From Minisyncoccia bacterium (GTDB lineage Bacteria > Patescibacteriota > Minisyncoccia > Phycocordibacterales > UBA918): a DNA stretch of 64,000 nt. How positions within the stretch are numbered: position 1 is the first letter of the stretch; each line of letters starts with the position of its first letter. Location of the stretch: NCBI GenBank assembly GCA_046598345.1, contig JBKJIT010000004.1, forward strand, positions 137,226 to 201,225, read 5' to 3'. Position numbers and translations under genes: made by a program. Positions 1 through 64,000 of the stretch are shown one piece after another. Under the pieces are notes generated by a model. That model saw only the letters and a program-made list of their open reading frames with translations. It was not told where the DNA came from and did no database searches.

Positions 1-1453
1 ATTGAGCTTTTGAAACACGGGGGCCTGTGGCTGTGTCTTCGAGAGAATATCCTTTGAAGTTAATTGCTTCACGGATGCGATCAGCTTCATCCCAGTTTTG
101 CACCATACGAGCTGCTTCGCGCTGATCCAAAAGTGCTTGAATTTCTTCAGGTACTTCGTCGGGTTCGATGATACCAAGTTCGCGCACCACTTCGTCTGGG
201 TCATCAGAAAGGCCAAGGTCTAATACGGAATCTATTTCCTTCAGTGTCGCGACTTTGTCTCCTGGAGAAAGGGAACTGTCTTTCACAATTTCCCACATAA
301 GCGCAATCGCTTTGGGTGTATCAAGGTCGTCATTTATGGCGGCATGGAATTTCTTCCGGTATTCTTCGTTTATTTCACCCGCTGCATTTTTATACTCTTC
401 AAAAACGTACCGCTTCAGACGAAAGAGTGCTTGCTTACTTGCTTCGAGGGCCTCGAAGGTAAAGTTAATTGGAGCACGATAATGTGCCGTAAGGAGCCAG
501 TAGCGATATGTTTCTGGAGAAATGCCACGCTCCGCAAGATTCTTGAGGCGGATGCCATTTCCAAGAGATTTCGCAATCTTCGTTCCGTCAATTCCGAGGT
601 GCGCGTTATGGAGCCAGTACGAGACGTAGAGCTTGCCCGTTATCGCCTCAGCCTGGGCGATTTCACCATTGTGATGGGTATATTTAAGGTCTTCGCCCCC
701 TGTGTGCACATCAATTTGCTTCCCAAGAGTCGCAAATATCATAGCGGTACATTCGATATGCCATCCTGGGAAGCCTTTACCCCAGGCGCTGTCCCAACCC
801 AGAAGCCCCTTTTTCCAAAGTGCAAAATCTGCAGGGTGTTTCTTCTCTGTGTTAATCTCCACGCGAGCGCCGCTCCGCATCTTCTCCAGATCAATATTCC
901 CCAGTTTTCCGTACGTAGGGAATTTGGAAATATCGAAATAGACGCCGTCCGAGGTTTCATATGCGTAGCCTTTTTCAATCAGTGTCTGTATGAGTCGGAT
1001 TTGTTCTTCCACGTAATCGCTCGCAGGGGTGTACTTAGTTGGAGGAATATTTCTAAAATCAATATTGTCTTCTTTAAAAGAATCCATGTATGTTTCCGCT
1101 ACCTGACGCATCGCTGTGAGTGTGGCTGGAAGTCCTTCTCGCTTTAGTGCCTTCATCATTTTGTCTTCTCCAGCGTCACCATCATCGGAAAGGTGCCCAA
1201 AATCAGTAAAATTGATCACATGTTTTACGGTGTAGCCGTTATACATCGCAACGCGCTTAATGAGGTCAGGGAGTAGATATGCACGCAGATTACCGATGTG
1301 GATGTGGTCGTAGACAGTTGGCCCACATGAATACATCTTGAGTGTTCCTGGTGTAAGTGCTACAAACGCTTCAGATTTTCCTGTAAGCGAATTATAAAAA
1401 TAAAGTGGGAGACCTGGCACGGCTGCCTTTTTTTTCTCAAAAAATCCAAACAT
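1..1453 (-). CDS. cysS: Cysteinyl-tRNA synthetase, class I; C-terminus runs off the window edge
   Basis: Manual minus-strand translation begins MFGFFEKKKAAVPGLPLYFYNSLTGK... and contains HIGN-like 'HIHIGNLRAY' and KMSKS-like 'KIAKSLGN'. It was not in the ORF track because no stop falls inside the window. Confidence 0.85.
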   Translation of the reverse strand, partial: MFGFFEKKKAAVPGLPLYFYNSLTGKSEAFVALTPGTLKMYSCGPTVYDHIHIGNLRAYLLPDLIKRVAMYNGYTVKHVINFTDFGHLSDDGDAGEDKMMKALKREGLPATLTAMRQVAETYMDSFKEDNIDFRNIPPTKYTPASDYVEEQIRLIQTLIEKGYAYETSDGVYFDISKFPTYGKLGNIDLEKMRSGARVEINTEKKHPADFALWKKGLLGWDSAWGKGFPGWHIECTAMIFATLGKQIDVHTGGEDLKYTHHNGEIAQAEAITGKLYVSYWLHNAHLGIDGTKIAKSLGNGIRLKNLAERGISPETYRYWLLTAHYRAPINFTFEALEASKQALFRLKRYVFEEYKNAAGEINEEYRKKFHAAINDDLDTPKAIALMWEIVKDSSLSPGDKVATLKEIDSVLDLGLSDDPDEVVRELGIIEPDEVPEEIQALLDQREAARMVQNWDEADRIREAINFKGYSLEDTATGPRVSKAQ

Positions 1454-1515
1454 ATCTGTTAGTTTACCAAAAAATGGCTTACATGCGAACCCTCTTACGT
1501 TAGTCGGGTTACTTA

Positions 1516-1636
1516 GGATGTTTAAAAATGTATCAGATCCGCGGCGACAAAACACGAGAACGTGAGGCGTATACCCCATACGATGAGCGTTTGAGGGTTG
1601 CAGTCAATAAAGGAGCTGAGCGATTTTTAAACATCC
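1516..1636. repeat. 14-bp perfect inverted repeat (GGATGTTTAAAAAT ... ATTTTTAAACATCC) enclosing about 93 nt between corA and cysS
   Basis: Read directly from the sequence: arms at about 1516-1529 and 1623-1636. The enclosed segment contains a TTGACT -35-like hexamer on the minus strand. Confidence 0.5.
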
Positions 1637-2548
1637 TTAAAGCCAATGCTTGTATCGGAAAAACCCAAAAAAGCAAATAGTCGCACTCACCATAATTCCC
1701 ACAATAATCCAGAAATCCCATTCACCCCCGACGATAGGTGTGGATTCAGTATTCATACCGAATGTTGAGGTAAGGAGAGAAAGGGGAAAGGTAACGAACG
1801 CCATAATCGTAAGAATTTTCATAATCTCATTTTGCTTTGTGGTGAGGAGTGCAAAGTTTGTCTCGCGCAGATCGTTCAGTGCTTCAAAAAGAGCAGAAAT
1901 TCTTCTCAGGATATGACCGTAGCTATTAAGAAGGTTTTTAATGTCTTCCTCAAATGATTTTTTGTACACCTTCTCAAAGGGGACTGAGAGGTCTTCAAGC
2001 ACATCATCGTGTGTACGAATGACGTGTCTAAAAGTAATCATTTTTTTGCCCAGTTTTGAAATATCAAATACCACCTGCTTCTCTTCGTTTTGATCCACTC
2101 GTTCTTCAATTTCTGAAAGACGTGACTCTAGATAGTCGAGCTTTGATCCCATCGCAGCATACAGCTCACGCATGAGAAGTATAAAGAGATACGCGCCAGT
2201 AAGCTTTGTCTCTGTGCGATTTAATGTGGTCTGTACCTCAAACGATTTCTTAAATCGATCCGTTGCCTCCATGTCCTCATATTGCACAGTAATAAGTACA
2301 TTTTTTGCAATAATAAACTTAAGCTCGTGCGGATGTTTGATGTCGTTCCGTTTCACAATAGGGAAACTGAGCGTGACTTTGATGTACCCATCTACGCACG
2401 AAACACCACTCTGATTGGATTGGAGCGAGAGATCACTCGCAAAGGTAAGCGGGACACTATATTCGGTCAAGATTTCCTGAATCTCCTTAATAGTAGGTCG
2501 ATTAAGGACGACCCACGTCAACTTTCCCTGTGTCAAACGATCTATCAT
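1637..2548 (-). CDS. corA: Magnesium/cobalt transporter CorA
   Basis: 303 aa with two C-terminal TM helices and the CorA signature 'FGMN'. Confidence 0.85.
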   Translation of the reverse strand: MIDRLTQGKLTWVVLNRPTIKEIQEILTEYSVPLTFASDLSLQSNQSGVSCVDGYIKVTLSFPIVKRNDIKHPHELKFIIAKNVLITVQYEDMEATDRFKKSFEVQTTLNRTETKLTGAYLFILLMRELYAAMGSKLDYLESRLSEIEERVDQNEEKQVVFDISKLGKKMITFRHVIRTHDDVLEDLSVPFEKVYKKSFEEDIKNLLNSYGHILRRISALFEALNDLRETNFALLTTKQNEIMKILTIMAFVTFPLSLLTSTFGMNTESTPIVGGEWDFWIIVGIMVSATICFFGFFRYKHWL

Positions 2549-2623
2549 GCATATATGGTATCACGCATGTATGTGGGGTGAAGTTGTTTCTTGAATAAAC
2601 AGAGGATAGTGTGAGATAATCGA

Positions 2624-3910
2624 ATGACTATGATCGAAGAAAATATCACACACGCAAAGGACACTGAGATTGGTACCATTCCAAATGTTCGGGGAGGTCG
2701 CAGCTTTCCGCTTCTTGGTATTGGACTTGCGATACTTCTTGCAACAGCGACGTTTTTTTCAGGTATGTATTTGGCCTCAGGTCCAAAGCTTGAAGCGAGT
2801 GTCGGATCGTTTTTCTTGCCACCAGTTGCTGACCCGACAATAAACCTTGATGAATTTTGGCAGGTGTGGAAGTTGCTCGAAGAAAAATTTGCTGCGGGAA
2901 CAACAACGGATCCGATTTCAAATGAGGAACGAATATATGGAGCCATTGAGGGACTTGTTGCGTCCTATGGTGACCCGTACACCGTATTTTTACCACCTAA
3001 GCAAGCAGAACTTTTCGAAGACGATATTTCCGGCAATTTTAGTGGGGTAGGTATGGAGGTGGGTATCCGTGATGATATCCTAACGGTCATTGCGCCGCTT
3101 CCTGAATCTCCAGCAGAAAAGGCAGGTATTCTTGCAGGGGATTACATTGTTCGTATTGATGGAACACAAACAGAGAACATGAGTGTTGACGAGGCGGTGC
3201 GGCTCATTCGAGGAGAAAAAGGAACTGAAGTGAAACTTACGCTCCTCCGTAAAGATACTGAAGAACTCATTGATATTTCCATTGTGCGAGACACGATTTC
3301 AATTCCTACCAGTAAGACTGAGATAAAGGATTCTGTCTTTGTTATTTCACTCTACAGCTTCAATGCGCTTGCGGAGGCAGAGATGCAGGATGCTCTTCGT
3401 CAGTTTGTAAAAAGTGGAAAAAAGCGTCTCGTGCTCGATCTTCGAGGAAACCCTGGTGGGTACTTACAGGGTGCAGTTGGGATTGCGAGTTATTTCCTTC
3501 CCGTTGGAAAAGTGGTGGTGCGAGAAAGCTTCAGTGAGAGCGAAGAGGAGCATGTGTATAGGAGTACCGGAAAAGTAGTAGGAAACTTCAATCCAGACAA
3601 CTTTGTTGTGCTCGTCGACGGTGGTTCAGCCTCCGCCTCAGAGATTCTCGCTGGTGCGTTAAAAGAGCAGGGAGTAGCAACGATTATTGGAGAGCAGACT
3701 TTTGGAAAAGGTTCTGTCCAGGAACTCGTAAATCTTTCGGACGGCTCTTCACTTAAGGTCACAATCGCAAGGTGGCTTACACCAAACGGAACTTCCATTT
3801 CGCTCCAAGGCCTTGCACCAACCATTGAAGTTCTACGTACCGCTGAAGATAGAGAGGCAGAAAAGGATCCTCAGCTTGACGCCGCAATTGATTTCTTGAA
3901 AAAACACTAG
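2624..3910 (+). CDS. ctpA: Carboxyl-terminal processing protease (S41 family) with PDZ domain, N-terminal membrane anchor
   Basis: 428 aa. The segment 'GVGMEVG...ESPAEKAGILAGDYIVRIDG' is PDZ-like, and 'LVLDLRGNPGG...VLVDGGSASASEI' matches the S41 catalytic region. Confidence 0.85.
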   Translation: MTMIEENITHAKDTEIGTIPNVRGGRSFPLLGIGLAILLATATFFSGMYLASGPKLEASVGSFFLPPVADPTINLDEFWQVWKLLEEKFAAGTTTDPISNEERIYGAIEGLVASYGDPYTVFLPPKQAELFEDDISGNFSGVGMEVGIRDDILTVIAPLPESPAEKAGILAGDYIVRIDGTQTENMSVDEAVRLIRGEKGTEVKLTLLRKDTEELIDISIVRDTISIPTSKTEIKDSVFVISLYSFNALAEAEMQDALRQFVKSGKKRLVLDLRGNPGGYLQGAVGIASYFLPVGKVVVRESFSESEEEHVYRSTGKVVGNFNPDNFVVLVDGGSASASEILAGALKEQGVATIIGEQTFGKGSVQELVNLSDGSSLKVTIARWLTPNGTSISLQGLAPTIEVLRTAEDREAEKDPQLDAAIDFLKKH

Positions 3911-3984
3911 ACCACAGGGTGCATTTGAAGCCCAGCGTGAGTTTGATATGATAGCGCGTACACCATTACTAGGTAACCCGGCGT

Positions 3985-4425
3985 ATGAAAGTAATACTCT
4001 TAAAAGATGTGGCCCGCATGGGGCGTCGCGGGGAAATAAAGGAGCTTCCGTCCGGCCATGCGCTTAATTTTCTGATACCTCGAAAGCTTGCAGTTCCTGC
4101 AACGCCAGAAAACCTGAAGCGTCAGCAAGCCCTAATTACAAAGCATAAGGAAACAGCAGAAGCATCGCAAGCTTCATTTAAAGATGCTCTCGCAATGCTG
4201 GCTACAACACCAGTCGAGCTCGCGGCAACTGCGAACGCTAAGGGTCACCTTTTTAAAGGAATCAAGGCGACAGATATCAGTGAGCGACTCCTTGAGCTTG
4301 GGTTTCATATTTCTCCGGAATCCATACATCTTACGGAGCCACTTAAGGCAGTGGGCACGCATGAAGTACCCCTCGTAGCGGGGAAGGAGAAAGGATCATT
4401 CACACTTACAATAATTCAAAAATAA
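3985..4425 (+). CDS. rplI: 50S ribosomal protein L9
   Basis: 146 aa with the typical L9 N-terminus 'MKVILLKDV...G..G'. Confidence 0.9.
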   Translation: MKVILLKDVARMGRRGEIKELPSGHALNFLIPRKLAVPATPENLKRQQALITKHKETAEASQASFKDALAMLATTPVELAATANAKGHLFKGIKATDISERLLELGFHISPESIHLTEPLKAVGTHEVPLVAGKEKGSFTLTIIQK

Positions 4426-4427
4426 CC

Positions 4428-5141
4428 ATGGCAAGTATGAAACAGGTGTTAGGCGTTATTGGAGTCTCTATTCTCATTGTCGGGCTTATTGGATTCTGGG
4501 TAGAATCCAAGCAGGTACCAACAGAAACACCGCTTCTTGCAAACAACGACACACTCCCCGCGCCGCTTGTTGCAGAAGAGCTTGAAATTAATCATCCAGA
4601 TATCACAAATTCTATGAATAGCATTGCAACCGTAGAGACAAATAAAGGCATTATTAAGCTTGAGCTCTTTGAAGATCAGATGCCGATTACAACCGGTAAC
4701 TTCATTAAGCTTGCAAATGAGGGATTCTACAATAACACTAAGTTTCACCGTGTGATTGATGGATTTATGATTCAAGGAGGAGATCCAAACACAAAGACAG
4801 CGAACGTGCAGTCATATGGAACGGGTGGACCAGGGTATACCATTCAGGACGAATTCGTTGCTGGTGAACTCCTTACCAACACGCGCGGTACGATTGCAAT
4901 GGCAAACACGGGTCAACCCAATTCCGGAGGAAGTCAGTTTTTCATTAACACAATCGACAATACACAGCTCGACTTTGATAAGCCACCATTTACATCTCGC
5001 CACCCTGTATTCGGCCGGGTGATTGAAGGAATGGATATCGTGGATGCAATTAGCGGTGTAGAAGTAAACCCGCAATCAAATCTTCCGCTTGAAGCGATTA
5101 CAATTAGTGGAGTAACAATTACAAAACCAGACGCAGAATAA
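4428..5141 (+). CDS. ppiB: Peptidyl-prolyl cis-trans isomerase, cyclophilin type, membrane-anchored
   Basis: Cyclophilin motifs 'FHRVIDGFMIQGGD' and 'GTIAMANTGQPNSGGSQFFIN' follow an N-terminal TM segment. Confidence 0.85.
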   Translation: MASMKQVLGVIGVSILIVGLIGFWVESKQVPTETPLLANNDTLPAPLVAEELEINHPDITNSMNSIATVETNKGIIKLELFEDQMPITTGNFIKLANEGFYNNTKFHRVIDGFMIQGGDPNTKTANVQSYGTGGPGYTIQDEFVAGELLTNTRGTIAMANTGQPNSGGSQFFINTIDNTQLDFDKPPFTSRHPVFGRVIEGMDIVDAISGVEVNPQSNLPLEAITISGVTITKPDAE

Positions 5142-5147
5142 AGGCGT

Positions 5148-5198
5148 AGTAAGCAAAAAAATCCCCGGCGCCTTGCGCCAGGGATTTTTTTGCTTACT
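5148..5198. terminator. Bidirectional rho-independent terminator (17-bp stem, nested GC clamp) shared by ppiB (+) and rpmA (-)
   Basis: The sequence gtaagcaaaaaaatcccCGGCGCCTTGCGCCAGgggatttttttgcttac is a perfect palindromic stem with U/A tracts on both sides. It overlaps the rpmA stop codon. Confidence 0.7.
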
Positions 5199-5478
5199 TA
5201 GTAGCAGCCTGAATGCTCACGATTTTCTTAGATTTGATCGTACCATCGAAATGTACCTTACGGACATTCTTGAAAGACACCTTTCCAGGAGTGAGTGCAA
5301 AGAGTGTGTGGTCAATACCGACAGATACATTTTTTCCTGCCATGATTCGGGTACCACGCTGACGCACGATAATATCTCCAGGCTTTACAGTCTGACCATC
5401 AGATCGCTTAACACCCAAATATTTTGGATTTGAGTCGCGTAGGTTTTTTGCTGATCCTCCAGCTTTTTTGGTTGCCAT
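5194..5478 (-). CDS. rpmA: 50S ribosomal protein L27
   Basis: 94 aa with the L27 motifs 'RQRGT...G.NVG.G.DHTLFAL'. Confidence 0.92.
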
Positions 5479-5545
5479 GGTGTGTTAAGGGGTAAAGCGA
5501 TCCGTAGATGCATTTCTCCCGTCTCTAATACTGTATAATAATCGC

Positions 5546-5983
5546 GTGAGTATACAAGAAATACGTGAAAATATCAAGCGATTCATAGGGAATCCAGATA
5601 TGGTTACCACACTCCTCCTTGTGCTCGTTTCAGTAGCTTCTTTTGGTCTTGGGCGTGTGTCTGCCCTACAGGGATTTCCCTGGGATGAGGGACAAAATAC
5701 GGCAGCAATAACCCCTATTCCGGTCTCAATTGACCCACTTGAGATTAAAGCCGTACAAGCCGTTGGAACAGTGGAAAGCGGAGTGGTGTCTGAAGTGGCA
5801 CCTCCGGCAGAAACCCCTGTTTCAGCAAAACAGTATGTAGGCTCAAGGAATGGTACAAAATACCACCTCCCATGGTGTGCTGGAGCAAAGCAAATTAAAG
5901 AAGAAAATAAGGTTTGGTTTGGCACGAAAGGGGAGGCTGAGAAGGCAGGGTATGCCCCTGCCTCCAACTGCAAAGGAATCTAA
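5546..5983 (+). CDS. Membrane-anchored hypothetical protein with a C-terminal Ada-like metal-binding domain that retains only 2 of 4 Cys
   Basis: The C-terminus 'KYHLPWCAGAKQIKEENKVWFGTKGEAEKAGYAPASNC' aligns with the Ada N-terminal Zn-binding motif (FCRPSC...N..F....EA..AGFRPCKRC). Confidence 0.5.
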   Translation: MSIQEIRENIKRFIGNPDMVTTLLLVLVSVASFGLGRVSALQGFPWDEGQNTAAITPIPVSIDPLEIKAVQAVGTVESGVVSEVAPPAETPVSAKQYVGSRNGTKYHLPWCAGAKQIKEENKVWFGTKGEAEKAGYAPASNCKGI

Positions 5984-6409
5984 ATTCAATGTAAGGGCAA
6001 TCTGCTTTGTTGCCTGCATCATTTTTGTTTTCAACGTATAGGCATACGCCTCAAACAAAAATGACTTGTCGCCGCGCATCTCGCTCCTTACATAGAATTT
6101 ACCTCAAAGTTTCCGTCGCGTTTCGATCATTTGCTCCACGCGCTGTAAGAAACCACAGCATGGTCACCCTCTCTACGAGAGCAGTACACCTTTCGCAATA
6201 ACCGCTCAAGGATCTTGCGAAGCTCCAGGTATTCGCTTCTCACCTCGTTCGCGCCTCGGACTGCCTCCAAATCTGTGAGTTAGATTAGATTGCTTTAAAA
6301 ATGCTTGCCGCCTCGTGTCTGCAGACCTCGAAAAAGTTTTTTAAGTCCTTGTGGATTGAATATGCTATGATTTTAATCTTATTAGGCGCTATTTAAAATT
6401 CATAATAAC
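5984..6409. other. 426-nt ORF-free, GC-balanced intergenic block; candidate structured ncRNA or decayed gene
   Basis: No ORF of 80 aa or more in any frame. The minus strand carries an RNase-P-CR-I-like stretch GGAGGCAGUCCGAGGCGC but no CR-V/P4 partner. No tmRNA or SRP consensus was found. Confidence 0.2.
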
Positions 6410-7144
6410 TTGATGGCATGGCTCGTAAAAGCAAAGAAGTATCTTTTCGAGATACTTCAAGTCTTAATGGCTACACTTCAGCCATTTTTTAAAAAATACC
6501 TCACCTGTAAATTGGTTAGCTTAGTAATAGGAGTTACGTCGCTCATTTTATTGATTGTGATCTTCGCTTCATATTTTCTCGTGCATCACGAGGCTTCAAC
6601 GTATATTTATACATCAATTTCGGATCTGCCAGATGCACAGGCTGTACTTATACCCGGTGCGGCAATATTACCTGATGGAGTTCTCTCTCCCGTCTTAAAA
6701 GATCGCGTAGATACAGCAATCGAAGTGTATCGTGCTGGGAAAGTCTCAAAAATCTTGGTGACCGGTGACAACAGTACACTCGCTTACAATGAGGTAAATC
6801 CCGTTAGACTCTATCTTCTTGAAAAGGAAGTGCCTGACGAAGATATTTTCCTCGACCACGCTGGATTTAATACCTACAGTAGTATGTATCGTGCACGGGA
6901 CGTTTTCTTGGTTGAATCAATGATTATTGTGACACAGTCATTTCATCTCTCGCGTGCAGTGTATACGGCAAAACATCTTGGTTTTACCGCTTTTGGCATA
7001 AGTGCTGATCAGGGACAGTATCTACAATCAAATTACACACGGGAGCTTTTTGCTAATGTAAAACTTATGATTGATCTTCTTTTTCATACCCAGCCAAAGT
7101 TTCTGGGTGATGAAATTCCCATAACCGGGGGTGGAACCATATGA
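6410..7144 (+). CDS. SanA/YdcF/ElyC family (DUF218) membrane protein
   Basis: N-terminal TM helix followed by a DUF218 core ('AVLIPGAAILPDG...ILVTGDNS...'). Confidence 0.75.
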   Translation: MMAWLVKAKKYLFEILQVLMATLQPFFKKYLTCKLVSLVIGVTSLILLIVIFASYFLVHHEASTYIYTSISDLPDAQAVLIPGAAILPDGVLSPVLKDRVDTAIEVYRAGKVSKILVTGDNSTLAYNEVNPVRLYLLEKEVPDEDIFLDHAGFNTYSSMYRARDVFLVESMIIVTQSFHLSRAVYTAKHLGFTAFGISADQGQYLQSNYTRELFANVKLMIDLLFHTQPKFLGDEIPITGGGTI

Positions 7145-7160
7145 GAGAAGGAAAGATAAC

Positions 7161-7850
7161 TTACCACTCGATCGGCTTTTGGACGTGAGCTTCTAAATAC
7201 TCATTCGTTTTACTAAAATGCCTGCAGCTGAAAAAGCCATTATACGCAGAGAAAGGGGAAGGGTGCGCAGCTTTCAGTACACAGTGTTTTGTAGGATCTA
7301 TTAAATATTCTTTGCTCTGTGCGAATTTACCCCAAAGTATAAAAACCACATGTTCTTTTTCCTCTGAGACTTTCTTAATGACCGCATCCGTAAACTCCTC
7401 CCAACCGAGTCCTTGATGTGATCCGGGTTTGTTTGCCTCTACCGTGAGCGTTGCATTCAAAAGCAACACACCTTGCTCTGACCATGCCTCAAGGTTACCG
7501 GTCTCGGGAATTACTTTACCGACATCGTTTCGTAATTCCTTGTAAATGTTTTGAAGTGATGGGGGAACTTTGACACCTTCTTGCACCGAAAAACTAAGCC
7601 CATGCGCCTGACCTTTCCCGTGGTATGGATCCTGTCCAATAATAACTACTTTAACTTTTTCAAACGGGCAAAGTTTAAATGCATTAAATACAAGATTTAG
7701 GGGAGGGAAGACAGTTCTCTCTAAATACTGAGAACGTATGGATTGTGATAGAGCCACAAAATAGGGAGCTTTAAACTCGTCCTCAAGAATTTTTTTCCAT
7801 GATTCTTCCATTTTCACGCTCATATGGTGCTCATTGTATATGAAACGCAA
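7161..7850 (-). CDS. ung: Uracil-DNA glycosylase, family 1
   Basis: Motifs 'KVVIIGQDPYHG' and 'GVLLLNATLTV' plus a C-terminal 'HPSPLSA'-like 'HPSPFSAYNGF'. The true start may be an internal Met (MSVKMEESW...). Confidence 0.9.
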   Translation of the reverse strand: MRFIYNEHHMSVKMEESWKKILEDEFKAPYFVALSQSIRSQYLERTVFPPLNLVFNAFKLCPFEKVKVVIIGQDPYHGKGQAHGLSFSVQEGVKVPPSLQNIYKELRNDVGKVIPETGNLEAWSEQGVLLLNATLTVEANKPGSHQGLGWEEFTDAVIKKVSEEKEHVVFILWGKFAQSKEYLIDPTKHCVLKAAHPSPFSAYNGFFSCRHFSKTNEYLEAHVQKPIEW

Positions 7851-7906
7851 AAGGTGCCAAGACGGATATTCCGCATTCTGTATTATGAATATGATATTCT
7901 ATAGCC

Positions 7907-8500
7907 ATGATAATCATCGACATCGAGGCTTCGGGGACAAATTACGAGAAACATTCGATTGTTTCCTTGGCGGCGCTAGATATTGAGAATCCGGAGAATC
8001 GCATGTATGAAGAGTGTCGAATTTGGGACGGCGCACATATATCTCCAGAGTCGCTCGCAATTAGTGGGTTTAGTGAGGAAGAGGCGCGTGATCCTCAAAA
8101 GAAGTCAGAAGGGGAGGTAGTCCGCATGTTTTTAGAGTGGTCTCAGCACTTTGCAGATCGAACACTTGTCGGTCAGAATGTTTCATTCGATCGTGATTTC
8201 CTCAGGGCAGCATCCGAGCGAGAGGGACTTTCTTGGGATTTGGCACACCGAACGCTCGACACTCATTCATTTTGCTACATGCACATGGTGAAGCGTGGCA
8301 TAACGCCACCCATTGACCCCGATCATCGCAGATCAGCGCTCAACATGGATGCAGTACTGAACTATTGTGGTATTCCTGATGAACCTCAACCTCATAACGC
8401 ACTTACGGGAGCTCTTTGCCACGCTGAAGTTGTATCCCGACTTCTGTACAACAAAAAATTACTCCCTGAATTTGACGCATTTCCTATACCTTGGAACTAA
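7907..8500 (+). CDS. DEDDh 3'-5' exonuclease (DnaQ/epsilon-like)
   Basis: 'IIIDIEASG' (Exo I), 'GQNVSFDRDFL' (Exo II) and 'HNALTGALCHAEVV' (Exo III). Confidence 0.7.
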   Translation: MIIIDIEASGTNYEKHSIVSLAALDIENPENRMYEECRIWDGAHISPESLAISGFSEEEARDPQKKSEGEVVRMFLEWSQHFADRTLVGQNVSFDRDFLRAASEREGLSWDLAHRTLDTHSFCYMHMVKRGITPPIDPDHRRSALNMDAVLNYCGIPDEPQPHNALTGALCHAEVVSRLLYNKKLLPEFDAFPIPWN

Positions 8501-8696
8501 GACCATTCGCTGTCCACGACATTTTTGATGCGTACGTAGTCCGAGTGAAGGCACGTGGTACTATATATTCATGAGTTCACCGAAAACTTCTGGAGGAATC
8601 ATTCCATCATTTGCCCTTCCTAAGGCACAGGCGATTTTTCCAACTTTTTCTCCAAAAAAGAAAAAAAGTAAAACTCCTGAAGGCCGACAAAAGAAA

Positions 8697-9377
8697 ATGC
8701 ATTGTCGTGTGATGACTGATCTCTTTGAGACTGATGATGCTGTGCAGTCATGGCGCGTTTTTCGCATCATGTCTGAATTTGTTCAAGGATTTGAAGTCCT
8801 CCGAAAGTATGGAACTGCCGCCACGTTCTTTGGAAGTGCGCGTACGTTGCCCGGAGAAGTATCCTATAAAGCGGCAGAAGAGCTTGCTGCACGTCTTGCA
8901 AAGAATGGCTTTGCAATCATTACCGGCGGCGGTCCAGGAATTATGGAAGCGGCAAATGTCGGTGCGTACAAGGTGGGCGGATTGTCAGTAGGACTTAATA
9001 TCGAACTCCCTATGGAGCAGAAGCTTAATCCGTACGTAACTGAATCTGAAAATTTCCATTTCTTCTTTTCACGAAAGGTTATGCTCTCATTTGCATCGGA
9101 AGTCTATGTGTATTTCCCAGGAGGTTTCGGTACACTCGATGAACTTTTTGAAATTATTACGCTTATTCAGACTAAGAAAATCAGTAAAATTCCGGTTGTA
9201 CTCTACGGAAAGGAGTTTTGGACTCCACTTCTTACTTTCATGCGGAATGGACTCGGAAAGGAGTTTAAGACGATCACACCTGAAGACATGGATCTCATGC
9301 ATCTCGTTGACTCTGTCGATGAAGCATATGCATATATTACGAAGCATGTAGAGCCAGTTTCCGAGCGGCAAGTGTAA
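8697..9377 (+). CDS. LOG family protein, type II (cytokinin riboside 5'-monophosphate phosphoribohydrolase-like / TIGR00730)
   Basis: 'SWRVFRIMSEFVQGFE', 'ATFFGSAR', 'GGGPGIMEAAN' and 'PGGFGTLDELFE'. The track ORF begins at 8571, but the upstream 40 aa look non-coding, so the start is placed at MHCRV/MTDLF. Confidence 0.8.
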   Translation: MHCRVMTDLFETDDAVQSWRVFRIMSEFVQGFEVLRKYGTAATFFGSARTLPGEVSYKAAEELAARLAKNGFAIITGGGPGIMEAANVGAYKVGGLSVGLNIELPMEQKLNPYVTESENFHFFFSRKVMLSFASEVYVYFPGGFGTLDELFEIITLIQTKKISKIPVVLYGKEFWTPLLTFMRNGLGKEFKTITPEDMDLMHLVDSVDEAYAYITKHVEPVSERQV

Positions 9378-9381
9378 GTCT

Positions 9382-10314
9382 ATGTCAAACCATTATTTAT
9401 CACGCATACAGACCTTCACGGAGGACACGCTTCCTGATTTGGATGAGGTTGTCTGTGCTGCGCTTGAACTTTTTAGTGAAACTGCATCAGCGAGACTTGA
9501 TGTATATACATATACAAAACCGCTTATCATTGGAAGCGCCAATGCAGGGAGTACAGGGAAAATTCTATTTAAAGAAACACGTGCACTCTTTGCAGATGAA
9601 AGTACCTACCATGAGGTTTTGATGCGTAACTCGGATATTGATGCCGTATATATTATCTCTGCGTCGGGAGGGAAGCATGCTGTTCGAATTGCTGAGGAAC
9701 TTCAAAAACAAGAACTCCCGGTAGTACTTATTACATCGAATAAAGAAGCACCGGGAGCGGCATTTGTTAAGGAAGTGCTCACATTCCCACACATGCGGGA
9801 GCCGTATACGTATAATACTTCAACGTACATGGGCATGATGCTCGGCATGAGTTCTGAATCTCCAAGTGATATTCTTACCTTTCTTGAGCAACAAGTTCAG
9901 CCACGTATACCCAAAAACTTAGATCAGTACCAGTCGTTTATTCTTATGGTGCCGGGAATCTACGAGGATCTACGTCCCATGTTCGAAACAAAATTCGATG
10001 AGCTCTTTGGTCCGTATGTACGTGGGCGTGCCTTTACCGTGGAAGAAGTAAAGCATGCCAAAACAGTCATTCCGTCAGAAACAGAATTTTTTATAGATTT
10101 TGGTGGTGAACAAGATCTTTTTGGAGATAGTGCACATAGACTTCATATTCCTCTTCCACAGAATCATGGTCCTGTCGCACTCTTTGCGCTCGGATACTTT
10201 GTCATTGGACACATTCAAAAACAGAGTCATCCGTATTTTAAAGAACATATTGCCGAGTATGCTGAGCAGGCTTCAAAACTATTTGATCAGCATATTTCAG
10301 TGATTGTTGAGTAA
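9382..10314 (+). CDS. SIS-domain-like protein (putative sugar-phosphate isomerase/binding)
   Basis: 'PLIIGSANAGSTGKI' ... 'AVYIISASGGKHAVRIAEELQKQELPVVLITSN' fits the SIS fold pattern. It sits in an operon with a ROK kinase. Confidence 0.4.
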   Translation: MSNHYLSRIQTFTEDTLPDLDEVVCAALELFSETASARLDVYTYTKPLIIGSANAGSTGKILFKETRALFADESTYHEVLMRNSDIDAVYIISASGGKHAVRIAEELQKQELPVVLITSNKEAPGAAFVKEVLTFPHMREPYTYNTSTYMGMMLGMSSESPSDILTFLEQQVQPRIPKNLDQYQSFILMVPGIYEDLRPMFETKFDELFGPYVRGRAFTVEEVKHAKTVIPSETEFFIDFGGEQDLFGDSAHRLHIPLPQNHGPVALFALGYFVIGHIQKQSHPYFKEHIAEYAEQASKLFDQHISVIVE

Positions 10315-10315
10315 T

Positions 10316-11176
10316 ATGGCGTACATCCTCTTTGACATTGGTGGCACGAATACCCGCATTGCAAGATGTGATGATTTTGCATCATTTGAAACGCCGATAA
10401 AGTTCAAGACGCCACCAACTTTTGAAGCGGGCATGAAAGCGATGGGAGATGCAATCCGTACGCTCGTGCATCCTGGGGAGGTGATACACGCACTCGGAGG
10501 AGGAATACGGGGTCCGCTAAATCATGAAAAGACGATGATCGTGAGTGAAAAAACCTTGATTGATTGGGTTGGGAGACCGCTTGCGGACACGCTTTCACAT
10601 ACCTTTAATGCTCCGGTATACCTAGAAAATGATACAGCGGTTGTTGGCCTTGGTGAAACGGCGTTTGGAGCAGGGAAGGGGTACTCCATTGTTGCATACC
10701 ATACGGTAAGTACTGGCGTGGGTGGCGCCCGTTTTGTGAATGGCCGCCTTGATAGTGCAAGTGTTGGTTTTGAACCAGGGCACCAGGAACTTGATATTGA
10801 TAGGTCACTTCTTGGACATCATACTGACCATACCCTTGAAAACTTGGTTTCCGGAAATGCTCTGGAAAAGCGAAGAGGTGTCAAACCATATGAAATTGAT
10901 CAGGCTGACCCGGTGTGGAATGAACTCGGAGGGTATTTGGCCCACGGGCTAAAGAATACAATCGTTTACTGGTCACCTGATGTGATTGTACTTGGGGGCT
11001 CTATGATCGTTGGAAAGCCCCGGATCTTCTTAGAGGACATTGTTCGCCACACAGAAGCCCTCTTAAAGGGATTTCTGCAGGTTCCGCCTATTGTGGACGC
11101 GCTTCTCAAGGATGACGGAGGTCTCTATGGCAGTATGATTCTACTTTCGAGAAGAGTAGAAAAAACTAATAGATAA
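10316..11176 (+). CDS. ROK family sugar kinase (glucokinase-like)
   Basis: 'LFDIGGTNTR' and 'ENDTAVVGLGE'. The start is placed at MAYILFDIGG, because the track start at 10304 overlaps the upstream stop. Confidence 0.8.
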   Translation: MAYILFDIGGTNTRIARCDDFASFETPIKFKTPPTFEAGMKAMGDAIRTLVHPGEVIHALGGGIRGPLNHEKTMIVSEKTLIDWVGRPLADTLSHTFNAPVYLENDTAVVGLGETAFGAGKGYSIVAYHTVSTGVGGARFVNGRLDSASVGFEPGHQELDIDRSLLGHHTDHTLENLVSGNALEKRRGVKPYEIDQADPVWNELGGYLAHGLKNTIVYWSPDVIVLGGSMIVGKPRIFLEDIVRHTEALLKGFLQVPPIVDALLKDDGGLYGSMILLSRRVEKTNR

Positions 11177-11365
11177 GCCATATTCACTTTTTTTGGTGGG
11201 AAATTATGGCTTATATCCTCAGTTCAGGGCAGGGAAGGGTGGACAGAGGTGCTTTGACGACTGTCTAGACTTATGAGTTGTACATGAATGGTGTGCAGTA
11301 CGCATAATATGGCTTAAAATAAAGAGATATGAAGTATTGACACAGTATGAAATCGATTGCATAAC

Positions 11366-11393
11366 TTGACTTTTGGTCCAAATATGCTAAAAT
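11366..11393 (+). promoter_or_regulatory. Sigma70-type promoter with extended -10 (TTGACT-N16-TGcTAAAAT)
   Basis: Read directly. It is followed at about 11404-11425 by a short hairpin GCGGCUUAGGCCGU and a U6 run. Confidence 0.4.
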
Positions 11394-11617
11394 AGACGCA
11401 TAAGCGGCTTAGGCCGTTTTTTGTTGGATAAGACCTTATACCTATTTTATCTAGTTTACTTACAGCAGTATTCGCTGTAACGAACGTCGTTGCGGTACCA
11501 GTAGCTGATACCGCATATGGGAACATTGCAACAAATAATACCTCTATCGCTCATATAGCAGTAGCCGGAAATGAAGTAGAAGAATCAGTCCGTGCATACT
11601 TCAGCGATATACCTGTC

Positions 11618-11881
11618 ATGATTCAAGTCGCACGTTGTGAATCAACGTTTCGACATACCTTAGCAGACGGATCAGTGCTCCGAGGACGAGTAGACCCAGC
11701 AGACACTGGTGTAATGCAGATTAACTCTCGTTATCACGGTAAGCGTGCTGCGGAACTCGGCCTTGATCTCACTGTCCTTAAGGACAACATGGCATTTGCG
11801 CGTAACCTGTACGAAAGGCAGGGAACTCAACCATGGAGTGCATCAGCACCTTGTTGGGAGCGCACTATTGCAATGCGTTAA
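11618..11881 (+). CDS. Lytic transglycosylase (SLT family 1, VirB1/EtgA-like 'MQINS' type). The reading frame is open upstream to 11432 with no canonical start codon
   Basis: 'ARCESTFRH...DTGVMQINSRYHG' matches the SLT E-S...GLMQINS signature. The in-frame upstream stretch 'ILSSLLTAVFAVTNVVAVPVADTAYG...' looks like a signal or anchor segment but contains no ATG, GTG or TTG. Confidence 0.6.
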   Translation: MIQVARCESTFRHTLADGSVLRGRVDPADTGVMQINSRYHGKRAAELGLDLTVLKDNMAFARNLYERQGTQPWSASAPCWERTIAMR

Positions 11882-11885
11882 GAAC

Positions 11886-11915
11886 AAAAAGACCGCCTTT
11901 GGGCGGTCTTTTTGT
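11886..11915. terminator. Rho-independent terminator (aaaaagaccgcctttgggcggtcttttt)
   Basis: Perfect 9-bp GC-rich stem flanked by an A tract and a T tract. Confidence 0.75.
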
Positions 11916-12086
11916 GGCCAGAAAATAAGGAGTGCAACGACTATATTTTCTGAGTCCGTCAGAATGTGCTTACAAAAAGCTTCATTCTGACGAACATATT
12001 CTAATTCTAGGGCCATCTCGAGTTCCTTGCCGCCGCACACGTGAGGCAAAATAATCACGTCCACTAAATTATATACTTGGATGCTT

Positions 12087-12500
12087 TTACCCCTCCTTAT
12101 CCAATTTCCAACCCGTTCCAGCTCCAAAAGCTGCAATGTACAGTAGAGATCCAAGAATAGCTAAATCCTTCATAAACATGACCTGTTCCATAGGGTTTTC
12201 TCCCCACTTACTTGGGCCGTGGAAAATGAATGCCACTAGGAGGGTAAAGAGAGCAAGTGCGACTGCAGATTGACGAATTTTCATTCCTAGAATAATGCCG
12301 AGTCCCGCAAGCGTTTCGATAAGTGCTGCTCCCCATGCGAGAAGAAGGGGAGCAGGGAGGCCTATAGAGGCGATGTATCCTGCTGTCCCGTCAATTCCCA
12401 TAAATTTTTGAATACCTGCAAGAAGGAAGAGTCCTCCAATAAGAATTCGTGCGATGAGGGTGCCGTGGCTTTTGAAACAATCTATATACGTTGAAGACAT
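12087..12500 (-). CDS. DoxX family membrane protein
   Basis: 'ARILIGGLFLLAGIQKF' is a typical DoxX signature, with 4 TM helices. The start is placed at MSSTYID. Confidence 0.7.
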   Translation of the reverse strand: MSSTYIDCFKSHGTLIARILIGGLFLLAGIQKFMGIDGTAGYIASIGLPAPLLLAWGAALIETLAGLGIILGMKIRQSAVALALFTLLVAFIFHGPSKWGENPMEQVMFMKDLAILGSLLYIAAFGAGTGWKLDKEG

Positions 12501-12570
12501 ATGTGTGATTAGATTTTTATATAATATTAAGAACCTGTACAAAGTATAGCAAATCAGGGAATATAGAAGG

Positions 12571-13032
12571 ATGCACTACTGGTTAATGAAAACAGAGCCC
12601 GAAGCCTACTCGATAGATGATCTCAAACACGATAGGGTAGGGATGTGGGATGGTGTCCGTGGATGGGCCGCGCGGAATCATATGCGAGATGAAATGAAAA
12701 AAGGTGATCAGGTACTGTTTTACCACTCTAGTACCGAAGTAATAGGGGTTGTTGGGCTTGCGATCATTGACTCGAAGGAAGCCTTTCCTGACCCTACACA
12801 GTTTAATACAAAGCATGCGTATTACGATCCAAAATCGAAGAAAGACGCCCCGAGATGGTTTTCAGTGAACCTAAAATTTATAAAGAAATTTAAGGAACCC
12901 GTTACACTAGCTCAGATCAAAGCAGACCCATTTTTTAATGACATGCTTGTTGTGCAAAGGGGAGTGAGGCTTTCGATACAACCTGTTTCTGAAAAGCATT
13001 ATAAGAGAATCCTGGAAATGAGTAAGGATTAA
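12571..13032 (+). CDS. EVE (PUA-like) domain protein
   Basis: 'MHYWLMKTEPEAYSIDDL' is the hallmark EVE N-terminus. Confidence 0.85.
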   Translation: MHYWLMKTEPEAYSIDDLKHDRVGMWDGVRGWAARNHMRDEMKKGDQVLFYHSSTEVIGVVGLAIIDSKEAFPDPTQFNTKHAYYDPKSKKDAPRWFSVNLKFIKKFKEPVTLAQIKADPFFNDMLVVQRGVRLSIQPVSEKHYKRILEMSKD

Positions 13033-13186
13033 TTTTTCATATGTCACTATTAAAAAAACTGGAAACTCATTTTCAAATTCCTGATACGCGGAACCAAGAA
13101 GCAAAAACACGAGGCGTAGATACCTACGGTGCCAGTTCGAGTGACGCTGGTGACAAAGTATATGGAATTTTAAGATGTGTTGCCAT

Positions 13187-13957
13187 ATGAGGATTGGATT
13201 CTTCGACTCTGGAGTCGGCGGCTTCACGATCCTCAACGCCGTTCGTGGCGCACTCCCTGAATACGATTATCTGTATTACGGTGACACTGCCAATCTTCCG
13301 TACGGTGATAAGACAGAAGAAGAGGTGTATGCGTTTACGGAGGAAGCAGTACGCACTCTTTTTAATCAGGGTGTACACCTCGTAATTCTTGCTTGCAATA
13401 CCGCCTCTGCAGAAACCCTCCGTAAACTGCAAGATGCACTCATACCACATGCGTTTAAAGACAGACGCATTTTAGGGGTGATTATTCCCACAATTGAGAC
13501 CATAATTGATTCGGGTCTTACTAAAGTACTTATGATTGCGACAAATCGAACCGTGAGCTCTCATAAATACGAACTTGAGCTTTTGAATCGTGAGCCATAC
13601 CCGATCACTTTTACATCGATTGCGACTCCAAAAATTGTGCCATTTTTAGAAGATGGAAAATTAAGTGCAGCAATGACCTATCTCGTGGAAATGATCGACG
13701 GGGTAGTGGGGGAGGTAGAAGCGCTTGTTCTTGGATGCACACACTACGTACTCCTCAAGCACCTCATACAAAAAAAATTTCCACATCTCAAGGTCATTTC
13801 GCAAGATGAAATAATTCCTAAAAAACTTTCCCAGTATTTGCTAGCTCATTCTGAGATTGAGCAGAAACTTACGACCCATGGCTCACTTGAAATTATTCTA
13901 ACCAAGGATTCAGTAGAGTACAGAAACAAGATGCTCAATCTCTTTAGTGTGAAGTAG
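13187..13957 (+). CDS. murI: Glutamate racemase
   Basis: 'GFFDSGVGG' and 'ILACNTAS' (catalytic Cys). The start is at MRIGFF. Confidence 0.88.
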   Translation: MRIGFFDSGVGGFTILNAVRGALPEYDYLYYGDTANLPYGDKTEEEVYAFTEEAVRTLFNQGVHLVILACNTASAETLRKLQDALIPHAFKDRRILGVIIPTIETIIDSGLTKVLMIATNRTVSSHKYELELLNREPYPITFTSIATPKIVPFLEDGKLSAAMTYLVEMIDGVVGEVEALVLGCTHYVLLKHLIQKKFPHLKVISQDEIIPKKLSQYLLAHSEIEQKLTTHGSLEIILTKDSVEYRNKMLNLFSVK

Positions 13958-14054
13958 GTGCTAGGGGAGTTATGAAGCTCTAGAGTATATACGTCGCACA
14001 ATATATCTTTTACGACCCATATACTATAGCACCACTTCCCTGCATCTCATTATA

Positions 14055-14080
14055 AAAAGACGCACCGGGGTGCGTCTTTT
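14055..14080. terminator. Bidirectional terminator (aaaagacgcaccggggtgcgtctttt)
   Basis: Perfect palindromic GC stem with flanking A and T runs, between murI (+) and the 14104 minus-strand gene. Confidence 0.7.
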
Positions 14081-14103
14081 GTACTGTGCACAGCTTCCTT
14101 GCC

Positions 14104-14637
14104 TTATGCTGGGTTGGCTTTGAGTTCGACTTGCAGTTTTCTCCTCCGCCCCCGATCTTCCGGTTTTACGCGGATGTATTTGATCATGCTGCTTTGGTCT
14201 CCGGTTTGATCGTTTTCCATGCTCCGCCTATACCTTTCAATTTCAACTAGGCTCATTCCGCTTGGTATCAGGTATAGCTTGGGTCGTATGGAAATCTCTA
14301 CGAGCTCGCCATCCATTCCGGTTAGAAGAACTTCTTTAATGAGTCTCATCCTGTCTTTTCTTGTGAATCCAGGTCTCTGTACCAAAAAATGCCAAACTCT
14401 GTTAGCAAGTAGTTCTTCAATGTGATTGTCGTTACTTTGAAGTATGTGTACCGTTGCCGTATCGATTGGAATCCAAGTCGTAGGAAGTATTCGTAGAACT
14501 GATTTCTCTGCATTCATAATACTATCGCAAACCATATCTACATTGTGAAGAATTGCCAACACGCTAAAGCCAATAGCGGGTAATACAAAAAAGATCAATA
14601 CACTGAACACAATTAAAATCCAAAGAGAAAGCTCCAT
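14104..14637 (-). CDS. Hypothetical membrane-anchored protein
   Basis: N-terminal TM segment. It has its own TTGACA-N17-TATCTT promoter and a GAGGAG Shine-Dalgarno 7 nt upstream of the ATG. Confidence 0.5.
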   Translation of the reverse strand: MELSLWILIVFSVLIFFVLPAIGFSVLAILHNVDMVCDSIMNAEKSVLRILPTTWIPIDTATVHILQSNDNHIEELLANRVWHFLVQRPGFTRKDRMRLIKEVLLTGMDGELVEISIRPKLYLIPSGMSLVEIERYRRSMENDQTGDQSSMIKYIRVKPEDRGRRRKLQVELKANPA

Positions 14638-14721
14638 CGTTGACTCCTCACTAGTATGTGGATTTGTACATATTTCTAATTAAGGAAGATACTAGACTAC
14701 GTAATTAGTGTCAAAGGTCTA

Positions 14722-16062
14722 TTATTGCTGAGGTAGATACATCATTGGATCAATGTAGGCGTCCGTAGCTGCGACTGGAGTTGTAGCTGCACCACAACTC
14801 GTAACCGCTTTAATCTCATTAAATTTACGGACAGAAACACCTGCCTTTGCGTACACAGTAAAATGAAGATGTGGTCCAGTTGAGTACCCGGTGTTGCCGC
14901 TGTACCCAATCACATCTCCTGTTGCAACACTTTGTCCGGGAACAACGCTGATGACGCTCTGATGTGCATACAGCGTAGCAAGACCATTTGGATGATCAAT
15001 AAGTGTCCATTTACCCCAAGAGTAACAACCTGAAACCAGATCAGTATTGCCGGTTGAACGTACAGTACCACCAAGTGGAGCAGTGATTTGGGTTCCGCTT
15101 GGGACGCCGAAATCTACGCCCGGGTGGTATGCGCGACCGCCGTACACGGATGCATTTTGTTTAGCAAATTCTGTTCCACCGAAGAGCTGCGTGATACGCA
15201 CAGGTGCAACCGGCCACGCAAACACAGGCGTTCCCTTTGGTGGAATGGTATTTGGGTCAAGGATAAATTGAAGCTTTGATTCAAAGTCACGAAGCTCTTT
15301 CATAATGAGCGCGCGTGCAGCCTCCCTCTCCCGTAACATTTTTTGATACTCGGTCTCTTTGTTTTTTGTCGCAGCGAGTAGTGTGTTTTTCTGTGCCTTA
15401 TTACTTGTAAGCACTTGATTCTGATCGGAGTACTGATTCTTGAGTTTTACAAGCTCCTGTCGCTTTTGTGTACTATCGATATGCTTTTGTTCAAGCAGGA
15501 CTTTCTGTGAAGCTAGGCTTTTAACTCGATTGTTGATGAATGAACGGACCTGCTCCATGTTCTCAATACCACCCCAGAACTCGGAGAGGTTGCTGTAGGT
15601 TAGAAGCAATTCCACCATGGAGGTTTGATCAGATTCATTGAGGCGCCGGAGAGTTTCTGCGATCGCCTCTTCGTTACTTATAATTGCTTCTTCTGTTTCA
15701 TCAATCTCTAAACTCAACTTTTCGATCTCAAGATCTTTAGAACCAATCTTGTTTTGTGTGTAGCGAATATCTGATTCAACTTTTTTGCGCTCGAGCTCAA
15801 GTTGGTTGATTGCAGAAAGCAAAGTCTTTTTTTCGCCACCTACTTTTGAGAGTTCAGTTTTATATCCGGCGATTTCCTTCTCAATTTGAAGGAGGCGGGA
15901 GTTACGTTCGTCAATTTGGTTCTTAAGTATTTCGATTTCTGAGAGTGCAAATACAGGAATTGCGGTTAAAAAAGATGCAAGAAAGTACACGCTTATGCTG
16001 GCGAGTAGAAATAACGTAATTGCAGGTATCTTTAGTTTTCCAGTTCGAAAATAGAAATTCAT
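14722..16062 (-). CDS. M23 family metallopeptidase with N-terminal coiled-coil (EnvC-like)
   Basis: A long coiled-coil region is followed by the M23 motifs 'HPGVDFG' and 'GNTGYSTGPHLHF'. Confidence 0.85.
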   Translation of the reverse strand: MNFYFRTGKLKIPAITLFLLASISVYFLASFLTAIPVFALSEIEILKNQIDERNSRLLQIEKEIAGYKTELSKVGGEKKTLLSAINQLELERKKVESDIRYTQNKIGSKDLEIEKLSLEIDETEEAIISNEEAIAETLRRLNESDQTSMVELLLTYSNLSEFWGGIENMEQVRSFINNRVKSLASQKVLLEQKHIDSTQKRQELVKLKNQYSDQNQVLTSNKAQKNTLLAATKNKETEYQKMLREREAARALIMKELRDFESKLQFILDPNTIPPKGTPVFAWPVAPVRITQLFGGTEFAKQNASVYGGRAYHPGVDFGVPSGTQITAPLGGTVRSTGNTDLVSGCYSWGKWTLIDHPNGLATLYAHQSVISVVPGQSVATGDVIGYSGNTGYSTGPHLHFTVYAKAGVSVRKFNEIKAVTSCGAATTPVAATDAYIDPMMYLPQQ

Positions 16063-16127
16063 GCTTCTCGTAGTACTTACTGTATATACGAGAATATGGA
16101 CGCTTCGTAACGTACAAGATCAAAAGA

Positions 16128-17600
16128 TTATTCTCGTATACTAAGAATTGTATCACACGCTCGTTGGACGCGTTTATATGCTTCTCCCGAGCCAATTATT
16201 GAGATGATGGTGAAAGGGTCTGGAGAGCGTTCGCGACCAGAAAGAGCAACGCGAAGTGGCCAGAGTACCTCTCCCCTCCCGATTTCTTCTGCATAGTCCC
16301 ACATATAGGATTTCACAGTCTCCGCGTCTGCCTTTTCAGGAACTTGCGAAAGAATCTCAGCAAGATGCTGGAGGCGAGGAAGCGCATTCTTTGGAGAGGC
16401 GTCGTTTTTCCATTTGAGCAGATCTGCGCTGACTTCAGGTGTAGCAAAGGCAAAATCATACTCCCCTGCCCCACTTTGTTCTCTGATCTCTACTCCTGTG
16501 CTTACACGCTCACGAACGGTAGACATCACCCGTGCAAGTCTCTCCTCACTAAATTGTGGAAGTGAAAAAATGTGTTCACTTAGATAGTTTGTTACAAAAT
16601 TCTGGAAGGATGCGTCGTCGAGGCGTAGAATATGCTCACGGTTAATCCATTTAAGTTTATCTTCGTTCAAGAGCGCTCCTCCAGTCTGGATCCCTTCGAT
16701 TTCGAATTCGGAAATCAGTTCCTCAAGTGAAAAAATTTCTTTGTCTGTACCTGGGTTCCAACCAATAAAGGCAAGAAAATTCACCATTGCTTCTGGAAGG
16801 TAGCCTTCACTCTGATACTCAAGAATATCTTTAGCACCATCACGTTTCCCGAGCTTCTTTGTTTTGTCATCACGAAGTATAGGAGGCAGAGTCACAAATT
16901 TTGGGGGTGTCATACCAAGCGCAGTATAGAGACTGAGAAACCTAGGAGTGCTTGAGATAAACTCATCAGCGCGCATGATGTGCGTCACACCCATTTCGTG
17001 GTCATCGACAATGTGTGCAAAGTTGTAGGTTGGATACCCATCGTGTTTCATGAGCACAAAATCATCGAGCGCGTCTTCGCCAGCTTCGATATCCCCTCGC
17101 ACTTCATCATGCCATGCACTTCGTTCAACTTTCGGAACCTTAAATCGAAGCGTTGTTTTTCCATCCCACACACCAAACTCAGTTGGCCTGTGTTCACGAA
17201 AAAGAAATGGACGATGTTCCAACTTTGCCTGTTCGCGGAATTTCTCAAGTTCTTCCGTTGTGTATGGATCAGGGTAGGCATACCCCTTCTCTACTAGTCT
17301 TCGTGCGTATTCCATATAGATGGGTAGACGCTCAGATTGAATGCAAGAACCAAATGCACCCTGCTTGTCCGGACCATAGTCCCACAGAATGCCGAGCCAC
17401 GTCAGTGTCTTCATAATGTGCTCGATCGATCCTTCTACCTGGCGTTCCTTATCAGTGTCTTCAATGCGCAAAATAAATGTACCTTTGTGCTTCTTTGCCC
17501 ATAGGTACGCAAAAAGTGCAGTGCGTGCACCGCCTACGTGCATATAGCCCGTCGGAGACGGGGCAAAACGGGTCACTACGTGTTCTTTCGTGTTAAACAT
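16128..17600 (-). CDS. gltX: Glutamyl-tRNA synthetase
   Basis: 'TRFAPSPTGYMHVGGART' (HIGH class I) and 'KLGKRDG'-type KMSKS. Confidence 0.92.
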   Translation of the reverse strand: MFNTKEHVVTRFAPSPTGYMHVGGARTALFAYLWAKKHKGTFILRIEDTDKERQVEGSIEHIMKTLTWLGILWDYGPDKQGAFGSCIQSERLPIYMEYARRLVEKGYAYPDPYTTEELEKFREQAKLEHRPFLFREHRPTEFGVWDGKTTLRFKVPKVERSAWHDEVRGDIEAGEDALDDFVLMKHDGYPTYNFAHIVDDHEMGVTHIMRADEFISSTPRFLSLYTALGMTPPKFVTLPPILRDDKTKKLGKRDGAKDILEYQSEGYLPEAMVNFLAFIGWNPGTDKEIFSLEELISEFEIEGIQTGGALLNEDKLKWINREHILRLDDASFQNFVTNYLSEHIFSLPQFSEERLARVMSTVRERVSTGVEIREQSGAGEYDFAFATPEVSADLLKWKNDASPKNALPRLQHLAEILSQVPEKADAETVKSYMWDYAEEIGRGEVLWPLRVALSGRERSPDPFTIISIIGSGEAYKRVQRACDTILSIRE

Positions 17601-17621
17601 ATGGTATTGCTTCAGCGGTAA

Positions 17622-18746
17622 TTATGCGTGTGTTTCTGCAATTTCGAGGCCCATTCCTGCGATATTTTCGCTTGCATCTGTTCGTCCAAAGCCTAGCGCT
17701 CCTTCGCTCATACCGCGATATACATCAGGATTTTCCATAATACGGGCAATTTCTGCGGTGAGCAAGCCATCGCTAAAATTTGCCTCTTCAATCACTGTTG
17801 CGCCACCACTTTTAGCGTAGGTGAAGGCGTTTGTGCGTTGATCATGACTTACGGTCCCAGGAATTGGAATCAAAATTGCGGGTTTTCCATGCAGTGCAAT
17901 TTCGTAGATCGAAGTGCTACCGGCACGAGAAATAACGATTGCTGCAGTGTGGAGCGCATCATTGAGGAGGCTTGCATCCAGAAATGGCACGGGATGATAG
18001 TGTTTAAAAAGCGTCGGGTCTGGTATCAGTTCGCGCGCAGATCCGGAAACAATATTGAAAAGTTTTTCACCCGTTTGGTGGAGGACGGAATACGTTGGCA
18101 AAAGCTCATCGAGCGCATCAAGGATAAGTTCATTTAGTCGCTCTGCGCCCTGAGAACCACCGAGAATGAGAATAAGTGGTCGAGTGGTATCAATGTTGAG
18201 CAGTTCGTGAGCATTCGCACGCACAGGGGCGCGGAGTTCGTTTCTGATTGGAATTCCTGTGAGCATCGTTTTCTTCTGGTTGAAGAACTGTGCAGTTTCC
18301 ACATATGACACAAATATGTGCCGTGCAAATTTTGCTCCCAGTTTGTTTGCAGAACCCGGGAGTGAATCAGACTCATGGACAATAATCGGGATCGCAAGAA
18401 TACCCCCTGCAATAACTACTGGGACGCTTGTGAATCCTCCCTTGCTGATGATAACGTCAGGATAAATGATGTAGAGCTTCACAAGGGCTACAACAATTCC
18501 AAAAAGAGTCTTGAAAATATCAATATAATTTTTGAGAGAAAAATATTTTCGTCGTTTGCCAGCGGGACAAGAAACAAACCTGATGCTGTTCCTCTCAAGC
18601 ATCTCTTTGTCATAGGGGTCTGGCCCCATGTAGTAGAGATTTGTGGATATTGTAGGATCGCTCCGAAATGATTCAGCAATGCTGATGAGAGGATAGAAAT
18701 GCCCTCCCGTTCCACCTCCTACAAGTACGACCGTGATATTCGACAT
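17622..18746 (-). CDS. murG: UDP-GlcNAc:lipid I N-acetylglucosaminyltransferase
   Basis: 'VVLVGGGTGGHFYP' N-terminal G-loop and GT28 C-terminal domain. The start is placed at MSNITVV, because the track ORF extends upstream into ftsW. Confidence 0.88.
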   Translation of the reverse strand: MSNITVVLVGGGTGGHFYPLISIAESFRSDPTISTNLYYMGPDPYDKEMLERNSIRFVSCPAGKRRKYFSLKNYIDIFKTLFGIVVALVKLYIIYPDVIISKGGFTSVPVVIAGGILAIPIIVHESDSLPGSANKLGAKFARHIFVSYVETAQFFNQKKTMLTGIPIRNELRAPVRANAHELLNIDTTRPLILILGGSQGAERLNELILDALDELLPTYSVLHQTGEKLFNIVSGSARELIPDPTLFKHYHPVPFLDASLLNDALHTAAIVISRAGSTSIYEIALHGKPAILIPIPGTVSHDQRTNAFTYAKSGGATVIEEANFSDGLLTAEIARIMENPDVYRGMSEGALGFGRTDASENIAGMGLEIAETHA

Positions 18747-18759
18747 ACTGGTAATCGTA

Positions 18760-19869
18760 TCACGACGCTTCCCTCGCTTGGTACTGATATTTTGATACGT
18801 TGAGCATAATGCCGACACTTGCAAGTGTTGCAAGGAGTGCTGTGCCGCCATGACTGATGAATGGCAGTGGCAGACCAGAAAGCGGAGCAAGCGCAAGCAT
18901 GCTACCGACGTTGAGGATTGTTTGGGAAATAATGAGTGTCACAAATCCCACAACGAGGAGCATGCCAAAGAGATCAGGCGCATGCGTCGCAATACGATAC
19001 CCACGAAACGTGAAGGTCATATAGAGGAGGAGTAAAAGCACACTGCCGATAAATCCAAATTCCTCACTGTACACAGCAAAGATTGAATCACCGATTGGTT
19101 CTGGCAGGTACTCAAATTTCTGAATACTTTGGCCATATCCACGGCCGGTAATGCTTCCCGAACCTACTGCAATGAGTGATTGATTAATTTGGTAACTCGA
19201 ACCTAGGGGATCGCTCGAGGGGTCAAGGAATGTAGTGATTCGTTCCATGACGTAGGGTCGGGTAAATGCGAGAATCGCAAGCAAGAGTAGGCCGATGCCT
19301 CCAAGAATTGCCACATCTCGAATACGTCCCCCAGCGACAATAAACATCGCAACGCTTGCAGTTGCCATTATGAGAAATGTGTCGGTGTCAGGTTGAAGGA
19401 GCATGATAACCCCTACGATTCCTAGAAACATAAAAAATGGAAGTGTCCCGGCTTTAAATTCAGTAATGCGTTTTTTCATTCCTGAGAGCCACGTTGCAAG
19501 ATAGATAATAAAACCGATTTTCAGAAATTCAGCAGGCTGCAAGGTAAATGACCCAATGCTTATCCAACGATGCGCTCCCCCGTGTTCAAATCCTATGCCA
19601 GGCACAAATACAAGTAACGAAAGGATGACTGTTGCACCAAAAATATAGAATGCGTACTGTCTCCACATGCGGTAGTGCATAGAACTGGTGATGAAGAGCG
19701 CAATGCTTCCGCCTATAAGGCCAAAGAGGATTTGATTCATCGCCACCGAAGAAAACTGCGCTCCGGTGCGTGCAAGGAGACCAAGCGACGCTGACGAAAA
19801 AACGAAAAATCCCAACACCACCATCACAATGACGATGACGAGAAGTGTTCTGTCAAAAGTGTGCCGCAT
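18760..19869 (-). CDS. ftsW: SEDS family peptidoglycan glycosyltransferase FtsW/RodA
   Basis: Ten TM helices with the conserved 'PDTDTF' and 'SHGGT' C-terminal motifs. Confidence 0.85.
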   Translation of the reverse strand: MRHTFDRTLLVIVIVMVVLGFFVFSSASLGLLARTGAQFSSVAMNQILFGLIGGSIALFITSSMHYRMWRQYAFYIFGATVILSLLVFVPGIGFEHGGAHRWISIGSFTLQPAEFLKIGFIIYLATWLSGMKKRITEFKAGTLPFFMFLGIVGVIMLLQPDTDTFLIMATASVAMFIVAGGRIRDVAILGGIGLLLLAILAFTRPYVMERITTFLDPSSDPLGSSYQINQSLIAVGSGSITGRGYGQSIQKFEYLPEPIGDSIFAVYSEEFGFIGSVLLLLLYMTFTFRGYRIATHAPDLFGMLLVVGFVTLIISQTILNVGSMLALAPLSGLPLPFISHGGTALLATLASVGIMLNVSKYQYQAREAS

Positions 19870-19871
19870 GT

Positions 19872-20945
19872 TTAAAATGCGATTGCAAGGAGGACGCCAA
19901 TAATCGCAAACACGAATCCGAGAATCCAGTAGCGCATGGTGACTTTTGCCCCGGGCCAACCGATCGCTTCAAAATGATGATGGAGTGGTGCAATATGAAA
20001 AATCTTTCGCTTAAAAAATTTCTTTGAAAAAATCTGAAGTACGTCAGAAAATACGGTGAGTACGAGAAGAATCCCAATAATAGGAAGTACTGAAACACCC
20101 TCCCCTCCCCCGATAGCATCGGTCATAAATGCCACAATGGTGAGCGACATGGTGAGCGCCATAATGCCCGTTTCTGTCATGTAGAAGCGTGCTGGAGGCA
20201 CATTAAACCAGAGAAAAGCCAAGATACCTCCAACCACTGTTGCGCAATATGCCGCGAGGTCAACTTGGTTTTGAAAGAGCGCAATTGCCGCGTACGCAGT
20301 GAAGATAAACATAAAAGTTCCACCTGAAAGTCCGTCGATACCGTCAATGACGCTCGATGCATAAATGGAAAGTGCGACGAGTAAAAAGAATGGAATGAAG
20401 TACGGTCCAAGGTCAATAAGTCCGTATCCAAAAAATGAAATCTCGTGCACATCAAGTTTTTCATAGAACCACCATGCGCTGAAAAGTGCAGTTACCCCCA
20501 CAACAATGAGGCGCTGTGAAAGTGGAAGCCCACCCGCAAAATGCTTTCCTGTACCACGGATAACGAGGAGATCGTCAAGAAACCCGACTGCTGCTCCGAT
20601 AATAAGTGCAGCTAGGGGGAGCAGTGTTTGTGAACGGCTGAGGAAATCAAGCTTTTCAAAAAAGGTCCCAGGAAAAAGTAGCTGTAAAGCCCAAATACAA
20701 AAAATAGTAATAAGCACACTTGCCCAGATCACAATTCCACCCATGCGTGGAGTGTTTGTGTCCTTTTCCTTGTGCAGCTCGTCAAAAATCGGTGTCTCCC
20801 CTCCTCCGTATCCTGCTCCTTTTCCTGCCTTCTTCTTCCACATCGTATTGGTGTAGAGATAGTGCGAGACAAAAGGAGTGATAATAATACCAACGAGAAA
20901 GGCTATGGCAGTGGGTGCAAAAACTTTGATGAGGGTAGCTTCCAT
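19872..20945 (-). CDS. mraY: Phospho-N-acetylmuramoyl-pentapeptide transferase
   Basis: 'DDLLVI', 'NVPPARFYMTETG' and 'HHHFE' motifs. Confidence 0.9.
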   Translation of the reverse strand: MEATLIKVFAPTAIAFLVGIIITPFVSHYLYTNTMWKKKAGKGAGYGGGETPIFDELHKEKDTNTPRMGGIVIWASVLITIFCIWALQLLFPGTFFEKLDFLSRSQTLLPLAALIIGAAVGFLDDLLVIRGTGKHFAGGLPLSQRLIVVGVTALFSAWWFYEKLDVHEISFFGYGLIDLGPYFIPFFLLVALSIYASSVIDGIDGLSGGTFMFIFTAYAAIALFQNQVDLAAYCATVVGGILAFLWFNVPPARFYMTETGIMALTMSLTIVAFMTDAIGGGEGVSVLPIIGILLVLTVFSDVLQIFSKKFFKRKIFHIAPLHHHFEAIGWPGAKVTMRYWILGFVFAIIGVLLAIAF

Positions 20946-20962
20946 ACAATGCTTAATAGTGA

Positions 20963-22003
20963 TTATTCTGCTTGAGCAACGTAGGCGCGCGCTCGTTCCG
21001 AAAGAAGGAGCGCGTCATCAAAGCGCCCACTTTCTGTTGAGCCGAGGACCGTCACAATTATGGGTCGATTGAGTCCAGCTTCAAACGCGATGACTAGATT
21101 ACCGCCAGCGAGCTCAGTGTACCCAGTCTTTGAGGCAAGAAGTCCGGTAATATCGCTTACGACTTCATTCGTATTTTTTACAATATGGTATGCACCGTCT
21201 TGGTTATTAATGGTTTTAAGCTCGGCGTTCGTGAGTGCAACGAGATCTGGGTATGTTGTAAGAATGTATTCCATGAGAAAGGCCATATCCCGTGCACTAC
21301 CATATGCACCCGCCTCCGTGGGCGAAAGATCAAGTCCGGTCACATTTTTAAAATGTGTTTGTGTAAGCCCGAGTTCGTCCGCCTTAATATTCATTGCTTC
21401 AACAAAGAGCGGTATGGGTTCATCGCTCATGAGAAGTGCATTTCCTGCAGCTGAGGAAAGTGCTCGCGCACCATCATTTGATGATTCAATAAGCATGAGA
21501 TCAGTGAGATCCCTCGCAGTAAATGATTCCCCGTCGGAGAACCCACTGTCCCCTGATTCCTGAATTGCGTCCACAGAAATGTCGACCTTTGCGTCCGTGT
21601 CAAGAAGTTCATGTGCGACGAGCGCCGTCATGAGTTTTGTGACAGATGCGAGTGGGAGTTTATCATCCCCATTCTTATTAAAGAGTACTCGCCCCCCCCG
21701 CACATCCCAGACAAATGCCGCTTCAGCTTGTAGTGTTACATCATTAAAAAACTGCGAAAGAGAAATAACTGCAGGTGCTCCAGATCCGCCAAGCGTTGCT
21801 TCGACACGCACGTCGTCTTTGGGGTCCTCATGTCGCATGAGTGCTGCAATGGTGCCTGTGTATGTAGAAATAAATACAATACCTAAGATACCGAGCGCTA
21901 CTCCGAGTTGGCGAAGCACAGGATAGTGTCCCTCAAGCGCATGAAGTTCCTCGATTCCTGCTTCAATGATTTCTGTGTTTGTTGCGCTTTCCTGCATACT
22001 CAC
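20963..22003 (-). CDS. D-alanyl-D-alanine carboxypeptidase (S11 family PBP)
   Basis: 'ASVTKLMT' (SxxK), an SxN motif and a KTG motif ('SKTGYT'). Confidence 0.8.
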   Translation of the reverse strand: MSMQESATNTEIIEAGIEELHALEGHYPVLRQLGVALGILGIVFISTYTGTIAALMRHEDPKDDVRVEATLGGSGAPAVISLSQFFNDVTLQAEAAFVWDVRGGRVLFNKNGDDKLPLASVTKLMTALVAHELLDTDAKVDISVDAIQESGDSGFSDGESFTARDLTDLMLIESSNDGARALSSAAGNALLMSDEPIPLFVEAMNIKADELGLTQTHFKNVTGLDLSPTEAGAYGSARDMAFLMEYILTTYPDLVALTNAELKTINNQDGAYHIVKNTNEVVSDITGLLASKTGYTELAGGNLVIAFEAGLNRPIIVTVLGSTESGRFDDALLLSERARAYVAQAE

Positions 22004-22011
22004 AATACTGT

Positions 22012-22569
22012 CTAATTCGTTAAGGTGGTTACCTGTTCTTCCTCGCGTTCTTTTTCAAAAGTATCCAGCGCATTCATGATGTCAGCAAATTGAGGTAACT
22101 CTTCTCGCTTCGTGATGCCGAGGTGTGTAAGAAGTTCAGTGGTGATCGCGTATGTAAATGACCGCTGGTCCTTTGGATTACTTCTCCGTTCTATGAGTCC
22201 TCGAATGAGTAAATTGCGCAGAATGAATGACGAATTTACTCCACGCACGCTATCGATTTCCGCACGGCTCACCGGACCACGATAGAGAATTATCGCAAGT
22301 GTCTCTGCACCCGCTTTTCCAATATCGCGCTTCAGGTCATCCTTCCGGAGTTTTTCTATAGTGTCGGCGATGTCCGGTGATGTCACTAGTTCTACTTCTG
22401 TGTCAGTTCGGACAAGTCGAGTGCCGCCGGACTGAAGTTCTGACTCCAGTGTAACAATGGCACTTTTAATTTCCTCCTCGGCCACTTCAAAAAACCGCGC
22501 AAGCTCAGTTAAAGTCATGGGTTCAGCTTTATAAAAGAGAACCCCGTGAATGTGCTGCTTTAGGTCCAT
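22012..22569 (-). CDS. scpB: Segregation and condensation protein B
   Basis: ScpB winged-helix motifs: 'ETLAIILYRGPVSRAEI', 'GVNSSFILRNLLIRGLI'. Confidence 0.85.
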   Translation of the reverse strand: MDLKQHIHGVLFYKAEPMTLTELARFFEVAEEEIKSAIVTLESELQSGGTRLVRTDTEVELVTSPDIADTIEKLRKDDLKRDIGKAGAETLAIILYRGPVSRAEIDSVRGVNSSFILRNLLIRGLIERRSNPKDQRSFTYAITTELLTHLGITKREELPQFADIMNALDTFEKEREEEQVTTLTN

Positions 22570-22644
22570 TCAGTCAGTATAGCAATAAAGGCGCCCTAGT
22601 ACCTCCCTCCCCTGTCTATAAGGATTTAAGCCATTTTTCTGTAA

Positions 22645-23433
22645 TTAGTGATATTTTGGAGCACTAATGGCATCGCGCTCTATCTCGATGTCCGCAAAGT
22701 GTCCGGCTTGGTTAACCAGCACACTTCCCTGCTTCACCATCTCGAGCACTGCAAGGAATCCCACAATGAGTGTGGTACGCACTGATGCGTTTCCTGTGAA
22801 CTCCTTGAATGTAAATTTGAGTTGTCGTTCAACACGCTCGTGAAGACGGTCAATCATTTCTTCTAGGGACACGACTTTCCTCACCTGCACTTTTGGTTTT
22901 TCCACTTTCTTTGGAAGACGTGTAATAACTTCTTGAAGCGCACTCTGAAGAGCGGGTATCGTCGTAAAACTATCAGTCATAAAAAGGGGTGTCTCGTCGA
23001 GCACAAATGTGCGTGCTTGGAGGACTTGCTTCCCAAAAATCTGCTCAATCATGCGTCCGGCATTTCTGTAGATTTGGTATTTTCGAAGCCGTTCTTCGAG
23101 ATGCTCAATATTTTCTTCCTCTGCGTCGGTAAGTTCAAGTACCGGGAGGAGCGATTTTGATTTGATAAGAAGAAGTGTGGAAGCAAGCACAATAAAATCC
23201 GCCGTCTCACGGAGCATGCTTCGCTCCATGACCGCCACATACTGCATGTACTCGTCTGTTACCGCTGCGATAGAAATATCATTAACAAGAAGCTTTCGTT
23301 TCTCAATAAGATCAATGAGCAAATCTAACGGCCCCGAGTACACTTCGGTATTGATAGAGAATATGGTTGTCCTGTTGATCTCTGCTACTTCTGGCATGCA
23401 CTCATTATACATCCCGACACAACCACATAGCAC
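22645..23433 (-). CDS. scpA: Segregation and condensation protein A
   Basis: 'GPLDLLIDLIEKRKL' is the ScpA signature. The probable start is an internal Met (MPEVAE). Confidence 0.85.
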   Translation of the reverse strand: MLCGCVGMYNECMPEVAEINRTTIFSINTEVYSGPLDLLIDLIEKRKLLVNDISIAAVTDEYMQYVAVMERSMLRETADFIVLASTLLLIKSKSLLPVLELTDAEEENIEHLEERLRKYQIYRNAGRMIEQIFGKQVLQARTFVLDETPLFMTDSFTTIPALQSALQEVITRLPKKVEKPKVQVRKVVSLEEMIDRLHERVERQLKFTFKEFTGNASVRTTLIVGFLAVLEMVKQGSVLVNQAGHFADIEIERDAISAPKYH

Positions 23434-23456
23434 ATTCTAGATGCTATACATAAAAT

Positions 23457-23490
23457 AAAAGCACCTGGTCTGGTGCTTTTACTTTTTTAA
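23457..23490. terminator. Bidirectional terminator (aaaagcaccagaccaggtgctttt)
   Basis: Perfect 9-bp stem with T runs on both strands. It lies downstream of a 34-codon minus-strand ORF. Confidence 0.6.
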
Positions 23491-23500
23491 ATAGTTACGG

Positions 23501-23605
23501 TTACTGTCCTTTCTTTTGTGGGTTTCCTGAGGAAGTCTGATTCCCTTCTTTCTTTTGCGGATTATTTGATTGTCCTGGATTTGTTCCTGACTTTTTATCT
23601 TCCAT
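23501..23605 (-). CDS. Possible 34-aa low-complexity ORF (MEDKKSGTNPGQSNNPQKKEGNQTSSGNPQKKGQ)
   Basis: Manual translation. No Shine-Dalgarno sequence, but its own terminator follows. Confidence 0.15.
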   Translation of the reverse strand: MEDKKSGTNPGQSNNPQKKEGNQTSSGNPQKKGQ

Positions 23606-23739
23606 ATATCTTACAAATTAATTACTAAACCTCGGCCTCCCCAGTATGCCTAAAGAGACATTAAGTAATGATGAAGCTTGATGAAATTATCATAAGTATA
23701 AGAAAGGGCGCTCACTTAGACCTTCAGTTTTTATATTAG

Positions 23740-23871
23740 TTACCAGCAAAACTCCGAATATATGACACCAGCGTAGGCTCGTTCAATTGCTTGTTTAATA
23801 TACGGAATAGTATTTTCTGGAAGAGTATTGATGGGAAACCATTGTAAGTCATCACACTTGTTTGGCTCCAT
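23740..23871 (-). CDS. 43-aa ORF with strong RBS; resembles a Nudix hydrolase C-terminal tail (possible gene remnant)
   Basis: AGGAG lies 11 nt upstream of the ATG. The peptide MEPNKCDDLQWFPINTLPENTIPYIKQAIERAYAGVIYSEFCW resembles the MutT tail 'EWMSLVGLNADDFPPANEPVIAKL'. Confidence 0.3.
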   Translation of the reverse strand: MEPNKCDDLQWFPINTLPENTIPYIKQAIERAYAGVIYSEFCW

Positions 23872-23962
23872 CCTAATTATTTCTCCTCAAAAGAAGAATA
23901 TTGTCCTCTTTTCTAAAGAGTAAATATAGCGAAGGTATAAGTAACGGTCTTAATACAGGAAA

Positions 23963-24460
23963 TTATATTTGTATTTTAAAGTATCTTTGATGCCCGTATT
24001 CTGATTCCTGCTCGTAGGTCCCCACTATTCTCTCTGCGTAATTTTTTGCGATCTTGTCCGCGTAGCCATTTCCTGTAGCAGCATGACGCGTTAGGAATTT
24101 GTACCCACGTTTGCGTGCTTCGTGTTCAAGTATATCCATAAGTTTGGCCACATATCCCTTGCCTTGCTCATCAGGCTGGATCTCAGTCGTGTCTATGTAC
24201 GCAGCATCTGGTACTGATTCATCAGGAATTGTATACGTAAAACCAACAATTTTCTCACCCTTCTTAAGTAGTAAGACGATATTCTCTGCGTTCTCAAAAT
24301 TTTTCTTAAGGTATTCTGTTTCAAAGCTCTTTCCTGGAAAGCACAATTCTTCCAATTCAAGGATTTCTTTTTCAACAGTCTCCCACGTTTGAAATGAGGG
24401 ATCAAAAAAAGTTACACTCACTTCTGGCGTTGGCTCATAAGAATTTGGACTTTCATTCAT
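23963..24460 (-). CDS. GNAT family N-acetyltransferase
   Basis: 'IVGFTYTI...EQGKGYVAKLMDILEHEARKRGYKF' is the acetyl-CoA binding motif A region. The start is placed at MNESP. Confidence 0.8.
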   Translation of the reverse strand: MNESPNSYEPTPEVSVTFFDPSFQTWETVEKEILELEELCFPGKSFETEYLKKNFENAENIVLLLKKGEKIVGFTYTIPDESVPDAAYIDTTEIQPDEQGKGYVAKLMDILEHEARKRGYKFLTRHAATGNGYADKIAKNYAERIVGTYEQESEYGHQRYFKIQI

Positions 24461-24506
24461 ACAAAAAGTATACCAGGATAATTCGAGGTAGGCGTGGTGT
24501 AAGCTT

Positions 24507-24893
24507 CTATTCCTGTATGATGGATAAAATGTTGCTCGCAGGATCTTTAAACCAAGCGATGTCAGGACCGTTGCCACTTGCTTTGCCACGATAAATTCCC
24601 TTTTCGTCTGCTGTCATCACTGTATTATCATAGCGCTCTAGTAGGATTCCTTTGGACTTTAATATGTCTGTACTTTCATTAATATCGTCAACAATAAAGT
24701 TTAGAACCGTGAAGGTTGCGGGAGTGTGGTCGTCTTTTTGGTACAAAAACACAGAGTGACCATTTGACCATTTAATGTTGAGTCCTTCCTTCGTCTTAGA
24801 TACAGAAAGACCCAAAACGGCTGTGTAGAAGTTTAAGGATGTGTCTAGATCATTGACTGAGTAACTGCTAAATACTGAATTATTTTTAAACAT
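24507..24893 (-). CDS. VOC/glyoxalase-bleomycin resistance family protein
   Basis: 128 aa: 'LNFYTAVLGL' ... 'AWFKDPASNILSIIQ'. Confidence 0.75.
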   Translation of the reverse strand: MFKNNSVFSSYSVNDLDTSLNFYTAVLGLSVSKTKEGLNIKWSNGHSVFLYQKDDHTPATFTVLNFIVDDINESTDILKSKGILLERYDNTVMTADEKGIYRGKASGNGPDIAWFKDPASNILSIIQE

Positions 24894-25123
24894 ACGTCAT
24901 ACTAGCATCCACTTAGTGAAGCTGACGTGAGTTATGAGAAAGCGTCAAGATGTTAGAGTAAAATTTCATTTAGTTGAATAGTCCCTAATAGATTTTTTGC
25001 GTTTGCGGAGAGCGATCCAGTTTGTTCCATTTTGCAAGCTAAGAAAATCTAATCGCATCAAATTTACTTTATTGAAGTAACGGAATCTCTTTCAAAAAAA
25101 TCTTCTGCTGCCGAGTTTTCTTA

Positions 25124-25360
25124 CTATTTTCGAGTACCGTCACGTTTAAAGAATGTCCATACGTAGTATTTTTCAACTTTCTCTCGTGCCCATGGCGTTT
25201 TGCGCAAAAAAGTGAGACTTGAATGTGTACTTGGCGTTTCTATAAAGCACTTAATTTTTATTTTCTTCCCCAGCTCATCCCAGCCATACTGAGCCACCAG
25301 TTCTTCAATAATGGTTTTCAGCGTGACTCCATGTAACGGGTTATTTTTCTGTGGTGTCAT
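25124..25360 (-). CDS. DUF2132 (VF530-like) small protein
   Basis: 'NPLHGVTLKTIIEELVAQYGWDELG...PSTHSSLTFLRKTPWAREKVEKYY' matches the DUF2132 consensus. Confidence 0.7.
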   Translation of the reverse strand: MTPQKNNPLHGVTLKTIIEELVAQYGWDELGKKIKIKCFIETPSTHSSLTFLRKTPWAREKVEKYYVWTFFKRDGTRK

Positions 25361-25398
25361 TGAGATGTATATGTGTTCCTAAAGTATTGTCGGATATA

Positions 25399-25896
25399 TT
25401 AACGCAATGTACTTAAGAACGTGTTAAGTTCATTTGGTGATTTAAATCTCTTTACATGTGTGGCGCCACTCTCTGCTAATGCACCTTCGATTCTCGGTCG
25501 CTCTCCACGAGTTAGGACAAGCCAAAGAAAACTCCAACTAAATTTTTCTTGAGCATCCTCATGTAGTTCTGGTCTGCTCTTTTTACGATGCTGCACCCAG
25601 CGCTTAACGAGTTGAAGTGCACAACGAACACCTGAGTAGTCGAGGTATAACACTATATCAGCAGCCTTAAGCCGATCTGACATTTTCTCGTCTACATATC
25701 CTTCAATAATCCATTCGTCTTTTTTAATCAATTCAGCATGTGTTTTGAGGTATTCAGCTTCTGGTATTTCCTCCCAGTTCCCTTTCCAAAAAAGCTGGTC
25801 CATATGAAAAAGTGGCAATCCAGTTTTCTCAGCAATGGTTCTTGAAATTGTACTTTTCCCAGAAGCACTTATTCCGGCGATAGCGATTTTTTTCAT
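25399..25896 (-). CDS. P-loop NTPase, topology-modulation/adenylate-kinase-like (FlaR-type)
   Basis: Walker A 'AGISASGKST' within 165 aa. Confidence 0.75.
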   Translation of the reverse strand: MKKIAIAGISASGKSTISRTIAEKTGLPLFHMDQLFWKGNWEEIPEAEYLKTHAELIKKDEWIIEGYVDEKMSDRLKAADIVLYLDYSGVRCALQLVKRWVQHRKKSRPELHEDAQEKFSWSFLWLVLTRGERPRIEGALAESGATHVKRFKSPNELNTFLSTLR

Positions 25897-25897
25897 T

Positions 25898-26014
25898 TCA
25901 ACTTTCTAACAAATCTTGGGTAATCCCACGACCTGAAGCTTCTTCCCTAAGTTTTTCACCTGTTAATTCACTTTGTATCGCCAATAATCTTTTTTCTATT
26001 TCGTTTTTTCTCAT
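25898..26014 (-). CDS. Possible 38-aa ORF (MRKNEIEKRLLAIQSELTGEKLREEASGRGITQDLLES), translationally coupled between pepA and the P-loop NTPase
   Basis: The ATG sits 3 nt after the pepA stop codon (TAAtgcATG). Its own stop is 1 nt before the NTPase ATG (TGAaATG). Confidence 0.25.
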   Translation of the reverse strand: MRKNEIEKRLLAIQSELTGEKLREEASGRGITQDLLES

Positions 26015-26017
26015 GCA

Positions 26018-27484
26018 TTAGAACTTCTCCACAATGGTCACGAGGAGGCGGACAGGTTCTCCAGTTGCACCCTTCGCAAGTTTGTCTGATGCGACCGAGG
26101 TCATGCGAGGAGCCATGTCGATATGTACCCAATTCATTCCTTTTGCAAAGTGTGCGAGGAATGTACCTGCATTTATCGTGCCTCCGTACTTTGAATCACC
26201 AGCAGGAATGTTAGAGATGTCGCCGTGCACACCTTTGATATACGGCGCGTATTCATCCCAGAGTGGAAGCGGAAACACATAATCGCCGCTCTCTTCACCG
26301 AGATCTCGGAACCTATCTTCTAACGCACGATCTTTGGTCATGATGACGCTCGCGTGTTGGCCTATTGCGACGAGTGCTGCACCGGTGAGTGTTGCAACAT
26401 CGACGACGAGTTTTGGATTGTAGCGCTTCGCGTAGTGGAGCGCGTCAGCGAGGATGAGTCTTCCCTCTGCGTCGGTGTGAAGGACGTCTACTGTTGTGCC
26501 AGACATCATTGTAAGCACATCTCCCGGACGCATCGCGCTACCTGAAATTGCATTTTCTGCTGCGGGGATAAGCCCGATCACATTTTTCTTAAGCCCGCGT
26601 TTCGCAATCGCCGCAATCGCTCCGATCACCGCTGCGCCACCAGACATATCCATGTGCATTTCATACATCGCCATCCCAGGTTTTATTTGGAGTCCGCCCG
26701 TGTCGAACGTGATGCCTTTACCGACAAACACAACGGGGTTGTGTTTGTCACTGGTTGTTTTTCTTTGTGCGCCTTTAGCCGCTTTTGTTTTTGTCGTCTT
26801 TGGCTTTCCTAATCCCCAGTATTCAATAACGATAAAACGGGGCGTATCTATTGCTCCCTTCCCTACCCCTAAAACACCCCCCATACCAAGCTTTTCTATG
26901 GCTTTCTCATCAAGTACCGAAACCGTGGCCTTTGTGCCTTTAAGAGCCCTTTTTGCTGCTTCCCCGAGGCCTTTTGGTGTCATGTCGCCTCCAGGAGTAT
27001 TGGCGATGTCCCTTGCTGCGTTAGCCGCCCGGGCATTAACCTCCCCTGCCTCGAAACCAGCCTTAGCCTCAGCACTTCCACTCCCGACGACAACCACTTC
27101 ACTCAGAATTTCTTTTGGTGCCGTACTCTTGTATGCGTTAAATTCGTAGTCTGCGAGTACTACGTTTTCCGCAATGGTTCGGTACGCCCATGCTTCTCCA
27201 TAGGTAGCGAGCCCTGTGTACAGTTCTGACTTAAACTCAAATGCGAGTTTTTGTATTTTGTACTTTTTTGCAGTTTGTACCATTTCACGAATAAGCGTTC
27301 GAAATGTTCGTGGAGTTATCTTTTCGAGCTTTCCAATTTTAAGGTTGAGGAATGTCTTACCGTCTGTTTCCACAAAACGTTCAACTTCTGCTTCACCAAT
27401 TCGCGTGTACGCTCCCGGAAGTGAGTCTATTGATTTATTCGTTAGTTTTATCTGCATTGGTTTCTGGATTAGCGAGTAAGGCAT
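26018..27484 (-). CDS. pepA: Leucyl aminopeptidase (M17)
   Basis: 'NTDAEGRL'-type motif 'HTDAEGRLILADAL' and 'VGKGITFDTGG'. Confidence 0.9.
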   Translation of the reverse strand: MPYSLIQKPMQIKLTNKSIDSLPGAYTRIGEAEVERFVETDGKTFLNLKIGKLEKITPRTFRTLIREMVQTAKKYKIQKLAFEFKSELYTGLATYGEAWAYRTIAENVVLADYEFNAYKSTAPKEILSEVVVVGSGSAEAKAGFEAGEVNARAANAARDIANTPGGDMTPKGLGEAAKRALKGTKATVSVLDEKAIEKLGMGGVLGVGKGAIDTPRFIVIEYWGLGKPKTTKTKAAKGAQRKTTSDKHNPVVFVGKGITFDTGGLQIKPGMAMYEMHMDMSGGAAVIGAIAAIAKRGLKKNVIGLIPAAENAISGSAMRPGDVLTMMSGTTVDVLHTDAEGRLILADALHYAKRYNPKLVVDVATLTGAALVAIGQHASVIMTKDRALEDRFRDLGEESGDYVFPLPLWDEYAPYIKGVHGDISNIPAGDSKYGGTINAGTFLAHFAKGMNWVHIDMAPRMTSVASDKLAKGATGEPVRLLVTIVEKF

Positions 27485-28799
27485 CGATGCGGTTCATATC
27501 GCGTGGGAAGAGGGTCGCTTCTCGAATATTTTTGAGTCCAAGAATTTGCATGGTCATTCGTTCTGCACCAAACGCAAATCCTCCTTCAGGTGGTACGCCA
27601 TATTTGAATGCTTCGAGGAACATTGAAATAGTACTTGGATCCATGTTCCATTTCTCAACGTGATCAAGCAGCTGCGCATAGTCGTTAATGCGGCGACCAC
27701 CTGAGAGCCACTCAATGCCACGACATAGCAAGTCCATACCTTCATTGAACTCTGGCTTTTCTGGGTTTGGATAGATATAAAAAGGTTTCTGTCGCGTAGG
27801 GTACCCATACACATACACAAAGTCTGATCCTGTTTCCTCCTTCACGATTTCACAAATTGCCCGCTCATCTTCCGGACTCAAATCTTTCTCTCCTCGACCA
27901 TCTCGGCCTTTCTTGTTAAAAATCATTTCTTGAGCTTCAGTAAGGGAGAATGTTGGGGTTTTTTCAATCATTACAGGAAGTGTCGCTCCGAGAAACGCGA
28001 GTTCTTTTGCGCACTTGCTTTCTACTGACTCAAGAATGAACCGCACTGTTTCTTCAGACATCATGCGGACGTCTTCCCAAGATTCAATGAAGGCCATTTC
28101 CGCGTCGAGGGAAACAATTTCAGTGATGTGGCGTGTCGTCGCGCTCGGTTCTGCACGAAACACTTTGTTTACGGAAAAAACGCGCTCAAACGCTGTCATG
28201 ACGATTTGTTTGTAGAGTTGTGGGGATTGTGACAAATAAGCCTTCTTGTCGAAGTAGTTTACTTGGAATACCTCAGCACCTCCTTCTGCAGTTGCTGGCA
28301 CGATGGAGGGTGCTTGGAATTCTAAAAATTCCTGACTCTTCATGTATTCCCGGAATGAATCAATGATGACCGCTTGTACTTTGAAAATGGCTTGCAGGCG
28401 TGGATGTCTGAGTGTAAGCGCACGGTGATCGAGCTCGGTCGTGAGATCGAGATTGTATCCTTCAGCAGACATGTCGAACGGAAGCGCCTCTGCTTTGGCG
28501 AGAATTTCAATCCTGGTAATTTCGAGTTCGATGTCTCCGTTTTTTACCTTCGCGTTCACCATCTTTTCTGGCCGTGCATGCACAATGCCGGTTACGGAAA
28601 CAACCCACTCTTGCTTGAGTTCTTGTGCAACGGTAAGTAGTTCGGGTTTTCCAAACACGACTCCTTGTACTTTCCCAGTGCGGTCGCGAAAATCAAAGAA
28701 GGCAACCTTACCCTGATTGCGTGCAACATCAACCCAGCCTTTAATCGTGACTTCTTTTTCTACGCTATTCTTCAGATCTCGTATAAGTGTTCTTTCCAT
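27435..28799 (-). CDS. aspS: Aspartyl-tRNA synthetase, archaeal/eukaryal type (class IIb); possibly non-discriminating
   Basis: 454 aa. Close to archaeal AspRS across the catalytic core ('TAEGGAEVFQV', 'FRAEPSATTRHITE', 'GVPPEGGFAFGAERMTMQILGLKNIREATLFPRD'). Confidence 0.85.
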   Translation of the reverse strand: MERTLIRDLKNSVEKEVTIKGWVDVARNQGKVAFFDFRDRTGKVQGVVFGKPELLTVAQELKQEWVVSVTGIVHARPEKMVNAKVKNGDIELEITRIEILAKAEALPFDMSAEGYNLDLTTELDHRALTLRHPRLQAIFKVQAVIIDSFREYMKSQEFLEFQAPSIVPATAEGGAEVFQVNYFDKKAYLSQSPQLYKQIVMTAFERVFSVNKVFRAEPSATTRHITEIVSLDAEMAFIESWEDVRMMSEETVRFILESVESKCAKELAFLGATLPVMIEKTPTFSLTEAQEMIFNKKGRDGRGEKDLSPEDERAICEIVKEETGSDFVYVYGYPTRQKPFYIYPNPEKPEFNEGMDLLCRGIEWLSGGRRINDYAQLLDHVEKWNMDPSTISMFLEAFKYGVPPEGGFAFGAERMTMQILGLKNIREATLFPRDMNRIDALLANPETNADKTNE

Positions 28800-29027
28800 A
28801 GTGATTAGTTAGAAACGGAAACCGCCCCTATATTATTAGCCAATAATATAGGGGCGGTTGGTGTACCGCGGTGCCACCCTATTTCCCGCCAGCTGGCGGA
28901 CGCTCATTTAGTTCCCTCACCTTACAGGTGCTGTTTGGGTTGTATGATATTTCTCATCGAAATATCGACAACCTCTTGCGCTGCTTCCGCAGCTCACCTC
29001 AGCAGGTGTCAGCTGCGTCTTTGGTTA
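28800..29027 (-). ncRNA. T-box riboswitch leader of aspS (Asp-specific: GAC specifier candidates, UGGC bulge matching discriminator G73)
   Basis: On the minus strand: ...GGAAAUAGGGUGGCACCGCGGUACACCAACCGCCCCUAUAUUAUU.... The T-box consensus is AAUUAGGGUGGNACCGCG. Upstream hairpins include GCAGCUGACACCUGCUGAGGUGAGCUGC (GAC followed by A) and the stem III-like palindrome CGCCAGCUGGCG. Confidence 0.7.
28811..28858 (-). terminator. T-box leader terminator (17-bp perfect stem, UUUCCGUUU tail)
   Basis: accgcccctatattatt-AGCC-aataatataggggcggt. The 5' arm can alternatively pair with the T-box AAAUAGGGUGG to form the antiterminator. Confidence 0.75.
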
Positions 29028-29032
29028 CTATG

Positions 29033-29061
29033 ATTCTATAAGGATTGTTAGGAATGGTCAA
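29033..29061 (-). promoter_or_regulatory. Sigma70-type promoter for the aspS T-box leader (TTGACC-N17-TAGAAT)
   Basis: Read on the minus strand. The -35 overlaps the trpS stop region. Confidence 0.5.
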
Positions 29062-29062
29062 T

Positions 29063-30004
29063 TTAAAGCGTGACTCCAACTTTCTTTCGGACTTCTTGCA
29101 TTTTCTCCCATGCTTGCTCACGAGCGCGCTCTCCACCATCCTTGAGTATGCGCTTCACATCCCCATCACTAATTGCGTCACGTATTGCGCGCATAGGCGC
29201 AATACGTGCTTCGATATCCTCGATGAGTAGTTCTTTCAGATTCTTATACTTTCCTTTGTATTCTTCGTATGGTGCTTCAAGCTCCTTCTCAGTCTTAAAG
29301 AGTTTGTGAATCTCATATACATTTTTAGGCTTGTCTCCGCTTGAGTCCGTGACGATACCCATCACTGCTTTTGCAATCACTGCTTTAGTTCCAAAAAGTG
29401 GAATCGTATTTCCATAACTCTTACTCATCTTCTGTCCATCAGTACCAGGGACAATGCCAACGCCTTTGATTATCTTTTCTTGCGGCGCACCAAATGTCTC
29501 GCCATATGCGAGATTGAACTTAGTTGCTGCTTCTCGCGCATATTCAACATGCTGGCGTTGATCCTCCCCTACAGGTACCACCTCAGTATCATAGAGAAGA
29601 ATGTCAGCTGCCATGAGCATAGGGTAATTAAATAGTCCCGCATTCGCTTCAAGTCCCTTTGCTACTTTGTCCTTGTACGAGTGTGCCTGCATGAGAAATG
29701 GAACGGTAACGAGACACTCAAACATCCATGCGAGCTCGGTGTGTTCCGGCACATCCGATTGTTTAAAAATAATTGCTTCCTCTGGATTTACTCCTACTGC
29801 AATATAGTCTTTCACTACATCAAAAATATTGGTACGGAGAAGTTCAGGATCACGAAGTGTGGTGAGTGCATGGAGGTCGGCTACCATGAGATGGCTGTCG
29901 TATTCTCGATAAATATCAACAAATGGCTTCAGCACGCCGAAGTAATTACCAATGTGTAGGGTGCCGGAGGACTGAAGACCAGTTAAGAGGCGTTTTTTAC
30001 TCAT
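29063..30004 (-). CDS. trpS: Tryptophanyl-tRNA synthetase
   Basis: 'SGTLHIGNYFG' and 'KMSKS'. The start is placed at MSKKRLLTG, because the track ORF is extended upstream. Confidence 0.9.
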   Translation of the reverse strand: MSKKRLLTGLQSSGTLHIGNYFGVLKPFVDIYREYDSHLMVADLHALTTLRDPELLRTNIFDVVKDYIAVGVNPEEAIIFKQSDVPEHTELAWMFECLVTVPFLMQAHSYKDKVAKGLEANAGLFNYPMLMAADILLYDTEVVPVGEDQRQHVEYAREAATKFNLAYGETFGAPQEKIIKGVGIVPGTDGQKMSKSYGNTIPLFGTKAVIAKAVMGIVTDSSGDKPKNVYEIHKLFKTEKELEAPYEEYKGKYKNLKELLIEDIEARIAPMRAIRDAISDGDVKRILKDGGERAREQAWEKMQEVRKKVGVTL

Positions 30005-30083
30005 AGGTAAGATAGTAGCAAAATAATGGTAATTTATGAAGGAATGTGATAAACGAAGGCCGACACGAATGTCGGCCTGGTGT

Positions 30084-31229
30084 TCAGTAATACGCGTCGT
30101 GGTTCCCTGTTCCCGTATGTCGGTTGCAGAGAAGTTCCGGACGCTCACGGAAAAGTTCCACAGTTTTTCGTATCTTAAGGATGTATATTTGGTTCTCTTG
30201 ATTTTTGTTGTGAAGAACCAGGTCGCCGAACTTCCCCAGAATGTTGATGGGTCGTGCGGGTCCTCCATTGTACGAAGAGGCGATGTACTCTATCTGGAGC
30301 ATTTGGTCCGAAAAGACCCTTTCCCTTAGCTTTTTCGGAATACGCGTAAGGTCGTGGTCGAACAGCAAAGCAGCAGCCTTGAGCGAATTGAACGAGTGAA
30401 ATGCCCCTTCCACAAAATCGTGGATGAGTCTCGCTTTCGGATATTTCACCGGTAGCATGTTGTACGTCGGTCGAGTGAACTGCATGTCGCCAAGGGCAAC
30501 AGCAGAACTTTTCGAGTATTTGTATGCTTGATCGCGCATAAATGCAACGCGAGCAAGCACTTCCCCGACAAGCACATGCAAAGGCTCATTTCTAAAGCGT
30601 TCATGGTCAATGTGCTCTACGATGAAAATAAGGAGCAGCAACTCTGAGATGGTTGCATCGCTCACGAGCACCGTCGGGTTTAGCAATGAACGTACGTCGA
30701 GTTCACGCAATTCCTTGAGTGCTGCGTGAATCCGATTGTCGAGGATTGCCTTACCGTAACAACGGACATCGTTTACATTGAGTCCTTCATTAACTCCCGT
30801 AAAAACCTCCTCTTGCAATGGTGTTGATGCTCGACCACGCTTGAGTGCGTATGCACGGTACCCAACCGGTTCAAGAATACTGAACTGAGTTGCGTATCCG
30901 TTCATTTGACCTCTCGAATCGCGCTTACATGCAATTGTGAAGCCTGGGGTCGTGGACTCGCAGGTTGCAGTGTTGAATCGAATGAACTCAAGTGGCTCAC
31001 CCCGATGATGTACAGCAAGAATGCCATGGATCTGGCGTTCAATAGTGCACATCATTTTGCGTTTCTTTTGCTCACAGATCTTCACTTCTTCAGATCCGGC
31101 AATGAACGATGGGTCGGAAAGTACTTCTCGCGCAATATCGGCGAGGAGCACATCCAGTGGCATAGCGCGTGGCTCTACATGCAAAATGCACGCGAGACCA
31201 AATATGATCACTCCGCATACAATTTTCAT
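30084..31229 (-). CDS. Hypothetical secreted protein (signal peptide; C-terminal 'SSYNGGPARP')
   Basis: 381 aa with an N-terminal hydrophobic signal. There is an 'ES...YNGG' spacing, but it is too long for a canonical SLT domain. Confidence 0.45.
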   Translation of the reverse strand: MKIVCGVIIFGLACILHVEPRAMPLDVLLADIAREVLSDPSFIAGSEEVKICEQKKRKMMCTIERQIHGILAVHHRGEPLEFIRFNTATCESTTPGFTIACKRDSRGQMNGYATQFSILEPVGYRAYALKRGRASTPLQEEVFTGVNEGLNVNDVRCYGKAILDNRIHAALKELRELDVRSLLNPTVLVSDATISELLLLIFIVEHIDHERFRNEPLHVLVGEVLARVAFMRDQAYKYSKSSAVALGDMQFTRPTYNMLPVKYPKARLIHDFVEGAFHSFNSLKAAALLFDHDLTRIPKKLRERVFSDQMLQIEYIASSYNGGPARPINILGKFGDLVLHNKNQENQIYILKIRKTVELFRERPELLCNRHTGTGNHDAYY

Positions 31230-31575
31230 AGAACACCTCCACAGTTGAAAATCAATTGAGGATACCTACTCTAACCCAATAATGGGTCATGAAGTATGAA
31301 TGAGCAAGAACCAAAAGTGCAAATTGAAAAAACGGGGGCTGTCACCCCCGTTTGCGCCATGAACATTTTGTCGTTCGGTGGCAGTCGTTCGCACGCAATG
31401 AAAAGAATTGTCGTGCACAGCATTGCGATAAAAACTCTCATAGCACTTGTCATGGCCATCCTCCAGACAGTGAGTTTTTTGGATACTAGAATAAGTATGA
31501 CATTCTCTGTCTCAAGGGTTTGGATCGAAGTGCATAACTTGTATTTGCATCTCGTTTCACCTACTATCCATAGTC

Positions 31576-32586
31576 ATGAGTAAGAAACGCGAAGCCGTTA
31601 TCTTAGGAAGGCTCCTCCAAAAGATCGCTCCCAAAATTGGAGCGAAGGTTATACTCGAACCCGAATGGGAAATGGCGGGACGTATCGAGTTTAAGTCCGG
31701 AAAGAAATCATATTTTCGCTACAACACCGTCGATCTGAATCCAATAGGATCCTCAGACATTGCGAAGGATAAGGATTACGCGAACTTTTTCATACATACG
31801 CTCGGATATCCAATTATCCCAGGGAGCAAAACATTTTTCTCTGATGCGTGGGCTGACGCGATCAGGGCAAAGAAGCGAAAGACTGATGACGCGTACGCGT
31901 ATGCAGCGAAGCTCGGCTTCCCTGTAGTGGTAAAGCCGAACAGTGGAAGTCGTGGCACAGGTGTGGCATTTGTGAAAACTAAGGCAGAATTCTATAAAGC
32001 AATGCGATTTATATTTTCGCGCGATAGAGTGGGTCTTATACAAAAACCAGTTATTGGAAAAGATTATCGCATTGTAGTTTTGGACAATGAAATCATTTCT
32101 GCGTATGAGCGTGTGCCCCTCAGTGTTATTGGCGATGGAAGAACTACAGTCCTGGGGCTTTTAAAGCGAAAGCAGAGGCAGTTTGAAAATGAACATCGAG
32201 ATACACAGATTAAGTTCGACGATCCACGTATACAGATCAAGCTTTCAAGACAGGCGCTCACTCTCGATTCCGTTTTAAAAAAGAGTCAGCATATTTTCGT
32301 GCTCGACAATGCCAATCTCTCTACGGGGGGTGATTCAGTTGATGTGACTGAATTTGTACACGCATCCTTTAAAAGAATTGCGGTGGCGTTAACAAAGGAC
32401 ATGGGACTTAGATTTTGTGGCGTTGACCTCATTATCGATGGGGACATCAGTGAAGCAGCAGAAACGTATTGGGTTTTGGAGATTAATGCTGCGCCGGGTC
32501 TTGATCACTATGCTAAATCTGGAAAGAAACAGGAAGCCATTGTTGAGGCACTCTATCTTAAGGTGCTACAAAGTTTAGATACATGA
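31576..32586 (+). CDS. ATP-grasp family ligase (RimK/cyanophycin-synthetase-like)
   Basis: 'LGFPVVVKPNSGSRGTGV', 'DYRIVVLD' and 'WVLEINAAPGL' are ATP-grasp motifs. Confidence 0.7.
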   Translation: MSKKREAVILGRLLQKIAPKIGAKVILEPEWEMAGRIEFKSGKKSYFRYNTVDLNPIGSSDIAKDKDYANFFIHTLGYPIIPGSKTFFSDAWADAIRAKKRKTDDAYAYAAKLGFPVVVKPNSGSRGTGVAFVKTKAEFYKAMRFIFSRDRVGLIQKPVIGKDYRIVVLDNEIISAYERVPLSVIGDGRTTVLGLLKRKQRQFENEHRDTQIKFDDPRIQIKLSRQALTLDSVLKKSQHIFVLDNANLSTGGDSVDVTEFVHASFKRIAVALTKDMGLRFCGVDLIIDGDISEAAETYWVLEINAAPGLDHYAKSGKKQEAIVEALYLKVLQSLDT

Positions 32587-33041
32587 ATCCAGATTCCGCT
32601 ACAGAATCGTTACAGGCAATTCTTAAAAAGTGTGATGTGTTGATTGGGTACGCTCCCCTCCCGGATGAGCCTGATTTCTTTAAGGCTCCAGTACTTTCAC
32701 ATTTTCATGCGTCGCTTTACAGAATTCCGGCGGACAAGACTAACGATCCGTTTGAGTATGCGGAGGAATTGGTGCAGCGGTTTGCTAACTCCCATCCATG
32801 CCTCGTTATTCCAGGTCAGAAGTTTGATGCACAAGGTTCACGGCACGGACGAGGAGGTGGTTGGTACGATCGGCTACTCTGCAAGCTTTCCCGTGAGTGG
32901 GTACGTATCGGTGTATGTTTTGCACAGCAATATAGTGTCTCCCGTCTTCCGCGCGAACAATGGGACGAGAGTATGGATTATCTCCTCCTCTACACAGAAG
33001 AAAAAGACGAATGGGAGATTAAAAGTGCAGAACCTATTTAG
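32583..33041 (+). CDS. 5-formyltetrahydrofolate cyclo-ligase family protein
   Basis: 'GSRHGRGGGWYDR' matches the GxGxGYYD motif. The ATGA overlap with the upstream ATP-grasp gene indicates translational coupling. Confidence 0.7.
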   Translation: MNPDSATESLQAILKKCDVLIGYAPLPDEPDFFKAPVLSHFHASLYRIPADKTNDPFEYAEELVQRFANSHPCLVIPGQKFDAQGSRHGRGGGWYDRLLCKLSREWVRIGVCFAQQYSVSRLPREQWDESMDYLLLYTEEKDEWEIKSAEPI

Positions 33042-34743
33042 CAGATTTAGCACCTGGAACGAGGGGTAGTTCGATATGGAATCGTGACCCTTTCCCTTCC
33101 CCATCGGATTCTGCCCACACGCGGCCTTTCATATCGGTAATCATTTTCTTTGCAACAAAGAGTCCGAGACCGGTCCCGGTTACGTTTACATTATTTGCAT
33201 TCTTTGCGCGCACAAATTTCTCAAACACTTCCTCCTGCGTTTCTTTACTCATGCCGACGCCAGTATCTTCAATAGTGATAAACATTTTTTTCTTCTTTAC
33301 ATCATCGTGTGCTCGTACGGTTATGGTTCCCTTCTGTGTATACTTCATTGAATTATCAAGAAGATTCATGATGATCTGTCGTGTCTTTCCTACGTCAGCG
33401 TTTACCGAGCAACTTCCCTTACAATCTGAGCGGAAGAGCATTATGAGACCTTTCTTTATTGCTACCGTACGCATTTCATCCACAATTCGTTCCGCCATAT
33501 CTTTCAAGTTAAAATCCCCAATTTCGTACTTCATATTGCCTGCTTCGATGCGTGAGACATTGAGATAGTCTTCAACAGAAAGCGCCATGTACTTCGCAGA
33601 GTCGCCAATCTTTTCAACAACCTCAGTTGCTTTCTTGGGAAGTTTGCCATATGAACCTTCAGACAGCATCGAGGCGTAACCGCGAATTGAGGTTAAGGGA
33701 CTTCGAAGTTGATGCGAAGCGATAGACACGAATTCAGATTTCATTTTATCAAGCTCTTTAAGGCGGGTATTGACGCCTTGAAGATTCTCCGCAAGTTTTG
33801 CAATTTGTTCGCGTTGCAAAACCTCTCTATTGACACTTCGTACAAGAAAGTAACCACCAATGCAGGAAAGTAAGAAAGTAACACCTACAAGCATACGAGT
33901 AGTTGTTGATTCTACAAAGAAAAATTCGGAACCGATGAGTAGGATAAGAGAAGCAACAAGTGCCTGTGCTGCAACCAATTTAATATTGAAAGCTTTGAAT
34001 CTCACTATCAAATATGACAAAGTTCCAATAAAGGCCAGCATTCCCAACGGACCAATAAGGTTGATTTCGTAAATCCCAGTTTCTTCTGCGTAATAGAATG
34101 ATGCAAAGAATATGCCTACGAACACAAAACTGCCCAATAGAAGATAAAATGATGAAAGAGTCCGCGAATCGCGATCATTGCCGTACTGTTTCAATACAAG
34201 TAGTGACCAACTCAAAAAGACTAAAACAGCAAGAAATTGAAGTCCATAAAAATAGTCCCACAACATACCGGTCTGACCTGTACATGTATCGAGTTCAACT
34301 CCAGAAAGATTCAGTTCACTCGGAAGAAGTAATATTATAGGTAGGCCCAATAACAAACCTACAGATTTTCCCCAAAATGGAATGTCTTTCCCTTTCACGA
34401 ATAAATAGACGAAGTAAAATGTGGAAATTAAGATCAAAAAATGCAAGAGAAGTGATATTGAAAATGTGAAGTACACAAGTCCTGCTGGCATAACGATCCA
34501 CTGCACCACCTCGTTAAATATAAAAATTGCAAAAATTGTAGTTAGAAAGAAAAGAACTTTACTGAGTGATGAAAACCCATTTTTAATTAGAACAAATATT
34601 CCTATCACTAACGAAATTATAATTATTGAAAAATAGGAATAGTAAAGCAGATCAGGAGCAAAGCTTAAATTCATAAAGCCCAAAAAAGTGGCTTCTCCAT
34701 CAATACATTGAACTAATTCAGGTAAGATCATACTTTGTTGCAA
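33034..34743 (-). CDS. Sensor histidine kinase with polytopic N-terminal membrane domain (no cognate response regulator adjacent)
   Basis: HisKA 'VSIASHQLRSPLTSIRG' and HATPase_c 'IEDTGVGM...GTGLGL'. About 8 N-terminal TM helices. Confidence 0.85.
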   Translation of the reverse strand: MQQSMILPELVQCIDGEATFLGFMNLSFAPDLLYYSYFSIIIISLVIGIFVLIKNGFSSLSKVLFFLTTIFAIFIFNEVVQWIVMPAGLVYFTFSISLLLHFLILISTFYFVYLFVKGKDIPFWGKSVGLLLGLPIILLLPSELNLSGVELDTCTGQTGMLWDYFYGLQFLAVLVFLSWSLLVLKQYGNDRDSRTLSSFYLLLGSFVFVGIFFASFYYAEETGIYEINLIGPLGMLAFIGTLSYLIVRFKAFNIKLVAAQALVASLILLIGSEFFFVESTTTRMLVGVTFLLSCIGGYFLVRSVNREVLQREQIAKLAENLQGVNTRLKELDKMKSEFVSIASHQLRSPLTSIRGYASMLSEGSYGKLPKKATEVVEKIGDSAKYMALSVEDYLNVSRIEAGNMKYEIGDFNLKDMAERIVDEMRTVAIKKGLIMLFRSDCKGSCSVNADVGKTRQIIMNLLDNSMKYTQKGTITVRAHDDVKKKKMFITIEDTGVGMSKETQEEVFEKFVRAKNANNVNVTGTGLGLFVAKKMITDMKGRVWAESDGEGKGSRFHIELPLVPGAKSAK

Positions 34744-34779
34744 AGTGCTATTTGGCTCACGTAACTAGTACCATTTAAC

Positions 34780-34932
34780 TTATTGATCTTCAGTTACTTC
34801 CTCCGCGATGTAGTCCTCCGAGTATGACTGCTCATAACTCTGCGTAATAAAGCTTTTATAAAATAGCGCAGAGACTGAGATGATTGTTAACATCACAGAA
34901 AAAAGAAGTAATATCTTTGATCTTCTGTCCAT
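34780..34932 (-). CDS. Possible small membrane protein (MDRRSKILLLFSVMLTIISVSALFYKSF...)
   Basis: Single TM helix, immediately upstream of the kinase gene. Confidence 0.3.
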   Translation of the reverse strand: MDRRSKILLLFSVMLTIISVSALFYKSFITQSYEQSYSEDYIAEEVTEDQ

Positions 34933-34984
34933 GTTGGAATTGTAGCATGCAGTCGCTGCAGCCATTTGATAATCTGTGCAAATT

Positions 34985-36268
34985 CTACAGCCATCCCCAT
35001 TCTTGAAGTCGTGGCAGGTCATGATTCTCTACTCGGACACCAATGTCTTTTCTGTAATGCATTTTTGGAATATGTATATGGCGAACGCGATTGTATGCAA
35101 TGTCACGCGCCTCAGAAATCGTCTTACCAAAAGCAGTCACGTACAAGACTGCTCCATGTTTACCTGTCCAATAATAGGAATCGCCAATCTTTGAACCTTC
35201 CTCAAAATGAATATGCTCGAAGTCCTCAATGGAAAGTTTCTCTGTATTCAAATTTATTTGAATATGAGAAATAGAATTTCTAGAATTTTCAGGTTGATAC
35301 GGGAACGGAGGAACTACAATAGACACAACAACCCCGAATCCTTTTTTGCACCCAAGTGGATATTGCTTACCAGTTGCAAGTGCATCGAGAAAATCCGCCC
35401 AAGGAGACTGATGAAGTATGACTTGGAGCTCAGTAGAGGGATTTCCGAAACGTGGAGTTGCTTCCAACGGAACAGCTCTGTCTTTTGTTACCATGCAATT
35501 TATATCAATGTCACCTCGAAAGTCAATTTTCTGGAGATGTGGTTTAAGTTTATCTAATACTTCCGTAAAAAGACGACACTCCTCTACTGTGTACCACAAG
35601 ACCGTCCCCATTTCAGGCGTAAGAGGTCCCGTATCTCCATCGTGAAGCATCTTATGTTCATGATTAATTTCAATTGGCCCAACCCAATCATTCCCATTAA
35701 AATATCTTGCAATACCCACCTCAATACCATTAGCAAACTGTTGAATATGTATGAGCTTTGCTTCCCTTTTCTTGTAGTTTTCGAGTACCCTGAGTACATC
35801 CGAGCCATCCTCCCTCTTTCCAATGAAATTGAGACAGCTTTGATGGGTATCCTGTTTTACAACCCATTTTCCCCCATTCTTCTTTACAAACGCAATTGCT
35901 TCATCCGCATGACTAAAATTGTATGAAGGAAGAATTTCCATACCTGATTGCTGAGCAATTTCCTGAAAATACAGTCGTTCTGTTTCGAGCGAATCTCCAC
36001 CTTCACTGCCACCCACTACTTTATATCCATCACGTCTAAGTAGATCTTGATCTTTCCCAAAACCTACATCATCAAAAATAATAATTCCGTTTCCTTCCTT
36101 TACCCAATCCAATTCCCCTTTCCAGTCTTCTGTTTTTGGAACAATCCCATCGAGACACTTTTTCCATTCTTGTTCATGAATATATAGCTTTACATCATTC
36201 TTCTCTGCAACAAGCTTTTGACACAGGGCAGACCCGATAAGTACTCCAGAGACGAATAAGATTCTCAT
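34985..36268 (-). CDS. PurD-like ATP-grasp protein (phosphoribosylamine--glycine ligase family, divergent N-domain)
   Basis: The C-terminus 'VLYVTAFGKTISEARDIAYNRVRHIHIPKMHYRKDIG' matches the PurD C-domain (AY...I.F.G..YR.DIG). The N-terminus lacks the 'GGREHA' motif. Confidence 0.55.
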   Translation of the reverse strand: MRILFVSGVLIGSALCQKLVAEKNDVKLYIHEQEWKKCLDGIVPKTEDWKGELDWVKEGNGIIIFDDVGFGKDQDLLRRDGYKVVGGSEGGDSLETERLYFQEIAQQSGMEILPSYNFSHADEAIAFVKKNGGKWVVKQDTHQSCLNFIGKREDGSDVLRVLENYKKREAKLIHIQQFANGIEVGIARYFNGNDWVGPIEINHEHKMLHDGDTGPLTPEMGTVLWYTVEECRLFTEVLDKLKPHLQKIDFRGDIDINCMVTKDRAVPLEATPRFGNPSTELQVILHQSPWADFLDALATGKQYPLGCKKGFGVVVSIVVPPFPYQPENSRNSISHIQINLNTEKLSIEDFEHIHFEEGSKIGDSYYWTGKHGAVLYVTAFGKTISEARDIAYNRVRHIHIPKMHYRKDIGVRVENHDLPRLQEWGWL

Positions 36269-36286
36269 AATAGTAGATTGCCCTGG

Positions 36287-37354
36287 TTAAGAAGCTAGCA
36301 CAATACCTATTACAGTAACTGCAATAATTAATAATTCCAAACAAATCTTAGTTACACTTGTCCTCGTTATAGGCAAGGCCTCAGCTGTTAGCGTAAAGCC
36401 CAATACAACAACGTGTTTCATCCCCCTTTGTTCAATCTGTTTTCTATACCACCCTAAAAGTAAATCGAGGATATAAACTAAGAACACATTCGCTCCAATT
36501 ACCACACCAATATACGCTGGGTTTAAACCAGTAAGACCAAAATATTCAAAATAAAAGATTAACATTCCAATAATTTCAACAATAATTATTGGGAACAAAA
36601 AACGACGAATTCTTTTCTTCCATGCAAGCAAGAACTCTACACGTTCCTTTTTATTAGTAAGCAAGGATCTTCCCCCTGCGGCAAAACCAATCCAATAGAA
36701 TGGAAGCAATGCGTACACCCCGATAGTTTCTGTTGCAAGTCCTTTTGATTCAGTAAATATGAAATGTAAAAGCAAACTGTAGATTGTAGAAAGACCCACA
36801 AACATACACATATGCTTGTAATAAAGAACACCACTGCCTTGCTCCTCTCGGTTTAACAGATATTCAAATAGAATAAGTCCCAGTGTCGCCAGTAGTACTC
36901 CAAAAACCCAATAAAGACCTAATTCACCCAAGGTACTAAACTCTTCGAAAAAGTAACCAAGGACTGAATATGCGATGATTGCTGCAATTGGTGTTACACC
37001 CATCCAGGCTGCCACTAAGGTTGAATTCGCTTCTTCTGCATAACATGCGAAATAGTGATACAGCATTTGAATAACCAATATTCCGCCTGCCATCATTGCG
37101 ATGCCTTCCCACCAAAATAATTCTAAAATTGAAGCAAAGAGTATGGAAAATGATTCTATCTTCCCTGTGAAAATTCCGTAGAATATAACAAGTAAACTGA
37201 GGGTAAGCCCTAAAATAGTTCCAAATACGGAGCTTACAATCCATGCGTGGCGGTGCTTACCTTCGTAGTAATCGGTAACTATAAAACGATCAGATACAAC
37301 CATAATGGCTGTACAGATAGAACTCAACATAGTGGCAATAAGTGCGGTGGTCAT
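36287..37354 (-). CDS. Polytopic membrane protein of unknown function (about 10 TM helices)
   Basis: Hydropathy pattern only. Confidence 0.55.
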   Translation of the reverse strand: MTTALIATMLSSICTAIMVVSDRFIVTDYYEGKHRHAWIVSSVFGTILGLTLSLLVIFYGIFTGKIESFSILFASILELFWWEGIAMMAGGILVIQMLYHYFACYAEEANSTLVAAWMGVTPIAAIIAYSVLGYFFEEFSTLGELGLYWVFGVLLATLGLILFEYLLNREEQGSGVLYYKHMCMFVGLSTIYSLLLHFIFTESKGLATETIGVYALLPFYWIGFAAGGRSLLTNKKERVEFLLAWKKRIRRFLFPIIIVEIIGMLIFYFEYFGLTGLNPAYIGVVIGANVFLVYILDLLLGWYRKQIEQRGMKHVVVLGFTLTAEALPITRTSVTKICLELLIIAVTVIGIVLAS

Positions 37355-37366
37355 TCTGACTATATA

Positions 37367-37849
37367 TTACATAAAAAACAGGACGACAAGTGGTGCAAGG
37401 AGCCACCAGAAGAATCGCTCTTCTGGGGCAAAGAGTGCTTGTATCGGCGAGCCGGGAGTGAACACATCAGTAACTGGAAGTGCATGATAGCTAAACGCCA
37501 TAACGAGTGCAGTGGCGAGAAGTGCAAGTACAATCTTTTTTCCAAATTGAGCAAAGGGCGTTTCTCTGTATTCAACCGGAATAATTCGTCGAAGAAGAAT
37601 CGTGCCAAGGACAGTGAACGCAGCAAAGAACAAGATCATGATGAGGGCGTTTCCTTTTTCGCTACTTGCTTTTAGGAGTGCGTCAAAATACGGAAACTTT
37701 AAAGTAATGACAAGAGCAATATAGAGCGCTAGTATCGCATTAATAATTGATTGTGTTCCGCGCGCCATACCGAAAAGAAGCATGACACCAAAAACCGCTA
37801 TCAAAAATAACGACTCACTGAGCATTCCAAGTAGGAAGCTAACATCCAT
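37367..37849 (-). CDS. cvpA: CvpA (colicin V production) family membrane protein
   Basis: 160 aa, 4 TM helices, CvpA-like 'LGMLSESLFLIAVFGVMLLFG...'. TATAAT lies 6 nt upstream of the ATG, suggesting a leaderless transcript. Confidence 0.7.
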   Translation of the reverse strand: MDVSFLLGMLSESLFLIAVFGVMLLFGMARGTQSIINAILALYIALVITLKFPYFDALLKASSEKGNALIMILFFAAFTVLGTILLRRIIPVEYRETPFAQFGKKIVLALLATALVMAFSYHALPVTDVFTPGSPIQALFAPEERFFWWLLAPLVVLFFM

Positions 37850-38005
37850 AGTCTTGATTATACTCTGTTAAAGATTACAAAAATGAACTAATACACTAAT
37901 TAGGATTCCTTCAAAGTAAAATTTCTAATTCACTTCGCTAATATGAATTTACTCCCCGACCTCGCGGCCAGGACATTAGGTATAGTCCTGGCATCGCTCT
38001 GGTTT

Positions 38006-38052
38006 TTGTAGCAAAAGAAAAAGTCTCCCTGCGGAGACTTTTTCTTTTGCTA
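38006..38052. terminator. dnaJ terminator: 21-bp perfect stem (GUAGCAAAAGAAAAAGUCUCC / GGAGACUUUUUCUUUUGCUAC). A second 8-bp hairpin lies at about 37955-37980
   Basis: Read directly. Confidence 0.65.
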
Positions 38053-39123
38053 CAAACCTTCTTTTTGGAGATCTTCTACCAATTTTCTTGCAGTTCGGGA
38101 TAACTTCTTAGGAATGTCGACGTGGATTTTTACCAAGAAATCACCACGCCCTCCATCTGAAGGCACTCCACGTTCACGAATACGAAGCATTTCTCCGTGC
38201 TTTACTCCTTCTGGAATTTTAATTTTTACGATGCCATCGAGTGTCTCAACTCCGTATGTATTCCCAAGTAATGCGTCAGTGAGCTTAACTGGAAGATTGC
38301 TGAGGAGATTTTTTCCGTCTCGAACAATTGTTTGGTGTGGAGCAACATGGACTTTAATATACAAATCTCCCGGCACTCCTCCCTGTACTGCTTCGCCTCG
38401 TCCTGTCATACGAATCATCTCACCGTGCTCAATTCCTGCAGGAATATTGATATCAATCTGATCCTCTACTTTACGAATACCCTTACCATGACAATCAGGA
38501 CATTTTACCTTTGGCATCTTGCCGAGGGCTCCACACGCTGCGCACTCACGCACTGTAGTAAAGTTCCCCAAGATACTTTGGCGAGTTTCTCGAACTTTTC
38601 CATTACCATTACATACACTGCAGGTCGTCATTTCAGTTCCCTTTTCCGCGCCAGTCCCTGTGCATGTAGAACAGGTATTGTTTTTCATGAGCTTAAGCGA
38701 GCGCTTACTACCGAAAACAGATTCTTTGAATGCAAGTTCGATATCAACGGAAATATCATTGCCGCGTGATTGGCGCTTTCCACTTCGTGCACCTCCTCCG
38801 AAAATATCTCCAAAGTTTTCAAAGATGTCATTGAGGTCAAATTCAACATTTTGAGCATTGAATCCACCCTGAAAACCACCCCAACCAAATGGCCCCTGGT
38901 TTGGGCTTCCTCCACCGCTGTATGAACGGCCATATGCGTCGTATTCCGCGCGTTTCTTGTCGTCACTTAAAATCGAATACGCCTCACTGATTTCCTTGAA
39001 TTTAACCTCATCACCAGTCTTTTTGTCTGGGTGATACTTAGTTGCAAGCTTACGAAAAGCCCGCTTTACCTCGTCTTTTGAGGCTGTTTTTGTAATCCCT
39101 AGAATAGTGTAGTAATCCTTCAT
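38050..39123 (-). CDS. dnaJ: Chaperone DnaJ
   Basis: J-domain 'YHPDK', G/F region and four CxxCxGxG zinc-finger repeats. Confidence 0.92.
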   Translation of the reverse strand: MKDYYTILGITKTASKDEVKRAFRKLATKYHPDKKTGDEVKFKEISEAYSILSDDKKRAEYDAYGRSYSGGGSPNQGPFGWGGFQGGFNAQNVEFDLNDIFENFGDIFGGGARSGKRQSRGNDISVDIELAFKESVFGSKRSLKLMKNNTCSTCTGTGAEKGTEMTTCSVCNGNGKVRETRQSILGNFTTVRECAACGALGKMPKVKCPDCHGKGIRKVEDQIDINIPAGIEHGEMIRMTGRGEAVQGGVPGDLYIKVHVAPHQTIVRDGKNLLSNLPVKLTDALLGNTYGVETLDGIVKIKIPEGVKHGEMLRIRERGVPSDGGRGDFLVKIHVDIPKKLSRTARKLVEDLQKEGL

Positions 39124-39236
39124 ACATGCTCGAAATAAGCCGTTAAAATGACCTATTTATGAGAGGTGGCTATCGCCAAATCTCGTAGTGAGGGTAATAT
39201 AGCACATCCCTGAAAACCCGCACTTATTTGACAAAG

Positions 39237-41135
39237 CTATTTATCTGTTTTTGAATCTTCTTCAGAAATATCAGCGTCAGTAACGTTTTCATCAGTTTTT
39301 TTCTCTGTGGCGTTCGCCTGCCCACTGGTATCACTCTGTCCTTGCATCGCGCCTCCAATTTTTTGCATTTCAGTACTCAGTGTTTGTGTTGCAGCTTTAA
39401 TTGCTTCCACGTCGTCCTTGTCCTTTACTTCCTTGAGGGATGTTACTGCTCCTTCAACACTCGTTACCAGATCCGCCGGTACCTTGTCCTTATGGTCTGT
39501 GAGTGATTTCAGAGCTGTGTAGATCATCTGATCAGCAAGATTGCGAGATTCAATAAGTTGCTTCTTTTTTTCGTCCTCACCAGCATGTTCTTCTGCATCC
39601 TTTTTCATGCGTTCGATATCTTCCTCGGTAAGTCCGGAAGTTGCCTCGATGCGGATCGTCTGTTCTTTGTTGGTTGCTTTGTCCTTCGCGGTTACTTTGA
39701 GTACACCGTTACTGTCGACATCGAAGATCACTTCAATTTGTGGCATGCCACGGGGCGCTGGTGGAATTCCATCCAGGATAAATCGGCCAAGTGATTTGTT
39801 GTCAGCTGCCATAGGGCGTTCACCTTGCGTGATGTGAATTTCAACTGATGTCTGTGTGTCCGCAGCGGTTGAGAAAACTTGTTCACGTTTCGTAGGAATG
39901 TGTGTATTTTTTTCAATGAGTTTTGTTGCTACTCCTCCCATAGTTTCGATACCGAGTGAAAGCGGGATCACATCTACAAGCGTAATATCGTGCACGTCTC
40001 CCTGGAAAATTCCTGCCTGAATCGCTGCGCCGAGCGCAACTACCTCGTCTGGGTTTACCGATTTGTTTGGTTCTTTTCCAAAAAGTTCACGTACTGCTTG
40101 TACGATAGCAGGCATACGTGTCTGCCCTCCTACAAGAATAATCTCATCGATGTCCTCCTTCTTAAATGGAGATGCTTCGAGCGCTCGCTTCGTAATTTCA
40201 ATTGATCGGTCTACAAACTCATGTGCAAGTTCTTCAAGTTTTGCCCTAGTAAGCTTAAGTAAAAGGTGTTTAGGTCCATTGGCGTCTGAGGTAATAAACG
40301 GAATGTTAATCTCCGCTTCGCCTGTTGTGGAGAGTTCGTGCTTAGCCTTCTCTGCAGCCTCGTCAAGTCGCTGAAGCGCAAGCGGATCATTCCCAAGGTC
40401 GATGCCTTCGAGGCTTTTAAATTCCTGAATGAAGTGTCGTACGATCTTCTGATCAATATCCCGTCCTCCCATGTGTGCATCCCCATCTGTTGACTGCACC
40501 TCAACAACATCATCTCCTACATCGAGTACGGTGATGTCAAATGTTCCTCCCCCGAAGTCGTATACCACAATCTTTTCGTCTTTCTTTTTATTGAATCCAT
40601 AGGCAAGAGCTGCTGCTGTAGGTTCATTAATGATGCGCAGTACATTTAGTCCTGCGATCTTCCCTGCATCCTGTGTTGCTTTTCGTTGTGCATCATTAAA
40701 ATAGGCAGGCACGGTAATAACAGCTTCAGTGATTTTCTCACCGAGCTTCGCCTCAGCGTCGGCCTTAAGCTTCGAAAGGATCATTGCGGACACTTCCTCA
40801 GGACGGTAGTCCTTTTCTCCCATGTGGACCAAGACACCTTTGTCAGGACCTTCCTTTACTTCATATGGAACGATTGCTTTGTCGCTCTGGACAGCTGGCT
40901 CATCAAAATTGTGTCCCATGAATCGCTTGATTCCGTAAATCGTATTTTTTGGATTTGTTACTGCTTGTCGCTTAGCAATTTGGCCCACGAGACGCTCCTT
41001 TGTCTTAGAGATAGCCACAATTGAAGGAGTAGTACGATTACCCTCACTATTTTCAATGATGGTCGGTTCACCGCCTTCAATAATTGCCACTGCAGAGTTT
41101 GTTGTTCCCAAATCTATTCCAAGTATTTTTGACAT
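39237..41135 (-). CDS. dnaK: Chaperone DnaK (Hsp70)
   Basis: '[11 protein letters not shown]', 'DLGGGTFD' and '[11 protein letters not shown]'. Confidence 0.95.
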
Positions 41136-41156
41136 ATTGTGTAAGGTTATGAATGA

Positions 41157-41741
41157 TTAATTTTCTTGTGCTACTCCAACGCCAACTTTTGCAGGTCGAA
41201 TCACTACGTCATTCCGTTTATACCCTTTCTGGAGAACCGAGATTATGGTGTCCTGCTTTTCAGGGTCATCTACCGGAATATTAGCTAATGCTTCATGTTC
41301 GTGGGGGTTAAATTGCTTTCCGAGTGTTTCAATTTCGGTAACGTCGTAACGTTTAAGGAGACTCATGAGAATACTCTGAATCCCGAGAATGCCCTCTCGC
41401 CACTTCGGATCAAGTGATGTGGTGTCGAGGAGCGCATGCTCAAACCCATCAACGAGCGGCAAAATATTTCCAAGAAATGCATCGACTTGTCGTTCGCCAG
41501 TACGAAGTGATTGTTCTTCAATACGTCGCTTACTGTTTAAGAAATCTGCTTTAGTACGCTGCAGGTTTTCGAGCAGATCAGCCTTCTCGGTCTCAAGTGT
41601 TCTTACTTTCTCACGAAAGCTTTTAAGCTTGTCCTGAAGTCGTTCTTCAGTTTCTATTTCTTCAGCTTCTTCGCTCTCTACGTAATCGGCGTCGTCTTCT
41701 CTCTGCACTTCTTCATCAAAATTATCTTTTCTGTCTTCCAT
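41157..41741 (-). CDS. grpE: Nucleotide exchange factor GrpE
   Basis: Acidic N-terminus, coiled-coil region, and C-terminal 'GYKRNDVVIRPAKVGV'. Confidence 0.9.
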   Translation of the reverse strand: MEDRKDNFDEEVQREDDADYVESEEAEEIETEERLQDKLKSFREKVRTLETEKADLLENLQRTKADFLNSKRRIEEQSLRTGERQVDAFLGNILPLVDGFEHALLDTTSLDPKWREGILGIQSILMSLLKRYDVTEIETLGKQFNPHEHEALANIPVDDPEKQDTIISVLQKGYKRNDVVIRPAKVGVGVAQEN

Positions 41742-41750
41742 AGATTCGGT

Positions 41751-41779
41751 ATTATACAGATGGTTTCTCTGTGTGTCAA
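41751..41779 (-). promoter_or_regulatory. Perfect consensus sigma70 promoter (TTGACA-N17-TATAAT) ending about 9 nt before the grpE ATG; near-leaderless
   Basis: Minus strand: TTGACAcacagagaaaccatctgTATAATaccgaatctATG. Confidence 0.6.
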
Positions 41780-41812
41780 AAACGGCTTGATTTAGACCTG
41801 GGGTGAATTTTA

Positions 41813-41850
41813 GTAACCGGCCACCGGTCTTAAGACCGGTGGCCGGTTAC
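41813..41850. repeat. 38-nt perfect palindrome GTAACCGGCCACCGGTCT-TA-AGACCGGTGGCCGGTTAC, 35 nt upstream of the grpE -35
   Basis: Read directly. It is not CIRCE and not HAIR. Confidence 0.6.
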
Positions 41851-42085
41851 TATCTCGTACGTCCAAGTTGCTAAGTAAATTTTTAATACTTAAAAATTAA
41901 CTAAGCACTTGCGACCCCACCTCGCGGTTTCTTTGTTTCAAAACTAAGAAACATCGCTGCGGTCGTCAGATTATCGTTTTGGCGTCAGGTCACTAATTCA
42001 CTCCGCTCATAAGTGCCTCCTGCCCGGCCTCGCATCGTATCGTCCTATGAAGGACGATACGATGCTCCGGCTGAGTAAGCGAAGA

Positions 42086-42112
42086 AAAAGCCCCTCAATG
42101 GGGCTTTTTCTT
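42086..42112 (-). terminator. rpsI rho-independent terminator (aaaaagcccctcaatggggcttttt)
   Basis: Perfect stem with a U tract immediately after the rpsI stop. Confidence 0.75.
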
Positions 42113-42514
42113 TTAACGCTTACTCCACTGTGGGGCTCGTCGCGCCTTTTTGAGGCCAAATTTCTTTCGCTCAACTGCACGTGGATCTCGCTTAAGGAAT
42201 CCACCACGTTTAAGTGGAATACGGCGATCTGCTTTTTCCTTTACGAGTGCGCGTGCAATACCGAGACGGATTGCTTCAGCTTGTGAAGAAAGTCCTCCTC
42301 CTTGTACTTTTGCAGAAATTTCGTAGGTCTCGATTCCAGCATCCTTTGTTTCAAGTACTGAAAGTACATTCTTCTGAAGCGCGAGTGCGCTAAAGTATTC
42401 AGCGATAGGACGCTCGTTCACGATAATTCGCTGCTCCTTTGAGGGAGTTATACGAACTCGCGCAGAAGCTGTTTTTCGTCGTCCAATGCCTTCAATATAC
42501 TGTTTGGTTGCCAT
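42113..42514 (-). CDS. rpsI: 30S ribosomal protein S9
   Basis: Ends with the S9 tail '...RRAPQWSKR'. Confidence 0.92.
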   Translation of the reverse strand: MATKQYIEGIGRRKTASARVRITPSKEQRIIVNERPIAEYFSALALQKNVLSVLETKDAGIETYEISAKVQGGGLSSQAEAIRLGIARALVKEKADRRIPLKRGGFLKRDPRAVERKKFGLKKARRAPQWSKR

Positions 42515-42522
42515 ACGAATGT

Positions 42523-42873
42523 TTAATCAATAACTACGAGATTTTTCATGCGACCTTTGTGAAGTCTATTCTTTGGGATCATGTTGCTTACTACGCGACG
42601 GACTACTTCACCGTATCCACGTCGTGTTGCCAGGTGAATCAAGGTCTCTACCTTTCGTCCTCCAGGGTAACCTGAGTAGTTCTGAAATTCCATTTTTCCT
42701 TTCTTTTCAGAAATATCGAGCTTGCTTGCATTCTGTACTTTCACAGTCACTGGAGCAATTGCATTCTTGGTAAAAGAAGTTGAGTTTTTACCGAGAAGCA
42801 CAGACGCAACCTCCGTTGCTACACGGCCGAGTCGCTTTCCTGCTGCATCAATGATGTATTCTTGATTTTCCAT
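42523..42873 (-). CDS. rplM: 50S ribosomal protein L13
   Basis: 'IIDAAGKRLGRVATEVA' is the L13 N-terminus. The start is at the internal Met, to avoid overlap with rplQ. Confidence 0.9.
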   Translation of the reverse strand: MENQEYIIDAAGKRLGRVATEVASVLLGKNSTSFTKNAIAPVTVKVQNASKLDISEKKGKMEFQNYSGYPGGRKVETLIHLATRRGYGEVVRRVVSNMIPKNRLHKGRMKNLVVID

Positions 42874-42877
42874 ATAA

Positions 42878-43231
42878 TTATACAAATTCAATCACCGCTT
42901 CTCTTCGTCCTGCATGCGTGTCACCCATACGGGTAATACGAGTATAGCCCCCTACCCGATCCTTAAAGCTAGTAGCGATTTCACCAAAAAGCTTTTCGAT
43001 AACTTTTGATTGTGGTTCACCGAGCTTTGTTGCGGCACGTCGTTTTGCAACGATCGTCCCCTCCTTTCCATACGTTACGAGACGTTCGATGTAAGGTCGA
43101 AGTTCCTTTGCCTTAGCTTCGGTGGTAAGGATTTTCTTATGTTCAATGAGAGAAATAGCAAGACCACGCAAAAGTGCTGTGCGCCCTTTACGATCTCGAT
43201 TTAATCTTCGGTTTGCGTTGTGGTGTTGCAT
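42878..43231 (-). CDS. rplQ: 50S ribosomal protein L17
   Basis: 'KELRPYIERLVT...GGYTRI' matches L17. Confidence 0.9.
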   Translation of the reverse strand: MQHHNANRRLNRDRKGRTALLRGLAISLIEHKKILTTEAKAKELRPYIERLVTYGKEGTIVAKRRAATKLGEPQSKVIEKLFGEIATSFKDRVGGYTRITRMGDTHAGRREAVIEFV

Positions 43232-43236
43232 ACGTA

Positions 43237-44205
43237 TTAATCCTTAAGTCCCGTGTTCATTTTTGTGAGCATTTCTTCGATCTCATCAAGTCCTTTTGGT
43301 CCAATGCCGTCGAGAGCGAGGATATCATCTTTTCGCTTTCTCACAAGTCCTCCAACCGTTCTGATGTTCGCGTTCTCGAGTGCCCCTAGTGTTCTTGATG
43401 AGAGATCAAGTGTTTCAATACGAGTCTTGAGAACGTCAGAATCTACTTCAACTTCCTCAGATTTCGGTGCCAGAGTAGTGTCTACGGCAGCTTCACGAAC
43501 CTGTGGTTCTGAGTCTTGGAAACCAATCACCGACTTGAGTTGATGAATCATAATCTCAATAGAATTCTCGAGTGCCTCACGCGGCGTGAGTGTTCCATCA
43601 GTCTCAATGAAGACGCGAAGACGATTATAGTCAGTTCTGTCTCCTACACGCATGTTTTCAACCTCGTAATTCACGCGGCGAATCGGCGTAAACACTGCAT
43701 CGAGCGCGATGGTTCCAATGTCAACCTTTTCTTTCTGGTGCACTTCTCGTGGCACATACCCAAGACCGTGTTCAACCGTAATATCCATTTCCAGCTTCGT
43801 TCCTTTAGCAGTAATCTCTGCAATATGTTGGTTAGGATTAAGAATTTCAATTTGTGAAGGTGCATTCATTGAACCGGCAGTCACAACACCAACTTCGTTT
43901 GCCTTAAGTGTTACGGTAAGTTTTTCGTCTCCATGCATAAGAAGTCGAACCTTCTTAAGGTTGAGGAGAATGGTTATAACATCTTCCTTTACACCACTCA
44001 TTGCTGAAAATTCATGTTCAACCCCCGTGATCTTTACATGCGTAATTGCAGCTCCTGGAAGTGAGGAAAGAATGATTCGACGCAGTGAATTTCCGAGCGT
44101 GTGGCCATACCCTGGGTATAGTCCATCAATTTCATAGACACCCTGGAACTCCTCCTCAGAGATGACGCGTGGTTTTGACGGCAATGCAACACTTTTTTCT
44201 AGCAT
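43237..44205 (-). CDS. rpoA: DNA-directed RNA polymerase alpha subunit
   Basis: NTD 'GHTLGNSLRRILLSSLPG' and CTD 'LDLSSRTLGALENANIRTVGGL'. Confidence 0.93.
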   Translation of the reverse strand: MLEKSVALPSKPRVISEEEFQGVYEIDGLYPGYGHTLGNSLRRIILSSLPGAAITHVKITGVEHEFSAMSGVKEDVITILLNLKKVRLLMHGDEKLTVTLKANEVGVVTAGSMNAPSQIEILNPNQHIAEITAKGTKLEMDITVEHGLGYVPREVHQKEKVDIGTIALDAVFTPIRRVNYEVENMRVGDRTDYNRLRVFIETDGTLTPREALENSIEIMIHQLKSVIGFQDSEPQVREAAVDTTLAPKSEEVEVDSDVLKTRIETLDLSSRTLGALENANIRTVGGLVRKRKDDILALDGIGPKGLDEIEEMLTKMNTGLKD

Positions 44206-44229
44206 ACGTATAGATTTAGTTATTAATAA

Positions 44230-44838
44230 TTATCGACTGTAAAATTCGAGGACTTGCTGAGGGTCGAAAAGAGTCTCGGTAGGCTCGTAAATAGGATCAG
44301 ACTTCTTCTCACCAGACAGGTTCTTTACATCGAAAGTAAGCCAATTTGGAACTCCAGCCTGCTGATGCTCTTCAGCAAGACTAGTAAAAAGAATTGACTG
44401 CTTACTTTCAGTGCGTACTGAAACAACATCCCCTATCGTTGTGCGGTATGAAGGGATATCAAGCTTTCTGCCATTAACCATAATGTGTCCGTGTGAGACC
44501 ATCTGGCGCGCGAGAAGACGTGTCTTTGCAAGTCCTAGTCGATAGACCACATTATCAAGACGTGATTCAAGTCGGCTCATAAGCATTGCGATCGGCTGAT
44601 GAGTTTTGCTCATAGCTTCATCAATATAACGACGAAGTTGCTTTTCAGTAATGCAGTACGTAAAACGCATCTTTTGCTTCTCAATGAGCTGCTTTTTAAA
44701 ATCGGAAGCCATACCCATGCGCTTCGTCTTATTCTTTGCGCTACGCGCTTCAGAAAGAGCAAACTTCTGCGTCTGCGTTTTTTCAAACACAGCAGCTCCG
44801 AGTCGCTTAGCAATTTTGTATTTAGGCCCGATAATCAT
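44230..44838 (-). CDS. rpsD: 30S ribosomal protein S4
   Basis: '[39 protein letters not shown]'. Confidence 0.92.
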
Positions 44839-44857
44839 AATAAAAACGTAAAACTAA

Positions 44858-45289
44858 TTAAATGCGGCGTTCCTTAGGTGGTCGTGGACCGTTGTGCGGA
44901 ACTGGGGTCTGGTCAGAAATTGAGGTAATTGAAATCCCCTTTGATGAAAACCCTCGAAGTGCTGATTCTCGCCCTGCTCCAACGCCTTTGATCACCACAT
45001 TTGCATCCTTCATGCCCATCTGTTGAGCTTTTTCACCGATTATTTCACCAACTTTGGCTGCTGCAAATGGAGTACTTTTCCGTGATCCTTTGAAGCCAAG
45101 CGCTCCACTTGAGGCTCCTATAAGCGTATTTCCCTTGTTATCACAGAGTGTGAGGATCGTGTTGTTGAATGTTGCAAGAACGTTAAGCGTGCCAACTGCA
45201 ATTTTTTTCTTAGGAATACGTGAAAGCGCTCGTGAAGAACCACTTACATCCGATCCACCCCCTTTTTTAATTATTCGTTTCTTACCCAT
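44858..45289 (-). CDS. rpsK: 30S ribosomal protein S11
   Basis: 'KAAKVGEIIGEKAQQMGMKDANVVIKGVGAGRESALRG'. Confidence 0.9.
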   Translation of the reverse strand: MGKKRIIKKGGGSDVSGSSRALSRIPKKKIAVGTLNVLATFNNTILTLCDNKGNTLIGASSGALGFKGSRKSTPFAAAKVGEIIGEKAQQMGMKDANVVIKGVGAGRESALRGFSSKGISITSISDQTPVPHNGPRPPKERRI

Positions 45290-45324
45290 AGGAAAAATAA
45301 TGTGTGATAAAGCAGCTTAAAAGT

Positions 45325-45702
45325 TTATGTTTTCTCAAGCTTTCGGCGTCCTGAACTCATGGTCTTCTTAACTCCCTTCAATGTACGAGCGTTCGTCTTT
45401 GTTCGTTGACCCCGCGCAGGAAGACGTTTTGCGTGTCGACTACCTCTATACGCCTGAATATCTTTGAGGCGTTTAATATTTCCACTTATCTCTCGCTTTA
45501 GCTCACCTTCAATGGTGTAGGCTTCAACCTTCTCACGAATAGCATTTTCCTCTTCAGTAGTGAGTTCAGTGGGCTTCTTTTGAAGCGGGATGCTTAGCTC
45601 ACCTAAAATAGTTCGAGAGCGTGATACACCAATACCGTGCACTGCCGTGAGCGCATACTCAAGGTGCTTTGTATCTGGAATTGTAATACCTGAAATTCTC
45701 AT
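45325..45702 (-). CDS. rpsM: 30S ribosomal protein S13
   Basis: 'MRISGITIPDTKHLEYALTAVHGIG'. Confidence 0.92.
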   Translation of the reverse strand: MRISGITIPDTKHLEYALTAVHGIGVSRSRTILGELSIPLQKKPTELTTEEENAIREKVEAYTIEGELKREISGNIKRLKDIQAYRGSRHAKRLPARGQRTKTNARTLKGVKKTMSSGRRKLEKT

Positions 45703-45703
45703 G

Positions 45704-45820
45704 TTAACCTTGGCGTTGCTTATTGCGAGGCTTCTTCTTATTAATCACATAAATCACCCCCCTGCGGCGCACGATCTTATCATCCGGACTGATTTTTTTA
45801 ACTGATGATCTAACTTTCAT
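45704..45820 (-). CDS. rpmJ: 50S ribosomal protein L36, zinc-less (C-) form
   Basis: Manual translation: [38 protein letters not shown]. The canonical Cys/His zinc ligands are replaced by S, D, Y and N. Confidence 0.8.
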
Positions 45821-45821
45821 A

Positions 45822-46049
45822 TTACAAACGTTTAGTTATTCGTGCTTTTCCTCCATATGGCTCGGGTACCAAGGCAACTCGGTCGCCCACAAGCACCCTG
45901 ATTTTGAATTTGCGCATTTTGCCAGCGAGGTACGCAATAATCGGTTTTTCTTCCCCGTCTATCAATACACGAAAAAGCGCATTTGCAAGCGCCTCTTCGA
46001 CTGTTCCATAGACGAAGCCCTCTTTACTGTCTGATTTTTCTTGCATCAA
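45822..46049 (-). CDS. infA: Translation initiation factor IF-1
   Basis: '[16 protein letters not shown]...GRI' in the S1-like fold. Confidence 0.9.
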
Positions 46050-46156
46050 ACGACCGTGAGTTTAACAAAGTAATAACCATGCGTCAAGTCGCTCATCCCC
46101 ACTCCATCTTTTATTCCCATACAACTGCGTGTAAAAGTCACTTTAGAAAGATTACT

Positions 46157-47485
46157 TTACTCCCCCTCTGCTACAACGGTGGTAATTTCAATCTTTTTGG
46201 TGTCTTCTGGAAATTCCTGCTTCCAAAAAGGCTTTATTTTAGCTTCAAATTTAGTAATTGATGGGTAGCTCGTGATCACCGATGGAAGTGCCGTCTTTGA
46301 TTTTCCAGCAATATCGGTCTTTAGCTTCTCTGCATCGAAGGTCCAGAGAATACGCGTGTTGCCTTTAAGCATGAACTCAAGACTTTCCGCTTTTGATATG
46401 TCACTAAGTGAAGTCGTTGGAGAGGTGTAGCTAAATATTAATGTGTGTGGATCTGGAAGTGATACAGGGCTTTCTTCAAAACCCTTGATAGTATTTTTTG
46501 CGAGATATGTTGCAAACTCCCCTTCGGCAAAGATTGGAACCTGAAGTTTTGCCTTTTCCTTTATTGTCGCCATACCATCCTTATACTCTGTGCTGGGGAG
46601 ATACTCATAGGTAAAGGTTACTGCGTCATCAAAAATTATGAATCCAGCGGGACGTTCAGTCTTTATTCGTGCAAGAAGTGCATCGCGGAGCTCGAGTTGA
46701 AGCGACTGATCGGCAGTCTTAAATTCTGTTTCGTCTGTTACAAATTTCTTACCCTCAAATCCTCCCGTGAAATCATTAGTTGATTCTGCATAGACCTTTT
46801 CAAATTGCTCACTACCTGAAAGTCCAGGAACCGTAAACCGTGTTGGCTTAATGTTGTATTGCTCACCTGTTCCGTCAGCAAAAACATCTGCAGTAATAAC
46901 TCCTGGAATTAAAATTCCCTCTCTGTTCTTTGTAGTCCCAGGTACTTCAACAGATTCATTGATTCTGAAAATAAGCCCTTCAGGAGTGGCAAAACGCGTA
47001 TTTTTTATGAGGCGTTGAGGGGTGACGCTATATGCGTTGTATATAAGTATCTTTCCAGTAGCCCGCTCTTTGACTTCTGTTTCTCCAGTAGCAGTCACCT
47101 GTCGCTCCCCACTCGCTTCAAGTGTAAGCAGTTCATAGCTTAAATCCCCCACTTGAGGATTCGTGAGCGCAGTAAAGTTAGCTTGTACGGTTACATCCTT
47201 AAACTTAGGATTCACGACCACTTCAGCTCCTCCCATGAGCGTGTTTACAAAGAAACCAGCGCCCAGAATCGCAAGAACAATAATACACGAAACAATCATT
47301 CGCTTACGCCGCTCTGCCTTTCCGTCGAGTATATCAATAGTGGAAAGTTCAGGGTCAGTGTATTCCTCAACTTTCTCAGGCTTTCTCGCAATATCCTGTC
47401 GCTGGGGAGTAATTGTATCTCGCTGCGGTGGTGCCTTGCGTGTACCAGCAGGACGAATATCACCAAGATTCCATTTTTGTGCCAT
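46157..47485 (-). CDS. Hypothetical bitopic membrane protein (cytoplasmic N-terminus, one TM, large extracytoplasmic domain)
   Basis: Topology only; no recognised motif. Confidence 0.5.
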   Translation of the reverse strand: MAQKWNLGDIRPAGTRKAPPQRDTITPQRQDIARKPEKVEEYTDPELSTIDILDGKAERRKRMIVSCIIVLAILGAGFFVNTLMGGAEVVVNPKFKDVTVQANFTALTNPQVGDLSYELLTLEASGERQVTATGETEVKERATGKILIYNAYSVTPQRLIKNTRFATPEGLIFRINESVEVPGTTKNREGILIPGVITADVFADGTGEQYNIKPTRFTVPGLSGSEQFEKVYAESTNDFTGGFEGKKFVTDETEFKTADQSLQLELRDALLARIKTERPAGFIIFDDAVTFTYEYLPSTEYKDGMATIKEKAKLQVPIFAEGEFATYLAKNTIKGFEESPVSLPDPHTLIFSYTSPTTSLSDISKAESLEFMLKGNTRILWTFDAEKLKTDIAGKSKTALPSVITSYPSITKFEAKIKPFWKQEFPEDTKKIEITTVVAEGE

Positions 47486-47505
47486 GTATTAAGTATATAC
47501 CTACT

Positions 47506-48696
47506 TCATGAAAGATGCTTCTCACCACAGGTATGTAATTTGTGGAAAAAGCGAGCCTGAAGTGAAAGAAATAAGTCTCCCTCCTCACTTTCAACCATAT
47601 GTGGAAGCAGTGTCGGAGTAAGTTCAAGAAGTTTGAAGGTTTGTCCGGGAAGTGTACTTAAACATGAGATGACACGTGATTTTATGAAGTCGAGCATGCC
47701 AGGTTCTACGAGGAGGATAACCGTTTTCGGAATTGAGCGCTTTGAACTAATGAGTGCGCAAAGTTCATTGAATTTCTGGTCAAAAAGGGAGGCTTGCGCC
47801 TCAATGAGTGACTGGCTTTCATCGTGAAGTCTATTTTCTGCGAATGAACGAAGCATAGAAACAATATGTTCAGGCGTTTCTTTAGTCTTTTCGATAATTT
47901 CTCGAATGAGTGTGTTGTATCCATACAGGACTGAATGTGTCTCTTCAAGGAGTCCCCTTTCAATGAGAGCAAGTTCAGTTGCTTCACCCGTAACATGGAC
48001 GAGTGTCATATCCTCAGTCTCAGGAAAGAGATCACGAAAAACACAATAGGATGTAAACATCGACGTGTGGGTTTCGATCGGAGTGTCCGCAAATATCTTA
48101 TCTCGCACCTCAGTCACCGCATCAAGAATGTCCTTAAGTACAAAACCAGTTACTTCTGAGAGGGAGATATGCTGTCCTGATAGTTCTAGAGGATGCGCCA
48201 CGATGTACCCGTTTATGCGCACGTTCACTGTGGCACGCTCGATAACTTCATATTCACTTTTAAAAACAGCAGGATCATGAAGCTCACCTGTGTCGATATT
48301 GATGGCGCTTGTTGAAAGATCGGAAAGCAGTTCCTCCGTCACTTTAAATTCCTTTTCATTCTCAAACAGAACTTCACGAGAAAGTGTGTGTGCCCATGGA
48401 GAAGAAGAAACAAGGAAGAGTTTCTCAATGCGTGCTTTTGGATCAGCCAGAGCAAGTGCCTGAAGCCCATCGCGCGATAAAATAAGGCTTGCAGAAAAAA
48501 GAGTTTCTCGCATTTGGCGCATCCTGTCTTCCGGCGAGATCACACTTGCACCTATGCGCATATGGAGTCTGTGAGTAAAGATAAGTTTTGACTCATCCTT
48601 TTCCTTCATCAGTGCAAGAATTGCCACTCCGACGTTTCCCGAGTTTATATCAATAAGAATCCCATACTCTGGTTTTTCTTTAGACCTGCCAAACAT
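47506..48696 (-). CDS. Actin-like ATPase-fold (ASKHA) protein, PilM/FtsA-like with degenerate nucleotide-binding motifs
   Basis: 'GILIDINSGNVGVAIL' is phosphate-1-like and 'LVHVTGEATELALIERGLL' is phosphate-2-like. Confidence 0.35.
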   Translation of the reverse strand: MFGRSKEKPEYGILIDINSGNVGVAILALMKEKDESKLIFTHRLHMRIGASVISPEDRMRQMRETLFSASLILSRDGLQALALADPKARIEKLFLVSSSPWAHTLSREVLFENEKEFKVTEELLSDLSTSAINIDTGELHDPAVFKSEYEVIERATVNVRINGYIVAHPLELSGQHISLSEVTGFVLKDILDAVTEVRDKIFADTPIETHTSMFTSYCVFRDLFPETEDMTLVHVTGEATELALIERGLLEETHSVLYGYNTLIREIIEKTKETPEHIVSMLRSFAENRLHDESQSLIEAQASLFDQKFNELCALISSKRSIPKTVILLVEPGMLDFIKSRVISCLSTLPGQTFKLLELTPTLLPHMVESEEGDLFLSLQARFFHKLHTCGEKHLS

Positions 48697-48749
48697 GCAT
48701 ACAGTATACCCTCAATGCATACAGGTTTCTTGAATAATCTACAGGCAGC

Positions 48750-50726
48750 TTACTCGATTACTGCTTTGATGCGACGAACGCCCTGAGATGATGCTTCTTC
48801 TTTTATAATTTTGAACACACCGGTAATTGTTCCTGTGTTTTCTACGTGAGGCCCGCCACATAGTTCTCTTGAGTACACATTCCCCATTGTATCTTTGATC
48901 GTATACACGTGTACGGTATCTGGATATCGGTCCCAAAAACTTCCTTCAATAGTTGTGTCAGTCTCAGCCACACTCTTCTCGAGCGTTTCTGTGGTTACGT
49001 AAGCTCCAGCTTTGATTGCATCATTAACGTACTGCTCAACACTTCTCAAAACTGTAGCGTCAACTTTTCCGTTGTAGGTGAAGTCAAAACGAAGTCTTTC
49101 ATTGGTTATATTCGAGCCAGCTTGATGCACTCCTGTCCCCAGTTCTTTACGAAGGCCCGCAAGAAGGAGATGGGTTGCGGTGTGGTAACTCACCACTTTT
49201 TCTGAATGATCTGCCAGACCGCCTTTAAATTTTTGCTCAGCTCCTTTTCGTGAAAGTTCACGGTGCGCTTCCATGAGTTTCTTAAACCCACCGCGATCCA
49301 CCGTCAGTCCCTTTTCCTTTGCAATTTCTTCAGTAAGTTCAATAGGAAATCCGTACGTTGTAAAAAGCTCAAACGCGTTCTCCGCACTAATTTGCTTCTT
49401 TCCCGTCACCTCAGAGCGCTGCTTTGTATATAGTTGCTTTCCTTTGACAGTAATTGGAACGTTAAACTCATTAGAACGCTCTGTCTGTGTAGGGAGATCG
49501 ATGCGAAGAGAGATCTTATTGAATTGCTTGAGCCCCTGCTCAAGTGTCTTTCTAAACTGTGTTTCTTCCTCGGCGATAACTTCCTTGATCTTAGTCCTTG
49601 CGGTTTCGAGTTCTGGATATGCATCTTTAAAGAGCTCGATTACTGATTCACTAATATTCGACAGCTCATTCACTGGAACCTCAAGGACGTCAGCATACCG
49701 TACCGCTCTTCGGAGGAGACGCCGCACAAAATATCCTTGGTCGCTATTTGATGGGTACACTCCATCTCCAATCATGAGTACTGCTCCGCGGATGTGGTCT
49801 GAGATGATACGAAATGGAGTCTTGTTGCCCTCATACTTTTTTCCAGAGACAGCCTCAATACGTTCAATGATCTTTGCGAGAAGATCGACTTTAAACATGT
49901 CTGGCTCGTTGTTTGCTGCAGCAGCCATACGCTCAAGTCCTCCGCCAAAGTCAACGTTTTGCGCAGGAAGTTTCGCGAAGCTACCGTCAGCCTGCTTGAT
50001 GTATTCCATAAAGACCGAGTTTCCGATCTCCATGAATCGGCCACAGTCGCAATTCGGATGACAGTGCGCACCAAACCTTGTATCGTGCTCTGTCGCAAAA
50101 TCGTAAAAGACTTCGCTGTCTGGCCCTCCTGGCTCTCCAGGAGGCATGTTTCCAGGGACGCCAGCTCTACTCCACCAGTTTTTTTTCGCCTCGTAGTAAA
50201 AAATACGTTCGCCTTCTTTTATTCCACGCTCTCCGCCACGAGCTTCAGAGCCAATATGTGCAACCAGAGAAGAAACACCTCTTTCTAAAAATAATTTCTG
50301 TAAAATGGCGACGGCCTCATCGTCTTTAGGAAGATTGTGTGTTTCGTCTCCAGCAAAGACTGATGCATACAGGCGCGCCGGGTCGATATGGAGTTCATCA
50401 ATGAGAAACGTGTAAATCCATGTGAGCTGCTCTTCTTTGAAATAGTCACCGAGGGACCAGTTCCCAAGCATTTCGAAAAAAGTTGTATGACGATTATCTC
50501 CCACCTCTTCTATATCTTCAGCACGAAAGCATTTTTGTGAATCTGCGATACGTGTCCCCTTGGGATGTGATTCACCAAGTAAGTACGGAACCATAGGTTG
50601 CATACCGCTTCCCGTAAATAAAGTAGTGGGGTCATTTTCAGGCACGAGACGAGATGACGGAATAATTGCATGCCCGTGCTGCGCCATAAAATCGAGGTAT
50701 TTCTTTCGGATATCGTTTCCTGACAT
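48750..50726 (-). CDS. alaS: Alanyl-tRNA synthetase, short form (about 658 aa; catalytic plus editing domains, no long C-terminal extension)
   Basis: 'FTGSGMQP' (FTNAGM-type) and the editing-domain 'HTATHLL'. The start is placed at MSGNDIRKKYLDF. Confidence 0.88.
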   Translation of the reverse strand: MSGNDIRKKYLDFMAQHGHAIIPSSRLVPENDPTTLFTGSGMQPMVPYLLGESHPKGTRIADSQKCFRAEDIEEVGDNRHTTFFEMLGNWSLGDYFKEEQLTWIYTFLIDELHIDPARLYASVFAGDETHNLPKDDEAVAILQKLFLERGVSSLVAHIGSEARGGERGIKEGERIFYYEAKKNWWSRAGVPGNMPPGEPGGPDSEVFYDFATEHDTRFGAHCHPNCDCGRFMEIGNSVFMEYIKQADGSFAKLPAQNVDFGGGLERMAAAANNEPDMFKVDLLAKIIERIEAVSGKKYEGNKTPFRIISDHIRGAVLMIGDGVYPSNSDQGYFVRRLLRRAVRYADVLEVPVNELSNISESVIELFKDAYPELETARTKIKEVIAEEETQFRKTLEQGLKQFNKISLRIDLPTQTERSNEFNVPITVKGKQLYTKQRSEVTGKKQISAENAFELFTTYGFPIELTEEIAKEKGLTVDRGGFKKLMEAHRELSRKGAEQKFKGGLADHSEKVVSYHTATHLLLAGLRKELGTGVHQAGSNITNERLRFDFTYNGKVDATVLRSVEQYVNDAIKAGAYVTTETLEKSVAETDTTIEGSFWDRYPDTVHVYTIKDTMGNVYSRELCGGPHVENTGTITGVFKIIKEEASSQGVRRIKAVIE

Positions 50727-50807
50727 ACGGAGGTCACTATACAAGAAAATATGCTAGAAAAAAAGCGTTCGTTCTGATGATTTCATAAGTGATACATTTT
50801 GCCCGCC

Positions 50808-51086
50808 CTAATTTCCAAATGCTGACTGAAGGAGTGCTGAACAATCTTCTCCAATACATGAGAAGAATTCTGTTGAAGCTTGATAGAAAATAATTTCAAA
50901 TGCGTACCCAAGCACAATAAGACCAAGTCCAATGAAAGTGAGCACGTGTTCTCGCTTAATAGCGCTCAGGACTTTTCCATCAATTGAATGCTCCCTTAGA
51001 ATCCACATGTGGACACGAAGTACAGCCATACCAACTATAAGTTTTCCGACAGTGCCGATTGTAATTCCCCATAAGAGTAAATTCAT
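50808..51086 (-). CDS. Small hypothetical membrane protein (2-3 TM helices)
   Basis: Hydrophobic ORF; the start is placed at an internal Met to avoid overlap. Confidence 0.35.
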   Translation of the reverse strand: MNLLLWGITIGTVGKLIVGMAVLRVHMWILREHSIDGKVLSAIKREHVLTFIGLGLIVLGYAFEIIFYQASTEFFSCIGEDCSALLQSAFGN

Positions 51087-51151
51087 ACAAGCATGATTAC
51101 ACACAATACCTTGAGAGGTATCTCCAAATGTGTATAACAGCGCTCTTCCTG

Positions 51152-52420
51152 CTACGAGGTAATGCCTGCTCCCTCTTGGGTAACTGGACCAGCGCAACTT
51201 ATAATGAGACTTTCCGGGTGGAGGTGCGCTTTTAGTGCTGCGTTAATCTCGTCAATCTTAAGTTCGTGCATATTTTCAACATCCTCGATAAGCTTCATTT
51301 CATCCTCGCCGTGGAGGAATGCTCTGTGGTAGAGCGTTAGTCTGCGCGCGTTTGATTCGTGTCCGATGAGGAACTGGTTGTGTAAAATTTCCTTAAAAAC
51401 TTTTAGTTCTCGTTCAGTGATTCCCTTAGTTTTGATGCGTGTAATTTCACGAAGCGTGGCCTTAATTCCCTTTTCAAGATCCTTCCCTGAAAAAAATGTA
51501 AAGACATTCCAATGCCCCGTTGAGAGTGTATTTATATACGAAGCTTTTGCGTAAATTCCGTAGGTTAGACCTTCCTTTTCACGAATGGTGCTCATGAGGC
51601 GGCCTGTAAATCCACCAACTTTACCTAAAACGCTGAGTCCAAAGACAAAGGGTAGATATTCTGCATCAGAAGGTGTAAAAGGTAACCGGTTACCGATTCG
51701 CACTTCAACGTTTGTTTTGCCTGGTATTGTGGTGAAATGAGTTTGTTTTTTTGGAATGGCGGGTTCTTTGAAGACTCGCGATACCATTGTGGCGCTCGCT
51801 TCAAATCGCTTCAGCGTGCTCCCGATGCTCTTTGCTGTGTCTGGGGTTCCTACGATAGAGATATACCATTCGCCTCCCTGGATAGCCTTCATAAGCGTGC
51901 GCAGTTTAGGTTCATCTATCTTGCTCACCTGCTTCTTTTGCATTTCGAGCGTATCCCAGGAAAGGAAAGATTTTTTTGGATAGAGAAGGTTCATAAATTG
52001 CATTTCAGCTATATGTTTCGTGCTGTCATGCATTTCTCGGTTTTCTTCGAGCATAAGCCGTTTCGTCTTGGTCACATCCCCGAGCTTAAATTTAGGATTA
52101 AAGACCAATTCTTCAATAAGCGTTGCACACTTCTTAAAAGTTTTTTTCTGCGCGGTGACTTGATAGTGCACAAATCCCGCGGATGCTGAAACCGTGAGTA
52201 CAATGCCATGCTTTCGTATGTATGCATCAATCTCTGTTTCGGTCATTGATTTTGTGCCAGAGAGAGCGAGGTGGTTATAGGCATCGAGGATGATGTCGGA
52301 GTGAGTAGTGTGGTAGTCCTTAATTTTGGAGGTAAAGGTTGCTTTGACGATACGTGCATCGAGTGGCGCAATTGTTTGCACACCGACCCCACCCTTTTGT
52401 AGTCTCGTGGTGTAAATCAT
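51152..52420 (-). CDS. M16 family peptidase, non-catalytic partner subunit
   Basis: M16 C-domain architecture without the HxxEH motif. Confidence 0.75.
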   Translation of the reverse strand: MIYTTRLQKGGVGVQTIAPLDARIVKATFTSKIKDYHTTHSDIILDAYNHLALSGTKSMTETEIDAYIRKHGIVLTVSASAGFVHYQVTAQKKTFKKCATLIEELVFNPKFKLGDVTKTKRLMLEENREMHDSTKHIAEMQFMNLLYPKKSFLSWDTLEMQKKQVSKIDEPKLRTLMKAIQGGEWYISIVGTPDTAKSIGSTLKRFEASATMVSRVFKEPAIPKKQTHFTTIPGKTNVEVRIGNRLPFTPSDAEYLPFVFGLSVLGKVGGFTGRLMSTIREKEGLTYGIYAKASYINTLSTGHWNVFTFFSGKDLEKGIKATLREITRIKTKGITERELKVFKEILHNQFLIGHESNARRLTLYHRAFLHGEDEMKLIEDVENMHELKIDEINAALKAHLHPESLIISCAGPVTQEGAGITS

Positions 52421-53766
52421 ACTTGTGAAATTGGTACTATAGTCCCAACAATTGATTTGCTTGTTCTAAGATATGTTCGAACTGCTTGCTGAATCTCTAG
52501 TGCAGTAATGCTACATAATTCTTCAAGGCTCTCCGTGTACCGTTTCCAATCGCCACATGCGACGTACTCAGCGAGCTGGAGCGCAACATTAAGCGTGCCA
52601 TCGCGCGAAAAGAGCTCAGATGCATAGGCGTGAGCGATGAGTTCTTCGAGTCGATTCTTTGAAATAAGGCTATTTTTTAGCTTGTCTATTTCCATACGAA
52701 CAATACGCTCAATTTCCTCATATGAAGATTTCTCTGCAGCGCTTACTTGGAAAAGTGCAAGATACGGATCCTTTGTGGGGTAAATATTTCCATCAATACT
52801 CGTTGCGAGATTAGTCTCAACCAACTTCTTGTACAGGATACTCGTCTTCCCATCGGTAAGATGAAGGAGCGCAATAAGAAGTGCGTTCCAGGCTCGATCA
52901 GTACTTCTAGGTGCTTTGAATGCAAGAGACAGAACACGAAGTGGTGTATTGCGCTCAAGAGAGACACGGCGCACTCCTTCCTGGGGAACATCCGTGATGC
53001 CCGCATCGTGTGCAAATTGTCCATTTCGTGGAATGCTCCCAAAGCTATCAGAAATTGCTTCAATAAGTTCAACTTCACTTACATCCCCCGCAATAATAAG
53101 CGTCGCATTATTTGGCCAGTAATATCGATCATAGAAACTCTGAAGTTTTTTTGTTGTGTATGCTTCTATATCTGTACGAAAACCAATAGTATCGTGCTTA
53201 TAGCCATGAGACTGAAAGGCGGATGCAACAAGATTCCAGTCGAGCGCACTCTCAGGATTGCTGTTATACATCTCATACTCACTGAGGACATTTGCACGTT
53301 CTGGTTCAAATTCCTTCTTCGTGAGCTTCACATTTCGCATACGGTCTGCTTCTACAAATAGCATCTCAGGGAGGTACTGTTTCGGAAGATTGAAGTAATA
53401 CAGCGTGCGATCTAGCCAGGTGGTCGCGTTGTAAACCGCCCCTTTCTCTTCAAGCATACGCCACGTTGGACCCTCAGTGCCGGTTTGCTTAAAAAGCATG
53501 TGCTCGAGCATGTGCGCGAGACCAGTTTCACCCTTCCCTTCGTGCTGTGAACCGATGTGGTAGACGAGGCAGCTCGTAACTGTTGGGCTTCCAGGGACAT
53601 GCGCAAAGAGCACCTTTAGATCATTTGTTTCAAGGCGGTATTCAGTAATATTTTCTACACGATCAATCATCGTAAGCCTTGAGAGTGGTTTCTGTCGTTT
53701 TTTTGTTTTATCTGTTGGTGCTTTTTTGGACATCTTCAATAAAGTTGCAATACTCCTTAAATACAT
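52417..53766 (-). CDS. M16 family zinc peptidase (pitrilysin-like), catalytic subunit
   Basis: 'GLAHMLEHMLFKQT' is the inverted zinc-binding HxxEH motif. The true start may be an internal Met (MIDRVENITEY, about 53670). Confidence 0.8.
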   Translation of the reverse strand: MYLRSIATLLKMSKKAPTDKTKKRQKPLSRLTMIDRVENITEYRLETNDLKVLFAHVPGSPTVTSCLVYHIGSQHEGKGETGLAHMLEHMLFKQTGTEGPTWRMLEEKGAVYNATTWLDRTLYYFNLPKQYLPEMLFVEADRMRNVKLTKKEFEPERANVLSEYEMYNSNPESALDWNLVASAFQSHGYKHDTIGFRTDIEAYTTKKLQSFYDRYYWPNNATLIIAGDVSEVELIEAISDSFGSIPRNGQFAHDAGITDVPQEGVRRVSLERNTPLRVLSLAFKAPRSTDRAWNALLIALLHLTDGKTSILYKKLVETNLATSIDGNIYPTKDPYLALFQVSAAEKSSYEEIERIVRMEIDKLKNSLISKNRLEELIAHAYASELFSRDGTLNVALQLAEYVACGDWKRYTESLEELCSITALEIQQAVRTYLRTSKSIVGTIVPISQV

Positions 53767-54301
53767 GATTAAACTCAGCGAGGATAGTGTTCTTTAGCTT
53801 GCGATTGAGAATATTACTCATTTCTCGATAGATCATCAAGCGTTCTTCCAATGAGCCGCCGAAGTCCGCAATAAATTGCGAGTGGTTGTCGTAATACTCT
53901 TCTACGATACAACGCATGTTGTGAATCTTGTCTGCCGTCGCAACGATGAGCGAAGCTTCCTTCGCATCATTCAGTTGCTTCACATAGCGCTTTTTATGTT
54001 CTTTCCAGGACATCGATGCACCTTCTTCCGGTTCTGGTTCGGTGACCGCACGAACTAAGTCCAGCACCGTACCCCCAAAATCATTTTGCAATTCCTTTTC
54101 CGTGTAATCGGTGTCTTCCAATGTGTCATGGAGAAGTGCTGCAATGATGGTATCTTCATCGTTCGTGTAATCAGCTACAAGGAACGCAACTGCGTAGAGA
54201 TGCGTGACGTATGGGTACGGTGTTTGACCTCGTCGCACCTGCCCCTTATGAAGGACAGAAGCTGCACGGATGGCCTGTTCGATACGGTATGAGTAACTCA
54301 T
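53708..54301 (-). CDS. HD-domain (p)ppGpp hydrolase, SpoT/Mesh1-like small alarmone hydrolase
   Basis: 'HLYAVAFLVADYTNDEDTIIAALLHDTLEDTD' is the RelA/SpoT HD signature. Confidence 0.75.
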   Translation of the reverse strand: MSYSYRIEQAIRAASVLHKGQVRRGQTPYPYVTHLYAVAFLVADYTNDEDTIIAALLHDTLEDTDYTEKELQNDFGGTVLDLVRAVTEPEPEEGASMSWKEHKKRYVKQLNDAKEASLIVATADKIHNMRCIVEEYYDNHSQFIADFGGSLEERLMIYREMSNILNRKLKNTILAEFNHVFKEYCNFIEDVQKSTNR

Positions 54302-54308
54302 TATAGAT

Positions 54309-54629
54309 TCACTTCTTTTTTTGTTGCTCTAAGCGAATATTTTCAGATATTTTGCTACGCTCGGCACTTTTGCGAGTTCGCTCACTCGTGAGTTTTGCTT
54401 TTTCATCAGCAATTTCATCATGTTTGCTGCGTAGGTCGTGCTCTTTCCGTTCCGCATCATTCAGTTTCTGATTAGCCTTCTGTACTTCCCCCTCCTCGCC
54501 TTCACGATCACGGGTCGCCTTCGTCAAGTCATCATGTAAGTGTCGCTCATCACTCGTCAGTTTTTCAAGTTTTTGATTGAGCTTATCGAGCTCTCCATCA
54601 ATTTTTTTCAAATCATCTTCTTTGCTCAT
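54309..54629 (-). CDS. Hypothetical coiled-coil protein (106 aa, highly charged)
   Basis: Heptad-like K/E/D-rich sequence. Confidence 0.4.
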   Translation of the reverse strand: MSKEDDLKKIDGELDKLNQKLEKLTSDERHLHDDLTKATRDREGEEGEVQKANQKLNDAERKEHDLRSKHDEIADEKAKLTSERTRKSAERSKISENIRLEQQKKK

Positions 54630-54643
54630 ATACGGTACAGTAT

Positions 54644-54934
54644 TTAAATATTAGCAGCCTGCTTCTCCTTTGCGAGTAATTTTTCTTTTGCTACAATGCC
54701 GCCCCTATTATAGCCTCCCATTTTGCCATCTGCACGAATAACCCGGTGACAAGGGACGGTAGGGTCATAATTTGCAGCCATAACTCGTGCAACAGCTCGG
54801 AAGGCCAAAGGATTCCCGGCCTGTATAGCCACCTCTTTGTAGGAAAGTGTCTTTCCAAGCGGAATGCTACGCACCACAGCACGCACTGCGTCACTAAACG
54901 ACACATTTTTATTTCTTGATTGCTTTTGTAGCAT
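54644..54934 (-). CDS. Methylated-DNA--protein-cysteine methyltransferase C-terminal domain protein (Ogt-like minimal)
   Basis: The 'PCHRVI' active-site motif sits on a 96-aa winged-helix. Confidence 0.7.
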   Translation of the reverse strand: MLQKQSRNKNVSFSDAVRAVVRSIPLGKTLSYKEVAIQAGNPLAFRAVARVMAANYDPTVPCHRVIRADGKMGGYNRGGIVAKEKLLAKEKQAANI

Positions 54935-55736
54935 GTTTTTTCACTCCTCGCTTACTTGATTCTGCCAAGTGTATAGCTTGTAATTTCTTCCCACACGCTT
55001 CTCGGTACGGGCAAAACTCACAAGATTGACCAACTGGAGGTATTTCATCACTGTTAAGGCATGTGTGGATGGTTTCAAGCGTAGTTGGAATCCAGGATGC
55101 GTCTCCTTCGCAGGGAATGAGGGTTACATCAAAAGATAGTATTGCATCAAATTTCTCACTTGAAGTAAGTGCGTTGGCATAGAGAATGTATCCGACCGGA
55201 GCAACCTTGAATCCATTCTGTGCAAAGAGCCACTGGTAGACGCCAATTTGCCTTCGATACTGACTCTCCCAGGGTGAATCAGAAAGACTTACGATCCGAT
55301 CTGCTTTAGACGTAGCTTTGTAGTCGACAATAATGAGTGAATCATCGTCTTGCTGCCAAATGTCATCCACTGCACCTGAAACTACAAGTCCAGTCTTTTC
55401 ATGCGTACACGAAATTCCTTGGAATGGGTCTCGCCAGCTATCTAGTTCTGTATGAGCAAATGGAATTACATTCAGTCCATGCTCTTCCATAATTCTGTGA
55501 CGCGTCTTCGCTATGCGATGCAGGTCAAATTCTTTTTTAAAAAGTGTATCGACGACAATATTAAGATTAAACGACGGAATACTAGGTCGTTTGGTACCAA
55601 GTTTGTTATCAATATAGAAACAGCGAGGACATTCGAGGAAAAGATCAATTTTGGAGCGTGAGAGTCGCCATTTTGCACCGCCATAATTCCACTCAGCACT
55701 TCTCGTGGGATTATATTTCTTCACGTACTCTGACAT
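54909..55736 (-). CDS. PD-(D/E)xK nuclease with Fe-S cluster Cys ligands (Cas4/AddB-like)
   Basis: N-terminal 'ECPRCFY', 'IIVDYKAT' (D..K) and C-terminal 'CEFCPYREAC', which together give a Cas4-type 4-Cys arrangement. Confidence 0.7.
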   Translation of the reverse strand: MSEYVKKYNPTRSAEWNYGGAKWRLSRSKIDLFLECPRCFYIDNKLGTKRPSIPSFNLNIVVDTLFKKEFDLHRIAKTRHRIMEEHGLNVIPFAHTELDSWRDPFQGISCTHEKTGLVVSGAVDDIWQQDDDSLIIVDYKATSKADRIVSLSDSPWESQYRRQIGVYQWLFAQNGFKVAPVGYILYANALTSSEKFDAILSFDVTLIPCEGDASWIPTTLETIHTCLNSDEIPPVGQSCEFCPYREACGKKLQAIHLAESSKRGVKKHATKAIKK

Positions 55737-55820
55737 GTCACACAGTGTAGCACTTCAGAGAGAGACAAAGCAAAACCCTCAATTTCTTAAGGGTTTTGCT
55801 TTGTCTTTTCGATTGAGTTG

Positions 55821-56378
55821 CTATTCTGCCTTGAATGATGCGGAAACTCCTTCCACAACCTTGTCAGTTGCAGTAAGAAACTTTTTGTCACCGTTATCAC
55901 TGAAATAGACTACTTGGTAGGTGCTTCCAGCTACAGTGCTTCGGAGTAGTGGTACAGAAGTTGGTGTAAGTCCGTCTGCAGTGTTAAAACGTGCTGCACC
56001 AAGAACTTTTCCTGCTACACCGTTTACATAATCACGAACTACAATCCATCCTGCGTTACTCGGGTATGTCGTGTTACCAAGGGCAACACTCGTGCCAGCT
56101 TTTTGATTAACGACTGTAAGTCGCGCATCACCTGCTGTCGCTGTGCTCGCATTCGGAGTTGCTCCCGGGGTTGCTACAACCTTGTCGGCAGTAGTCTTAG
56201 TGGTAACTGGTGTTCGATCATCAGTAGATGTGGCTTCAGTATCGTTATCCTTTAGTGTATCGACAACTTCCTTTTCAGGTGCTGATGAAAATACCCACAC
56301 GAGAAGACCTCCAATGAGAAGTCCAGCAATAAACGCTACTACGGTCTTCTGCCCTTCCTGCTTTTCTGTTTCTGACAT
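55821..56378 (-). CDS. Hypothetical membrane-anchored T/A-rich protein
   Basis: N-terminal TM segment followed by a low-complexity linker and a beta-rich C-domain. Confidence 0.45.
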   Translation of the reverse strand: MSETEKQEGQKTVVAFIAGLLIGGLLVWVFSSAPEKEVVDTLKDNDTEATSTDDRTPVTTKTTADKVVATPGATPNASTATAGDARLTVVNQKAGTSVALGNTTYPSNAGWIVVRDYVNGVAGKVLGAARFNTADGLTPTSVPLLRSTVAGSTYQVVYFSDNGDKKFLTATDKVVEGVSASFKAE

Positions 56379-56513
56379 AATTTCTTATCTTCAAATCTTC
56401 CTATAATGCCTAGTAATGATGGGGCGATTATAGCATGCATTTTTTTACAATGGCGCCATAGCGTCAAATACGTCATATTTTAGGGAAAAATGTCAATGTA
56501 CAGTGCAGAGAGC

Positions 56514-57341
56514 CTATGTTAGACCCCCAAGAGAAGTAGCTTCCTCTAAGATTTCCGTAATCTTAACACGTGAAAAACCGAGGTTTTGAAGCACATCTGG
56601 GGTTTTTATAAGATCAGAACAAAGGATAATCCCTGCTGCTAGAAGTCGCTGCTTTTGGGCAACACTTAGTTTCGTGAGGACAGTTACTGGATACAGTTTC
56701 CCTCGCTCGATTCTTTCATGGAGCGAAGTTCCTTTTGGGTAATCCCAGCTGAGAAGCTTAAGTCCTGTACATTCAGCATATTTTATTGCCGCCGTCGTAA
56801 ATTTCGTATTTGTGATTACGTATACATTATCAATGCCGCATTCATCTCCCTTACATACGGGATGTGATTTTAGATCAAGAAAACGCGCGTACGAATACAT
56901 CACTACTTGTAAATCAGACTTAGTGCCTGGACGCATATGGAACTTTGCTTCGACGACGAAACTCTCTGCCGGTGTGTACGCCGCAAGATCAACCTCGTGA
57001 AGTGCACACTTCCCTTTGATAAGTAGGCGCTTCTTTACTTTAAATCCCTCGGCCTCAAAAAGCCGTCCTAAGAAATCCTCAAATGGAAAACCAGTAGGTC
57101 CAAGACCATACACGGCTCTGCGTAGGGAATATTTCGCTGCAACATTGTGCTCGTATTCTCTGAGCAGTTCAAACGCCTTTTGGTAAATGACCTGTGTACT
57201 CGCGCCATCAGTGAGCGTAGTTTCTATTTTAGAAACAATTTCATCGATATCGGAATTACGTGCACCAGCGCGCCTAAGCGAGCTCCGTAGTTTAAGTGGC
57301 TTAAAGAGTTCAAGTGTTCCGTCAGCTTTTTTTATCTGCAT
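56514..57341 (-). CDS. ATP-cone domain fused to an Mrr-like (PD-(D/E)xK) restriction-endonuclease domain
   Basis: N-terminus 'MQIKKADGTLELFKPLKLRSSLRRAG' is an ATP-cone. 'ALHEVDLAAY...VVEAKFH' is the Mrr_cat D...ExK motif. Confidence 0.6.
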   Translation of the reverse strand: MQIKKADGTLELFKPLKLRSSLRRAGARNSDIDEIVSKIETTLTDGASTQVIYQKAFELLREYEHNVAAKYSLRRAVYGLGPTGFPFEDFLGRLFEAEGFKVKKRLLIKGKCALHEVDLAAYTPAESFVVEAKFHMRPGTKSDLQVVMYSYARFLDLKSHPVCKGDECGIDNVYVITNTKFTTAAIKYAECTGLKLLSWDYPKGTSLHERIERGKLYPVTVLTKLSVAQKQRLLAAGIILCSDLIKTPDVLQNLGFSRVKITEILEEATSLGGLT

Positions 57342-57343
57342 AA

Positions 57344-58408
57344 TTATGAAATGATGCCCCCGCCCATGCAAACCTCACCATCGTAGAAGACACATGATTG
57401 TCCGGCGGATGGCTGTTCTATTCCGGCAGTTAGCACGGTAAGCATAACACACTCATTTGTATCGTTTGTAATTTCTATTTCAAATGGTTTTTGACGATAT
57501 CTAAATTGTGCCATAAGACGTCTGGGAAGACTGGTACACATTCGATTCACACGTGTGAGTGTGATTGATTCATTTTTTGTATCCAAAACGCGAGGTGATT
57601 CACTCACGGTTATTGTATTTTTTTCAATGTCTTTGGCAATTACATAGTGGGGTCTGCTCTCACTTTCCTTTGTATCAATACTAAAACCATGTCGCTGCCC
57701 CAGCGTGTAAAAATGTGCGCCACCGTGGGTTCCGATTCGCTCACCCTCTATGTTTAGCACTGCTCCTTCGCTCGTCTCTATGTAATGCGAGAGAAATGTT
57801 TCCATATCTACCTGGCCTAAAAAACAAATCCCTTGACTATCCTCTTTGTCAAAAATGGGCAGCCTTGCGTGTTCTGCTTCCTTACGCACGTCAGATTTAT
57901 TCGTGTCCCCAATCGGGAAATATATCTTTGAACGCTGCGCCTCCGTCAATGTGGAAAGAAAGTAACTTTGATCTTTTGATGCGTCCTTCCCTCTGAGAAG
58001 CGCATGACATTCACCTCGCTTCTCGATTTGTGCATAGTGACCCGTTGCGACTTTATCCGCTCCTTGCTCCAAGGCAAAGGTTAGGAATGCGCCAAATTTT
58101 ACGTGTTCATTACACATAATGTCTGGGTTCGGGGTTCTACCCTCTCGATATTCACGAATCATGTAGTCTGCGACTTCTTTTTTATACGCATCCTGCGCAT
58201 CAAAAGTGAGGAACGGAATATTGAGGTGTGCAGCTACACGCATGGAATCAAGACGCTCGCGTTCCCAATTACATTTTAAAAAATCAGGTTGCCAGACTTT
58301 AATAAAAACACCAACAACGGTGTGTCCGCGATCAATGAGGCGTTTGGCTGACACTGCTGAGTCAACGCCTCCAGAAAGTCCTACAAATATTGTTTCGCTC
58401 TTTTCCAT
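57344..58408 (-). CDS. mnmA: tRNA-specific 2-thiouridylase
   Basis: 'VGLSGGVDSAV' PP-loop and the C-terminal MnmA domain. Confidence 0.9.
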   Translation of the reverse strand: MEKSETIFVGLSGGVDSAVSAKRLIDRGHTVVGVFIKVWQPDFLKCNWERERLDSMRVAAHLNIPFLTFDAQDAYKKEVADYMIREYREGRTPNPDIMCNEHVKFGAFLTFALEQGADKVATGHYAQIEKRGECHALLRGKDASKDQSYFLSTLTEAQRSKIYFPIGDTNKSDVRKEAEHARLPIFDKEDSQGICFLGQVDMETFLSHYIETSEGAVLNIEGERIGTHGGAHFYTLGQRHGFSIDTKESESRPHYVIAKDIEKNTITVSESPRVLDTKNESITLTRVNRMCTSLPRRLMAQFRYRQKPFEIEITNDTNECVMLTVLTAGIEQPSAGQSCVFYDGEVCMGGGIIS

Positions 58409-58435
58409 GACAAAAAGCTATCATGAATCCGTGAT

Positions 58436-59422
58436 CTACTCCAGATATCGCGCTTTATTCAGTTTATGCTCCTCAAACGTCTTTGCGTAATGAAATGTAC
58501 CATCGGACCCAGTCAGGTAATAAAGGTATTCCGATGGTGTCGGAATAAGTACTGCACGGATTGCTTCGAGTCCCGGGTTGGCTATCGGTGTTGGTGGAAT
58601 TCCTCGATATAGGTAGGTGTTGTAGGGCGAATCAAGTGCTAGGTCATCTGTAGTGAGTTCAGCGCTGGTTTTATCGAGGAGGTAATCGAGGGTCGCATCG
58701 ACCTGGAGTGGCATTTCCAGTTCGAGTCGATTCAAGAGAATTCCTGCGATCAGTTTCATAGACTCTGGAGTCTTCCCTTCACGTTCGAGAATTGATGCGA
58801 GTGTAATAATTTCTTGTTCACTAAGAGTTGAGGATGCAAAAAGATCACTGAGAGATTTTTTCTTCTCTGAGTAGTTGTCCCTCATCATCGCGATGAGATC
58901 AGGGAGAGGCATATCTTCTTCTATAAAATACGTATCGGGAAAAAGATATCCTTCGTATTCACGTGCTGCCTTTTCTATATCGTTTCTGTAGCTTACGGGA
59001 AGTATTTTTTCCATGTCCTTCACTCGAAATCCTTCGGGGAACGTTATTGAAATAAGTGGAGAGGAGTATTCCCCGTTTGCAATGGCATTTCCCAGCTCTG
59101 TCACCGTGAGTTGATGCGGAAAGCGATAGGAGCCAGCCTGCACTATCGAGTCTTTAAGACGTAATTGGAACGTAATATAAAAGTACACACCTGAACGCAC
59201 AAATCCCTCTGCTTTGAGAAGATCAGAGACACTTGAAACAGTCATTCCTTCTTTGATTTGAACATCGGTATCTACTGGAAAGCCATACGGGGGTTGCTCA
59301 AGTCGGTGAAGGGAAAAGATAAGAAAAAGAGCCACGAGAAGTGCTAAAACGATTAAAATCCTTAGAAAGCGATGTTTCCTTAGGCCTGATTCTGTTTCTG
59401 ACGTAAAAATTTCCGTATCCAT
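58436..59422 (-). CDS. mltG: Endolytic murein transglycosylase MltG (YceG family)
   Basis: YceG motifs 'ASILEREG', 'DSPYNTYLYRGIPPTPIANPG'. Confidence 0.85.
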   Translation of the reverse strand: MDTEIFTSETESGLRKHRFLRILIVLALLVALFLIFSLHRLEQPPYGFPVDTDVQIKEGMTVSSVSDLLKAEGFVRSGVYFYITFQLRLKDSIVQAGSYRFPHQLTVTELGNAIANGEYSSPLISITFPEGFRVKDMEKILPVSYRNDIEKAAREYEGYLFPDTYFIEEDMPLPDLIAMMRDNYSEKKKSLSDLFASSTLSEQEIITLASILEREGKTPESMKLIAGILLNRLELEMPLQVDATLDYLLDKTSAELTTDDLALDSPYNTYLYRGIPPTPIANPGLEAIRAVLIPTPSEYLYYLTGSDGTFHYAKTFEEHKLNKARYLE

Positions 59423-59424
59423 GT

Positions 59425-60756
59425 TTAGCCGACAGGAAGATTTGGCGGAGCTTCAGCTCGTTTTGAAGGAATGCGCCCAACACCCGGTGTGAGTAATACT
59501 TTGCCCGGTAGGTGGAATATAGTGGCCAGTTCTTCAGTAGTCATAATTTTCCAAATATCTTTTGCAGAATGATTTGTATAGTATCTCCGCTTATATTCAT
59601 CAAGCTCTTGTTTCTTTAGGGCTTCTTTATGATGTCCGTGTCGGTCCTGCCACATGTTCCAGTCAAAATCAGTACGCCATTTAAAGCCAATCACATTCCG
59701 ATTGAGATCATCAAACGCTTTCCAGCCAGTGATAATTGGACCAATCCGCTCACCTGGTAAGTAGGCTTCTGTTCGAGCGATGTACATAGTTCGAATAACT
59801 ACGTTAAAAGGGTTTTTTCCTAAACTACGCTCGATTGCCTTTACTGTCTCTTTTTCAGTGTCCGTAAGCTGCATCATGGATGGGAACTCACTCCCTGACC
59901 TTTTTTGTGCAGTATCCATGATTTTCTTGATTTCACTCCGCGCCTCCTCATTCCAGTCTGCGTGCTTTCGGAGAGACCCTACTTTGAAATTTAATTCGCG
60001 GTGCGCGTTAATGAGGATTTGGGTCCATACGTACTCACCTTCTTTGATATTTGCAAAGGACTCAATAAGCGTTGTGATGGGATCAATTTTTTCCTCTTCC
60101 TTTGGCATGTCATTTAGCCCGTAATCAACATACGTTTTAATTGGGAGTGCATCTGCCTTCTTCAGTCCGAAGTGAATTGAAAAGTATTGGAATTTTTCTG
60201 GATCCCATGGAATTTCTGCAGTGTAATCAACCTCAAGTTCTCGAATTTCAATGCCTGGATACTGTGCATAGAGATGGATCTCTGCAATATTTTTAAACTT
60301 CTTACGAGGCACGTTCATATAAAAACGTACGTCTCCTCCTCGTGAGACTATTTCAAGCCCGTACGTAGGGGGGTGCTTTCCATCCAGATACGTTTGAAAA
60401 TGATTATCAGGTGAGGCTGTTTGATACAGTTGAATAAGAACCTGCTCCATTGCTTCAGGAGATTTAAATACGTCCTGTGGAATTTTAATTTCAAGCGTTA
60501 CCCTACCTTGAGCAATGACGTACACCCGTCGTACGTAGTACATCCAATATTCAAAAAAAAGCAGAAAAGTAGTGATTGGAAGCCAAATAGGTGCGGTCGC
60601 AAAAATCCACTTAAAGGTAGTGAGTGAAGGCATTTCGATGTACCTAAATACAGCGAAGAAAAGAAGCCCTCCGAGAGCAACTAGAATCCAGGCGCTATTA
60701 ATTCCAAATCCTTCAAAGAAGCCTAAGGTTTTACCAACTGGTCCCGCTGATGACAT
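59425..60756 (-). CDS. Hypothetical membrane protein (2-3 N-terminal TM helices plus a roughly 350-aa cytoplasmic domain), 3 nt upstream of mltG
   Basis: Topology only. TAGAAT lies 8 nt upstream of the ATG. Confidence 0.5.
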   Translation of the reverse strand: MSSAGPVGKTLGFFEGFGINSAWILVALGGLLFFAVFRYIEMPSLTTFKWIFATAPIWLPITTFLLFFEYWMYYVRRVYVIAQGRVTLEIKIPQDVFKSPEAMEQVLIQLYQTASPDNHFQTYLDGKHPPTYGLEIVSRGGDVRFYMNVPRKKFKNIAEIHLYAQYPGIEIRELEVDYTAEIPWDPEKFQYFSIHFGLKKADALPIKTYVDYGLNDMPKEEEKIDPITTLIESFANIKEGEYVWTQILINAHRELNFKVGSLRKHADWNEEARSEIKKIMDTAQKRSGSEFPSMMQLTDTEKETVKAIERSLGKNPFNVVIRTMYIARTEAYLPGERIGPIITGWKAFDDLNRNVIGFKWRTDFDWNMWQDRHGHHKEALKKQELDEYKRRYYTNHSAKDIWKIMTTEELATIFHLPGKVLLTPGVGRIPSKRAEAPPNLPVG

Positions 60757-60955
60757 GTATGTATATTCTATCGTAAACCCCCGGAAAGACTACGTCTTTC
60801 CGGGTGATAAAGTGCCGGGTACTTTGCAAGACTTTGAGCACAAGGTGAAGGAGGTGAATATCAAAGATAGAGAAGCTGGCCTGGGCCAGTTGATGCGAAA
60901 AGTGTACAGTCTCTGTAAGAGATTTGCAAAACTCCCAATATTCCAGTACCCGTAT

Positions 60956-61981
60956 TTATTCGATCACCATGTAGTTCCCATCAGGAAGTTTTTTGAAAAG
61001 AGTGGTGTCTTGGAGATTTACAATAATTGTGTTGTCCTTCACGTAACGCTCCTTGCGCACTTTATCAATAATTTCTTCACGAGTAAGGGGACCTGAGCGT
61101 GCAAGAATATCGCGGACGACATCCTTCACCACACCAGCAGAGTACCCCCATTCAGTAAGTGCATAGAGACCACGCCCCACCAGAACAAAACGCTTATCTT
61201 TAATGAGTTCATTATGTGTTGTGGCTACGTGTGCCTTTCGGTTGAACAAATTCTTAATTGAGTCAGCAACTTCCTTGAAGTGCATCGGTGAACCATGGCG
61301 CTTAACAGCGAGGTATGCGTAATCTCGAATGCCCTTTGCCCGTACATTATGACTTGTAGCAAGTCCCCATTCTCCGAGCGGGTTACGATCAATTTCCTTT
61401 GAAATTTTAAGCCATCGCTTAAGCACGGCTTCATCATGGTACCGCTCTTCAAGATCTTTAACTTCTTCTTTAAGTCGCTTGATAATATCTTCTTCAGGTA
61501 TAAGTTCTTCTTCTTCAAGTGAATCAAAAATACTTCGAAGAGCCTTTTCAACAGTGTCAGCAATTTTTTTCTCTACATACCAACGATGTGTGAAGTACGA
61601 ATCCTCCCGACTACGATAAAACGGATCACCAATGACAAGGAGAAAATACAAATGGTTGCGCACAGAAATGTCATTTGAAAGCTCATTGAGGAGTGCCTCT
61701 TCACTTACAACTGTACCAAATGAATGAATAACTTCACGAATTTCATCAAAAACTTCTTTAAACTCTTTGTACACTTCTGACTTTTGAATACTGTGGATGC
61801 CGTAGTTCTCGATTTGTCGAACGCGTTCCCGTGTGATGCCATACGTTGTCCCAATAGACTCTAGTGTCTGAGTGGCAGTTGCAGTACCGAGTCCGTATCG
61901 TTTTTCGAGTACGTCCCTAGCTCGATCCGGAAGTACGGAGAGAAGTTTCTTTGTGACTGCTTTAGGTTTAAAAGTGATCAT
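60956..61981 (-). CDS. DNA-binding protein with N-terminal sigma-70 region-4-like HTH and C-terminal winged-helix (HARE-HTH/Mrr_N-like) repeats
   Basis: 'LPDRARDVLEKRYGL...YGITRERVRQIE' is sigma70 region 4. The C-terminal 'FKEVADSIKNLFNRKAHVATTHNELIKDKRFVLVGRGLYALTEWG' is Mrr_N/HARE-HTH-like. Confidence 0.5.
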   Translation of the reverse strand: MITFKPKAVTKKLLSVLPDRARDVLEKRYGLGTATATQTLESIGTTYGITRERVRQIENYGIHSIQKSEVYKEFKEVFDEIREVIHSFGTVVSEEALLNELSNDISVRNHLYFLLVIGDPFYRSREDSYFTHRWYVEKKIADTVEKALRSIFDSLEEEELIPEEDIIKRLKEEVKDLEERYHDEAVLKRWLKISKEIDRNPLGEWGLATSHNVRAKGIRDYAYLAVKRHGSPMHFKEVADSIKNLFNRKAHVATTHNELIKDKRFVLVGRGLYALTEWGYSAGVVKDVVRDILARSGPLTREEIIDKVRKERYVKDNTIIVNLQDTTLFKKLPDGNYMVIE

Positions 61982-62060
61982 AGGGCTTAAAATATGGCTT
62001 CAGGTGGTGGTTTATATAAAGTATTACTCTTTCTATCACGATAAACAAAGAACGTCAAGT

Positions 62061-64000
62061 TCATTCTCTCATAATAAGATTGATTATTCTTCCCGGCTTA
62101 TAAATAACCTTTGTGGGTGTATCTGTTATACGTGACAAAAGTTCCGGAACATTTCGAATAAAATCCATAACCTCACTCTCTGATGCAGTTGGAGAAACGG
62201 TCACACTTCCCCTAATCTTCCCATTAATTTGAACTCCAATAGTTACTGTTTCATCGACGATTTGAGCAGCATCGAATGTGGGCCATTTCTCAAGATGGAT
62301 AGAAGTAGTCTTCCCTGCATTGTGCCAAAGCTCCTCTGTAAGGTGTGGTGCAAATGGTGCAAGGAGTTTTAGAAAGTCTAGATAATCAGATTCAGAAAGC
62401 CCTTCCTTTTCTGCGTGATTCAAGAAGATCATACACGCACTAATTGCAGTATTGAATTTGTAATCAACCATATCACTCGTTAACTTTGCAATTGTCTTCT
62501 GAAGAAGCTTGTTCACTTCCGTTGCTTTAGAAGATATGTGTGCAGAAAGTCCATTCACACGCTCAAGAAAACGCCTTAGTCCTGCAATTCCCCCCATGTC
62601 CCAAGGGTAGTTAGTTACTTCCCCATATGGACCCATAAATGCAAGGTACATTTTTACCGTATCAGCGCCAAGGAGTTTCACTTGCTCATCTGGATCGATA
62701 ACATTGCCCTTCGATTTACTCATTTTATTTCCGTCGGTGCCTAGAATAAGGCCGCGATTGATACGCCGCACATATGGTTCTGCATCCTTTACTAACTTGA
62801 GATCAAAGAGTGCTTTCTGCCAAAACCGTGAGTAGAGAAGATGCATGGTGGTATGTTCAGCACCGCCAAAATAGGTATCAACGGGCATCCATTCATTTTG
62901 TGCTTCATTGCTCGAAAACTCCCCCGAATTGGCGTTATCAATGTATCTAAGGAAATACCATGAGGAGTCAACAAACGTATCCATCGTTTCGTATTCAGGT
63001 GTCCAACCTTTACCAAATATTCGTTCAACTCGTTCTTTTAATTCAGCGCTTTTGGCAAGTGGTGGTTCTCCTGTTGGTTTGAAATCCACATCAGTTGGCA
63101 AGTGCCACGGCAAATGTTTTTTAGGAATCGAGTGTACGTTACCTTCCGGGTCATACACAATTGGAATTGGCACACCCCAGTAACGCTGGCGACCAATAGA
63201 CCAATCACGAAGGCGGTACGTGTTTGTAAGTTTTCCTCCGAACTTTTTAGTAATTTCCCCTTTGGCGGTTTCCGAATCCATTCCATCAAATTCACCGGAA
63301 TTAATAAGAAGACCATTACCAAGAATGGCGAATTTGGATTCTATACAACTTTTAATTAAATTACGAGTTAGAGCTTCATCATTAATATTAGAAATGTAAT
63401 CTGCACTAACGACCACCGGTTGAACAATCAGGTTATATTTTATTGCAAACTGTAGATCACGATCATCATGTGCAGGAACTGCCATAATCGCTCCGGTACC
63501 GTATCCCCCGAGCACGTAATCGGCAACAAAGATTGGAATCTCCGTACCCGTCGCAGGATTAATTGCTTTAACTCCCTTGAGTTCGACTCCCGTCTTTTCT
63601 TTACTGTTGTCTGTTCGTGCAATTTCATCCTTTTGCTTCGCCCTTTCTACGTATGCTCGCACCTCTCCTTTGTTTTCTAGTACTTCGTGGTCATCTTGGA
63701 GCGCGAGAGTGACCCATTGATGCTCTGGAGCAAGCACGAGGTAGGTAGCACCAAAAAGCGTATCGGGGCGCGTGGTAAATACTGTAAGTGCGGCCTTTTC
63801 TCCATTTGGGCCGCGGTTTTCATTTGCTTTTACGTTCCAGGTAAAGTTAAGCAGGAAACTAAGTTCAGCGCCTTTGGATCGTCCGATCCACTGTCGTTGT
63901 GCCTCTTTTATGTGCTCGGGCCAATCAAGTGCGTCCAATTCATCAATAAGCCTGTCAGCATACTGAGTAATTCTGAGCATCCACTGAGGCATCTCACGTT
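62061..64000 (-). CDS. leuS: Leucyl-tRNA synthetase (C-terminal about 645 aa; the N-terminus lies beyond the window)
   Basis: 'GNKMSKSKGNVIDP' (KMSKS) and the LeuRS CP1/editing and anticodon-binding regions. The reading frame is open to position 64000. Confidence 0.92.
   Translation of the reverse strand, partial: REMPQWMLRITQYADRLIDELDALDWPEHIKEAQRQWIGRSKGAELSFLLNFTWNVKANENRGPNGEKAALTVFTTRPDTLFGATYLVLAPEHQWVTLALQDDHEVLENKGEVRAYVERAKQKDEIARTDNSKEKTGVELKGVKAINPATGTEIPIFVADYVLGGYGTGAIMAVPAHDDRDLQFAIKYNLIVQPVVVSADYISNINDEALTRNLIKSCIESKFAILGNGLLINSGEFDGMDSETAKGEITKKFGGKLTNTYRLRDWSIGRQRYWGVPIPIVYDPEGNVHSIPKKHLPWHLPTDVDFKPTGEPPLAKSAELKERVERIFGKGWTPEYETMDTFVDSSWYFLRYIDNANSGEFSSNEAQNEWMPVDTYFGGAEHTTMHLLYSRFWQKALFDLKLVKDAEPYVRRINRGLILGTDGNKMSKSKGNVIDPDEQVKLLGADTVKMYLAFMGPYGEVTNYPWDMGGIAGLRRFLERVNGLSAHISSKATEVNKLLQKTIAKLTSDMVDYKFNTAISACMIFLNHAEKEGLSESDYLDFLKLLAPFAPHLTEELWHNAGKTTSIHLEKWPTFDAAQIVDETVTIGVQINGKIRGSVTVSPTASESEVMDFIRNVPELLSRITDTPTKVIYKPGRIINLIMRE

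Follow-up and report, generated by a model that had tools for sequence, protein, structure and literature searches.

The aspS locus and the promoter of its leader

The window, by which we mean the whole 64-kb stretch of DNA that was analysed, carries on its minus strand an aspS gene preceded by a leader with a promoter of its own, and trpS lies upstream of this leader. The genes and promoter elements are as follows.

27435–28799, minus strand: aspS, encoding an archaeal-type AspRS of 454 aa, identified by NCBIfam profile match
28799, minus strand: ATG of the 454-aa aspS ORF
29033–29038, minus strand: -10 hexamer TAGAAT, separated from the -35 by a 17-nt spacer
29056–29061, minus strand: -35 hexamer TTGACC, found by promoter scan
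29065–29063, minus strand: stop codon of trpS, 2 nt upstream of the leader -35

The aspS product scored 465.7 bits against the NCBIfam model NF003483 (aspartate--tRNA(Asn) ligase; cutoff 353) and 383.7 bits against TIGR00458 (cutoff 368.4), and it fell far under the NCBIfam cutoffs for AsnRS and bacterial AspRS. With both curated cutoffs passed, the archaeal-type aspS that the initial annotation had read downstream of the leader was recovered, and the enzyme is predicted from its sequence to be a non-discriminating AspRS of the archaeal type. The true start of the upstream trpS is probably the ATG at 30003. When related AspRS genes were gathered from a genome collection (one genome per species), all of the loci (29/29) came from Patescibacteria/CPR or unclassified bacterial MAGs; since the related enzymes are confined to these groups, the earlier description of the host as a CPR-like genome is correct. 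The MAGs with related AspRS genes are labelled as Kaiserbacteria, Paceibacterota, WWE3, Minisyncoccia and "Saccharibacteria". ARAGORN reported zero tRNA genes in the 64-kb window, and in the 60 AspRS loci described below it found two tRNA-Thr genes only and no tRNA-Asp. A second T-box was detected in the window neither by the custom covariance model nor by Rfam, despite the presence of gltX, trpS, alaS and leuS.

The promoter TTGACC-N17-TAGAAT lies on the minus strand where it had been proposed, as does every other element that the initial annotation had listed. It agrees with the consensus at 10 of 12 positions, and nothing within 28600–29300 resembles a promoter more closely. Transcription is predicted from this promoter to start at about 29026, 0–3 nt ahead of Stem I. 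A TTGAC -35 was observed at an equal distance from Stem I in most of the homologous leaders, together with a TAnnnT-like -10, and the conserved -10 ends 7–10 nt ahead of the K-turn, the window leader included. The 5′ end is thus fixed by a promoter that keeps a constant distance from Stem I.

Architecture of the leader RNA

The leader begins with an ultrashort Stem I, which is composed of the following parts.

28996–29025, minus strand: ultrashort Stem I, from the sequence and a covariance model (CM) alignment of 24 leaders
29025–29023 with 28998–28996, minus strand: C-stem of the K-turn, ACC with GGU
29022–29020, minus strand: K-turn bulge AAA
29019–29018 and 29000–28999, minus strand: tandem GA of the K-turn
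29016–29013 with 29005–29002, minus strand: Stem I helix GCAG/CUGC, plus a C.U mismatch
29012–29006, minus strand: Stem I terminal loop CUGACAC, 7 nt
29010–29008, minus strand: specifier GAC, an Asp codon, followed by a conserved 3′ purine (A at 29007)

Read as RNA, Stem I is ACC-AAA-GA-CGCAG-[CUGACAC]-CUGCU-GA-GGU (29025–28996) and starts about 7 nt past the -10. Its K-turn is of the textbook type, with a Watson-Crick stem, a 3-nt bulge and tandem G.A pairs, and the GAC specifier encodes the amino acid that the downstream AspRS uses, so a basal K-turn, a codon with a 3′ purine and a codon that fits the regulated gene are all present. In the leader alignment the 4-bp helix is 96.7% paired and all four pairs (4/4) change on both sides, the variants being GCAG/CUGC, GUGG/CCAC, ACAG/CUGU, GCGG/CCGC, GCUG/CAGC and CCGG/CCGG. 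The loop has the consensus YUGACA(M) in the aligned leaders, in which A-C-A is invariant and U-G nearly so, and its length is 6–7 nt in most leaders and 9 nt at most. The GAC(A) specifier that had been suggested among the upstream hairpins was found at 29010–29007, in a hairpin loop just past the predicted transcription start, and it could be placed in a Stem I, namely in the terminal loop of a K-turn hairpin whose four pairs all covary among 23 leaders.

This Stem I is non-canonical: it is ultrashort and is without the entire distal elbow-binding half. The distal platform (AG bulge and distal loop, forming interdigitated T-loops) was looked for and is absent from the window leader. Since there is no space upstream, where the conserved promoter lies, the loop is short and the Rfam alignment drops the distal part, Stem I is truly ultrashort; and with the distal portion absent, the loop short and the 5′ end set by the promoter, the specifier falls in the terminal loop. 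The order of this loop, U-codon-purine, parallels the U33-anticodon-R37 order of a tRNA anticodon loop. The anticodon loop of a typical bacterial tRNA-Asp is C-U-G-U-C-A-C, and we offer purely as a hypothesis that as many as five Watson-Crick loop-loop pairs could form, U-GAC-A against U33-GUC-A37.

In the minimum free energy (MFE) fold of the single sequence, the 5′ arm of Stem I is bound to 28988–28997 (CACCU/AGGUG and CGCAGCU/AGCUGCG), which displaces Stem I. The CACCU/AGGUG pairing was rejected, as it is 65% paired in the CM-based alignment with zero compensatory changes, no better than shuffles, and CGCAGCU/AGCUGCG was rejected because it cannot form in the related leader L002, where the P2 arm, AAACGGG, lacks complementarity to Stem I.

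Between Stem I and GAGCG the leader is structured over about 90 nt, and this middle part and Stem III contain the elements listed here.

28918–28995, minus strand: variable middle (Stem II-region) domain, from folding
28992–28981, minus strand: hairpin CUGC-GGAA-GCAG, flanked by GAG and CGCAAGA
28973–28938, minus strand: long hairpin GGUUGU...ACAACC, with an 8-bp repeat (28966–28959/28953–28946) inside
28934–28918, minus strand: candidate IIA/B-like pseudoknot ACAGCACCUGUAAGGUG
28905–28901, minus strand: end of the linker, GAGCG (RRRNG motif)
28900–28885, minus strand: Stem III, UCCGCC-AGCU-GGCGGG, 6 bp, with AA directly 3′

The middle region may correspond to Stem II and IIA/B. Compensatory changes, as judged by eye, were seen in both of its hairpins, and the pseudoknot candidate ACAGCACCUGUAAGGUG is identical in L002; RNAalifold run on the window leader and L002 only did not resolve the fold of this domain. 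The AGUA/GAA S-turn consensus was not found in the middle domain of the window leader, and in some relatives S-turn-like (AAGAAAA / GAGUAGAA) and F-box-like (CCGUUA) motifs were noted by eye. Judged from the related sequences, the middle domain is strikingly plastic, with Stem I and the discriminator conserved. Covariation was also seen in Stem III, for those relatives in which its pairs are aligned, and GAGCG, UCCGCC/GGCGGG and AA together make up the motif 5′-RRRNG-Stem III-AA-3′, a described T-box feature (PMC7778990). The sequence that follows Stem III and its AA is AUAGGGUGGCACCGCGG.

The T-box, the antiterminator and the terminator occupy the 3′ part of the leader.

28867–28880, minus strand: T-box 14-mer AGGGUGGCACCGCG, an exact consensus match
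28884–28866, minus strand: wider T-box stretch AAAUAGGGUGGCACCGCGG
28848–28882, minus strand: antiterminator, from the MFE fold and covariation
28882–28877 with 28853–28848, minus strand: antiterminator helix A1, AUAGGG/CCCUAU
28876–28870, minus strand: T-box bulge UGGCACC, 7 nt, with UGGC at 28876–28873
28869–28866 with 28857–28854, minus strand: antiterminator helix A2, GCGG/CCGC, folding as GCGG(U)/(A)CCGC
28811–28859, minus strand: intrinsic terminator, 18 bp, 100% complementary, -27.4 kcal/mol
28859–28842, minus strand: terminator 5′ arm, overlapping the 3′ strands of A1 and A2
28841–28838, minus strand: terminator loop GGCU, 4 nt
28837–28820, minus strand: terminator 3′ arm
28819–28811, minus strand: U-rich tail UCCGUUUCU

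The canonical 14-mer AGGGUGGNACCGCG has a single exact match in the 64 kb, with 0.03 expected by chance, and it lies in the aspS leader, where a T-box had been noted. Antiterminator helix A1 is 99.3% paired in the leader alignment and four of its six pairs covary (with variants such as GUAAGG/CCUUAC and GCGAGG/CCUCGC in relatives), and A2 is 95.7% paired. When the full leader is folded, the terminator forms instead (MFE -91.9 kcal/mol, z = -7.2 against shuffles), and once the terminator 3′ arm is omitted the antiterminator becomes the MFE structure. The two are mutually exclusive because the 18-bp hairpin consumes both 3′ strands of the antiterminator. The alternative between them that the initial annotation had put forward is hence supported by folding with and without the 3′ arm and by covariation of the antiterminator helices, with two details amended: the terminator, a perfect inverted repeat as described, measures 18 bp and not 17, and the antiterminator does form from the terminator 5′ arm and the T-box region, but the UGG of the T-box takes no part in the pairing and stays in the bulge, where it is available to the CCA end of a tRNA. 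The U-tract of the window leader, UUUCCGUUUCU, is interrupted, and a simple terminator scan missed the 18-bp hairpin. A GUC anticodon and a G73 discriminator are general features of bacterial tRNA-Asp, and the UGGC of the bulge would be complementary to a tRNA 3′-ACCG-5′ end, that is, to an assumed G73.

Related leaders, covariation and detection by Rfam

Scans of genome and metagenome collections guided by AspRS yielded a total of 60 loci. About half of them carry a leader of like layout, with a promoter, a K-turn, a short helix and a specifier loop, then a variable middle, Stem III, a T-box and a long hairpin; the other half or so have no leader, and aspS then directly follows trpS. A custom covariance model, R1, was built from nine related leaders; across 361 kb it returned 24 hits, never more than one at a locus, and each of them lies upstream of the AspRS gene on its coding strand. 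The hits adjoin that gene except in L035, where the leader lies about 400 nt upstream with inserted sequence in between. The window leader itself scores 65.2 bits against R1 (E = 6.5e-15).

Conservation, covariation and linkage to aspS were observed in 23 distinct leaders, whose AspRS divergence reaches about 35%, and 65% in L027, which is unlike the archaeal type. Across the 25 modelled pairs, in an alignment that was fitted to the model structure, and so favours it, and in which Stem I aligned essentially gap-free, 93% of the cells are paired, compared with 81% in column shuffles and 35–48% when the partners are slid by 1–3 columns. Changes on both sides were found in 19 of the 25 pairs, and 0 of 500 shuffles reached any of these measures. 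For Stem I, an earlier MAFFT alignment was dropped in favour of the CM-based one, as it misplaced the 3′ arm in the five leaders with a 6-nt loop. In L027, the T-box precedes an AspRS gene and the specifier position reads AAC; a reading of this as an AAC loop upstream of asnS was rejected, since NCBIfam assigns the gene product to bacterial-type AspRS.

Substantial variations in the length of the leaders were observed, ranging from 83 to 236 nt in near-identical genetic contexts. In ten close relatives (AspRS up to about 90% identical) only a linker of 16–27 nt runs from Stem I to Stem III, with Stem II and IIA/B absent altogether, and in L016 and L035 Stem III is missing too. The leaders of these short relatives measure 83–123 nt from Stem I to the antiterminator.

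Nothing was reported for the window by an Rfam scan at the gathering threshold. With reporting by E-value, the T-box family RF00230 was by far the best and the sole significant family for the leader, at 45.7 bits (E = 5.7e-9 in 501 nt and 7.3e-7 in the whole window), so the Infernal check proposed at the outset gave a significant full-length match, but at a score below the gathering score of 93. The match runs end to end, with model positions 1–219 over 28847–29030; the discriminator half is near perfect and about 74 model positions (about 21–94) become 5 nt, and the score is about half of 93 because these distal Stem I positions are missing. Among 14 relatives scanned with RF00230, ten score 31–42 bits and four give no hit at E ≤ 0.01. 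The family is thus found at 31–46 bits where it is detected at all, and is missed by threshold-based annotation.

Regulatory reading and comparison with known T-boxes

Taken as a whole, the leader is very probably a tRNA-Asp-specific T-box riboswitch that attenuates transcription of the archaeal-type aspS in a bacterium of the Patescibacteria (CPR). The steps that follow are conditional on T-box biology, from which we infer tRNA binding, tRNA identity, the transcription start, termination and the role of the middle domain. A sigma-70-like promoter would start transcription at about 29026, and the first 30 nt would fold into the ultrashort Stem I, whose loop CUGACAC would display GAC and its 3′ purine in the fashion of an anticodon loop, for pairing with the GUC anticodon of tRNA-Asp. 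The lineage-variable middle domain, with its two hairpins and pseudoknot candidate, may buttress the short codon-anticodon duplex, and the downstream discriminator, with the RRRNG linker, Stem III and the UGGC bulge, would act in the fully canonical manner. The G73-C-C-A end of an uncharged tRNA would pair with UGGC and stabilise the antiterminator, so that RNA polymerase could enter aspS, and with charged tRNA the 18-bp terminator would form and polymerase would stop in the U-rich tail, 12–22 nt ahead of the ATG.

The same hairpin could instead sequester the ribosome-binding site, which would make the leader a translational T-box like the ultrashort ileS type of actinobacteria. All ultrashort-Stem-I T-boxes described so far are translational (bioRxiv 10.1101/2023.02.28.530422; PMC7583486), and the U-tract of the window leader is imperfect, its tail UUUCCGUUUCU being the weakest part of the transcriptional case. 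Transcriptional T-boxes, moreover, generally need a long Stem I, whose elbow contact speeds tRNA capture before polymerase reaches the terminator (PMC7583486), so the short form may capture tRNA too slowly for transcriptional control. However, the hairpin and U-rich tail of the window leader lie well upstream of the ATG, the hairpin ending 21 nt before it, and the helix contains no Shine-Dalgarno-like sequence. Among 23 related leaders, 21 carry a U-rich tail (2–8 U within 9 nt) straight after a hairpin of 11–28 bp, whose folding energy lies between -17.6 and -41 kcal/mol, and 20–76 nt of unpaired RNA then separate this tail from the ATG. The only clear Shine-Dalgarno sequence seen among the leaders, AGGAGG in L016, is outside the hairpin. 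In view of this expression platform, translational control is considered highly improbable.

That the leader is an ordinary T-box, with a long Stem I whose distal part has diverged past recognition or lies further upstream, could be read from the Rfam alignment, which spans all 219 model positions; in that very alignment, however, 74 positions are replaced by 5 nt. The hairpin loop measures 6–7 nt in most leaders and no more than 9 nt, the -10 ends 7–10 nt before the K-turn and, in the window, trpS ends 2 nt ahead of the -35, which makes a hidden distal Stem I extremely improbable. The terminators are damaged in two relatives, L001 and L035, and about half of the related aspS loci are leaderless with aspS directly after trpS, as would be expected if the leader were a decaying relic that had lost its regulation. 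We regard such decay as very unlikely: 23 distinct sequences have retained the promoter, the K-turn, the GAC loop, the T-box 14-mer and the terminator, and 19 of 25 pairs show compensatory changes. Transcription attenuation by a tRNA-Asp T-box is the reading that we retain.

What is new is the way in which the leader is built, as a transcriptional tRNA-Asp T-box with an ultrashort Stem I in a patescibacterial family, and this joins an ultrashort Stem I to a terminator, a combination regarded as disfavoured (PMC7583486). Whether it extends to a Patescibacteria-specific class of transcriptional T-boxes, in which Stem I is ultrashort and the leader can do without Stem II, IIA/B and Stem III, which come and go between close relatives, is a proposition to which we give even chances. 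If true, the leaders of 83–123 nt would be the smallest natural T-boxes known, compared with an ileS T-box construct of about 166 nt from M. tuberculosis (PMC11297988). Should these leaders prove functional, co-transcriptional tRNA sensing would not require docking at the tRNA elbow, and the codon-anticodon and UGGN-NCCA duplexes, perhaps with extended loop-loop pairing, would be enough. The finding places T-box regulation in CPR, a huge and largely uncultivated group for which few regulators are known, and surveys of riboswitches in CPR genomes probably undercount a family that threshold-based Rfam annotation does not see. The series of 83–236 nt, whose members differ in having or lacking Stem II, IIA/B and Stem III, amounts to a natural deletion series for a minimal tRNA-sensing RNA, and the short leaders could serve as compact parts for engineered tRNA-responsive switches.

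Compared with canonical transcriptional T-boxes (RF00230; Bacillus subtilis tyrS and glyQS), the window leader has in common the basal K-turn, the codon with its 3′ purine, RRRNG-Stem III-AA, the 14-nt T-box, the UGGN bulge, the competing antiterminator and intrinsic terminator, and an aminoacyl-tRNA synthetase gene downstream. It differs from them in having no S-turn specifier internal loop, AG bulge, distal loop or elbow-docking platform, in carrying its specifier in a 7-nt terminal loop and in its host, which belongs to the Patescibacteria and not to the Firmicutes. The discriminator half is that of a fully ordinary T-box, whereas the decoding half finds its only parallel in the "ultrashort" class. 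An Asn-specific T-box was reportedly found by Saad and colleagues in 2013 to control a non-discriminating AspRS/GatCAB operon in Clostridium acetobutylicum; this system is relevant to L027 only, with its AAC specifier, since the window leader reads GAC and its architecture differs.

The ultrashort class is known from actinobacterial ileS (Mycobacterium, Nocardia; Sherwood et al. 2015, as relayed by PMC7583486 and bioRxiv 10.1101/2023.02.28.530422), and it is described as translational, restricted to actinobacterial ileS and with its specifier in the terminal loop (bioRxiv 10.1101/2023.02.28.530422). As the class is described in one review and one preprint, on which this comparison rests, the window leader shares with it a short Stem I, a terminal-loop specifier about 16–19 nt from the 5′ end, the lack of an elbow platform and a canonical discriminator, and Stem I of the window leader agrees with the definition of the class given in the preprint (bioRxiv 10.1101/2023.02.28.530422). 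The literature on ultrashort Stem I or terminal-loop specifiers returned only this actinobacterial ileS class and unrelated Firmicutes T-boxes. No description of T-boxes in Patescibacteria/CPR lineages was found in the literature, of which full-text coverage was incomplete, so that an earlier report is possible; in TBDB, the translational (class II) T-box model was searched in Actinobacteria only (PMC7778990).

The window leader departs from the ultrashort ileS class in having a terminator and U-tract in place of a Shine-Dalgarno sequestrator, in preceding aspS with a GAC specifier rather than ileS with AUC, and in its phylum, Patescibacteria. In the actinobacterial class, Stem II with its S-turn is reported to be essential, the elbow-binding platform being absent (PMC7583486), whereas the window leader has no recognisable S-turn Stem II and its ten close relatives are without Stem II and IIA/B. 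The domain order of glyQS, namely Stem I, a single-stranded linker, Stem III and the antiterminator, recurs in minimal relatives of the window leader (L030, L031, L033, L048, L049, L053, L021, L022 and L052). In glyQS, however, compensation comes from a long Stem I docked to the tRNA elbow, while these minimal relatives have neither this nor Stem II, and the window leader differs from them in having a structured middle domain.

Synthetase genes and the trpS-aspS interval

In addition to aspS, the window contains four other aminoacyl-tRNA synthetase genes, as listed below.

Aminoacyl-tRNA synthetase genes of the window other than aspS
16128-17600, minus strand, gltX
29063-30003, minus strand, trpS
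48750-50744, minus strand, alaS, short, 664 aa
62061-63992, minus strand, leuS

No T-box was detected at gltX, trpS, alaS or leuS with either Rfam or the custom covariance model, and aspS is thus predicted to be the only gene of the window under T-box control. The mechanical trpS ORF (29063-30268, minus strand) encodes 401 aa, with homology to TrpRS beginning only at residue 89, and the start codon is likely the ATG at 30003 (MSKKRLLTGLQSSGTLHIGNY). Upstream of this ATG lie a terminator-like hairpin (aggccgacattcgtgtcggcct followed by a T-run) and an AT-rich stretch resembling a promoter. No terminator lies between trpS and the aspS promoter, so transcripts reading through from trpS would meet the T-box too. 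Elsewhere in the window, weak matches to the ctRNA_p42d model were obtained on both strands at 38011-38050 (26-27 bits against a gathering score of 50), just upstream of the dnaJ ORF (38050-39123, minus strand); these most likely represent a palindromic hairpin and no ctRNA.

Competing pairing and the terminator stem

In the window leader, the part of Stem I that spans its 5′ arm and loop (CGCAGCUGAC, 29008-29017) is 90% complementary to the 5′ strand of the hairpin that follows (GUGAGCUGCG, 28988-28997), and the two hairpins share GCAG/CUGC pairs in swapped order, so that single-sequence MFE prediction favours a fold burying the specifier. Conservation of this pairing does not extend to the related leader of locus L002, and the pairing may be a coincidence or a folding trap particular to the window. 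The terminator hairpin has a conserved AU-rich palindrome as its upper half (…UAUAUUAUU / AAUAAUAUA…, or UAUUAGUAAUAAUAU), retained even where the G+C-rich lower half is variable, as exemplified by the window (28829-28850) and the related loci L005, L006, L018, L025, L034 and L053.

Variation among related loci

In many relatives (L003, L004, L007, L011, L042, L046, L050 and L060), aspS begins within a few bases of the trpS stop codon without any leader, and no T-box was found anywhere in the 1.5-3 kb upstream of aspS in these eight loci. The T-box distribution is therefore patchy among close relatives, which would reflect insertion or loss between trpS and aspS. Features of three further loci are listed below.

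Coordinates within three related loci
2863-2945, L016 leader, 83 nt
1001-1103, L035 leader, 103 nt
2720-2896, L027 leader
3001-4446, L027 AspRS gene

In the L016 and L035 leaders, no Stem III intervenes between Stem I and the T-box. The Stem I helix of L016 is just 2-3 bp long and its loop has 9 nt. The L035 terminator has lost its U-tract and is separated from aspS by about 330 nt of extra sequence. The AspRS encoded by the L027 gene is of the bacterial type and only 481 aa long (NF001750, 568 bits against a cutoff of 443). Its profile match is split into two stretches, which suggests that it lacks the usual insertion domain. The Stem I terminal loop of the L027 leader, CAAACA, carries AAC (Asn) at the position of GAC in all other leaders, suggesting that this AspRS gene may be tuned to the charging state of tRNA-Asn, which would suit an enzyme that is non-discriminating and serves the transamidation route.

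Follow-up and report, generated by a model that had tools for sequence, protein, structure and literature searches.

A PurD-like ATP-grasp module and a putative folate-linked ATP-grasp pair juxtaposed in a Minisyncoccia contig

The region between 31576 and 37849 of the window, that is, the whole 64-kb stretch of DNA analysed here, is read as two independent modules in juxtaposition, a reading to which we give a probability of about one half. In this reading, module B is built around a PurD-like ATP-grasp ligase that would form polyamine-type amides, and module A is an ATP-grasp/5-FCL-like pair that would take part in folate handling.

Organization of the region

The open reading frames are present at the coordinates of Table 1. 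Module B (33034-37849, minus strand) comprises the 4-TM protein, the DMT permease, the PurD-like ligase, the c3 remnant and the kinase, and module A (31576-33041, plus strand) comprises ATP-grasp336 and the 5-FCL-like protein. The two ATP-grasp enzymes recognized in the first-pass annotation are indeed distinct, one being of the RimK/Dala_Dala_lig_C type and the other of the GARS_A/GARS_C type. The suspected AT-richness from the kinase to the membrane protein is real but modest, with 39.8% GC in module B compared with 44.1% in the whole window, and gene GC z-scores of -2.1 (kinase), -1.5 (PurD-like) and -2.6 (permease). The hairpin between dnaJ and the 4-TM gene is likely a terminator parting the dnaK-dnaJ unit from module B, which is probably a single transcription unit starting after it.

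Table 1. Features of the region and the basis of their assignment
Feature	Coordinates	Strand	Basis or remark
Hypothetical protein, 381 aa	30084..31229	-	No family match
Stand-alone CphA-G-domain/GshB-like ATP-grasp336, 336 aa	31576..32586	+	Module A; NCBIfam and PDB sequence matches
N-terminally truncated 5-FCL-like protein, 152 aa	32583..33041	+	Partial match to Pfam 5-FTHF_cyc-lig
Polytopic sensor histidine kinase, 569 aa, TTG start	33034..34743	-	HisKA + HATPase_c
c3-family remnant, 50 aa	34780..34932	-	tblastn with c3 members; sequence reading
PurD-like ATP-grasp ligase, 427 aa	34985..36268	-	Pfam GARS_A + GARS_C; module B core
Divergent DMT/EamA-type 10-TM permease, 355 aa	36287..37354	-	hhalign to c2 family
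Small 4-TM membrane protein, family unknown, 160 aa	37367..37849	-	Without Pfam domain
Perfect hairpin, 20-bp stem	38007..38054	.	Terminator scan

Juxtaposition of the two modules

The six genes had been proposed to form one cluster, and this is not the case, since a PurD-like gene is found in the vicinity of the ATP-grasp336/5-FCL pair at only 2 of 81 loci, the source contig itself included, and in one of the 80 genome loci with a PurD-like gene (L048, 8 kb off). Such a count is at chance level given the small genomes (20-kb span, 0.6-1 Mb), and the six genes as a set are not kept together in relatives, an outcome that the first-pass annotation had listed as speaking against its own proposal. 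The insertion of module A is demonstrated by the closest relative, L165, whose PurD-like protein is 68% identical and whose gene order reads DnaJ / 158 aa / 357 aa / PurD-like / 52 aa / kinase / TrpRS / AspRS / M17; no module A block is found between its kinase and TrpRS, which follow each other directly. The block of about 3 kb that separates the kinase from trpS here, made up of module A and the 381-aa protein, is missing there, and in the MAG nearest by DnaK (90%) and AspRS (87%) the pair is on a different contig. Module A has thus been inserted between the kinase and trpS in this lineage, the only one in which the two modules are neighbours. The gene for the 381-aa protein has a higher GC content than the window as a whole (GC z +1.7, GC3 z +2.5), and its product approaches only SLT, at E=0.06.

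Module A: a conserved pair with folate-linked neighbours

Module A is a separate and very highly conserved pair, with more than 3000 ATP-grasp336 homologues across Patescibacteria at 60-70% identity, and its two genes share the ATGA overlap described earlier, as confirmed by sequence reading. ATP-grasp336 matches Pfam RimK and Dala_Dala_lig_C; in NCBIfam it comes closest to cyanophycin synthetase (1.6e-47) and to GshAB (1.6e-44) but stays far under either cut-off, and its best PDB sequence matches are GshAB 3ln7 (3.7e-30) and CphA structures, in agreement with the RimK/CphA-like label given to it. The closest known systems (1e-47 to 1e-29) are the cyanophycin synthetase G-domain, the C-terminal glutathione-synthetase domain of GshAB and N-acetylglutaminylglutamine synthetase, and the ATP-grasp domain matched in the CphA/GshAB group joins an amino acid to the alpha-carboxylate of a peptide. 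ATP-grasp336 differs from this group in being a stand-alone protein of only 336 aa that lacks the M and N domains of CphA as well as a GshA domain, in scoring 5-fold under the family cut-offs, and in its context of CofE-like, DHFR, ThyA and 5-FCL-like genes instead of cyanophycin or glutathione genes.

The assignment of its partner to the 5-FCL family holds in part. The match to Pfam 5-FTHF_cyc-lig (5.7e-14; 52.9 bits, cut-off 27) covers only profile positions 121-184 of 186, and PDB MTHFS proteins align to residues 72-135 alone; the C-terminal third thus resembles MTHFS (PF01812), including a GxGGGxYDR-type motif, whereas the MTHFS N-terminal part is unaligned, the protein is shorter (152 aa against about 185-200 aa) and the score for TIGR02727 (57 bits) is under the NCBIfam equivalog cut-off of 84.9. 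Its activity is uncertain since the N-terminal part of the family is missing.

A folate-linked gene neighbours the pair in 42 of the 67 loci with enough flank (CofE-like in 24, DHFR in 17, ThyA in 11, 5-FCL-like in 10), and the NCBIfam model TIGR04132, "putative folate metabolism gamma-glutamate ligase", recognizes the CofE-like neighbour (6.8e-64); neither CofE-like nor DHFR genes occur in this 64-kb window. A chlamydial CofE homologue complements folC, and this CofE-type FolC2 replaces FolC in Chlamydia (PMC1971073). Judged from its usual neighbours, module A looks linked to folate, and hence to cofactor metabolism rather than surface modification. The earlier idea of an amide-ligating surface-modification or small-molecule pathway is plausible, in its small-molecule form, for the PurD-like ligase. 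The pair would serve folate handling, possibly by extending the glutamate tail of folate with an amino acid, or capping it with one, beside a CofE-type ligase. The pairing of a putative CofE-family gamma-glutamyl ligase with an ATP-grasp recalls CofE/CofF of F420 tail synthesis, with the CofE-like gene outside this window and ATP-grasp336 only weakly similar to CofF and MptN (2e-6 and 1e-12).

The PurD-like ligase

The PurD-like protein belongs to a distinct, widely conserved and uncharacterised family of GAR synthetase paralogues. With PurD (TIGR00877, Pfam GARS_N/A/C) it has in common the ATP-grasp fold of four domains (TM about 0.77, Foldseek E 1e-31), matches to GARS_A and GARS_C, the ATP/Mg ligands and the catalytic Arg, and the top Foldseek matches of its AF2 model (pLDDT 93.6) are PurDs only (TM 0.72-0.78, 18-21% identity). 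Its TIGR00877 score, however, is 110 bits, with a cut-off of 288, and the purD alignment begins only at residue 75, which bears out the non-canonical N-domain previously suspected; this domain has no GGREHA loop and cannot be aligned to that of PurD by sequence. In the motif comparison (191 sequences, plus the 150 best cluster representatives), the invariant family motifs S7-x-E9-L10, GPxTxEMGT and ExTxRFGxP stand where PurD has GGREHA, GPNTGGMG and ExNxRxGDPE, respectively, and none of the 150 best cluster representatives has a canonical PurD motif. PurD binds glycine through Asp212, Arg287 and Glu292 (PMC8880213); when these residues are mapped through the alignment, only the Arg is retained, Asp being replaced by Glu204 and Glu292 by Ser/Ala278, and most ATP/Mg ligands are kept (K138, E183, K206, E95, E269). 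Inteins of family members sit in the ExT|xRFG motif, which points to an active, important site. Position 9 is Glu or Asp in 185 of 191 members and Val in the subclade of this window, whose PurD-like enzyme may therefore differ in substrate from the rest of the family.

Partners in module B

Among the 59 PurD-like loci with enough flank, the kinase of the orthologous group lies at most four genes from the PurD-like gene in 43, a c2-type permease in 42 and a c3 protein in 33; gene order and orientation vary, the kinase being co-directional or divergent. This core of permease, PurD-like ligase, small protein and kinase recurs across Patescibacteria.

The "10-TM membrane protein" of the first-pass annotation keeps its ten segments and can be refined to a divergent DMT/EamA permease: it has no direct Pfam match, and hhalign aligns it to the c2 family (probability 97%, E 5e-11, 272 columns), which itself matches Pfam EamA at 2e-11. 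In the kinase, HisKA (1.8e-16) and HATPase_c (1.6e-25) are recognized and the N-terminal half is without Pfam match; of 64 neighbouring kinases, 61 can be aligned with this N-terminal sensor half (residues 1-320) across 150 aa or more, which places the kinase in the orthologous group that accompanies the PurD-like gene. It had been described as lacking a nearby response regulator, and hmmsearch (E<=1) detects no REC domain anywhere in the 64 kb. The small open reading frame is 50 aa instead of the 80 aa first assumed, its start lying after the PurD-like stop codon, and tblastn of c3 members matches 34932-34834. It retains an N-terminal TM anchor and an acidic tail without the Cys-rich ectodomain of its relatives, c3 proteins of 84-247 aa with about 10 Cys and about 20% Asp+Glu, and L165 carries its 52-aa ORF at the same position.

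For 37367-37849, the identification as CvpA is not supported: Colicin_V scores E=2.2 and 8.7 bits against a 29.3-bit cut-off, only 2 of 35 homologues touch it at E<=5, and none of 222 homologues, inconsistently named, has a Pfam domain. With this identification falls the view of a PurD-like/CvpA pair as a purF-operon remnant. As a companion of the PurD-like gene, the 4-TM gene is lineage-restricted, being present in only 9 of 80 loci.

Probable link to polyamines and proposed mechanism

The PurD-like protein is probably a ligase for polyamines or agmatine-type amines, which it would acylate at the expense of ATP, rather than an enzyme of purine synthesis. Polyamine genes (AdoMetDC-family decarboxylase, PvlArgDC, agmatinase or SpeD-SpeE fusion) stand beside it in about 27 of 80 loci. 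The AdoMetDC-family decarboxylase adjoins the PurD-like gene or its permease in 22 of the 80, agmatinase lies between PurD-like gene and kinase in three, and SpeD-SpeE fusions are directly upstream in L075. A 6-Mb Rhodospirillales chromosome has the order PvlArgDC / PurD-like / DMT, where the PurD-like and DMT genes belong to a low-GC island. In this window, module B is not flanked by a gene for a decarboxylase, an agmatinase or an aminopropyltransferase. CPR SpeD homologues have been demonstrated to be ornithine or arginine decarboxylases (PMC10407285), and HsvC of phevamine A is a precedent for an ATP-grasp acylating a polyamine (PMC6187163).

For substrates, transport direction and regulatory link, we infer the following scheme. 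The PurD-like enzyme, which has kept the ATP-grasp catalytic machinery and lost the phosphoribosylamine- and glycine-related features of PurD, would bind ATP-Mg and make an acyl-phosphate on a carboxylate, which the amine would then attack. Judged from the genes that flank it elsewhere, this amine may be a product of arginine or ornithine decarboxylation (agmatine, putrescine or a derived polyamine), in which case the product would be an N-acyl or aminoacyl polyamine-type amide. The DMT permease may carry the amine or its conjugate across the membrane, and sensing or regulation of the process may fall to the membrane kinase, in relatives jointly with the c3 ectodomain protein. The proposed chemistry, an ATP-dependent amide of a carboxylate with a polyamine or guanidino-polyamine, would resemble that of HsvC/HsvB (phevamine A) and of glutathionylspermidine/trypanothione synthetase (PMC6187163, PMC2427367), as would the operon logic, in which an ATP-grasp is paired with an enzyme that makes or modifies an amine. 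Those systems come from outside Patescibacteria and lack a DMT permease and a sensor kinase as partners, and the likeness would be one of functional analogy only.

Alternative readings

The close packing of the genes, the overlapping ends of the 5-FCL-like and kinase genes and the presence in L048 of ATP-grasp336 / 5-FCL / CofE-like at most 8 kb from kinase and PurD-like gene might suggest that all six or seven genes form one pathway, with both ATP-grasps acting in sequence on one surface-modification or small-molecule product. This is extremely improbable and already contradicted by synteny, as co-occurrence is at the chance expectation, the modules are convergent on opposite strands, their juxtaposition is missing in the closest relatives and each has its own, different conserved partners. 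It is also very unlikely that the PurD-like protein is simply a purD product, as the first-pass annotation had allowed, in this case a divergent GAR synthetase of a reduced or host-complemented purine pathway, even if PurDs alone match it strongly in both structure and sequence, homologues are labelled phosphoribosylamine-glycine ligase by JGI and in some NCBI records, and some Patescibacteria carry purL, purQ, purM and purE. Against it, homologues of PurL, PurQ, PurM and PurE are absent from all 80 PurD-like loci and from the window, no PurD-like gene occurs in 80 other loci carrying pur clusters, and the family is found in the low-GC island of the Rhodospirillales chromosome, in a 6-Mb genome expected to have its own purD. 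The protein fails every PurD-specific test, from the equivalog cut-off to the GGREHA loop, the RxGDPE signature and the glycine ligands, two of three being gone (PMC8880213), and the family is represented in Minisyncoccus archaeiphilus (L047), whose genome is reported without nucleotide biosynthesis (PMC12281837).

Two further readings concern the polyamine link and the kinase. Other variable neighbours of the PurD-like gene encode SET and GNAT proteins and methyltransferases of two families, taken here as PRMT-like and GAMT-like, and the SET, GNAT and methyltransferase neighbours, together with fusions, suit a protein-modifying role equally well; the enzyme might then add an amine or amino acid to carboxylates of protein or peptidoglycan, like the RimK, TTL-type and D-aspartate-type ATP-grasps, its target being a macromolecule (protein, cell wall or DNA) instead of a free small molecule. 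SET-domain, GNAT and PRMT-like genes recur between PurD-like gene and kinase, one family representative (P0392) is a PurD-like-SET fusion, an IMG/VR phage combines portal, PurD-like and Mu-F parts, in this order, in one protein of 1236 aa, as is typical of enzymes packaged in virions, and WalK-type cell-wall kinases are among the kinase's best NCBIfam matches. We nevertheless regard this as rather unlikely, since these neighbours each occur in only 2-7 loci, polyamines are also acted on by GNAT and by guanidino or amine methyltransferases, and amino-acid decarboxylases are met most often among the enzyme neighbours, with a small-molecule permease as constant partner. The association of PurD-like gene, permease and kinase might also be inherited gene order in a slowly rearranging region of small genomes (dnaK-dnaJ ... 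trpS-aspS), with kinase and ligase uncoupled, as closer relatives have GrpE-DnaK-DnaJ upstream and TrpRS-AspRS-M17 downstream of the module; this is unlikely, because the association is kept in distant loci without these housekeeping flanks, with different genes tolerated between the partners, and it outlasts inversions: in L037, L049, L058, L060 and L072, for example, the kinase and PurD-like gene are divergent with permease and decarboxylase downstream. The permease accompanies the PurD-like gene even into the Rhodospirillales chromosome and the kinase does not, and adjacency of the kinase in particular could reflect inherited order more than function.

Gene Content and Composition of the Region

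The ORFs that the first-pass annotation, working from the sequence alone, had read as a single cluster at 31576-37849 were confirmed in position, and its 80-aa ORF overlapping the PurD-like gene proved to be a 50-aa one lying past the PurD-like stop. The two plus-strand genes (module A) and the minus-strand genes (module B, 33034-37849) are listed in the table, where c2 denotes a DMT/EamA permease family and c3 a family of TM-anchored, Cys-rich acidic proteins.

Features of modules A and B and of the adjoining hairpin
Feature	Coordinates	Strand	Remarks
ATP-grasp336, 336 aa	31576-32586	+	CphA/GshAB ATP-grasp domain matches
5-FCL-like protein, 152 aa	32583-33041	+	ATGA overlap with ATP-grasp336; C-terminal third of the 5-formyl-THF cyclo-ligase family
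Histidine kinase, 569 aa	33034-34743	-	HisKA and HATPase_c
Small ORF (c3 remnant), 50 aa	start 34932	-	Begins after the PurD-like stop
PurD-like protein, 427 aa	34985-36268	-	GARS fold
Polytopic DMT/EamA-type permease, 355 aa	36287-37354	-	Homologous to c2 by hhalign
4-TM protein, 160 aa	37367-37849	-	Membrane protein; Colicin_V E = 2.2
Perfect hairpin, 20-bp stem	38007-38054		Immediately after the dnaJ stop; terminator scan

The genes of module B are closely spaced and lie downstream of the hairpin that trails dnaJ, the strongest terminator-like structure in the 7 kb scanned and the sole notable element in a promoter and terminator scan whose counts were not higher than the shuffled expectation; tRNA and Rfam scans of the 64-kb window returned no matches. 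The earlier impression that the stretch from the kinase to the permease is AT-rich agrees with the computed values (39.8% vs 44.1% GC; gene z-scores of -1.5 to -2.6), a modest deviation in which part of the contrast is due to an adjacent GC-richer block. A second stretch, at 23001-26000 (about 39% GC), equals the studied region in AT-richness.

Modules A and B Are Separate Units

Around PurD-like homologues with 45-62% identity, 80 genome loci were fetched and their ORFs clustered; nearly all are from Patescibacteria, the cultured Minisyncoccus archaeiphilus included. The pair of ATP-grasp336 and 5-FCL-like genes is found near the PurD-like gene in a single further locus of this set (L048), a co-occurrence at chance level for 20-kb windows in such small genomes. 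In the closest relative by PurD-like identity (68%) among those with a long contig (L165), the order is DnaJ, 158 aa, 357 aa, PurD-like, 52 aa, kinase, TrpRS, AspRS, and M17, which is exactly the order of the window minus the block of about 3 kb at 30084-33041 that holds the minus-strand gene hyp381 (30084-31229), ATP-grasp336, and the 5-FCL-like gene. In the MAG whose housekeeping genes come nearest (DnaK 90%, AspRS 87%), the ATP-grasp gene (70% identity) and its 5-FCL partner are on a different contig with unrelated neighbours. The two ATP-grasp genes are thus adjacent here because of a lineage-specific insertion, and the synteny contradicts the proposal of one six-gene unit. The block also contains a 95-aa ORF and has a higher GC content than the sequence around it (hyp381 GC3 z = +2.5); L165 has no counterpart of it between the kinase and trpS, and in another locus (L168) trpS likewise adjoins a group ordered 5-FCL / GATase / x / ATP-grasp.

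Horizontal transfer may be the cause of the low GC of module B, as the PurD-like protein is 47% identical to that of the housekeeping-closest relative vs 57-70% to those of more distant ones, although the GC deviation amounts to about 2 SD and, of the three genes, two are membrane-rich. From these sequence comparisons, the ligase-permease cassette seems to have a history different from that of its flanks, which may lie behind its lower GC. When the window gene was compared with L066, L002, and L003, the 47% identical PurD-like protein was seen to go with an ordinary EamA permease in the relative nearest by DnaK (90%), DnaJ (84%), and AspRS (87%), and some of the more distant relatives share the divergent permease type of the window.

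The PurD-Like Protein Is Unlikely to Be a True PurD

The profile TIGR00877 scores 110.2 bits on the PurD-like protein vs an equivalog cut-off of 288, the match being restricted to residues 75-413; the N-domain gives no sequence alignment to PurD. The AF2 model (pLDDT 93.6) has the four-domain GARS fold, and PurD accounts for every one of its top 15 Foldseek matches in the PDB (E 1e-31 to 1e-26, TM 0.72-0.78, 18-21% identity). In canonical PurD, the first strand of the N-domain is followed by a glycine-rich loop (G-G-R-E-H-A), in whose place the window protein has MRILFVSGVLIGSA and the family the consensus L-F-x-S-x-E-L. When 1.84 billion cluster representatives were scanned, 241 reached E<=1e-30; each of the three canonical motifs is missing from all of the best 150 of these 241, and so is the pattern GG[RK]EH[AT]. 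In place of the GGREHA, GPNTGGMG, and ExNxRxGDPE of PurD, the motifs L-F-x-S-x-E-L, GPxTxEMGT, and ExTxRFGxP are invariant in 191 family members; the R-x-G-D-P-E signature and the E-x-N Mg-binding motif are replaced by E269-x-T271-x-R273-F-G275-x-P277-S/A, in which Thr271 is invariant (191/191), the Asp of RxGDPE is variable, and its Glu has become Ser or Ala.

The glycine-binding residues of Aquifex aeolicus PurD are Asp212, Arg287, and Glu292 (PMC8880213), and the ligands of that study were mapped onto the PurD-like protein through the HMMER alignment. One of the three is retained, Arg287 being kept as Arg273, while Asp212 corresponds to an invariant Glu204 and Glu292 to Ser/Ala278. The ATP and Mg ligands are retained or conservatively exchanged (K103 to R98, K143 to K138, E192 to E183, K214 to K206, and E100 to E95), and R98, K138, E183, K206, E95, E269, and R273 vary little or not at all across the 191 sequences, as expected of an ATP-grasp ligase. 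Judged by residue conservation, the ATP-grasp site is intact and the substrate sites are altered. Where PurD has its glycine-rich N-domain loop, the family has the invariant acidic residues E9, D66, D67, D92, and E95; position 9 is Glu or Asp in 185/191 members and Val or Ile in the subclade of the window. In the window gene this position is codon 9 (36242-36244), and the encoded protein shares the Val or Ile with the two homologues nearest to it.

The context agrees with these differences. Neither the 80 loci nor the 64-kb window contains homologues of PurL, PurQ, PurM, or PurE, which speaks against the case, allowed for earlier, that the gene is simply purD; the CPR pur clusters found in a second set of loci contain no PurD-like gene, and a family HMM search found no canonical PurD within 6 kb of them. 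M. archaeiphilus (L047), which has a PurD-like gene, reportedly has no nucleotide biosynthesis (PMC12281837). A true purD identity is unlikely, and the first-pass view that the gene is not a classical purD is borne out by the profile score, the lost motifs, and the changed glycine ligands.

At least nine representatives contain inteins, for example, P0371 (PLEFT|C...N|CRFGYP), and the insertion inside the ExTxRFG motif indicates a functional, important active site. Six of the intein-bearing proteins (P0371, P0380, P0381, P0384, P0407, and P0448) have 740-1120 aa with one or two inteins (Hint and LAGLIDADG domains), inserted within the invariant ExT|xRFG and, in P0384, also near GPxTxEMGT.

Neighbours of the PurD-Like Gene

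Within four genes of the PurD-like gene, and among the 59 loci with sufficient flank, a histidine kinase is present in 43, a DMT permease in 42, a c3 protein (TM-anchored and acidic, with about 10 Cys) in 33, an AdoMetDC-family decarboxylase in 17, and a REC-only regulator in 15. The association of ligase, kinase, and permease persists through inversions and differing inserted genes, and the neighbouring kinases form one orthologous group, as 61/64 of them can be aligned with the sensor half of the window kinase over 150 aa or more. The window kinase has a two-component kinase core (Pfam HisKA 1.8e-16 and HATPase_c 1.6e-25). The window holds the permease, the ligase, the c3 remnant, and the kinase as the core of this set, with no decarboxylase and no response regulator alongside module B; the reported absence of a nearby regulator extends to any REC domain in the 64 kb.

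The enzymes encoded near the PurD-like gene point to polyamines. A gene of the AdoMetDC family is found in 22 of the 80 loci, in 20 of these within about 3 kb of the PurD-like gene, and L075 has two SpeD-SpeE fusions directly upstream; an agmatinase scoring above its equivalog cut-off is located between the PurD-like gene and the kinase in three loci. In a 6-Mb Rhodospirillales chromosome (L008), the order is PvlArgDC, PurD-like, and DMT permease, the last two within a low-GC island, so that a non-orthologous decarboxylase occupies the same position. In this stretch (L008, 9349-13237), the island (GC 38-48% vs a background of 55-60%) is preceded directly by the pyruvoyl arginine decarboxylase gene at host GC and followed by a REC-only regulator. 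Rarer inserts encode GNAT and SET proteins and two methyltransferase families, one of which is PrmA/PRMT5-like by Pfam; the other, which we read as GAMT-like on a motif, gives only generic methyltransferase matches in Pfam and none in NCBIfam. CPR SpeD homologues that occur without SpeE proved in a published study to be ornithine or arginine decarboxylases (PMC10407285).

The permease gene of the window gives no Pfam match, PF00892 included, even at E<=10; hhalign against c2, a representative of which hits EamA (2e-11) and TIGR00950 (1e-7), gives a probability of 97.1% (E 5e-11, 272 columns). By this profile comparison, what was first described as a 10-TM membrane protein is a divergent DMT/EamA permease. 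The 4-TM gene had been taken for cvpA, and its pairing with the PurD-like gene for a possible remnant of a purF operon, a reading that fails on the Colicin_V (PF02674) match of only 8.7 bits vs a cut-off of 29.3; among 222 homologues no Pfam domains were found, and Colicin_V appears at E<=5 in 2/35.

The ATP-Grasp336 Family and Folate

The best matches of ATP-grasp336 are cyanophycin synthetase (1.6e-47) and GshAB (1.6e-44), with scores far under the family cut-offs. As a cyanophycin synthetase, the 336-aa protein is rejected (TIGR02068 161.6 vs a cut-off of 850), with the ATP-grasp G-domain region alone aligning. More than 3000 homologues with 60-70% identity are spread across Patescibacteria, many of them labelled "cyanophycin synthetase" by PGAP. 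The 5-FCL-like ORF exceeds its Pfam cut-off (52.9 vs 27) with a match limited to profile positions 121-184 of 186, and it is not a full-length 5-formyl-THF cyclo-ligase (TIGR02727 57.3 vs 84.9; C-terminal third only).

Of 80 metagenome loci of ATP-grasp336 homologues, 67 had sufficient flank, and a folate-linked neighbour was present in 42: a CofE-like ligase in 24 (23 within two genes), DHFR in 17, ThyA in 11, and a 5-FCL-like protein in 10 (all within two genes). The CofE-like neighbour matches the NCBIfam "putative folate metabolism gamma-glutamate ligase" (6.8e-64), and a chlamydial CofE homologue complements folC (PMC1971073). By analogy with F420 synthesis, where CofE and CofF form a comparable ligase pairing, we infer that ATP-grasp336 may have a role in folate salvage or act on the glutamate tail of folate, and its family may supply a partner of CofE-type folylpolyglutamate ligases. 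The case for folate is weaker than that for polyamines in module B, since no CofE-like or DHFR gene is found in the window and the 5-FCL-like protein is without the N-terminal part of its family. PurL, PurQ, PurM, and PurE are also encoded near ATP-grasp336 homologues in some loci; in L125, L129, L136, L137, L141, L153, L156, L158, and L161, the CphA-like ATP-grasp gene directly adjoins a purL-purQ(-purE-purM) cluster, and the presence of these clusters in nine Patescibacteria contigs indicates that part of de novo purine synthesis is kept by some members of the phylum.

Proposed Function and Significance

For module B, the amide-forming small-molecule pathway suggested earlier is a reasonable reading of the PurD-like enzyme. 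It would phosphorylate a carboxylate and then join this, in place of PRA as the amine, to a cationic amine that stems from arginine or ornithine (agmatine, putrescine, or a polyamine made from these); the acidic residues E9, D66, D67, D92, and E95 would suit such a substrate, the DMT permease would carry the amine or the product across the membrane, and the membrane kinase and the c3 protein would sense or regulate these steps. Polyamine acylation by ATP-grasp enzymes is known from HsvC/HsvB of the phevamine A pathway (PMC6187163) and from trypanothione synthetase (PMC2427367), which are likened to the PurD-like protein by reaction type only. A serious rival is that the enzyme modifies a macromolecule, as suggested by the SET, PRMT-like, and GNAT neighbours, by a PurD-like-SET fusion (P0392), and by a 1236-aa phage ORF that joins portal, PurD-like, and Mu-F domains (L162).

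Taken jointly, and tentatively (a probability of roughly 0.3), the data would describe a Patescibacteria-wide, intein-targeted ligase that makes a new acyl- or aminoacyl-polyamine (or agmatine) conjugate, or attaches polyamines to a macromolecule, served by a dedicated DMT permease and monitored by a polytopic kinase and a protein with a Cys-rich ectodomain; the 336-aa CphA-like ATP-grasp, for its part, would be a missing folate-tail ligase acting with a CofE-type FolC2. If true, a new polyamine-conjugate pathway would have a central place in how these episymbionts manage their envelope or interact with their hosts, and phages would have copied a polyamine-conjugating ligase into a portal-MuF virion protein.

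No description of either ATP-grasp family was found in the searchable literature, and both are ATP-grasp carboxylate-amine ligases for which new substrates are predicted. The annotations "phosphoribosylamine-glycine ligase" and "cyanophycin synthetase", routine in Patescibacteria, are probably wrong for these widespread families and distort the metabolic reconstruction of organisms thought to be without purine synthesis. The PurD-like family comprises at least 241 clusters at 50% identity, has active-site inteins, is constantly accompanied by a permease, and repeatedly has a sensor kinase and polyamine genes nearby, which makes it a testable candidate as a new enzyme of polyamine conjugation, in a phylum whose biochemistry is almost entirely unexplored; its module with permease and kinase is widespread, mis-annotated, and experimentally tractable, and the cultured M. 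archaeiphilus is available for testing.

Scanning viral contigs with the family alignment returned no relatives, and scanning with the phage-fusion representative returned two loci. In the first, the portal, PurD-like, and Mu-F fusion is a single ORF at 2256-5966 of an IMG/VR contig (L162), with the PurD-like domain at residues 598-1018 and 30% identity to the window protein; a related phage protein (L163, 5941-8391) is without the PurD-like insert.

Follow-up and report, generated by a model that had tools for sequence, protein, structure and literature searches.

INTRODUCTION

Several described systems place hairpins or repeats at the edges of bacterial genes. Repeats of the REP/BIME, ERIC, BOX, and Correia types are multi-copy, noncoding, and hairpin forming. 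They lie in the 3′ flanks of genes, often near terminators, and they are mosaics that occur as tandem and partial copies and carry no gene of their own. REP sequences contribute to the stabilization of mRNA 3′ ends and to weak termination. Islands that target tRNA genes have a direct repeat that runs from the T loop to the 3′ end of the tRNA or beyond, they accrete in tandem, and they also use tmRNA. Group IIC introns insert in the sense orientation just downstream of terminator hairpins and depend on read-through in the host. Folded single-stranded attachment sites, attC and the attP(+) of phage CTX, have two inverted target-like copies, a forked spacer of about 90 nt, and a strand-specific structure. 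Finally, the CIRCE/HrcA and HAIR/HspR operators are inverted repeats upstream of the dnaK-operon promoter.

The genomes of candidate-phyla-radiation (CPR) bacteria are very small and densely coded. A Saccharibacteria transcriptome paper stated that there were no validated small RNAs as of 2022 (10.1101/2022.03.25.485537). We have analyzed a 64-kb stretch of DNA (the window) in which a hairpin-dense spacer separates rpsI from a grpE-dnaK-dnaJ cluster. A preliminary description had suggested that a palindrome in this spacer might be the operator of a heat-shock regulator and that the stretch upstream of it might be a small RNA. Our analysis points elsewhere, to a family of repeated, structured elements at the ends of genes.

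RESULTS

Genes and hairpins of the rpsI-grpE spacer

All genes discussed here are on the minus strand. The gene rpsI, encoding ribosomal protein S9 (42113-42514), was assigned from its ORF, its translation, and a gene order like that of relatives. It is followed by a 371-nt spacer and then by grpE (41157-41741; assigned from its translation and from Pfam GrpE on homologues), dnaK (39237-41135), and dnaJ (38050-39123). The spacer had been described as free of ORFs, and it does contain nothing but short ones that overlap rpsI or grpE out of frame. ARAGORN found no tRNA or tmRNA gene in the window.

The spacer begins with an intrinsic terminator for rpsI (42082-42112, minus strand), which has a 13-bp stem and a U-tract. 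This terminator is nested within the 9-bp outer stem of a larger gene-end hairpin (42073-42125, minus strand). The 5′ side of that hairpin, segment X, consists of the last codons of rpsI (GGAGTAAGCGTTAA), and in the outer stem the rpsI end at 42117-42125 pairs with segment X′ at 42073-42081 (inverted repeats I4 and I7). The hairpin folds at −36.7 kcal/mol (z = −6.7), and its outer stem covaries with the rpsI codons among relatives.

An inverted-repeat search recovered every hairpin that had been noted in the rest of the spacer. These are a hairpin with a 15-bp stem (CATCGTATCGTCCT, 42032-42065), a GTTTCTT/AAGAAAC hairpin (41927-41952), an AT-rich hairpin (41869-41907), and a perfect palindrome at 41811-41852. 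The palindrome had been given as 38 nt, but it is 42 nt long, with 21-nt arms and no spacer. Between 41780 and 42085, both strands fold far below the energy of shuffled sequences (z = −10.9 and −11.7). Three of these four hairpins turned out to be parts of the two element copies described below, m1 and m2, so the palindrome is the sole one outside them.

Copies of a repeated element in the window

A BLAST comparison of the spacer with relatives (referred to by locus numbers, L001 and so on) revealed a 60-nt core with 82 to 86% identity. This core follows rpsI in L002 and L004 and dnaJ in L003, and a weaker copy follows dnaJ in the window. When copies were compared side by side, the family core came to about 100 to 120 nt and had the form of a three-way junction. 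From 5′ to 3′, it has a closing helix P1 and a 3-bp P2 (GNC/GN′C). One arm then carries tandem G.A pairs with an R-Y pair and a variable-sequence hairpin. After a short junction comes the other arm, with P3, a 2x2 internal loop, P4, and a bulged A, and this arm is capped by an apex hairpin. The apex hairpin is made up of ACU/AGU, U.U, AU/AU, tandem G.A, R-Y, and C-G pairs and a GNA or GNNA loop. Its motif, ACUUAUGAGCG-N-AGCGAAUUAGU, is near invariant, and its tip is a GCGNAGC mini-hairpin. In P1, an inverted copy of the last nucleotides of the upstream gene pairs with a direct copy of them.

We built a covariance model (R1) from nine copies and a hand-drawn structure, and we searched 717 kb with it (the window plus 97 loci). 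There were 136 hits, with up to five copies in a single 13-kb locus. These 136 hits were used to build a broader model (R2), which was run on the window with filters off.

The window contains three copies, all on the minus strand. The first, m1 (41973-42083), is a full member with P2 (GCC/GGC) and tandem G.A pairs. The 42032-42065 hairpin is its variable hairpin, and it also has P3, P4, and the invariant apex (41990-42014). It scored 57.7 bits with R1 (E = 2e-12) and 83 bits with R2, which had m1 in its training set. The unconstrained minimum-energy fold of m1 has the P2, variable hairpin, P3, P4, and apex of the consensus. Copy m1 is closed by GCCAAAACGATAA (41971-41983, minus strand), a diverged direct copy of an rpsI 3′ end (..K R stop) that resembles the rpsI ends of L009 (GGCCAAAAGATAA), L011 (GGTCAAAACGATAG), and L014 (GGGCAAAGCGATAA). 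In copies linked to tRNA genes, the equivalent position is occupied by a copy of the tRNA 3′ end.

The second copy, m2 (41852-41971), has the 41927-41952 hairpin as its variable hairpin, and its apex is replaced by the AT-rich hairpin at 41869-41907. It scored 39.1 bits with R2 (E = 2e-8) and was outside the training set of that model. Homologues of m2 with a substituted apex occur in L002, L003, and L008. The third copy, W3 (37905-38015), lies directly behind dnaJ and scored 29.8 bits with R1 and 55.3 bits with R2, for which it was in the training set. Directly before W3 is the dnaJ gene-end hairpin (38005-38056, minus strand), whose perfect stem of 24 bp takes in the stop codon of dnaJ. L003 carries a copy at the same dnaJ site.

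The three-way-junction fold was found in m1, W3, and m2, and the position between inverted and direct gene-end copies was found behind both rpsI and dnaJ. There was no promoter upstream of m1 or m2. As judged from its sequence and from the models, most of the spacer consists of two tandem copies of a strongly structured element of about 110 nt that is apparently undescribed.

Covariation and the folding strand

In the 136 copies, 92.2% of the cells were paired, compared with about 36% when the partners were slid by one to three columns. Changes on both sides were found in all 33 pairs. The covariation score was 0.519, versus 0.157 for shuffles, and none of 500 shuffles reached 0.519. The alignment was fitted to the model, a bias that favors the structure. 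Even so, the effect is large and the slid controls bear it out, which makes it very likely that the modeled structure is real.

G.U pairs outnumbered A.C pairs in the core helices (93 versus 42, or 86 versus 17 without one class-specific column). This indicates that the element folds on the sense strand of the gene upstream (in the window, the minus strand). GCGNAGC is an unusually stable mini-hairpin as DNA. Therefore, the folded molecule could be single-stranded DNA rather than RNA. We rejected a reading of the apex as a mini-ORF, AGGAGG-N5-AUG AGC GGA GUG AAU UAG (MSGVN), because the frame is not kept, one copy has no AUG, and the variation is at second codon positions and covaries as base pairs.

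Spread of the family

The best-conserved stretch of the 60-nt core, the apex pattern ACTTATGARCG-N(1-3)-AGYGAATTAGTRA (41990-42014 in the window, minus strand), was searched for in exact form, and it was present in at least 120 metagenome contigs. None of the viral contigs had the apex motif, and a phage origin was rejected for this reason. The labeled genomes are Saccharibacteria, plus one labeled Paceibacterota. We read the family as widespread and multi-copy in CPR bacteria, in Saccharibacteria and in other lineages.

Neither the window nor the 18 loci searched with Rfam 15 had a match at the gathering score, and chance hairpins were all that appeared at E values up to 10. With nothing from Rfam or ARAGORN, we discarded tmRNA, SRP RNA, RNase P RNA, 6S RNA, the TPP riboswitch, and the hammerhead as identities. 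Full-text literature searches by sequence and by topic did not yield a match to the element. With neither an Rfam nor a literature match, the family is apparently undescribed. Short stretches such as GGGGUGA.., GUCAGGUC, GAGAAAGUCCGGG, ACCUGA.., and UGA..GAA bear local resemblances to known RNAs, which served as leads and no more.

Copies follow gene ends and lie between repeats of them

The positions of 125 full-length copies were compared. Most (76) are preceded within 260 nt by a same-strand gene for a tRNA or tmRNA, and 20 kinds of these genes are represented. Another 22 are behind an ORF on the same strand (e.g., fusA, rpsI, and dnaJ), 8 are behind another copy on the same strand, and 13 are at contig ends. 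Of 48 tRNA genes that had not been picked out through the apex pattern, 13 are accompanied by a copy.

Each copy is flanked by an inverted and a direct repeat of the last 10 to 50 nt of the gene before it. The direct repeat makes up the 3′ strand of P1. Behind tRNA and tmRNA genes, the copy of the tRNA end was perfect over 18 nt in 23 of 76 cases and matched at 14 or more of the 18 positions in 39, whereas about 0.6 would be expected. The repeat starts at −19 from the tRNA end in 15 of 46 cases and within two bases of −19 in 29 of 46, a point that corresponds, by our placement, to C56 in the T loop. The repeat extends to between 0 and 34 nt past the tRNA end, and the tRNA repeats are 12 to 57 nt long. 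On its 5′ strand, P1 carries the gene end as an inverted complement, and this strand also forms the outer stem of the hairpin behind the gene. A clear example is fusA of L072, where the body of the element lies between 45-nt repeats (44 of 45 identical) that consist of the last 26 nt of fusA plus the inverted copy. The real terminator of that gene comes only after the second repeat. Insert sizes range from about 60 to 250 nt.

Sites resembling a sigma-70 promoter (at least 9 of 12 matches) were found upstream of 4 of 102 copies, compared with 17 of 102 in the regions downstream. The combination of promoter and terminator expected of an independent small RNA gene was not found. A terminator-like hairpin precedes 46 of 102 copies, so read-through into the element could be low.

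The syntenic sites of relatives bear on how the element came to be there. By its GrpE relatives, the window belongs to Saccharibacteria, a CPR lineage. The closest GrpE has 59% identity, and the gene order rplM-rpsI-[spacer]-grpE-dnaK-dnaJ is kept in six relatives. In L001 and L014, the spacer has the terminator and promoter alone, with no element. Those of L002, L003, L008, L009, and L011 are 300 to 1300 nt long, some with small extra ORFs. Empty syntenic sites of this kind, long perfect repeats, tandem arrays (L050, L131, and L086), truncated copies, and reversed apex hairpins are signs of insertion and decay. The reversed ones are bare apex hairpins that directly precede start codons (of rplN, atpG, and other genes). 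Also counted for insertion is that the stacked copies behind rpsI end in different variants of the rpsI end.

Insertion module or resident RNA

We lean, by a narrow preference over all other readings together, toward a joint interpretation in which the spacer is not a heat-shock control region but a stack of repeated units behind rpsI, and the element is a nonautonomous, structure-dependent insertion module carried in read-through transcripts. The element would have inserted at the base of hairpins that end genes, duplicating the hairpin as it did so, and successive insertions would have piled up behind rpsI. The order of the stack would then be the rpsI end, terminator hairpin, X′, m1, diverged copy of an rpsI end, m2, palindrome (built in part from sequence of the element), and the separate grpE promoter. 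With neither promoter nor recombinase of its own, the element would be passive cargo of the read-through or 3′-untranslated RNA of highly expressed genes. There, it would probably act as a protein-bound 3′-end module that stabilizes, processes, or insulates the transcript. Points against this reading are the terminator-like hairpins in front of many copies, the bare apex hairpins in reverse orientation, the signs of old paralogues described below, the stability of the apex tip as DNA, and the failure to find an enzyme able to move the element.

The strongest alternative, although we consider it unlikely, is that the element is not mobile but a functional, vertically inherited noncoding RNA, a tRNA-like molecule or RNP scaffold processed from read-through transcripts. 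In this alternative, the closing helix would mimic the acceptor and T stems of the neighboring tRNA, and the inverted copy could switch partners between the real gene end and its duplicate. The covariation and the G.U bias toward the sense strand are what such an RNA would have, and the loops are invariant across very divergent genomes. Optional extra domains occur (L011, L009, L097, and L133), as they do in many functional RNAs, and these streamlined genomes keep many copies nonetheless. Orthologous copies have been retained, as in L060 and L086, both behind tRNA-Lys(ttt), and the paralogues within a genome appear old, with variable stems that are unrelated to one another. Unrelated variable stems together with retained orthologues look more like old, selected paralogues than like an active mobile element. 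However, perfect repeats of 18 to 55 nt, arrays, fragments, reversed copies, and empty sites suggest insertion followed by decay. Furthermore, the same body is found behind protein genes, which offer no tRNA for it to imitate, and a promoter was not found.

Candidate mobilizing enzymes

No protein family was enriched within 2.5 kb of the copies, where there were housekeeping genes alone, and neither a recombinase nor an HUH gene was enriched near them. Two individual cases deserved attention. In L049, tRNA-Val and the copy are separated by a 5.3-kb island that encodes a large serine recombinase. However, four islands homologous to it abut tRNA 3′ ends without the element and without a repeat. 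This suggests that the L049 island is a nested, unrelated insertion, and we rejected its recombinase as the mobilizer because such islands insert at tRNA ends independently of the element. In L009, an IS200-like Y1 transposase lies exactly at the dnaJ site. We rejected this enzyme too because the hairpins and palindromes that flank it are unrelated to the element and there is no Y1 homologue in the window. The pairing of repeats with a Y1 gene that marks the REP/RAYT systems was not found. As for islands carried into tRNA genes by an integrase, the direct repeats of the tRNA 3′ end are present, but there is no integrase between them.

These results weigh on a further alternative, drawn by analogy with attC and the CTX-phage attP(+), in which the element would be a folded single-stranded DNA attachment site inserted by a host recombinase, one acting in trans, or an HUH enzyme. 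The architecture agrees, with an inverted copy, a fork of about 90 nt, and a direct target copy, as do the fixed boundary of the repeat in the T loop and a structure that is strand specific and conserved rather than the sequence. The stability of the GCGNAGC apex tip as DNA and the Y1 transposase at the L009 dnaJ site also point that way. Against it stand the lack of enrichment for recombinase or HUH genes around the copies, the absence of a Y1 homologue from the window, the unrelated hairpins on either side of the L009 transposase, and the independence of the serine-recombinase islands from the element. Tandem G.A and G.U pairs, moreover, fit RNA equally well. We regard a DNA attachment site as improbable, more so than a resident RNA.

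The palindrome and the grpE promoter

The grpE promoter is as it was first described. TTGACA-N17-TATAAT (41751-41779, minus strand) matches the consensus at 12 of 12 positions and ends 9 nt before the ATG at 41741, and its sequence predicts a grpE mRNA that is leaderless or nearly so. This promoter, including a spacing of 8 to 9 nt to the ATG, is kept in seven of eight relatives. Upstream of its −35 element, nothing is conserved among relatives. The reported lack of known heat-shock operators also held up in pattern searches. CIRCE (TTAGCACTC-N9-GAGTGCTAA) had no match with three or fewer mismatches in the whole window, and HAIR (CTTGAGT-N7-ACTCAAG) had four weak matches in the window, compared with 3.5 expected by chance, and none near grpE. 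The AT-rich hairpin of m2 (GTGCTTAG..CTTAGCA) might be taken for CIRCE, but the order of its half-sites is wrong, and the hairpin is simply the apex stem of the family.

The palindrome is the longest perfect one in the window, and as RNA its hairpin would have an energy of −39.8 kcal/mol. It sits directly after m2 and about 32 nt upstream of the −35 element of the grpE promoter. Its half-site has no second copy in the window. The rpsI-grpE spacers of all the syntenic relatives that were examined (L001, L003, L008, L009, L011, and L014) do not have it. At the homologous place, where the window reads GAGATAG[TAACCGG...CCGGTTA]CTAAAA, L003 reads GAGATAG-CTGGATT-TACTAAAA. The proposal of an operator came with the statement that absence of the palindrome from syntenic relatives would refute it, and on those terms it is refuted. 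From sequence comparison, the palindrome is a lineage-specific hairpin and not a conserved heat-shock operator.

The palindrome has the stem of an intrinsic terminator but not the U-tract, and a terminator scan does not call it. The sequence that follows is CUAAAAUUC on the minus strand and CTATCTCG on the plus strand. Therefore, the m1/m2 stretch does not end there at a terminator. The idea that this stretch is an RNA has survived in part. It does contain a conserved, covarying, structured element on the minus strand. However, it consists of two tandem copies of a multi-copy family, with no promoter of its own and no specific link to heat shock, and it does not terminate at the palindrome.

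The outer bases of the palindrome, TAGTAACC, are the 3′-stem motif of the family apex. On the plus strand, the palindrome is preceded by GGGGTGAATTT, and as a result 41802-41822 matches the 3′ half of the apex at 17 of 19 positions with a 2-nt indel (GGGGTGAATTTTAGTAACCGG compared with GGAGTGAATT--AGTGACCTG). This is a partial, inverted copy of the apex 3′ half. It explains the complementarity between 41802-41811 and 41996-42005, which pair as a long-range helix in folds of the spacer. The helix is not conserved among relatives, and we rejected it as a functional closing stem because the inverted partial copy is enough to account for it. We infer that the palindrome arose in this lineage when sequence derived from the element, at the position of a gene-end hairpin, was expanded or duplicated in inverted orientation.

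It is thus very improbable that the palindrome is the operator of a grpE-dnaK-dnaJ heat-shock regulator with a small RNA terminating at it: its perfect symmetry close upstream of the promoter and the lack of a CIRCE or HAIR sequence to account for regulation are set against its absence from relatives, a half-site that is unique in 64 kb, no U-tract behind it, and an upstream stretch whose family, with members behind genes for tRNA, fusA, and dnaJ, is unrelated to heat shock.

DISCUSSION

A covarying element is present at about one-quarter of unselected tRNA genes and also at genes for tmRNA, EF-G, S9, and DnaJ. Whether as an RNA that processes or stabilizes 3′ ends or as a new mode of DNA insertion at gene ends, it would rank among the most abundant noncoding features of CPR genomes. 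There is a practical consequence for annotation: the family should be masked before hairpin-dense spacers in CPR genomes are read as operators or small RNA genes. The R1 and R2 models make the question testable in cultivated Saccharibacteria, if the family is present there.

More tentatively, and against our own expectation of the outcome, the family might represent a new class of small, structure-dependent genetic element. This would be a three-way-junction module of about 100 nt that propagates into the base of gene-end hairpins of tRNA, tmRNA, and housekeeping genes and duplicates the hairpin, using a folded single strand, RNA or DNA, whose stem re-creates the target. It would have no recombinase of its own, and the invariant GCGNAGC-tipped hairpin would be its recognition or catalytic site.

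Comparison with known systems defines what is particular to this family. The palindrome shares with the CIRCE/HrcA and HAIR/HspR operators the form of an inverted repeat upstream of a dnaK-operon promoter. However, it does not match them in sequence, it is not conserved, and it does not overlap the promoter.

The element itself has the copy number, hairpins, gene-flanking position, and mosaic, gene-free nature of REP/BIME, ERIC, BOX, and Correia repeats. Unlike the REP-type repeats, it has a three-way junction with loops that are near invariant across very divergent genomes, it lies between inverted and direct copies of a gene end, and it has no RAYT-type transposase associated with it. With group IIC introns, it shares the sense orientation just downstream of terminator hairpins and, presumably, the dependence on host read-through. 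However, it has no intron domains and no Rfam hit, it is ten times smaller, and it duplicates the target hairpin.

The likeness to attC and the CTX attP(+) lies in the two inverted target-like copies, the forked spacer, and a covarying, strand-specific structure. In contrast to those sites, the element has no integron integrase and no link to Xer/dif, the gene end copied in its stem differs from locus to locus, and a single-stranded DNA form is proposed by analogy. The tRNA-targeting islands resemble it in the extent of their direct repeats, in tandem accretion, and in the use of tmRNA. The element differs from them in that its insert is about 100 to 250 nt with no integrase, the ends of protein genes (rpsI, fusA, and dnaJ) are used as well, and the target is in all cases also repeated in inverted form.

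The grpE promoter and the rpsI-grpE spacer

We compared the grpE promoter of the window (41751-41779) with those of relatives in alignment A4. Across this alignment, the A/T-rich stretch 5' of the -35 is conserved (ATTTTTGACA), as is the end of the promoter spacer, where CATCTG is followed by TATAAT without a gap. TATAAT lies 8 to 9 nt from the grpE ATG in the window and in 7 of 8 relatives, and there is no Shine-Dalgarno sequence. This arrangement suggests that grpE mRNA is leaderless throughout these Saccharibacteria.

Some relatives have small unannotated ORFs (68 to 188 aa) between the structured element and the grpE promoter (L008 3708-3914, L011 8968-9927, and L004 1878-2270; L numbers denote loci from relatives or metagenome contigs). 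These ORFs make the rpsI-grpE spacer a hotspot for added material. The same spacer has a run of about 120 N in L002 (3749-3867), just where the palindrome of the window would align, and in the region around this run element copies seem to have been collapsed or duplicated during assembly.

Variation among element copies and related hairpins

Some element copies carry an optional additional domain of about 110 nt inside arm B (L011 8735-8845, L009 9790-9880, L004 1510-1590, L097, L133, L068, L089, and L117), laid out as UGAGAA-hairpin-UGCAAGAGGUUG-hairpin-CAACCUGAACAG-NNNC UGUAAG GNNN. The CUGUAAG-loop hairpin also occurs by itself, 3' of some copies. Many tRNA-linked copies (e.g., L037, L020, L060, and L092) have another hairpin that is conserved (GCAAACUGCUUUGC; CUGC loop, covarying stem) and falls outside the element covariance models R1 and R2. 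It interrupts the inverted gene-end copy, leaving the acceptor part on one side and the T-stem part on the other.

The hairpin between tRNA and element is A/U armed in some loci, rather than a G+C-rich terminator (L028 1496-1530 and the tRNA trailers of L019, L083, L093, and L120). Its tip has the motif of the apex itself, UGAGC..GCGAU or GCGAAGC. Apex hairpins without the rest of the element were also seen, in reversed orientation, directly 5' of the start codons of rplN, atpG, and two other genes (L066 578-603 and L105; L123, near atpG; L034 and L084; L091). A purine-rich stretch lies on one side of them and AUG on the other. At L123, 19 nt including the atpG start are present twice, one copy on each side of the insert.

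Model R2 had a weak fourth match in the window (11877-11965 [+], 17.7 bits, E = 0.017), which overlaps a terminator-like hairpin and could be either a decayed copy of the element or a match by chance.

Transposase and recombinase genes

An IS200-like Y1 transposase gene (L009 13881-14549; Pfam Y1_Tnp, E = 2e-7), flanked on both sides by CTTAGGGGTT(T)AACCCCTAAG palindromes, is inserted immediately 3' of dnaJ, the very site held by element copy W3 in the window. Serine recombinases of about 600 aa form a large family in CPR genomes (481 homologues). Their islands (L049 7366-12690 and L135 to L138, about 10001-11870) target tRNA ends separately from the element family; the 3' end of each recombinase gene overlaps the 3' end of an opposite-strand tRNA-Val or tRNA-Gly gene.
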